Source: Collodictyon triciliatum
Taxonomy: Eukaryota
Direction of reading: 5' to 3'
DNA: 33,652 bases
Assembly (NCBI GenBank): GCA_043381765.1
Contig: JBHJMP010000901.1
Span: forward strand, 1 to 33,652
The notes under the pieces are model-generated. The model was not told where the DNA came from, made no database searches, and saw only the letters and a program-made list of their open reading frames with translations. The translations under genes and the position numbers were made by a program. This document shows positions 1 to 33,652 of this stretch, piece by piece. How positions within the stretch are numbered: the stretch's first letter is position 1; each line of letters opens with the position of its first letter.

Positions 1-98
1 AAAAACCATAAAAAACCATAAAAAACCATAAAAAACCATAAAAAACCATAAAAAACCATAAAAAACCATAAAAAACCATAAAAAACCATAAAAACCAT
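1..98. repeat. Tandem repeat (AAAAAACCAT)n, ~9.5 copies, running off the window start
   Basis: Perfect 10-bp unit aaaaaccata repeated from position 1 to ~98, decaying to aaaaacccat at 111-120. Confidence 0.95.
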
Positions 99-217
99 AG
101 TAAAACAAAAAAAAACCCATAAAGTTTAACATAGCTTGGATACCACACTAGGGCCTTGAGCGATAGCTACTCATTCACAACCCGCACCCAAGCAGATTTC
201 GTTGGGGTGACTCAGCC

Positions 218-2435
218 ATGCTCTGCTTCCACGGCCATTCGGGACCGTCTGGGGTTTTGCGCAGATTACTAAGCACAGTTCCGCAGAGGGTTCGAGGCAC
301 ACGCGACCTGCTTGGTTCTGACTGCAAATCCTGGGAGGCGGTTTTGAATGCTGCAAGCGATATGGCTTTGCGCTATGGTTACAACCGAGTTTGTCCACTT
401 ATCACGGCATCAGATATCACACACTGTTATCTACACGCACATTTTTTGTCTCTCTTCTTCTATATTTCCCTTCATTTCGTTTCATAACTTTATACCATTT
501 TGTCAGACGATTTAATTTTTTAAATTACAACGCATAATCATATTTTATCTAAAGCGACTTTAATGTCCTCGCATATAGCATTTTTAATTACATCTTTACC
601 GAGATTAATATCAGCATATCATAGTATACAAAACAAAGAAATTCTTACTATATTGTCTGTAGATTGAAACCCCAATCATTGAGGAATACGATCTCTTTTC
701 TCGTTCTCTGGGCGATACATCTGATGTGGTCCACAAGGAAATGTTCCGAATTGCAGATTCGTCTTCCACTATTGCAGCTGCATCTTTATCAACGCTTTGT
801 TTACGCCCAGAAAATACGGCAGGTGTAGCTCGAGCTTTCTCAGCGGCGTCACTTCACCACGAACTTCCACAGCGCCTATATTACTTCGGACCAATGTTTC
901 GCTATGAAAGACCACAAAAGGGGCGCTACCGCCAGGTTATTTTTTTCTTTAGCTTTGCCCTAGAATGTTAGAAACTCATAAATGCTCTATTTTTTTCTCA
1001 ACGACTTATTTTAAAAAGATGATTCAAATCATCGACATGTAATTTAGCTCATTATCTCGTCAACAATAGTTTACTCAATTTGGGGCTGAGTTCATCGGTT
1101 CAACTCTCCCCTTGGCTGAACTGGAAGTGATCAAGATGGCGCATGACTTGTTGAAAAAGCTGGGTATATCAGATCAAGTACATGTAAGACATTCTTTTTT
1201 TTTTCTCTTTCTATAAATAATTACATTTAAATGATACCTAATTTTTTATACCACATTCGTGAAAATAATTAATCTCGCACTCAATATTCTCATCTTACTT
1301 TCCCGATGAGTCACATCAAATATAAAACATTGTAATAATATCAAAGTTTTCTAGCGAGTCCTTTGCTTCAATTACTGTGTTTTTTTATATAGTTGAAGTT
1401 GAACACTCTCGGGGACCGGACATCAAGGTTGCTTTATAAAGAGTCCCTTGAAAAGTACCTCAGACCACACTCTTCCCGCTTGTCTTCTGATAGTCAAATG
1501 AGGTGACTGCAATATTTGTCTTTTTTATATTACAAAATTGATATTTTTTTATATTAAACAAACTTTCTCTTAGACTAGAAAGAGGAAGCATACTACGCAT
1601 TTTGGACTCAAAAGACCCCCGAGACAAAGAAATTCTCTCATCCGCACCTTCTCTGACAAATTTTCTATCTCAACCATGCACACAAAGATTCCTTGACGTC
1701 AAGCAACTCCTGCGGGAGTCAAACATTCCTTTCGAACTGGATTCACATCTTGTTCGTGGACTGGATTACTACACCGAAACGATTTTTGAGTATGTAGTTA
1801 ACGATGCAACAGGAGCGCAGAATGCAGTCATTGCAGGCGGAAGATACGATGATTTGATTGGAACAATTGGCGGTGGTCAAACATGTCCGGGAATAGGGCA
1901 AGCCGATTTTTTCGAAATGCACACACATACATATATATATCGATGTAAATTGAATAAGTCTATTTTAGATGTGTCCGTCCGTTCTTGTCCCATTTCCTTC
2001 ATTTCCCTTGATTCAAACATAAAGCTGGCTCTTTGTTATTTATTAAATGCTAGGTGGGCTGCCGGTGTCGAGAGACTTGTTCTACTTAGCCCGGCTGAAT
2101 CACTTTCTGCGGCTCCAATGAATATTCTTGTCTCTGCGGTCGATGGCGTCTCTGTTTTTGGGAAAGAAGAGCAGAAGGCGAGAGCTATTGCATCGCTGTT
2201 GAGAGAAAATGGATATTCTGTCATTACATATCCAGGCATGAATCTAAAGAAACAATTCCATAAGGCAAACACAAGAAAAGATACTCGCGCTGTTGTGTTA
2301 GTAAATAAGGAATGCGATTCCAACGCTGTGGAAAAAGTTGATGATATGACAGTCAGACATTTTATCACTGGAATGGAACACAAAACAACACTCGATAAAC
2401 TGTTGGGTGATTTGAAGAAGCTGCTGCACCCTTGA
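218..2435 (+). CDS. hisS: Histidyl-tRNA synthetase, bacterial-type, probably mitochondrial. Exons 218-388, 663-935, 1070-1183, 1393-1502, 1574-1897, 2054-2435
   Basis: Spliced translation has class IIa HisRS motifs: RGTRD, IETPIIE, LRPENTAGVARA, motif 2 FRYERPQKGRYRQFTQFGAE, LRILDSK, HisA LVRGLDYYT, HisB GGRYDDL, motif 3 GIGWAAGVERL, and a C-terminal anticodon-binding domain (LKKQFHKAN). The short Arg/Ser-rich N-terminus (VLRRLLST) resembles a presequence. Four GT-AG introns and one GC-AG intron keep the frame. Confidence 0.93.
1898..2053 (+). other. GC-AG spliceosomal intron (156 nt) in HisRS
   Basis: Donor GG|GCAAGC and acceptor TGCTAG|G. Removal joins CPGI-G-WAAGVERL and restores motif 3; the interior is low-complexity (ca/ta repeats). 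Confidence 0.85.
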
Positions 2436-2665
2436 TATCCCGACAATATATAAACTTCAACACAATATCATCACGAGCTTTCAGAGACAAAATAAGCTAA
2501 AATAAAACGAGTTACTGCGAGCATATTCTCACCATCATTCAGCCAAGAAATGATAGACAAATAATGAACATTCTACTTGTGCTTGAATGAGTATATTGAT
2601 GCATCTCGATAGGGTTTGTGAATGTTTATATAATTTTATTCATTACTCTCACTAGTTCTTAGCCG

Positions 2666-5600
2666 TCAAAACATCTCATCATCTTCGTCAAAAGCACAAA
2701 AGAGCTCCTCAGCCACAGCGAGTTCCCTTCATGAGGCACAATTTTTAATATTTTTTTAAGTAGTAAAAATGTAGAATACATACTACGTCTTTTTTTTTTT
2801 GCAGAACATTACATGTTGTTGCTATATATTATTGAGATTTCATAGATACCTTTCCATTTCTTGCCTCTTTACATGGTCTCGATGATATCCTAATATCCAT
2901 TCATGGAGTAAATCACAGGGTTCTGTAGAATTCCTATTCGCCAAGCAATTGGGTTATGCAAGCTTATACACCATACAGGATGTTGAGCCAAATTCACTTT
3001 ATTCTTCACTTAATCTTTTACAAATAGTATAAAAGCGAATGACTAACAAACGAGCATTACAACTCATCTATCACAATATTTTTTTATTTAATCAATCATC
3101 TTGTAAAAAAAGAAAAAGAAAAGACCTATCAGCGTATTTTAAAAAGGGTGGGTAGAGTTGTTCTAACCTCTTTTTTGCCTGGTGATTGAGAGCCAGATCT
3201 GCGTAAAATGAACTCGGTTGCTTATCATCAATTTTGTTATACTCCAACCAAACAGTGACTGCATCCATGTAGCTTCCAGTCTTGACAAGATGCAAACAGT
3301 AATTGTAATTGATTTCACAGTTCCCTGGCGGATTAGAGGCCAAATATTTATTTCTTCTCTTGACAGTAAAAATGAATGAATTCGTAAGTTAGAAATTAAA
3401 TAGAAAAATCAATCAACGCACCTTTGTGTTTCTCCCAACTTGCCCTTAAATGAGCGTCCCCAAGAACATCACCGATGGCCTTCAAACACAGAGACTTATT
3501 CAACAAGGTTCTGGCCTTAGCATAGGAAGAAAATTAAAAATAAACAGGGATGATGTTCTTATATCTGAAAATAATTCCATAATATGAATATGACGAGATG
3601 AATTTGTTTGTATCAATTAAATGGATAGATTGTACTGTCAGGAATATTTGAGAATACGGGTTTGATAGATCATATGAATGGTTTACCGATATTTCACTGC
3701 GGCATTGTTTGGATGTAAAAATGTTTATATTTGCATCGATTATTTTTGGAAGGATATGAGCCTTTTCTGCCCATATATTTCCACGAAAGCTTTCGCCCAC
3801 ATCCTCAACTTTCTCAATAATGTCCAATATCTCCAAAACACGTTCCAGCTTTTGCAAAGCATCTTGATAGCGAAAGAGTTGAATGAAAGCATCTGCCAAT
3901 AAAGTATGCGCCACCACATCGAAAGGATCATATCTGATTATGTAAAAAAAAAAGAAGTTATTTTGGATATTTAGGTGAATATCCTTTTCACTATGTGGGA
4001 ACCTTGTCTAGATAAGTCAAATAATTACTCTAATAAGCAGTTGCAGTAACGAATCGCTTCATCTGCACGCTGACAGCGCAGCAGGACAAATGCAAAGTCT
4101 CGAATAATTGTAACCTGCTTAGATAGAGTAAACGGAAGCAGAATCTACAGAGAAAATGATGTAAACTTTATCTAGTATTATTCCTGGCATCCAACTAAAC
4201 AATGATTCATTAAATTTCAACAATTTGACATCTCTTATAAAGGGGATGGGTTCATATAGCTTGAAGCTGGATTCTACCTGTTTCTCAGTTTGCTCTTCTT
4301 TCTCGTAACTTCCTGAGGGATTCTGAACACAATCAAATAGTGTCCGGTAGTGGTAGAGTGATGATTCCCATTCGCCTGCCTCTTGATAAACCACAGCACT
4401 AAGCAAATGCAGTTCACACATGGTTGGAATAGGATGGTGCTTTGACCTCTCAATTTCTCCGTTCGGTAGAATAAAGTATCTCGACGAAAGGCTGGGTTCA
4501 CTCAACAGCCTTGTGTGTGACTGAGGGAAGCGAGAAAGAGGAGTGAAAGAAAATCGGCTAAAATGGTTCTAGCAATAAACATGTCAAGGTTTTATAATGA
4601 TGCCAACATTTTTTATGCATAAAAGAAAAACCTGTAAAATTAATTCCACGATACTGGTGCACACTTTAACATTTTTGGCTGATTTGTATTCGTACAGAAT
4701 ATTATATAGGGGAATAATAAAGTTTGGGTTGGCCTATTGAAATATAATATTAACCGATTGTCATGTTTTCATTATTATTTCTTTTTCTTCATTTTTTTTA
4801 AGAAAGGTAATTGAGAATCATAAAAGTGTATCACATGTTAATGAAAGACCTTAATTGCCCTTTGATAGAGAGAAACAGCCTCCTTGGGCTCACCCTGCGT
4901 GATTGAGCCCTGTCAGGGATACAATTGATAAATAGATTTCGATCTGTTGACGCTATTTCTTACCTTGATTGATAATATCGCTCCGAGAATGTTGATTACT
5001 TCTGCTGTCCCGCCAACCTTTTGGTCATAATCTGAAAGCAAGACAGCACACATGTCATACTGTTCATAACTAAATGCCGAAATACCTGTTGATGTTCCAT
5101 GAGTGTGATTTGATTTAAATAATTAAAAATAAGATAAATTGCATATATGAAAAATTGTTCCTTTCCTAGGGCCAGATTTCTGGCTACACGAACTTAAAAA
5201 AATAATAAAGAAAAAAAAGAAGGGGTATTAGATGTTTACCTATGTTGAGGCGTACTCTGTACAACTCTGCGATGTTTTCTGGTACATATGTCAAGAATTG
5301 AAACACATTATAGTTTTTACTGCAAATAATCGACAGTAAGATGAGTGTCGCTTTTGATAAGTGCTGGCAGCCGAAAGTGGCTTGGGTGCACAATTCAACT
5401 ATCGGACTCAAATCCAAGATATCTGTTTGGGACAAACGCATCAAACTAATGATACATAGTGCCACGATATTTTCAATAATCGATAGTGCTGTATATGTGC
5501 TAGAGTCAGATGAATGCCCTCCCATCTTTTGGTAGATACAAAGGCACAGCATCTGCGACAGTTCGAGGGACTGAACAGAATAGTTCATATGGGACACTCT

Positions 5601-7265
5601 GATTCTGGGTGTCACACGCAAGAACATGGAGCGCAGTTTATGGTCTGAGGTGATGCAATCGATAAACTCTCTCATGACCACATCTAAACTGTAAGCATGG
5701 TTATCTTGTGCAGAGGCTAGCATCAGACAGGACAAGATAAAATGAAGCTTTGGGATTGTTCTGCAGCCAGTCATTTTTTCTACAGAATATATTATCAAGA
5801 ATTCAGACACACTGGGCCTTCTTAAACTCATGATATATATGTGTGTATCAGTAAATATTTGTTTGCAGAAAAAGCTGAACGCGAAGCAGCACCTCGCATC
5901 AAGTGAATCCCGGTTCGGGTGTCGGATTTTCCAAGCACCAACATATTTTGGGCTGACGGAGCCTGCATTGAGACCGAATTATGGGTTCATTAAGCTGCGA
6001 AGGGTGAATAATGCGGCTTATTTCAGATTTTCATAAAATCATGTGACGTGGTTGAGACATTCATACAGATGCATCCAAGGTAATTCTACAGGATTCGACT
6101 AGGAGACGTAGATCTCTCATATCCGCCAACGACATCAATAATGAAAGCTCTTATTGCGAAATTTCAAAGTTACAGGTTGTGTGGTTTTTTTTTTATTTTT
6201 TATTTTATTGATCTACACGTGCAAATGTGTTAATATGTTCATATGGATGATGCTGTTTTGATTTATAAATATAATGCGGCTGGGGAATGCATAAGATTAA
6301 TCTTTTTTTTTTTTTTTGTTGTTGTTGTTGTTGGTTTCTTTGATACCGTCAAGCGATATCAACTCCAAAGACTCCCGTGCTTGTTTGATACGACCGAGCT
6401 TGTAGAAGTGTGCTGCCCATTTCCATTGATTAAAATTCCCAGCGCATTTTAGAATCATATCCCTCTCCTCCACCGAAAGCTGGAGTTTTATAATAAAAAT
6501 AAAATAAAGGAATGGGATGATAGTTAGGTACATTCTCATAAATGAATTATTGTCCATGATAAAAATAAACAGTATTAGTGGTTTATCAACATGATACTGC
6601 AGAGAAAAGGACATGTAACGGCAGAAAAAACGAGAGGACAGCAGTTATATAAAATCATATAATTATTAACCATAAATGATAAACCATATGGTAGTATGAA
6701 ATATGAAATGTAAAATTATTTTAGCATTTTTCATAAATTAAAATACTAGAATGAAATATATTGTACCAAGGAGAAACAAAGAAACAAATGAACAAAGAAA
6801 CAAATGAACAAAAAAAACAAAGAAACAAAGAAACAAAGAAACAAAGAAACAAAGAAACAAAGAAACAAAGAAACAAAGAAACAAAGAAACAAAGAAACAA
6901 AGAAACAAAGAAACAAAGAAACAAACAACCTTCTCCACTCCTGCGAGCCATGCTTCCATTCTGAGGGCACCGTCTTGTGTAAAGAATTTTCCTATCCTTT
7001 CCTTTTCCTTACCTTGCAACAGCAAATACCGCAAAGAACCGGGACACTCGCTGTTCGCTTCTGAGTCCGACTGGTTTCCTGGCTGCCCAAGTTTTGCGAG
7101 AGACTCAAAGAGGCCGGTCACAAACAGAAGACTCTCGAATGAGCCGCACACAGAGCCGGAATCCTCGGCGTTCGCATCGGCTGACTTGTCGACATCAGCC
7201 CCGTACTCACTCGTCAGCCGAAGCCAATCGCTCCACAGGCGACGGAGTTGTGCGCAGGATTCCAT
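2666..7265 (-). CDS. Uncharacterised TPR-containing protein, ~800 aa, ~14 exons (approx. 7265-6930, 6479-6347, 6149-6067, ~5963-5894, ~5780-5240, 5085-4964, ~4894-4850, 4520-4167, 4114-4029, 3933-3687, 3515-3422, 3324-3125, 2933-2850, 2726-2666)
   Basis: Minus-strand ORF fragments join by frame-consistent GT-AG introns from MESCAQLRRLW to ...FDEDDEMF-TGA. TPR-like segments span the junctions: AEVINILGAILSIK|GEPKEAVSLYQRAIK, VVAHTLLADAFIQLFRYQDALQKLERVLE, INYNYCLHLVKTGSYMDAVTVW. Exons 4-5 and 8 have alternative possible boundaries, and the region could be two genes. Confidence 0.6.
6771..6926. repeat. Microsatellite (GAAACAAA)n in intron 1 of the TPR gene
   Basis: 8-bp unit repeated ~18 times with a few variants; it produces the spurious FLCFFVSL / NKETKKQR ORFs. 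Confidence 0.95.
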
Positions 7266-7320
7266 GTGTCTGGTCAAGAAACACACGCTAAAAAGCACAT
7301 TCTTCAAACAGAGGAACAAT

Positions 7321-7460
7321 AAAAGAAAAAGAGAAAAAAGAAAAAAGAAAAAAGAGAAGAAAAAAGAAAAAGAAAAAGAAAAAGAAAAAGAAAAAGAAAA
7401 AGAAAAAGAAAAAGAAAAAGAAAAAGAAAAAGAAAAAGAAAAGATAAAAAGATAAAAAGA
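7321..7460. repeat. Microsatellite (GAAAAA)n between the BBS18 stop and the TPR start
   Basis: Purine-rich tract with a perfect 6-bp unit from ~7365 to 7443. Confidence 0.95.
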
Positions 7461-7739
7461 GAAACAGAAAGAAGAGTATGCGAAAGAGAAATAAGAAAAT
7501 GATATGTGAGAGAACAGCAAATAGAAAAGTCCAATACGCTGCCGATTCCTACCAAGTGGGTACATGAAATGAAATCCGAGAACGAGGTATTCTGTTGTTT
7601 ATTCGCAGAGGATTCTACAGCAAGGGAAGAAAGGCATATGGAGAAAGAGAAAAGAGGGAGAGAGAGAGAGAGAGAGAGGAAGCGAAAGCCGGTGATGAGG
7701 AACAGTTGCCCAGTGTTTCTTTGTGCTTGGGATGGAAGC

Positions 7740-8537
7740 TTAGTCCACGTTCTGAAGCGGATCGATTGTTTGGGACTGGGCGTATTGGTTCACGGCGTTG
7801 GCGGCATCTTTGGCCATCTGCTCGATCTTTTCGATAGAGACGGACTTGAGAGGCATTATCTTTGGCTTGCACAGGATCTCGTTCAGGTTGGCCTTTTCAG
7901 AGAAGACCAGACCAGCCTTGATGTCGGTTTTTGGGAGCGAAGAGAGAGGCAGAATAATCGAGACGGACAAAAAACAAAAAAGAGAAAAAGAGAAAAAGAG
8001 AAAAAAAGAGAAAAAAAGAGAAAAAGCAAAAGGAAAAAGAAAAAGAAAAGAAAAATGAAGAGAGTGAGCATATTGCGTGTAGTCAACATTCTTTTAATAT
8101 TTTGCTCTGTTCTATTCACGTTTTGTGGATCGTTAGATGTGGTTAGCCGTTATGATCAGCAAACCTTGGGAAGAACTTCGCGGAAGCCACTGGAATCTCG
8201 CAATGCAGGGCCCTGGGTGTATCAAAGGAAGGTAAACTTCTCTACTCAATTTTGTGGCATGGAAATAAATCAAATCGAAAAATCGAAAAACCGAAAGCAA
8301 AAAGCAAAAAGCAAAAAGCAAAAAGCAAAAAGCAAAAAGCAAAAAGCAAAAAGCAAAAAGCAAAAAGCAAAAAGCAAAAAGCAAAAAGCAAAAAGCAATA
8401 AACAAAAACACAAAAACAAAAACAAAAACAAAGACAAAACAAAGTTAAATTATAATTAAGCCCTCACGTTTCAATAGTGTAAGGCTTCAGATCTTTAGCC
8501 TTAGTAAAACTCTTACCTTCCCAGACGTATCAGCCAT
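7740..8537 (-). CDS. BBIP1: BBSome subunit BBS18 / BBIP1 (BBIP10), 81 aa; exons 8537-8517, 8212-8165, 7916-7740
   Basis: Spliced product MADTSGK|GPALRDSSGFREVLPK|AGLVFSEKANLNEILCKPKIMPLKSVSIEKIEQMAKDAANAVNQYAQSQTIDPLQNVD*. It matches the BBIP10 signature I recall from human BBIP1 (FREVLPKxG...LCKPKxxPLKSxxxEKxExM). Donors AAG|GTAAGA and AAG|GTTTGC, acceptors CCCAG and TCAAG, all phase 0. Confidence 0.9.
8294..8398. repeat. Microsatellite (GCAAAAA)n in BBS18 intron 1
   Basis: 7-bp unit repeated ~14 times, followed by a degenerate (CAAAAA)n tract. Confidence 0.95.
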
Positions 8538-9266
8538 ATTCTTTGAGTTCTCGACCGTGTGTTCCGATTCTGGTTTCTGGCGCTGTGTGCAGTCTGGCTT
8601 TGTTTTTGCTTTGGATCGAGAGTGCGCGAATTGTGCGAATTTCATACAAACAGTTGCATTTGGTTTGGTGTATTATGTACCGTAAAACTTACACGGACGA
8701 ATGGAATCCAGATTAATTTATCCAGGAATTTCCAGTTTGGGATATTTCAACGGAAAAGCCGTTACTAAGGCGACAGAAAATTCAGTGAAAACCAGAAATT
8801 CAAAATAAATCGAAATAAATCGTGATAAATCGAAATAAATCAAAATATGTCGTGATCCCGAACCGAGATCAATCACTATAGAAGAAAAAGAGATCAGTAG
8901 AGTTGCATCGAATTAGTGTCAAGGAAAGGCTGAAGAACTTATGAGACCACCCACCTGACCGCCATCTTAATAAACCCAAGGAATTTGCCCCTGAAAGAAT
9001 CCACCAAAACTTGCCAAACCCCGTCCACTCTCCCAGATCGCGAAGCAAAGGCCGCCTTTTTTTTTTTTTTTTAAAAAAAAAACAAAAACAAAAAACAAGC
9101 TCCTTCCATTTCTGCGCTCGTCACTAACAGGGTTTGTTGCTCTTTGGCTGATTCGAAACAAAGTTTCTCACTCCCTCCATTTGGCTCCATAGTCACGCCC
9201 GATCCCTTGTTCTGCACCTTTTTTTTTCCCAAGCGATACTCAACCTCTTACCCTCCAGACTTGACT
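8538..9266. promoter_or_regulatory. Divergent (bidirectional) promoter region shared by BBS18 and the dynein heavy chain
   Basis: ATGs at 8537 (-) and 9267 (+) point away from each other, with no credible ORF between them. Confidence 0.75.
8761..8774. promoter_or_regulatory. Candidate RFX-binding X-box GTTACTAAGGCGAC
   Basis: 14-bp imperfect palindrome fitting GTYRCY-NN-RGYRAC on both strands (reverse complement GTCGCCTTAGTAAC); ~225 bp from the BBS18 ATG and ~490 bp from the dynein ATG. Confidence 0.55.
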
Positions 9267-12200
9267 ATGGAAGAGAATCGAGCGCCTCGTATTACCCTAG
9301 AGGACCGACGGGTTCAATGGCTGCGGAAAGCGGTACTGGTCTTTAATCTATTTTATTATTATTCCCTTCGAGTTGTTGAAGGTCATAGACTTCTTTCGGT
9401 TTCTTTTATTTTTTCTCTTGTGACCTCATCTCTTTTAATTGCGACCACCGGGGAAAATTATTTTTATACATCATCGGACCTATTACTCTGTTTCCTTATC
9501 AAATCTACTCTAGGCTTGTAGCTTCCTCAACATCTATCCATACGCATTCGACGAGATGTTTAAACGTGGAGGAAATGGCCCAGCAAGCCCGATGGATGTT
9601 CTCTCTATGTTTCTTGACAACGCTTCCGCTATGACAATATTCTTCAGTGCCATTAAAGATGACGGTAACAGACATAATTATGTTACTAGAATCTGAATCC
9701 TACAAATCCTACGAATCCCAATTTTTTTTAAAATACCTCACCAAAAAATTAAAATAACGATAACAACCATGGTATGATTGCTATTTTTGATTGCCTTGAC
9801 ATTACTCTTGCATTTGCTAGCCAAGAAAGAGATTCTGAAACTGGAACAGGACATCCGCGCAGTCGAGGGTAACCAAAACTCGGATGACCATGCGCAAGGC
9901 GAAAACAGCGGGATGCGCCGTCGGAAGGTGAGTTTTCTGCGATTCTCGATATCCAAGCACAAAGTGCATCTATCTAATTAATCGTGTGGATTGGTTACTT
10001 TACAATTCCACCCATTAAATCAAACCGAATAATCCACCACAAAGGATGATACAATGGCACACGCTGTCATGCAGATACACACAATTCTTCCAGACAACAA
10101 TGGGCCCACAACGTATTTTATCCGTAACTTTGAAAATGCCATACCTAATGAAAGTAAGAACCCTTCATATTACAAAGTGATGCCAAACTTCTCTTTTACA
10201 ATTACATAGTTCTTTGTAATTATTTTGTTTGCCTATGGACTCATCAGACGATTGCAATCCATTCATGTAATTGGCACACTTACTCAATTTGTGCATGCTT
10301 AGTTGACCTATCACCGTACATTGAAGTTGGACTCTTCGTGGGCAACTACATCTCTATGCTAGAGCAGTCTATCACACATATTTATGGACCATTATTCAGT
10401 ACTTTGATGCAAAGAACTTCTGTGAGTCTTTCATTATTGCTAACAGGATAATAACCCGCTGTTCTTTTTTTTAAAAAAATAAAAATAAAAGACAAGTATA
10501 CATGAAATTTGCTTACATGAATATAAATAGGGTGACAGCCTAGACTCTGAGCCGAATATTTTGGAGCTGCATCTATCTGACACACTCAGAAACGAATTCT
10601 TATCCAGTACATATTAAATTTAGTTTCATTTACACGCTAAAGAATGCTCCAATCATGCACATTCGGCTTGAAGCACGGCATAAACTCATTCTTCTCAATA
10701 GATCTCCAAAAGTTTTCGTCTCACGTCACACATACAGTGCAACAAGTCAACGGAGATGTCAAGCTTAATATTCCGGAGATTATGATAACGAATCCTGCCA
10801 CCGCTGCGAAGGACTACGAGGTAATATGCAATGATATACAGGTGGATGACCATATAGGAGCCTAGTGTTCAATCTACGTACCCAAAACGATCAATCTTTT
10901 GGATTGTAGTAAAAATATTGAAGGTTTTGAACTACATGTATGTGATATATTAGATCGTCAGTGTTTTGGAGCAAGCGGGAGAAGAATGGACTGCATCGAT
11001 ATCTCAAGTCATTGAGCATCAATCCCACAATCTCTCCACAAAGAAGGTTACTTTGCCTTTCGCTCACCCAAATACTTCCGCATGCACCACCCTTGAGCTC
11101 ACATTAGTCGATTACACAACCTTTTACAGAAAGAAGCCGCAAGTAAATAAGCACTCATTAAACCGCCAATTACTTCATCTGATGGTTAGGGCCCCATGGC
11201 CGAAGTTGAGTACTGGAGAGCTCGTGCGTCAGCTTTCTCTACCATCTACGAACAATTAAACATGCCAAACGTTAAGATGATGATCAACACACTTAAAGCT
11301 GCAGACGCTGAAATGCTTACTGCCTATGAGCATCAGTACAAGGAACTGAGTAGTCACTATATGGTTGCCAAGGTATATACTTACATATCCGGGTTCCATC
11401 GCTTCTTCTGTATATATTTCGTGCAGAATCGCTGAGAAACGATAAAATATAGATAAAAGGCATTAATTCGATGGACTAATAATAAACAAACAAACAAAAA
11501 AAATAAAATTCAGGACAACGTCAAATTTCTGTCTACACTTGAGCGTCACTTCAAGAATCTATCGCAAGGTTCATTACTGACCATCCAAGATACACTGCCA
11601 TCCATGATGAATGCGATCAGAATGGTATGAAGCGAATGTTTCCTTCCAGCATAACTGATTCATATGAGGAATGATTTCGCTATTTTACGTATGCGGATTA
11701 ATAATTCTGATATATTTCATAGGTGTGGATTATATCGAGGCACTACAACAATGACGAGCGCATGGTCCCACTGATGGAACGCATAGCTCATGAAATTGCC
11801 TCCAAAGTTGCCTCTGTTATTACTCCTCTCAATGTAATTCTTCGAGCACCACCAGCTGAGGCCAAGCGAAAAATTAGCGAGGGGAAATCTGTCCTTGAAA
11901 AATGGAGAGAGGTCATTGAATTATTATTTTTTTAAACAAGGAGCTTATCATAACCTTTTCTATCATGATTCACAACAATATTCTGATACAACATCGAGAA
12001 AAGATAAATTCGTACTCAAACAATATGTTCTGGGTTATGAACTCGTGCAGACATACTTTGCCGTTCGCGAAAAAATTGAGCAAAGTGGGCGAGATGCCCG
12101 CTGGGAATTCGACAAGCGCAAGCTTTTTGAAAGGACAGATTATATGGCTGCTCGTTGTGCAGACCTTCTCGAAGTAACCCAAGTCCTGGAACAATTCTAC

Positions 12201-15200
12201 AATCTTCTTGGGCCAGAGTTGAAAGGTTTCTTTCAATTTATTTTCATTAAACTAAAATCTAGCAAATTGTGAGTATCCATTTTGCATAATTTTTTTTACA
12301 GTATGTCCGTTCAAGTAGTACCATATGTCTTCGTTTTTCATCTATAATCCAAGATCTTGAATTTTCATGCAGCCGTCACTGGAGATTCTCAGAGAATCGA
12401 CCAAGTATTGAGCAGAGTGGAAGGGCTAATTCTCCCAATCGAGTCCGTTCCCTTCGATATATTCGATAAACGATACCAAACAAGGTTTGAGTGGAAATAA
12501 TCTCGGCTTCATGTGCTGTACGACAATTTTATGCCCTTTGCTCATGATGTCGTCACTGTCGACGACATACTCAAAATATGTAACATACGTAGTATCTCAT
12601 ATTTGTTTGTTTTGATATCAACACCATTAATGATCTTTTAAAGAGAGAATCACCTCTAATCACTCTATGCTATCCTACCTAGCTGGGAGACTGTGATGAG
12701 CAAATTCCATGAGAATGTCGCTCAAATCGAAGACATGACAAAGCAGTTCATCGACGCATCCTTCAAGAAACTACGTTCGGCTGAGGGTGCTTTTGACCTT
12801 TTGCTTAAATTTAAAACATTGCAAAGCAGAACAGTCATCAACCAACAAATGATGCAAAAGTTTAGCGATATCCTCGCTCAATACTCCAAGGAACTGGATG
12901 CCGTCAAGTTTGTAGTGACAACCCTCGAAATATTTCGTCATTTTAACTTCATATGATCAACGAAGAAAAAAACCCCAATACATATGTCTTCCTTCTCTTT
13001 GCAGGGAGCTATTTGATTCGAACTACCAGAATCCCCCGTGTACCAGAAACCAGCCGCCGGTGGCTGGCGCAATCAACTGGTGCCGTTCACTTTTCCATAG
13101 AATCAAAAAGCCGATGCTCAGATTCATGACAGCTGATGGTATACTCTCTCTCTCTCTTGCTGGAAGTATTGATCATATATTCTATTTTATGTTTTGCAGA
13201 ATTCGTAATTGGATGCTACCCACATTATTGGTAGTGGTGTACGTTTTTATTAATCTATTGGTCTTTTTGTTGTTAGAAATGATGATGACTCCCGAAGGCA
13301 AGGCTGTACGTGCAAAATACATTCAAGTTGCTAGTGGCATGAGAGACTATGAAAATAAGGTAAACTGTTGGGATTCTTTTCTTTCAGACATTGCCTCTTA
13401 ATTGCTATACAGAAGCCTGTTTGCGATTACATCAAGCAAGTGCCAATGAACAAAATTTTATGCAGCTTTTCAATGAATGGCGTGAAACTGTCGACGCTAT
13501 CGCTATGGCACACCTCAAATCAAATATTCTGTCTGAGCTGAACGCAAAAGTATTTGTCAACTTCGATGAAAGTCTCACACGTCTTATCCGAGAAACAAAG
13601 TACTTGGACAGAATGGGGTAAGAATAATAATCAATTAATTTCTTTTTTATATTCTATTCCAGTTAACATTGCATGAACAAAAATACATCTCTTGCTCATC
13701 TCATCTATCCTCAGGCTGAATCCCATTCCCGAAATGGCTCTTAATGTGACACTTCAAGAAGAGAAGTACCATACAAACGTCGAAAACCTGAAGGTTTGTA
13801 CCTGTCTACACTTATTCGCTAGTCGTTGATGTTTTCACCGAAGGGTAAACATGTTGTCGATTCCTTTCATCACCGTTATATTTTTAGTCCATGTTGGCAA
13901 GTTATCACGGTGTTCTGGCTCTTCTTTCCAAACCCGAGGAAAGGCTCCTATCGGATCACATCAAGAAACTCAATCAATCTCTGGAGCCTGGAAAGAAGAC
14001 TCTGAATTGGAACTCCCTAGGAATTCCGCCCTTCATCGGAGATTGTAACAAGGTTGCCACAAAATTTTATTATTATTTCCTCTTACACTCACCCAAATAA
14101 TCATGCCTTTTTTATTCGATTCAAAGTACCCAAAAAATTAAAGCTAATATACATATGTTGTCTCAGTCAATAAATGAGTTTCAAACACTGGTGAATCAAG
14201 TTCAAAAGAACGCCTCAATTATCTCTGGAGTTATTGACCACATGAAAACGTCGACATTGGTAAGCCATGTCAATTACAGGAATCCATAAATCATTATTCG
14301 TCACTGATTTAATCGAGCGAAAGAAGAAAAAAAAAAGAAGACTAAGCTGAATGGCAATTCAGGTTCATGAACCTCCTAGCGAAGGTGTGGACATCTCCGA
14401 GATTCAAGACTTTTATGAATACATGGAGAAGACTCGCATTTCAACCCTCGATGTAAGTGATTGTGGCCTTTTCGTTTGATCCCTTCATGATTTATTTTAA
14501 ATCGATTAACATTTCGTACAAACTGTTTATTCAAACACTTAAATAAATAACATGTGATATGATATATGGCTTTATTTTCTCTAGACTCTCGTCAAAAAGT
14601 ACCGGACCATTGGGCCTTTGCTTGGTAAGATTGAAGAATTTGTTGCAGATACAAATACTGGAAAATCACCAAAATTGAGAGAATATTACAGTTTCTGGGA
14701 ACGCAAGATCTTCCATGCTTTAAACAGAGTAGGCGGAGCTTAACTGACTCTAAGATTTGAATCACATCCCTTTTTTCCTTTCCTTTCCTTTCCTTTCCTT
14801 TCCTTTCCTTTCCTTTCCTTTCCTTTCCTTTCCTTTCCTTTCCTTTCCTTTCCTTTCCTTTCCTTTCCTTTCCCTTCCATTTCTCAAACATTTTTTTTTT
14901 TTTGTACAACAGATGATTTTGGCTGGGATGACTTCGTTCCTCCACCTATTACGCTTTTCAAAAAGACCCGGACTGTCTGGCAAGCGCCCTTTGTTCAAAG
15001 TTGTTGTAAGCCTGAGCGCCCCTGAAATTATCGTCACTCCTCAATTCACGGATATTCATAAGGTATCACCGTTCTTTCGGCCACTATTAATCGGTCTCCA
15101 AAGTTTGGTGGTCCACACAAAGAAAGAAAAAAAACTTTGTATATATTATCCTCTGAAAACAAGGGCCCACAACCAGCTGGCATACCTACCTAATATGCAT

Positions 15201-18200
15201 ATCTTGTAGATCATCGGAAAGCTAGTCAAGAACACTGTTGAAAGTGCAAAACAATTTGTCCGCTGGATGGACGGAACATGTATCGAAACACCTCCCCAGT
15301 TTGTTACGGGTGACGACGAGGAACCTTACATGTTCACATTTTACTCCGATGTCAGTGCAAATCCACAGGTAAATACTCTTCTGTAGTATGCCCAGCGTGA
15401 GAAACATACCTGTGTTAATTTCCTAAAAAAAAAAAAAAATCTTCCCTCTGATTATAGTAAATTTGAATTGATCTCTACTTGACAGGTTGTTCGCACCATG
15501 CTTTTCCTCAACCAAAGCCTGCAAAAGACTTTCTCTACCATCAATAAATACTTGGAGGGATGGCGTAAATATAGACCTTTGTGGAAGAATGACAAAACAT
15601 CGACTCTGGATAAATTCACTCAAAAGACTCCTAACTGCGTGGCCTATGACGCGAAGCTTACCTTTTATAGCAAATTAGTCCAAGATGTCGATGCTCAGGT
15701 TTATTTCATTTGACTTCATTACTTCATTACTTAATGAACTTATTATCAAACCCGCTCCATTTTCTACGTAAAAATACATCAACCTTCATCCAAAATCAAA
15801 ACTAATGGAGGCAAAAAAGGTTCGCGAAAAAGACATCGATTTTGTTCGTCTTGACCTGGCGTCTCTTGTTGCATCCATCAAATCTGAAGCCTCTTCCTGG
15901 GTTGTGGCCATTGGAAAGCTTCTCACGGACTCTGCGTTTCCCAAACTTGTTGAGTTGCACCAACACTTCGATTCAGTTCTGACCGATATTTCGAAACACC
16001 CAGAGAACTTAACTGAGCTGAAGCATGTGCTGAATGTCATCGACCAACTTCAAGGCCAAGTTTGTTCGCCCATGACTGCATATAGCACTCTAACCAGTCC
16101 ACCTATCATCCACACTTGAACTTTAAAGACGCACAAGAATAGTACATCTACTAATCTGCGAACTGTTAAAAAACAAAAACAAACAATATTACTATTAGGC
16201 CTCTGACATTGAACTGAAGATTGCCGACATCGTGGAGAGATATCGAACACTAAAGCTATTCAAACTTACGATTCCAGAAAACCAGGTATCAAGAAAATGC
16301 AATGCCAATACCAATAATACCAATAATAATTGACCACTTTTCAGTAATCGCATCTTCCTTTCTCTTTCATGGTAACATGACCAAAATTTTATGAATTTGT
16401 TGCAAAGCTGTCTCTATCTGAGACCCTTGAAGACAAATGGGGTCGTCTTATTCTGTCAAGCAAGAAACTAGATGCCCAACTTGTCTCCATCAAGAGAAAA
16501 TTTACGGAGGTGAAAATAAAAAGCGCAAAACATGCCACATGCCGTTACTGATCTAATTATTACGTATCCCACATATATCCTAAAACAAACATACATATTA
16601 CACCCAAAGGTCACCAAAAAAGAAGTGGATGAGTTCCTCCAAATTACAGTGCTGTTCAGAAAGGAGTTTTCTGAAGCAGGCCCAGCGTCTGTAGAAGATG
16701 ACCTTGATAGGGTATGCCAGTCATCCCTCACAACCGCGGCACCATACGATGTATTTTGACCTTGGAACCTAATCAACAATCACTCAACTATAGGGAGTCG
16801 AACTTTGCAAGAAATTCAACACAGAACTAGGCAACCTCAATCAACGACGTGACGAGTTGGTTTTGGCTGAGAAACTCTTCAACATCCCAATCACAGACTT
16901 TTCAACCCTCCAGTCTGTTGAGCAAGAGTTGGCCGCCCTCGACAAAGTCTATGCTCTCTACGCCGAGCAGAAGGTTGCTAGATTGGTGTAAACCATTATG
17001 ATACCATTTGATATGAAAATTCACGCCATCCCAATTCATATTGCAACAATCTCTAATGTTATCATCTAATATGCTACTTCGCTTCAGGAAACCCTATCTA
17101 AATGGTCATCCATGCTTTGGGCCGATTTGGATATTCAAGTTCTGAATAAAGGAATCGAAGTTTTCACCTTGAGATTGAGGAAGCTTCCCAAGGAACTAAG
17201 GAGTTTGTCTCCGTACCAAGTCGTTGAGCAGAGAATCAACTCATTCAAAGGCAATCTTCAATCATCATAATATAATTTATAGATATTGATGACAATACGT
17301 ATCCACCAAGAACTGCTCGCTGTCCAATTGACACATGCAACTGCACCCACAGATTCCATCCCGCTGATGAGCGACCTCAAGAACGAAGCCCTGCGTGAGC
17401 GTCATTGGAAGAAACTTATGCAGGCCACAAACAAGTCATTTGACATGAATCCAAAGACCTTCACACTAGACAATCTGTTCGCCATGGAACTTCACAAGTT
17501 TGCCCTTATCATTTCGGAAATCACTAGTGGTGCTATGAAGGAATTGAACATCGAACAAGGCATTCAGGTTCTCGCTGAGACGTGGAGAAACAAAAAATTT
17601 GATATCAAGAGGTACTCAAAGGGAACCGAGGACCGCGGATTCATCTTGTGTGGTATCGACGATATCACCCAACTTCTTGACGACAATTTCATGAATCTCA
17701 TCACCATGTCCGCGTCACGGTTTGTGGCTCCTTTCCTTCCGCAGGTGCAGGAGTGGGAGAAGAGACTCTCTTTGATTGGAGAGGTTACTGAAATTTGGAT
17801 GCATGTCCAACGAAAGTGGATGTATCTCGAGAGCATTTTTGTTGGCTCTGATGACATCCGCCTCCAGCTCCCTGAAGAGGCGAAACGCTTTGATCGTGTC
17901 GACAAAGCATTCAAAAAGGTCATGGTGGAGACTGCAAAAAACACCCTTGTACTCGAGGCTTGCCATGCGGAAGGACGACTTCAACTCCTTCAAAATCTTG
18001 CAAGCGAACTTGACCTTTGTCAAAAGAGTCTTAGCGACTATCTGGAAACCAAAAGAAACTCCTTCCCGCGCTTCTTTTTCATCTCGGACGATGAACTGCT
18101 TAGCATTCTTGGCACACAAGATCCAAAGAATGTCCAAGAGCACATGATTAAGCTCTTTGACAATGTGCTGGGCCTCAAATTCGGCAGAAATGCCAAAACT

Positions 18201-21200
18201 GTGATTGGGATGTCGTCCACTGAAGATGAATACTGCGAGTTCCGAAACCCGGCGAGCTCTGAAGGCAATGTAGAGCACTGGATGTCTGGTGTTGAAGCTG
18301 AAATGCAAAAAACCATTCGCCAGATAACAAAGGAAGCCGTTTTCCACTATCCTAAAATCAAGCGTACAGATTGGATATTCCAATATCTAGCCATGGTTGT
18401 CTTGGTTGGCAGCCAAATCTGGTGGACTTGGGAGGTTGAAGATGTCTTTAACCAAGTCCGCGAAGGGAACAAACTGGCCATGAAGCAACTGTACACAAAG
18501 CTGTCCAAGCAAATCGACGATTTAGTGGAACAAGTCCGCGGAGATTTGACCAGCAACGACCGCAAGAAATACAACTCCCTCATCATCATTGATGTGCATG
18601 CTCGAGACGTCGTCGATCGCTTTGTCCGTGACAGTATACTAGATGCACGCGAATTTGAATGGGAAAGTCAGCTGCGTTTCTATTGGAACCGCACCCAGGA
18701 TGACATTATCGTGAACCAGTGCACTGGCACATTCTCCTTTGGCTATGAGTATATGGGAATCAACGGCAGACTGGTAATTACTCCTCTTACAGACCGTTGC
18801 ATTATGACCCTGACCCAGGCACTGTCCATGAAACTAGGAGGCTCTCCGGCAGGCCCAGCCGGAACCGGAAAGACTGAAACGGTCAAAGATCTGTCAAAGG
18901 CTCTAGCTCTTCTCTGTGTGGTTTTTAACTGCGGGGAGGGTCTCGACTACAAAGCCATGGGCCGAATCTTTTCCGGTCTGGTGCAGTCAGGCGGGTGGGG
19001 ATGTTTTGATGAATTTAATCGAATCGATGCAGAGGTGCTATCTGTCGTCTCCGTACAAATCAAGACCATCCAGATTGCCCTTCAACACGGATGGAAAAAG
19101 TTCCAATTTGAAGGCTCTGAAATCCCCTGCGACCCAAAGACAGGTATTTTCATTACTATGAACCCCGGCTATGCCGGACGCACCGAGCTACCAGACAATC
19201 TCAAAGCTCTCTTCCGTCCCGTTGTAATGGTTGTGCCAGATTTGGAGCTCATTTGTGAGATTATGTTATTCTCTGAGGGATTCAACACTGCTAAAGTACT
19301 TGCAAAGAAAATGACTGTTTTGTATAGACTGGCTCGAGAACAATTGTCGAAGCAGTACCACTACGACTTTGGCCTGCGTGCCCTCAAGTCTGTCCTGGTC
19401 ATGGCCGGTTCCCTGAAACGTGGCAGTCCAAATCTGCCCGAAGACGTGGTGCTTATGAGAGCTCTTCGCGACATGAATCTCCCAAAGTTTGTGTTTGAGG
19501 ACGTCCCCTTGTTCCTGGGCCTCATCAACGATCTTTTCCCTGGACTGTCATGCCCCCGCGTGCGGTATCCCCAGTTCCACGATGCAGTCGAGCAAAGCTT
19601 GAAAAAGAATGACTACCAACTTTTACCCGAACAAGTCGATAAGGTCATCCAACTTTATGAGACCATGCTGACCCGACACACAACCATGATAGTCGGCCCG
19701 ACAGGTGGAGGAAAAAGTGTGGTTCTAGAAACATTGGCGAAAGCCCAAACACACCTCGGCCTCCATACAAAGCTCTACGTGCTGAATCCAAAGGCGCAAC
19801 CTGTTTCCGAGCTGTACGGAGTTCTGGATCCAAACACTCGCGACTGGACCGATGGATTGCTGTCAAACATATTCAGAGAAATCAACAAGCCGACCGACCG
19901 CAAAGAGGCTCGTTACATCGTGTATGATGGAGATGTCGATGCTGTCTGGGTCGAAAATATGAACTCTGTCATGGATGACAACAGGCTCCTGACCTTACCC
20001 AATGGAGAGCGTATCCGTCTTCAGAAACATTGCGCCATGCTTTTCGAAGTGGCTGACCTTCAGTATGCATCTCCAGCCACCGTATCACGCTGTGGTATGG
20101 TTTACCTCGACCCAAAGAACCTCGGCTTCCGTCCGTTCTTTATCAAATACCTGACCACGCGCGCAAACTCTGTGGAACAGGAGATTCTCAAGAGTCTTTT
20201 CGACAAGTATGTCCCCAACTTGATATCATATGTCCTGGAGGGCGTGTCGGAAGGTGTGGTGACAAAGCGCCTAAAGTCCGTTATCCCCACACATGGTGTC
20301 AGTATGACGGCCCAGCTGTGTTCTCTATTGGACGCTATCATTCCGACTGATTCAACCACGAATGACCCGTCAGTTCTGGAGTCTGTTTTTGTTTATGCGC
20401 TTGTTTGGTCCATCGGTGCGCCGCTTCTTCAAGACGGGCGAGTCAAGTTCGACGCCCAGCTCAAGAAAATCAGCGACTTGATTATGATAGAAAATCCCAA
20501 CGTGTCTGTCGGCCCTGGGCAACTACCGACCTATCTCCCTACACTCTTTGAGTTCTACTTTGACATCAAACAAACAAAGTGGGTGCCATGGACCTCGCTT
20601 GTCACCTCCTTTGTCTCCCCACCAGACAAAAAGTTTTCATCCATTCTCGTGCCAACTGTAGACACTGTTCGCATCACATGGTTGCTCGAGTCTATGATTC
20701 GCGTCCGTCGTCCAATCCTGTTTGTTGGAGACTCAGGAACAGCAAAGACTGTGACTATTCAAAACTATCTCTCGCAAGCTGGTCACGAAGCGTTTGCCGT
20801 TTTGAACCTGAATTTCTCGTCCCGTACAAGCAGCCTTGACGTCCAGCGCACAGTTGAAGACAACGTTGAAAAGAGAACAAAGGACACATATGGCCCACCA
20901 CCGGGAAAGAGACTTTTGGTGTTTGTTGACGATGTGAACATGCCCCTTGTGGATACATATGGAACCCAGCAACCCATAGCTCTTTTGAAGCTCATCATCG
21001 AAAGAGGCGGGCTGTATGACCGAGGAAAAGACCTTAACTGGAAGTATATTCGCGACTTACAATTCATATCAGCCATGGCACCTCCCGGTGGAGGACGCAG
21101 TGCCGTCGACCCTCGCTTTGTGTCGCTGTTCTCTCTGATCAATGTCACATTCCCAAGCGACGAATCTCTTACTCGCATCTATGAGTCCATCCTCTCTGCG

Positions 21201-24200
21201 CATGTAGAGCACTTTTCAGAGTCTATCCAAAACATCGGAAAGCGCTTGACGCCTGTTATGCTCCAACTGTACCGCGCAATTGTGGAGCAACTTCCACCAA
21301 CGCCCTCTAAATTCCACTATATCTTCAACTTGCGCGACCTCAGCAGAGTATATGAAGGAATGTGTCTGGCAACCATCGACAAATTCGCCACGTCGTCCTC
21401 TTTTCTGCGGCTATGGAGAAATGAGTGTCTTCGCGTGTTCCACGATCGATTGATTTCGATGGAAGACAAGAGCTGGATGCAGGAGAAAATTAATGAAATT
21501 ATCAAAGCCAACTTCGAAGAGGATTACGATGCCGTCACTGCCGACCCTATTCTCTTTGGTGACTTTAGAAACGTAATGAATAAGGAAGATGCCTCTATTT
21601 ATGAGGACCTTCAAGACTACGACCATATCAAGCCCATTTTCGAGGAGGTGCTGGAAGATTACAATTACCACCACAAACCTATGAACCTGGTTCTTTTCCA
21701 GGATGCTCTGGAACACCTTACCCGCATCCATCGAATAGTTCGACGAAACCGTGGACACGCACTCTTGGTTGGATACGGTGGTAGCGGCAAGCAGAGCTTG
21801 ACTCGTTTAGCTGGCTATGCAGCAGGGTACGACATATTTGAAATTGTGCTTTCGCGAGGATACGGCGAGGTTGAGTTTCGAGAGGATTTAAAAAAACTGT
21901 ACCGACTGCTCGGTCTTGAGAATAAGAAAATCATTTTCCTGTTTACCGATGCGCACGTTGCCAAAGAAGGATTCCTGGAATTCATCAACAACATGTTGAC
22001 TTCAGGAATGGTTCCAGCGCTTTACCCTGACGACGAAAAGGACTCTATCATCAACAATATCCGTGATGAGGTGGTCACCAAGGGAATTTTTGACAGCAAG
22101 GAAAACTGTTGGAATTTCTTTATCAATAAATGCCGGGATAATCTACATATCGTATTATGTATGTCTCCTGCTGGGGAATTACTGCGTCGCCGCTGTCGCA
22201 ACTTTCCAGGCCTTGTCAATAACACGGTGATTGATTGGTTTACTCTGTGGCCTGAGCAAGCTCTTTATTCTGTTGCCAGTGTCTTTTTGGCGGAGGAGGA
22301 TTTGCCTGCCCGCAATCGCACAGACATCATCAACCACATGGTCATGGTCCACACGTCTGTTGTCAAGTTCAGTTCAGACTACGAAGCGCAGCTTAGGCGC
22401 AAAAACTATGTCACGCCCAAGAATTACTTGGATTTCATCAACAATTATCGCAAATTTTTGCGGGAAAACAGAAAGCGCATTGGCGATTTGACCACCCGTC
22501 TCGACGGAGGCCTCCAAAAGCTGATTCAAGTCGGAGCTGAAGTCGAGTCCATGAACGAAGACCTCGAAAAACAGCAAGTGATTGTAGCTGAAAAGACAAA
22601 CGCTAATGAGCAACTCCTGGAAATGATTTCGCAGAGAACAGCGATTGCCGAAGCGAAGCAGCAAATTGCCTCAAAGAAAGAAGAGGAGCAAAATATTATG
22701 AAAGAGAGCATCATTAAGGAAAAGGCTGAAGCTGAGCTGGCCCTGGAAGCCGCCCTTCCAGAACTCATGGCAGCCACAGAAGCTCTAAATACACTCACAA
22801 AGAACGATATCACTGAGATTCGTACCTTTGCTCAACCCCCTATTGCCGTCCAGGCAACTTGTGAGTGTGTCGCTATCATCCAACAAAAAGATACCCAATG
22901 GAAAAGCATCAAGGCGATGATGACGGCGCCAGACTTTTTGGATCAGTTAAAAAACTTCAATAAGGATTTGCTGAATGACAGGCTTATTCGCCAAGTGCGT
23001 GAAGTGATCAAAAAGAGGTCCCTTTCGGTCGAAGACATGGAAAACATCAGTAAGGCTGGCACAGGTCTCCTGAAATGGGTCTTTGCGATGGTCAATTACT
23101 ATGAAGTCGCAAAGACTGTGAATCCAAAGAAGCTTGCAGTCGCGCAGGCTGAAAAAAGCTTGAAAAAGAGCGAAGACGAATTGACGCGCACAAAGGCCGA
23201 GTTGCAGCAACTGCAAGATGAGCAAAACAAGCTCAGCCAACAGTACAGCCAAGGGACACAAGAACAACAGGAACTCAAGGAAAAAACAGAAATCATGCAA
23301 AAGCGTTTATCTGCAGCTCGCCAGCTCATCTCTGGTCTTGGTACAGAAAAGGAGCGATGGACTAAGGACATGGAAGATTTGAAGGTGACTCGACAGAGAC
23401 TTGTTGGAGACTGTTTGTTGGCAGCCGCGTTCCTCAGCTACTCCGGAGCGTTCACTTTTGAATTCAGACACGAAATGGTATACAAACTTTGGTATGATGA
23501 TGTTGTCGAGCGGTCTGTCCCTCTCACGACTCCATTCAAGCTAGAGACGCTTCTGACAGACTCTGTGGAAATCAGTCGCTGGGCTTCCGAGGGACTTCCG
23601 TCTGATGAACTCTCCGTTCAGAATGGTATTCTCACTACGCGCTCCAATCGCTGGCCGCTGTGTATTGACCCACAGATGCAGGCTGTCAACTGGATTAAGA
23701 AAAGGGAAATCAAAAATTCGCTCAAGATTTGCACATTCAACGACCACGACTTTTTGAAGCAGTTGGAACTGGCCATCACGTACGGATTCCCACTTTTGTT
23801 TGAGGGTATCGACGAATACATCGACCCCGTCATTGATACTGTGCTTGAAAAGAACATCACCATTGTGGGGAACCGCAAGTTTATAATGTTGGGCGACAAA
23901 GAGGTAGATTGGGATGACAGCTTCCGTCTGTATTTCACCACAAAGCTCTCCAATCCCAGTTACTCTCCAGAAATCTTTGGTAAGTGCATGGTCATCAATT
24001 ACACAGTGACACAGCAAGGATTACAAGACCAACTTCTGAACGTGGTCGTGGGCTACGAGCGCCAGGATTTGGAACGCCAAAGAATCGACCTGATCAAACA
24101 AATGAGCGAGAATCGAGCCCTCTTAAAGAATCTGGAGGACACCTTACTACAGGAGCTCGCCTCGTCGACTGGCAACATTCTAGACAACCAGGATTTGATA

Positions 24201-26258
24201 GACACCCTTGAAAACACAAAGTCGAAGGCCATGGAAGTGTCCCAGAAACTCGAGCAAGCAGACGAAACTGCCAAGCAGATTGATATCGTTCGTGATGGAT
24301 ACCGTCCAGCAGCCAAGCGAGGGTCCATCCTATTCTTTGTCATGTCCAGCCTCTCTGCAATCAACTCCATGTACGAATACTCTCTAAATTCGTATCTTGA
24401 AATCTTTGAGCAATCGCTGGCTAGAAGCGAAAAGGACATGGTTCTGCTCAGTCGTCTTCGGAACATCATCAATACGCTGACATATAATGTGTACAAATAC
24501 GTGTGCACAAGTCTTTTTGAACGCCACAAACTCATGTTCTCCTTCAACATGTGTGTCAAGATTCTGCAGGGAGATGGTGCCATCGACTCAAATTACCTAG
24601 ACTTTTTCTTGAAAGGAAACCTCTCGCTTGAAAAATCCACCCGGAAGTGTCCCTTCTCCTGGTTTCCTGACCAAGGATGGGAAGACCTGCAGCGACTCAA
24701 CACGATGGCCACTGTGTTTGAAACCATCGTGGACGACATCGAAAAGAATGAAGAAGTATGGAAGCAATGGTATGACTTGGAGACGCCCGAGACGCATCCC
24801 ATCCCCATGAACTATGCAAACACGTTGGACCCCTTCCAACAAATGATGCTCTTAAAGTGCCTCCGAGTGGACCGTTGTTATTGGGCGGTCACGCGCTTTG
24901 TCATTCTCAAGATGGGCGAGAAGTATGTCCGGCCTCCCGTGCTTGACTACCACGGCATTTTTGAGCAGAGCTCGCCCATGTCTCCTGTTGTCTTTATCCT
25001 CAGTCCTGGAGCTGACCCAGCATCCGACGTCTTCAAGCTAGCTGACAAGCTTGGGTTTGGAGGAGCGCGTCTAAAAGTCAGCTCCCTGGGTCAAGGACAA
25101 GGCCCGCAAGCCATGCAGTATTTGGAAGGCGGTGTTGCCCGAGGCCACTGGGTTCTGTTGCAGAACTGTCATCTTCTGGCATCTTGGCTCAAGCAGCTGG
25201 AGAAGTTCCTGGACAAGATGGAGAAGCCCAACAAGGACTTCCGCCTGTGGCTGACCACCGAGCCTACCGAAAAGTTCCCGATTGGCATTCTGCAGCGCTC
25301 TTTGAAGGTCGTGACTGAGCCTCCGACTGGGCTCAAGCTGAACATGACCGGCAGCTACTCAAAGATTTCGGACGAGCAGCTGGACCAATGCCCTCACCCC
25401 GCATTCCGCTCCCTGGTCTATGTCCTTGCATTTTTCCACGCTGTGGTACAGGAGCGCCGCCGATATGGAAAGATTGGTTGGAACGTGCCGTACGACTTTA
25501 ATGAGTCCGACTTCCGTGTGTCCCTTTCGCTGCTGAACACATATCTCACAAAGGCCTACACGAATAACGACAACACGCCATGGGGTTCGCTTCGCTACTT
25601 GATTGGTGAGGCTATGTACGGAGGCCGCGTCACAGACAGCTTTGACCGACGCGTCCTTATCACATACTTGGATGAATACATGGGCGACTTTTTATTCGAC
25701 ACTTTCCAGCCTTTCCATTTCTATGTCAATAAGGACACAAATGTCGACTACAAGATTCCCACACCTGGGCCTTTGGAGAACTATCTGGAAGCAATCTCGA
25801 ACCAGCCCCTGATCAATTCGCCCGAAGTCTTTGGATTGCACCCCAACGCAGAAATAGGGTACTTGACAAACTCTACAAAGGAGCTGTGGCGCAATGTGGT
25901 GGATATGCAGCCGCGTGTTGGGAATGCCGCAGGTGGAATCAGCCGCGACGAGTACATTAAATCTGTTGCCTTGGATTTGCAGACAAGAATCCCAGAGCCT
26001 TTTGACTTGCATCGCACCGCGAAAGTTCTTGGCGAGGGGATAACACCGACACAGGTGGTCTTAATGCAGGAGCTGGAGAGGTGGAATCGACTGGTGAATA
26101 AGATGATTGTGATGTTGAGAGAGCTTCTCAAGGCCCTCGCTGGAGAAATCGGTATGTCGAATGAGCTCGATGACCTTGCAAACTCGCTGTATATTGGTCA
26201 GCTTACGCACTCGTGGAGAAGCCTCGCACCCGACACACAAAAGTCCCTCGGTAGCTTT

Positions 26259-26329
<71 letters not shown>

Positions 26330-27338
26330 CCTAACGATATTTTTAGTTTCTTTGGTGGTCATAATTCACGCTCGACTACAAGCATTTTTTGAAGAAGTGC
26401 ATTTTTTTTTTGGTTTTATTAATAAGGGTGTATTTGTTTGTAGGAAACTGGATGCTTCACTTTGAAAGAAGGCACAAACAGTACGTCGCTTGGATTGAAG
26501 AAGGGGAACCCATTCTCATGTGGCTCTCTGGTCTTCACATTCCCGAGGCTTACCTCACTGCACTGGTTCAAATGACGTGCCGTAAGAATGTTTGGCCGTT
26601 GGATAAGTCTACTCTCTACACTCGTGTAAGTCAATTTTTCTTTTTTCTTTTNNNNNNNNNTTTCTTTTTTCTTTTCTTTTTTCTTNNNNNNNNNNNNNNN
26701 NNNNNNNNNNNNNNNNNNNNNNNNNNNNNNNNNNNNTTTTTCTTTATTTTCTTTTTTTCTGTTGGCATTTATTTGCATTCCATACGCCACAGGTCACAAA
26801 ATACACCAAAATGGAAGAGATTCCCGAAAGACTGGCGTCCGGTTGCTACGTGACTGGGTTATATTTGGAGGGTGCTGCATGGGATTTGTACGTCTCAATC
26901 AAATACATCTTTGTGTTGGTTTTCATGCGAATCTAGTTATCTATTTTACAGTCTCGCCATCGCATCAATCATCCCAGGAAAAACTGCCGGTTGACTCCGC
27001 AGAGACCCAAAGAACTTGTTGTTGAACTCCCCATCATGCAAATCATTCCTGTGGAAATGACGAAACTGAAGTTGCAAAACACTCTGCGCACACCAGTGTA
27101 CACCACACAAAACCGCCGGAATGCTATGGGTGTTGGTCTTGTGTTTGAGGCCGACCTGAACACAGCCGAGCACCCCAGCCACTGGGTTAGTCTTTCTTCG
27201 AGCAGAATCCAATAATAGCACTGAATCATATGACTTTGCTGAGTTTGCTATTTAGCCAGTTGATGCTGCTGTTCTGACTTTTCGTTTTCATCAATACAGG
27301 TGTTGCAAGGGGTTTGCCTGGCTCTCAATATCGAATAA
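9267..27338 (+). CDS. DNAH10: Axonemal dynein heavy chain, inner arm I1/f alpha type (DNAH10 / Chlamydomonas DHC1-like), ~4500 aa, 36 exons
   Basis: P-loops [24 protein letters not shown] and [30 protein letters not shown] and [12 protein letters not shown]; coiled-coil stalk with microtubule-binding domain. Long two-headed-type N-terminal tail ([43 protein letters not shown]). The C-terminus [13 protein letters not shown]...[17 protein letters not shown] is characteristic of the DNAH10 clade. All 35 introns placed in frame; stop TAA at 27336-27338. Confidence 0.92.
14775..14876. repeat. Microsatellite (TTTCC)n in dynein intron 22
   Basis: 5-bp pyrimidine unit repeated ~20 times. Confidence 0.95.
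17251..17352 (+). other. GC-AG intron (102 nt), dynein intron 31
   Basis: Donor AAAG|GCAATC and acceptor CCACAG|AT. Splicing gives [24 protein letters not shown], whereas read-through hits a TAA after a few codons. Confidence 0.85.
17353..26250 (+). other. Single 8898-nt exon encoding the dynein linker, AAA1-AAA6, stalk and part of the C-terminal domain
   Basis: Uninterrupted ORF (track 17286-26465) bounded by acceptor CAG at 17352 and donor G|GTAGC at 26251. Confidence 0.9.
26257..26329. repeat. Microsatellite (TTTA)n in dynein intron 32
   Basis: 4-bp unit repeated ~17 times; it gives the spurious FIYL tail of the 3059-aa ORF. Confidence 0.95.
26652..26736. other. Assembly gaps (N at 26652-26660 and 26686-26736) inside a T/C-rich tract in dynein intron 33
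   Basis: Runs of N flanked by T-rich low-complexity sequence; the coding frame is unaffected. Confidence 0.95.
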
Positions 27339-27577
27339 AGTGACTCATTTATCTTATTTATAATGTTTCCCTATAACTTGACTGCAATGAGTCATCGCCG
27401 TGTCATGATTGTGTCGATATCGTGAATGGAATCCAAAACAAATGCCTTTTCACTCCAAGATGATGAAACACACACATATATACATTCATTATGTTTGGAT
27501 AAAATATAATAATACCAATTACTGTCATTGTCACAGAGTACCATGGTGAAATTAGGGTTCACCTAATATCTCACTTG

Positions 27578-27675
27578 TTTTCTTCGTTGTTTTTTTTTCT
27601 TTTTTTCTTATTTTCTTTTTTTTCTTTTTTTTTCTTTTTTTTCTTTTTTTTCTTTTTTTTCTTTTTTTTCTTTTG
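27578..27675. repeat. T-rich low-complexity tract (T8-11C)n between the convergent 3' ends of dynein and the LRR gene
   Basis: Directly visible; the minus strand gives a spurious poly-Lys ORF. Confidence 0.9.
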
Positions 27676-27951
27676 TACCATCGCATCTGCTTCTCGATTC
27701 AATCCTCCTTTGAGTTTTTCCTGTCCTTCTAAGCACAGCAAACGTAATGCGCATCCAAGATTTACCAACCGAACCACCTCGCTGCTACTCAAGTTCTCTT
27801 TATCCTTCGAAACAAAGAAAGAAAAAAGAAAAAAAACAATAACTGTAAATCTTTTATTTCTTCCTGTCTGTGTACCTTTTCACCTCTTGACCCCATAAGC
27901 GCAGTACAGGCCGATATCACTGCCCTGCACGAGACCCAACACAATGAATCA

Positions 27952-30900
27952 TCACCCGTCCGAGAGAGTAAAGTAGTAGCCAGACTTCTCCGAGCTCTGG
28001 GTCTGAGACCTCCTTGACAGGCGCGACAACTGAGTGCGCTCCATCAACTCGGACATGTTTATCGACAGATACTTGAATCCATTGCTGAAGACGCTGCGGA
28101 TGGATGTGAAGTGGTATTTGCTTGCGCAAAGCACAAGGACAACAACAACTACTACATTCAGCAGGACGAAAAGCACTTCGAGAAAGAGGAGGTCGCCCGA
28201 TATTTTGACAATGAATCCTATCAGAAAGGATGTTGTCAGAACATACAGACTGGCCAGCTCCAGACGGTTCTCGATTCTCCGGTTGAACGGCTGCGCCATG
28301 TGCTGGACGAGTATGCTAACCTTTATGGAGGAGAATGTTTTGGTTGGAATGAGCATTCATCGAGATGATTTGCGTTTTGCCTTGTTTGAATTAAAGGGGA
28401 AAAAAAGAAGAGAAGAGAAGGGGAGGGAGGTGGAACTGTGTGTGTTTCTTGGGACGATTGGTCTACCTGGAGCAAAATGAATATCGATATTGTTGAGACT
28501 TCGGGGCTTCCATATGGTATTGCTTGTGTCAGTGCCACAAGGACGAGCCTTCGAATGACGATGACAAACTCCCAGTAGTAATAGTTCTGCAGGCAAGCAA
28601 CATAACAGGTTAGTGTGTCTGCATAGGCAAGGAAAAAGACAAACGTGTATGGTAGAAGCGAGTGGTTTGCAGGTAGTCCGAAATATAATGCAATGCCAAT
28701 GACTTATATTCATAGAGTGATGGTGCCAGATAGGTGTTGGTTTAATTTACATTTTATGTGTCTATCGAAAGAATCAAACAAGGGTAAAATAGAAGAAGAA
28801 AATAACAGGAACAAATTTATGAATAGCAAATGAAATATACCTCCTTGTAAACCCCACAAAAGAACGAGTAGATTGTATTTGTGTAATAATCCAAGGGGAC
28901 TTTTTGTTTGAGCTCTGTTCGGCTGTGGACATAGTAAAGGCCATAGAGCGGGTATCCGAGCGTATATGCAAAGAAGACGGCAACAGACAGAACTAAGATT
29001 GGTGCATAGCCTTTGTCCATGGGCGAGCAAGCCAGCCAGGGATACTCGTTGAGATACCACGTATTGTTTGTCTCTTGGTAAAGAACACAGCTGAACGACT
29101 GAAAGACACGCTCTGTAATTCCGGTGTACATCAACTGGAATAGAGACAATCCAATTTGGAGAACCTGTTTAACGTAGATAATATGTTGAATGCATATATA
29201 GTTATTCAATTTTTTTTAATTAGAGGCTGTTTTTTTTTTTTTAATCTTTGGTGGATTTGTGTATATGTCTAGCTTGTTTTTTTCTCTTTTACAGAAAATC
29301 TTAAGCAAGCATTGCATTTTCATTTTTATTTGTAAGTATATTACCGTCGAAAATTGGTGATATTTCAGTAACTTATAAGATGCGAGCGTGACGGTGATAA
29401 TTGCAAAAAGTCGGGCATATGATAGAATGAATGGCATATATACTTCAGCTCCTTCATAGACACATTCCTGCATCAATTGTATGAAAGTGCGATATTTAGT
29501 GATGGTTTAATTTTTCTCAAGCATCGAGTATAGTCAGACAAAAAAAAACTCAAGCAACGTGGTACACGTCTAACATATTTTCAAAACGTCGTGTTGAAAT
29601 ATTCATATTCTATTATTTGGTATGTCTCTTCCGATATTACCATCGATACGATCTCAAAGTTTGAAAACTTCAGTATGGAATATATGGCTGATGACCCAGT
29701 GTTTTCTTGATGGTTATTGAAAACAGAAGATACGAGTATTGAAAGTAATTGAATATGGACGATGAGAATTCTCAGTATTCCTATGCAAAGAAGAAGACCA
29801 TTGATAAATGAAAAATAATAATAAAATAACAATAGCAGTAGTAATAAGATGGCTGTTCAAAATGAATTGTGTTGAATGCACAGGCACAATCTGGGTATGA
29901 ATTTAAATTAATGAGCCTTTTTTTTCTCCTATATATGTAGCTTTAAGCTACCTGAGCCACTCGAAGATAGCTTCGGCAGAAGATAGACCACACCCAAAAT
30001 GGCCAAGGGGATGATGCAGTAAAGTATATAGCGGAAAGTCTTGGTACATCTGACACATGAACGATGTGCCTTTGAGTATCCTTCGCTGCATTTTGAGCAA
30101 AGTCTACCCTCATACCCGGTTTTGCAGGTGAAAATTGAATTTCCATTCGGGTTGCATGCCTGTGAGTTTGGACAAGGAATTATTTCCAGGTCGCCATTTT
30201 GATAGGAACTTGTATAGCAGCTTTGAATAACTGACCCACCAGGACATTCACAATCGGATGGGCAACTGGTGCAGATACCTGAATACCCTATCGATCCTGG
30301 CAAACACAGGCAATATTCATACTTGTAGTAGTCCGGATCCAAATATACTGCCGCGGTTCCGTTATTTCCTCTTATTTGCGGGCAGACATAGGCTCCAGAT
30401 TTTTGTTGCAATTGATATTGCTGCGATATGGAAAAACTTGTTGGGAGAAGGTATCCATCTTGACCCACCAAGTCAGTGGACGAGAGATCCAAATGTGTCA
30501 ATTTCTGTAGCTTATGTATTGATTCGGGTATGATTCCAACCATCGGGTTGGATGAAAAATCAACAACACTCCAGAGATTTGCTCTAGGAATTGTGTCCAT
30601 GGAAGAAAGAAGGTTGCCAGAAAAGTTAAGGTTCTGTATCTCGCCCAAGAAATCATACATGATGCCGTCGATACGACCATATATACGATTGTTGGCGAAG
30701 TTTACATATTGAGCCTCAAATGATACGCCAGGGTTAACACTGGTAAAGAAGAAGAACATGGAATGAATCTCGTACGATAAAATATTGTCTCCCAAATCTA
30801 TAATGTTTAATTGTGATTGAGTTGAAAAAAGATCTGGTGGAAGTAATACAAATCTGTTAGAGTTAAGGTATAATGAGCGAATGTAAGACATGTCCTTAAT

Positions 30901-33339
30901 TGATGGCACGGCTCCAGTGAATTTATTGTACGATAAATCCAAGTAAAGCAACGATTTTAGATTCGAGAAACTCGCTATGGTACCCTCTAGATCATTTTTA
31001 CTTAGGTCAATATCTTGTAAAAATGGTGATGCAAAGTTTGGGAGGTTGCCGATAAATCTATTTCCAAACAATTCAACAGTTTTTAAATTAGGGCATCCTT
31101 CAAGTGTTGGTATTGTTCCAAAGAAATCATTCGATGATGCATATAGAGTTTCTAGCATTGGTAACTTGAATTTTGGCAGTTCTTGGTTTAAATTTAAATC
31201 AGCTATGGCCAGTAAGCGGAGATTATAAAGTCCAAGAAAAGATGGAGCACTTCCGTAGAGCGGATTTGATGATAACCAAAGCTCTTTCAGGTTTGTTAAT
31301 TCATTAAAATCAGGAATCATACCGACTCCCTGATTCGCGTTGAGAGAGAGTATTTCAAGATTTCGGAGATGTCCGTAGTCGGGTATTGTTCCGGTAAACT
31401 GATTCAAGAACAGAGATAATCTTATGAGGCCAGTATTTTCCTTGAATTCAGGGAAATCACCCGACAGTACGTTATTAAATACGTACAAATCCTCAAGATA
31501 AGGTTGATTCGCAAAGGGAGGAACAGTTCCAGTAATTTTATTTCCAAATAAATGTATCTGCCTTATGTTTGTACACCCAAGTTCTGGAATGACGCCAGAA
31601 ATATTATTCAAGTGAAGATAAAGGTGTGTTAATCTCACCATATAGCTGAATGGGGGTAGTTGACCGCTCATGTTATTGCTAAAAAGTGATATTACCCTGA
31701 GCGAATGTAGGCTAGAAAAGTTTGGAACTGTACCAAAAATTAGATTGTCATGCAAATATAACTCGATGACATTTTTGAGTGTCTTAATATCAGATATTTC
31801 GAATTGTAGTCGGTTTCTGGATAAAGCCAGTAACGTGATGAAATTATTTTCATCCATAGTCGGGAGACTACCTGACAACTGGTTGCTATCTAGATTTAGT
31901 ATTTGAATATATGGAATGTCTTTGACCGGTGGCATCGTTCCTTCGATAAAGTTTGATGATGCATCCAAAAAGTATAAAAGATTGGAGTTTAAGTGTACAG
32001 GAAGTTTCCCTGATATCATGTTCCCAGATATTTGAAGTGATTGACACTGCTCGTAGAAAAGTGGGAACCCACCGATGAGCACGTTTTCGCTCAAGTTAAC
32101 GGTTAAGTCAACCTGGGAAAACTGGATGTTACCAATATCGCCTGTCAAAATATTGTTCTCAAGATTCAAATATGTTAGGGAGTGGCATAGCTCGAAAGAC
32201 GGAAGAAGACCTTCGATCTGGTTGTTTGCTGCAGAAAATGTGTGAAGCATCGTAAGGTTCAGTTTGCTTATGGTCCCATCAAATTTGTTATTATCTAGAA
32301 TTATCTCTTCTAGGCCGTTCAGTGAATCGAATGCAGGTATGCTTCCTCTTAAACTATTGTCTTGTAAATTCATTCGTTGTAATCCTTTTAGAAGACTTAA
32401 ATTAGGAAGTGTCCCGTACAATTTGTTTGATTGCAGATCGATAACATGAATGGACGGGTTGTCTATGTCGACAAAACTTCCATATATTTCATTCCGTCCT
32501 AGCCTCAAATCCTTCATGTGCTTAAAATGCTCTATGTTGTCAGAAATTGATGTGATATTTCCAACAAGATTGTTTTCGAATAAGTCAATTTCTACAACAT
32601 CGCATAGATCGTCCTGCAAATGTTCAGAAAAAAATCAATTATTGAACAAGAACAGAATCAATAGAATATATTGTTATGTTACGTCTACTGATAGGGAAAT
32701 AATAATCAGAATACTTACAGAGCATGAGTTGTTTGTACAGTTATCTTGAAGGCAAGTAATCCCATACCACAGGCAGTAACAAACATCTTTATCTTTCCAG
32801 TTCGATTTATTGACCCATTCATCTCCATTCATAATGGTGTAGAAATCAGTCAAGGCATCATAATTGGATTGGAATGGACCATTTATGAAACTAGCACCAG
32901 ACGATGCAGACTTGGTTTTTTTCTGTGCTGGCGGTGGATATGGCCTCCTTTCCAAAGAGCCCTTGAAACCTGGGATGTCCTCTTTGTATAATCCTTCATA
33001 GTAGTATAGTTCGAATTTAATAGACAACAAATCTTGAACAAGACCAATCGCATCATTATATGAAAGTACACTCAAATCGATTGTCGCTTCCGTTTGGTGC
33101 TTCACATTGGGCTTGCTGTTTCTGGTGCATTTTGAATAAGTTGGTGAGATATCTTCAATTTATGAGGCAATAAAGGTGATAGAAGGTTATCAGTATGTTT
33201 TGAGGAAGTCGGTTGACACAAACCCAGAAAGAATCTCGTAAATATGGCTTCTGAGCTGGGCACTGCTATCGCGTGCATCCGAGCACATCGCTTCCAGCCA
33301 AAGAGCGACAGTAAGCGACAAAACGATTGATGACCTCAT
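27952..33339 (-). CDS. Receptor-like membrane protein: signal peptide, LRRNT cap, ~31 plant-type LRRs, Cys-rich stalk and ~9-TM C-terminal domain; ~1400 aa, 8 exons (large exon 32613-29952, last exon 28320-27952)
   Basis: N-terminus MRSSIVLSLTVALWLEAMCS. Cap YDALTDFYTIMNGDEWVNKSNW...CLWYGITC. Repeats LxxLxLxxNxLxGxIP. Stalk CLPG..CTSCPSDCECPGG...CKTGYEGRLCSKCSEGY. Hydrophobic helices with YKE|NYYYWEFVIVIRRL and QPFNRRIENRLELASL. Seven GT-AG introns keep the frame; the exact acceptor of intron 1 (~33115-33122) is uncertain. Confidence 0.85.
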
Positions 33340-33513
33340 TTACTTAAAGAAATGGTTGGCTCTGGAATAGTTTTGCTTGTTATGCAAAAGGGAGAAGTGA
33401 AGAGAAAATATCAATATAAATGGACGAAAACTGGAATAAACCCGAAAAAAATACCAAAACAAGAGATAGAGAGAGGGAGCGAGAAGGGGTGATCGATGTG
33501 TACTGCATGTACT

Positions 33514-33652
33514 CTTTTCTTTTTTTCTTTTTTCTTTTTTCTTTTTTCTTTTTTCTTTTTTCTTTTTTCTTTTTTCTTTTTTCTTTTTTCTTTTTTCTTT
33601 TTTCTTTTTTCTTTTTTCTTTTTTCTTTTTTCTTTTTTCTTTTTTCTTTTTT
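33514..33652. repeat. Microsatellite (TTTTTTC)n running off the window end
   Basis: 7-bp unit repeated ~19 times to the last base. Confidence 0.95.

Follow-up and report, generated by a model that had tools for sequence, protein, structure and literature searches.

Introduction

Among the described systems closest to the locus reported here is the RFX/DAF-19 X-box regulon of ciliary genes, which is known from animals and, with cRFXa, from the choanoflagellate S. rosetta. In C. elegans, ciliary genes carry the X-box 100–250 bp upstream of the coding sequence, as described by Chu et al. 2010. Laurencon et al. 2007 state that a single X-box upstream of a gene is no predictor of RFX dependence, and that X-boxes of palindromic form occur in excess among the real targets in Drosophila. 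According to the main text of Coyle et al. 2023, a ciliary role of RFX has been shown within Amorphea for animals and choanoflagellates only; the chytrid S. punctatus is ciliated and has RFX, yet its ciliome promoters are devoid of the RFX motif. The BLAST survey reported in that main text, which covers the transcriptome of a relative and not the genome considered here, found RFX outside opisthokonts and amoebozoans in 3 of 539 EukProt taxa, namely a rhodophyte, a glaucophyte and an alveolate, with none belonging to CRuMs.

X-box-type sequences outside animals are also known as Crt1/Rfx1-type fungal RFX sites, and the main text of Coyle et al. 2023 describes ascomycete RFX as non-ciliary. Both FOXJ1 and RFX are given as absent from Chlamydomonas, Tetrahymena and Naegleria in a 2025 review, which names XAP5 in Chlamydomonas as an example of the other factors that ciliated protists devoid of RFX must use. 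Where a ciliated protist lineage has no reported RFX or FOXJ1, its cilium genes must still be expressed in a coordinated way, and ciliated protists beyond animals and choanoflagellates have several hundred such genes to activate. CRuMs, the reported sister group of Amorphea, occupies a key position adjoining it. Here we describe two cilium genes arranged head-to-head, with an X-box-like sequence between them, in a window of 33,652 nucleotides (the whole stretch of DNA that was analysed).

Results and Discussion

The minus strand encodes a small protein of 81 residues in three exons, all borders of which are GT/AG. Its identification as BBIP1/BBS18 is based on this size and on the match of Pfam family BBIP10 (PF14777) to the minus-strand translation of 7743–7931, which scores 68.7 bits (E=3.1e-19) against a curated cut-off of 26. 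Exon 1 (8517..8572) is coding at 8517–8537, with the start codon at 8537–8535 and the N-terminus MADTSGK, exon 2 (8165..8212) comprises 16 codons (GPALRDSSGFREVLPK) between a confirmed AG acceptor and GT donor, and exon 3 (7740..7916) comprises 58 codons and the stop, its AG acceptor and translation having been checked and the BBIP10 match lying on the overlapping translation. The joint between exons 1 and 2 is seen in RNA contigs from runs X1 and X3, in which the loose-end letters at 8516 equal 8182–8211. The contig pieces 8516–8562 (X1) and 8516–8572 (X3) extend the 5' leader to at least 8562 and at least 8572, respectively, the X1 contig terminating at 8562 in adapter-like letters that may be a template-switch oligo.

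On the plus strand, 9267..27335 holds the gene of an I1/f-alpha (DNAH10/DHC1-type) axonemal dynein heavy chain, as derived from a ranking of PDB chains, tblastn and RNA joints. Many introns in the 5' third of the gene are followed by a single 9.2-kb exon (17283–26465). The exon translation of 2986 residues scores 4205 bits against the Chlamydomonas chain 8glv_Cn (4625 residues), 4167 and 4165 bits against DNAH10 chains, and 3319 bits against a chain named 'IDAf-alpha', while the next class, the DNAH2 / I1-beta chains, reaches about 2410–2470 bits only; in the PDB ranking no other heavy-chain class hence comes as close to the protein as the I1-alpha/DNAH10 chains do. Its homologues are named dynein-1-alpha or DNAH10 in their sources. 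When the 4534-residue protein of Diphylleia rotans is used in tblastn, 22 segments spanning 9517–27335 are obtained, and twelve GT..AG joints of the gene are present in RNA contigs.

The 5' end of the dynein gene consists of a non-coding first exon (8979..9131), given by an X3 contig piece of the same extent with checked borders, a leader intron of 127 nt (9132..9258, GT..AG), and a first coding exon (9259..9332) with the start codon at 9267. A GT..AG joint linking 9130 to 9258 is found in X1 and X2. The non-coding exon contains a T16/A-rich tract at 9057–9088. One X3 contig carries 21 loose letters at 8979 for which no match with three or fewer mismatches exists in the window; they may represent another exon located elsewhere, a chimera or strain divergence.

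The head-to-head pair of BBS18 and I1-alpha dynein proposed in the initial annotation is thus borne out by the Pfam match, the dynein ranking and gene models that are backed for both genes by spliced RNA contigs. The claimed spacing of 729 bp is likewise correct, and corresponds to the interval from start codon to start codon (8538–9266).

Comparison of two separate genes indicates the lineage of the host. The dynein is 93% identical over 1000 residues to that of D. rotans (EukProt EP00002), and the two are sisters in 200 of 200 bootstraps of a neighbour-joining tree computed in numpy with Kimura distances, which is adequate for this sister relation but not for deep placement. The fragment of a histidyl-tRNA synthetase (HisRS) also has its best match in D. 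rotans (60%), and its other named or accessioned matches are bacterial, except for one from a red alga. Since D. rotans is the nearest relative for both proteins, the sequences identify the organism, a freshwater flagellate related to Diphylleia, as a member of Diphyllatea within CRuMs. The initial annotation had argued against an animal host and had proposed to place the organism by means of DNAH10 and HisRS; this placement, now carried out, supports that view. The two clues from which it had started, a bacterial-type HisRS and a plant-type LRR protein, are consistent with a diphyllatean host, given the bacterial matches and the Pfam domain LRRNT_2 carried by the LRR protein.

The RNA contigs of the two genes leave between their outermost ends a stretch of 406 bp (8573..8978; GC 0.39), which presumably acts as the promoter of both BBIP1 and the dynein gene. 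Positions 8573–8971 have zero cover in three RNA runs, although contigs cannot show absence of transcription, and a search for a hidden RNA gene yielded no Rfam match at the gathering score and no tRNA. The stretch also contains a tandem array (8797..8856) of ∼4.5 copies of AAATAAATCG, the period of which is 10 bp. Short-period arrays of this kind are abundant across the window. The sole piece from DNA run X4 is 39 nt long and falls, with 5 differences, on this array; none falls on the X-box-like sequence.

Divergent genes with 5' RNA ends ∼400 bp apart are the feature that the locus shares with head-to-head shared-promoter pairs in general; it differs from them in that both partners are ciliary, and in that the pairing was not encountered at other BBIP1 loci. 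When metagenomes were scanned with BBIP1 exon 3, 21 loci were obtained, with a top identity of 73% and no close relative among them, and a dynein neighbour was found at none of the 21, at least 3 kb of upstream sequence being present in just 6. The neighbouring gene at 5184–5978, considered as a possible second ciliary gene, received no Pfam match and no ciliary assignment from the ESM Atlas, which returned weak HEAT/ARM-type leads (best score 0.82).

The X-box-like 14-mer is located at 8761..8774, where the initial annotation had placed it, and reads GTTACTAAGGCGAC on the plus and GTCGCCTTAGTAAC on the minus strand. Its earlier description as a near-perfect palindrome is wrong: of its 7 mirrored positions, no more than 3 form Watson-Crick pairs, so that the palindromic half-sites of the X-box regulon are not seen here. 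On the minus strand, GTCGCCTTAGTAAC fits exactly the restricted published consensus RTNRCC N1-3 RGYAAC, which describes an animal RFX site, RFX being unreported in the host's group. When the 729-bp interval is shuffled, at least one such match arises in 105 of 20000 cases, and shuffled 8573..8978 cores give one in 0.35%; for GTNRCC N2 RGYAAC the interval shuffles give 15 of 20000. The entire window contains two strict matches (mean of shuffles 0.33; two are reached in 44 of 1000), and the second sits in a dynein coding exon, leaving 8761–8774 as the sole non-coding one.

Looser patterns were dropped as evidence. With 2000 shuffles of the 729-bp interval, GTHNYYNNRRNAAC has P=0.081, GTHNYYATRRNAAC with up to one mismatch P=0.08 and RYYNYYNNRRNRAC P=0.39, and in the whole window the counts are at or under expectation.

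From the 14-mer to the start codon of BBIP1 the distance is 223 bp, which is within the upstream range described for C. elegans; to the start codon of the dynein it is 492 bp, including the 127 bp of the leader intron, which is outside that range, the 14-mer being upstream of both; proximity to the start is thus seen for BBIP1 only. Furthermore, the 14-mer is located ∼8 bp or less from the midpoint of the stretch between the RNA ends of the two genes.

A dyad, GAATTTCCAGTTT (8726–8738) and AAACCAGAAATTC (8789–8801), with 11 of 13 positions complementary, spans 8726..8801. Its centre (8763.5) almost coincides with that of the 14-mer (8767.5), and in the window its arms are confined to this site (2 matches where the mean is 0.52; a count of 2 is attained in 12 of 100 shuffles). 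One may therefore consider that the 14-mer, possibly together with the dyad, is a working element for some other lineage-specific factor, and that its likeness to an X-box is incidental. Such an element would agree with the almost symmetric bracketing by arms that are unique in the window, and with the need of RFX-less ciliated protists for other factors, as exemplified by XAP5 in the 2025 review. However, we consider it unlikely: the dyad was spotted after the fact and was rejected as a stand-alone signal, such a pair being obtained in 29% of 300 shuffled cores, and the candidate is known from the sequence of a single promoter.

The initial annotation had instead proposed an RFX-type ciliary regulon, in which an RFX or RFX-like winged-helix dimer on the 14-mer would drive both genes. 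The locus does share with the RFX/DAF-19 regulon a 14-bp site of the restricted consensus upstream of a BBSome gene, at a distance from the start codon that Chu et al. 2010 describe for C. elegans, and the exactness of the fit, its chance rate and the ciliary genes on both flanks likewise speak for the proposal. Yet it differs from that regulon in that the host, a diphyllatean, stands outside the RFX-bearing groups named in the main text of Coyle et al. 2023, in which RFX is reported for no CRuMs taxon of the EukProt survey. Moreover, (i) the ciliary role within Amorphea is shown in the same account for animals and choanoflagellates only, and is unseen in the chytrid, (ii) there is one site at one ciliary promoter in the window, (iii) the palindrome is weak, as opposed to the palindromic excess that Laurencon et al. 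2007 report among real targets, and (iv) very many windows were scanned for such features, so that a coincidence at the 0.5% level is to be expected somewhere. The proposal is without support beyond the single motif, and we regard it as improbable. The comparison with Crt1/Rfx1-type sites of fungi points to a further difference, since those fungi have RFX and lack cilia, while the present site is flanked by ciliary genes and no RFX is reported for its host. With non-RFX protist control the locus shares a ciliated lineage for which neither RFX nor FOXJ1 is reported.

Hence, we favour, with a probability of roughly 0.65, the reading of the locus as an ordinary promoter, used in common by two cilium genes, with a coincidental look-alike of the X-box in it. 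The stretch would then be a bidirectional promoter region in a compact, intron-rich diphyllatean genome, from which both genes are probably transcribed divergently; the 14-mer would resemble the animal X-box by chance, with no RFX factor bound to it, and cilium genes in this lineage would be coordinated by some non-RFX system. Coincidence is likeliest because no RFX is known from this group. D. rotans, to which two separate genes are most closely related, is an EukProt entry, and judging from the published survey an RFX gene, the lack of which the initial annotation had itself named as refuting its proposal, is probably absent from the organism as well, although a BLAST survey of a relative's transcriptome is what this is drawn from, and not the present genome. 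In full-text literature, RFX was met together with CRuMs or Collodictyon only in incidental co-mentions, in work on choanoflagellate iron uptake, and not at all together with Mantamonas. The solitary site, the loose patterns at or below chance level in the window and unremarkable in the interval, and the pairing unseen at the 21 metagenomic BBIP1 loci point in the same direction. What speaks against coincidence is the exact fit to the most restricted consensus, the position of the only non-coding strict match in 33.6 kb near the middle of the stretch, and the 223-bp spacing.

Were the 14-mer a true RFX target, the link between RFX and the cilium would date back to the time when CRuMs and Amorphea split, or earlier. 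The more general proposition, that Diphyllatea possess an RFX-type factor driving cilium genes via X-boxes with the promoter of BBIP1 and I1-alpha dynein as one target, appears very improbable to us; if it held, the link would be far older than the ancestor that animals share with choanoflagellates, and the published confinement of RFX to opisthokonts and amoebozoans would need revision. In their main text, Coyle et al. 2023 explicitly ask when RFX was recruited to cilium genes. If, on the other hand, the coincidental look-alike that we favour is the correct reading, the locus would serve as a warning that a strict-consensus X-box arises by chance in about 1 of 200 promoters of this size, and it would provide, for a lineage on which there has been hardly any work, a clean, RNA-supported model of a promoter shared by two cilium genes.

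Two ciliary genes lying head-to-head

Our analysis of the window, which is eukaryotic and AT-rich (GC mostly 0.34-0.49), bears out the initial annotation in that the genes of BBIP1 (BBS18) and of an I1-alpha dynein lie head-to-head. The minus-strand translation of 7743-7931 matches the Pfam family BBIP10 (PF14777; E=3.1e-19; 68.7 bits, with a cut-off of 26 bits), and sequence and RNA evidence together place three minus-strand exons at 8517-8537 (MADTSGK; start codon 8537-8535), 8165-8212 and 7740-7916, with GT/AG at every border and an 81-aa product. The joint of exons 1 and 2 is directly observed: in two of the three aligned RNA runs (X1 and X3), contigs whose match breaks off at 8516 carry on with the letters of 8182-8211.

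The plus-strand gene encodes a dynein heavy chain and has its start codon at 9267. In a search of solved structures, the translation of its 2986-aa exon scored 4205 bits against the 4625-aa Chlamydomonas chain 8glv_Cn and 4165-4167 bits against mammalian DNAH10 chains, with 3319 bits for a chain named IDAf-alpha, compared with 2412-2468 bits for DNAH2 / I1-beta chains; homologues are named in their sources as dynein-1-alpha of the I1 complex or as DNAH10. The distance of 729 bp between the two start codons (8538-9266) is as originally reported, and position 9332, taken as the end of the pair, is the end of the first coding exon of dynein.

The introns of the dynein gene (9267-27335) are very unevenly spread, with ~20 or more short exons in the first third, after which one exon of 9.2 kb takes up 17283-26465; near the 3' end, at ~26650-26760, runs of X in the ORF translations reflect N bases or an assembly gap in an intron-like stretch. 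Short-period tandem arrays abound across the window (19 rows in the repeat listing). A 7-bp array (AAAGCAA, 20 copies) occupies 8265-8440 inside BBIP1 intron 1 and a 10-bp-period array (AAATAAATCG, ~4.5 copies) lies at 8797-8856 in the promoter, and similar arrays flank most genes in the window.

Transcripts and presumed promoter region

Runs X1 and X2 contain contigs at least 99% alike to the window, from which 12 GT..AG introns of the dynein gene are missing, so that they represent spliced cDNA; pieces matching the window are also present in X3, a freshwater metatranscriptome. RNA contigs reveal a non-coding first dynein exon (plus strand, at least 8979-9131) and a leader intron of 127 nt (9132-9258), with the start codon in the second exon. 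The X1 contig of BBIP1 stops at 8562 and ends in 19 letters not fitting the window, which we take to resemble the template-switching oligo of SMART-type libraries and which, if so, would mark the 5' end of the BBIP1 mRNA; in X3, BBIP1 RNA reaches 8572. The outermost RNA ends of both genes enclose 406 bp (8573-8978), a presumed promoter core only, because neither the starts and ends of transcripts nor their absence can be proven from contigs. One X3 contig extends upstream of 8979 by 21 letters alien to the window, which match nowhere in it with up to 3 mismatches allowed; no AG immediately precedes 8979, and these letters could reflect a chimeric contig, divergence between strains or an exon located elsewhere.

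Affiliation of the organism

Querying with the large dynein exon (its first 1000 aa) yielded 2441 proteins at E<=1e-50 (2613 candidates scored), headed by a EukProt transcript of Diphylleia rotans (EP00002; 93% identity) and followed by chytrid fungi (71-74%) and then animals and green algae (67-70%). The 4534-aa D. rotans dynein aligns to 9517-27335 in 22 tblastn segments, with 86.8% identity in the motor and only 33-95% in the tail. In a neighbour-joining tree (27 sequences, 973 columns), the dynein is sister to that of D. rotans in 200/200 bootstraps and falls outside animals, fungi and green plants, its deep placement not being reliable. For the HisRS fragment at 1542-2435, D. rotans is likewise the top match (60%), the red alga Rhodosorus marinus is second, and the other matches listed are mostly unnamed metagenome proteins of ~414-430 aa, the named ones being bacterial; this pattern would fit a bacterial-type enzyme of an organelle, as had been proposed. 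Since dynein and HisRS are both nearest to D. rotans, the organism, judged by these sequences, belongs to the diphyllateans (collodictyonids) within CRuMs and has clearly diverged from D. rotans itself; this bears out and makes precise the earlier view that the host is not an animal. The 'plant-type LRR/multi-TM receptor' of the initial annotation corresponds to the minus-strand stretches 29929-33159 and 27917-29215, where a large LRR protein has many LRR units, DUF7630 and, in agreement with that description, a plant-type LRRNT_2 N-terminal cap, and the ORFs downstream look hydrophobic.

The X-box-like site

The 14-mer GTTACTAAGGCGAC at 8761-8774, centred at 8767.5 about 8 bp off the middle of the 406-bp stretch, reads GTCGCCTTAGTAAC on the minus strand, an exact fit to RTNRCC N1-3 RGYAAC, which is the least degenerate X-box consensus in the account of Laurencon et al. 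2007. Among shuffles keeping dinucleotide content, at least one strict match arose in 105/20000 for the 729-bp interval and 69/20000 for the core (GTNRCC N2 RGYAAC: 15/20000 and 7/20000, respectively). By sequence, the 14-mer would thus be a good X-box, coincidence being unlikely (~0.5%) for one given promoter; it is still a single site, from a scan reading very many windows. The window holds two strict matches (shuffle mean 0.33; 44/1000 reach 2), the second, GTGGCCTCGGGCAAC at 25134-25148 (minus strand), lying within the large dynein coding exon and presumably being coincidental. Looser consensuses say nothing here: in the window, GTHNYYNNRRNRAC gave 3 strand-matches (mean 5.52), GTHNYYATRRNAAC with up to 2 mismatches 61 (75.25) and GTHNYYNNRRNAAC 1 (3.45), with P 0.08 to 0.39 within the interval.

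Compared with an RFX/X-box regulon, the 14-mer is X-box-like for BBIP1 in both sequence and position; Chu et al. 2010 (PMC2873420) place the C. elegans X-box usually 100-250 bp upstream of the coding sequence. However, the site is not the near-perfect palindrome it had been called, since only 3/7 mirrored positions pair. As far as the account of Laurencon et al. 2007 goes, an X-box upstream of one gene did not predict RFX dependence, whereas conservation between species did. When BBIP1 exon 3 was used to scan metagenomes, 371 stretches matched and 21 loci were confirmed, with 73% as the highest identity and hence none from a close relative; dynein adjoins BBIP1 in 0/21, only 6/21 having at least 3 kb upstream. 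One contig (L010:1-8789, BBIP1 exon at 5933-6058) carries eight distinct strict sites (RTNRCC N1-3 RGYAAC) in 8.8 kb, against 0 or 1 in each of the other 20 loci (~88 kb total); its translated ORFs, read by eye, suggest a hydrolase-like gene together with exons resembling RNA polymerase, and it may belong to an RFX-using organism or contain a repeat carrying the motif.

RFX and the likely nature of the promoter

Coyle et al. 2023 (PMC10530576) report querying EukProt with RFX DNA-binding domains and finding matches in only 3/539 taxa neither opisthokont nor amoebozoan (a rhodophyte, a glaucophyte and an alveolate), which the authors explain by contamination, convergence or transfer; as a EukProt entry, D. 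rotans is by this account without detectable RFX. In the same account, the chytrid S. punctatus expresses RFX while its conserved ciliome promoters show neither RFX nor another enriched motif, so that a ciliary role is documented only for animals and choanoflagellates. Chu et al. 2010 describe RFX as lacking from both bacteria and plants, and a 2025 review (PMC12183034) describes RFX and FOXJ1 as absent from Chlamydomonas, Tetrahymena and Naegleria, with XAP5 controlling some Chlamydomonas cilium genes. A full-text literature search for RFX returned the same two unrelated papers with CRuMs and with Collodictyon, and none with Mantamonas.

Because surveys of CRuMs, apusomonads and breviates are negative, we set the prior for a diphyllatean having RFX at all at a few percent and for such RFX controlling cilia at perhaps a third, i.e., <1% for an RFX ciliary regulon. 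With a strict X-box at this promoter expected at ~0.5% by chance and perhaps 10-15% under a regulon, the posterior is of the order of 10-15%, and a true RFX-type regulon acting on BBIP1 and dynein is accordingly improbable. Somewhat less improbable is that the 14-mer is a site for another factor, possibly together with the flanking dyad GAATTTCCAGTTT / AAACCAGAAATTC (8726-8738, 8789-8801), which is found nowhere else in the window but falls short of significance by itself. The most likely reading, with a probability of about 0.65, is a shared promoter of the ordinary kind, in which the resemblance of the 14-mer to an X-box is coincidental.

An RFX regulon is defined by an RFX gene, by X-boxes enriched at ciliary promoters and by their conservation; membership in one cannot be claimed for the 14-mer, and published evidence makes the still unproven regulon idea unlikely. 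The initial observation is largely correct as a whole, and BBIP1 and the I1-alpha dynein are here plain new members of known families from a poorly sampled lineage.
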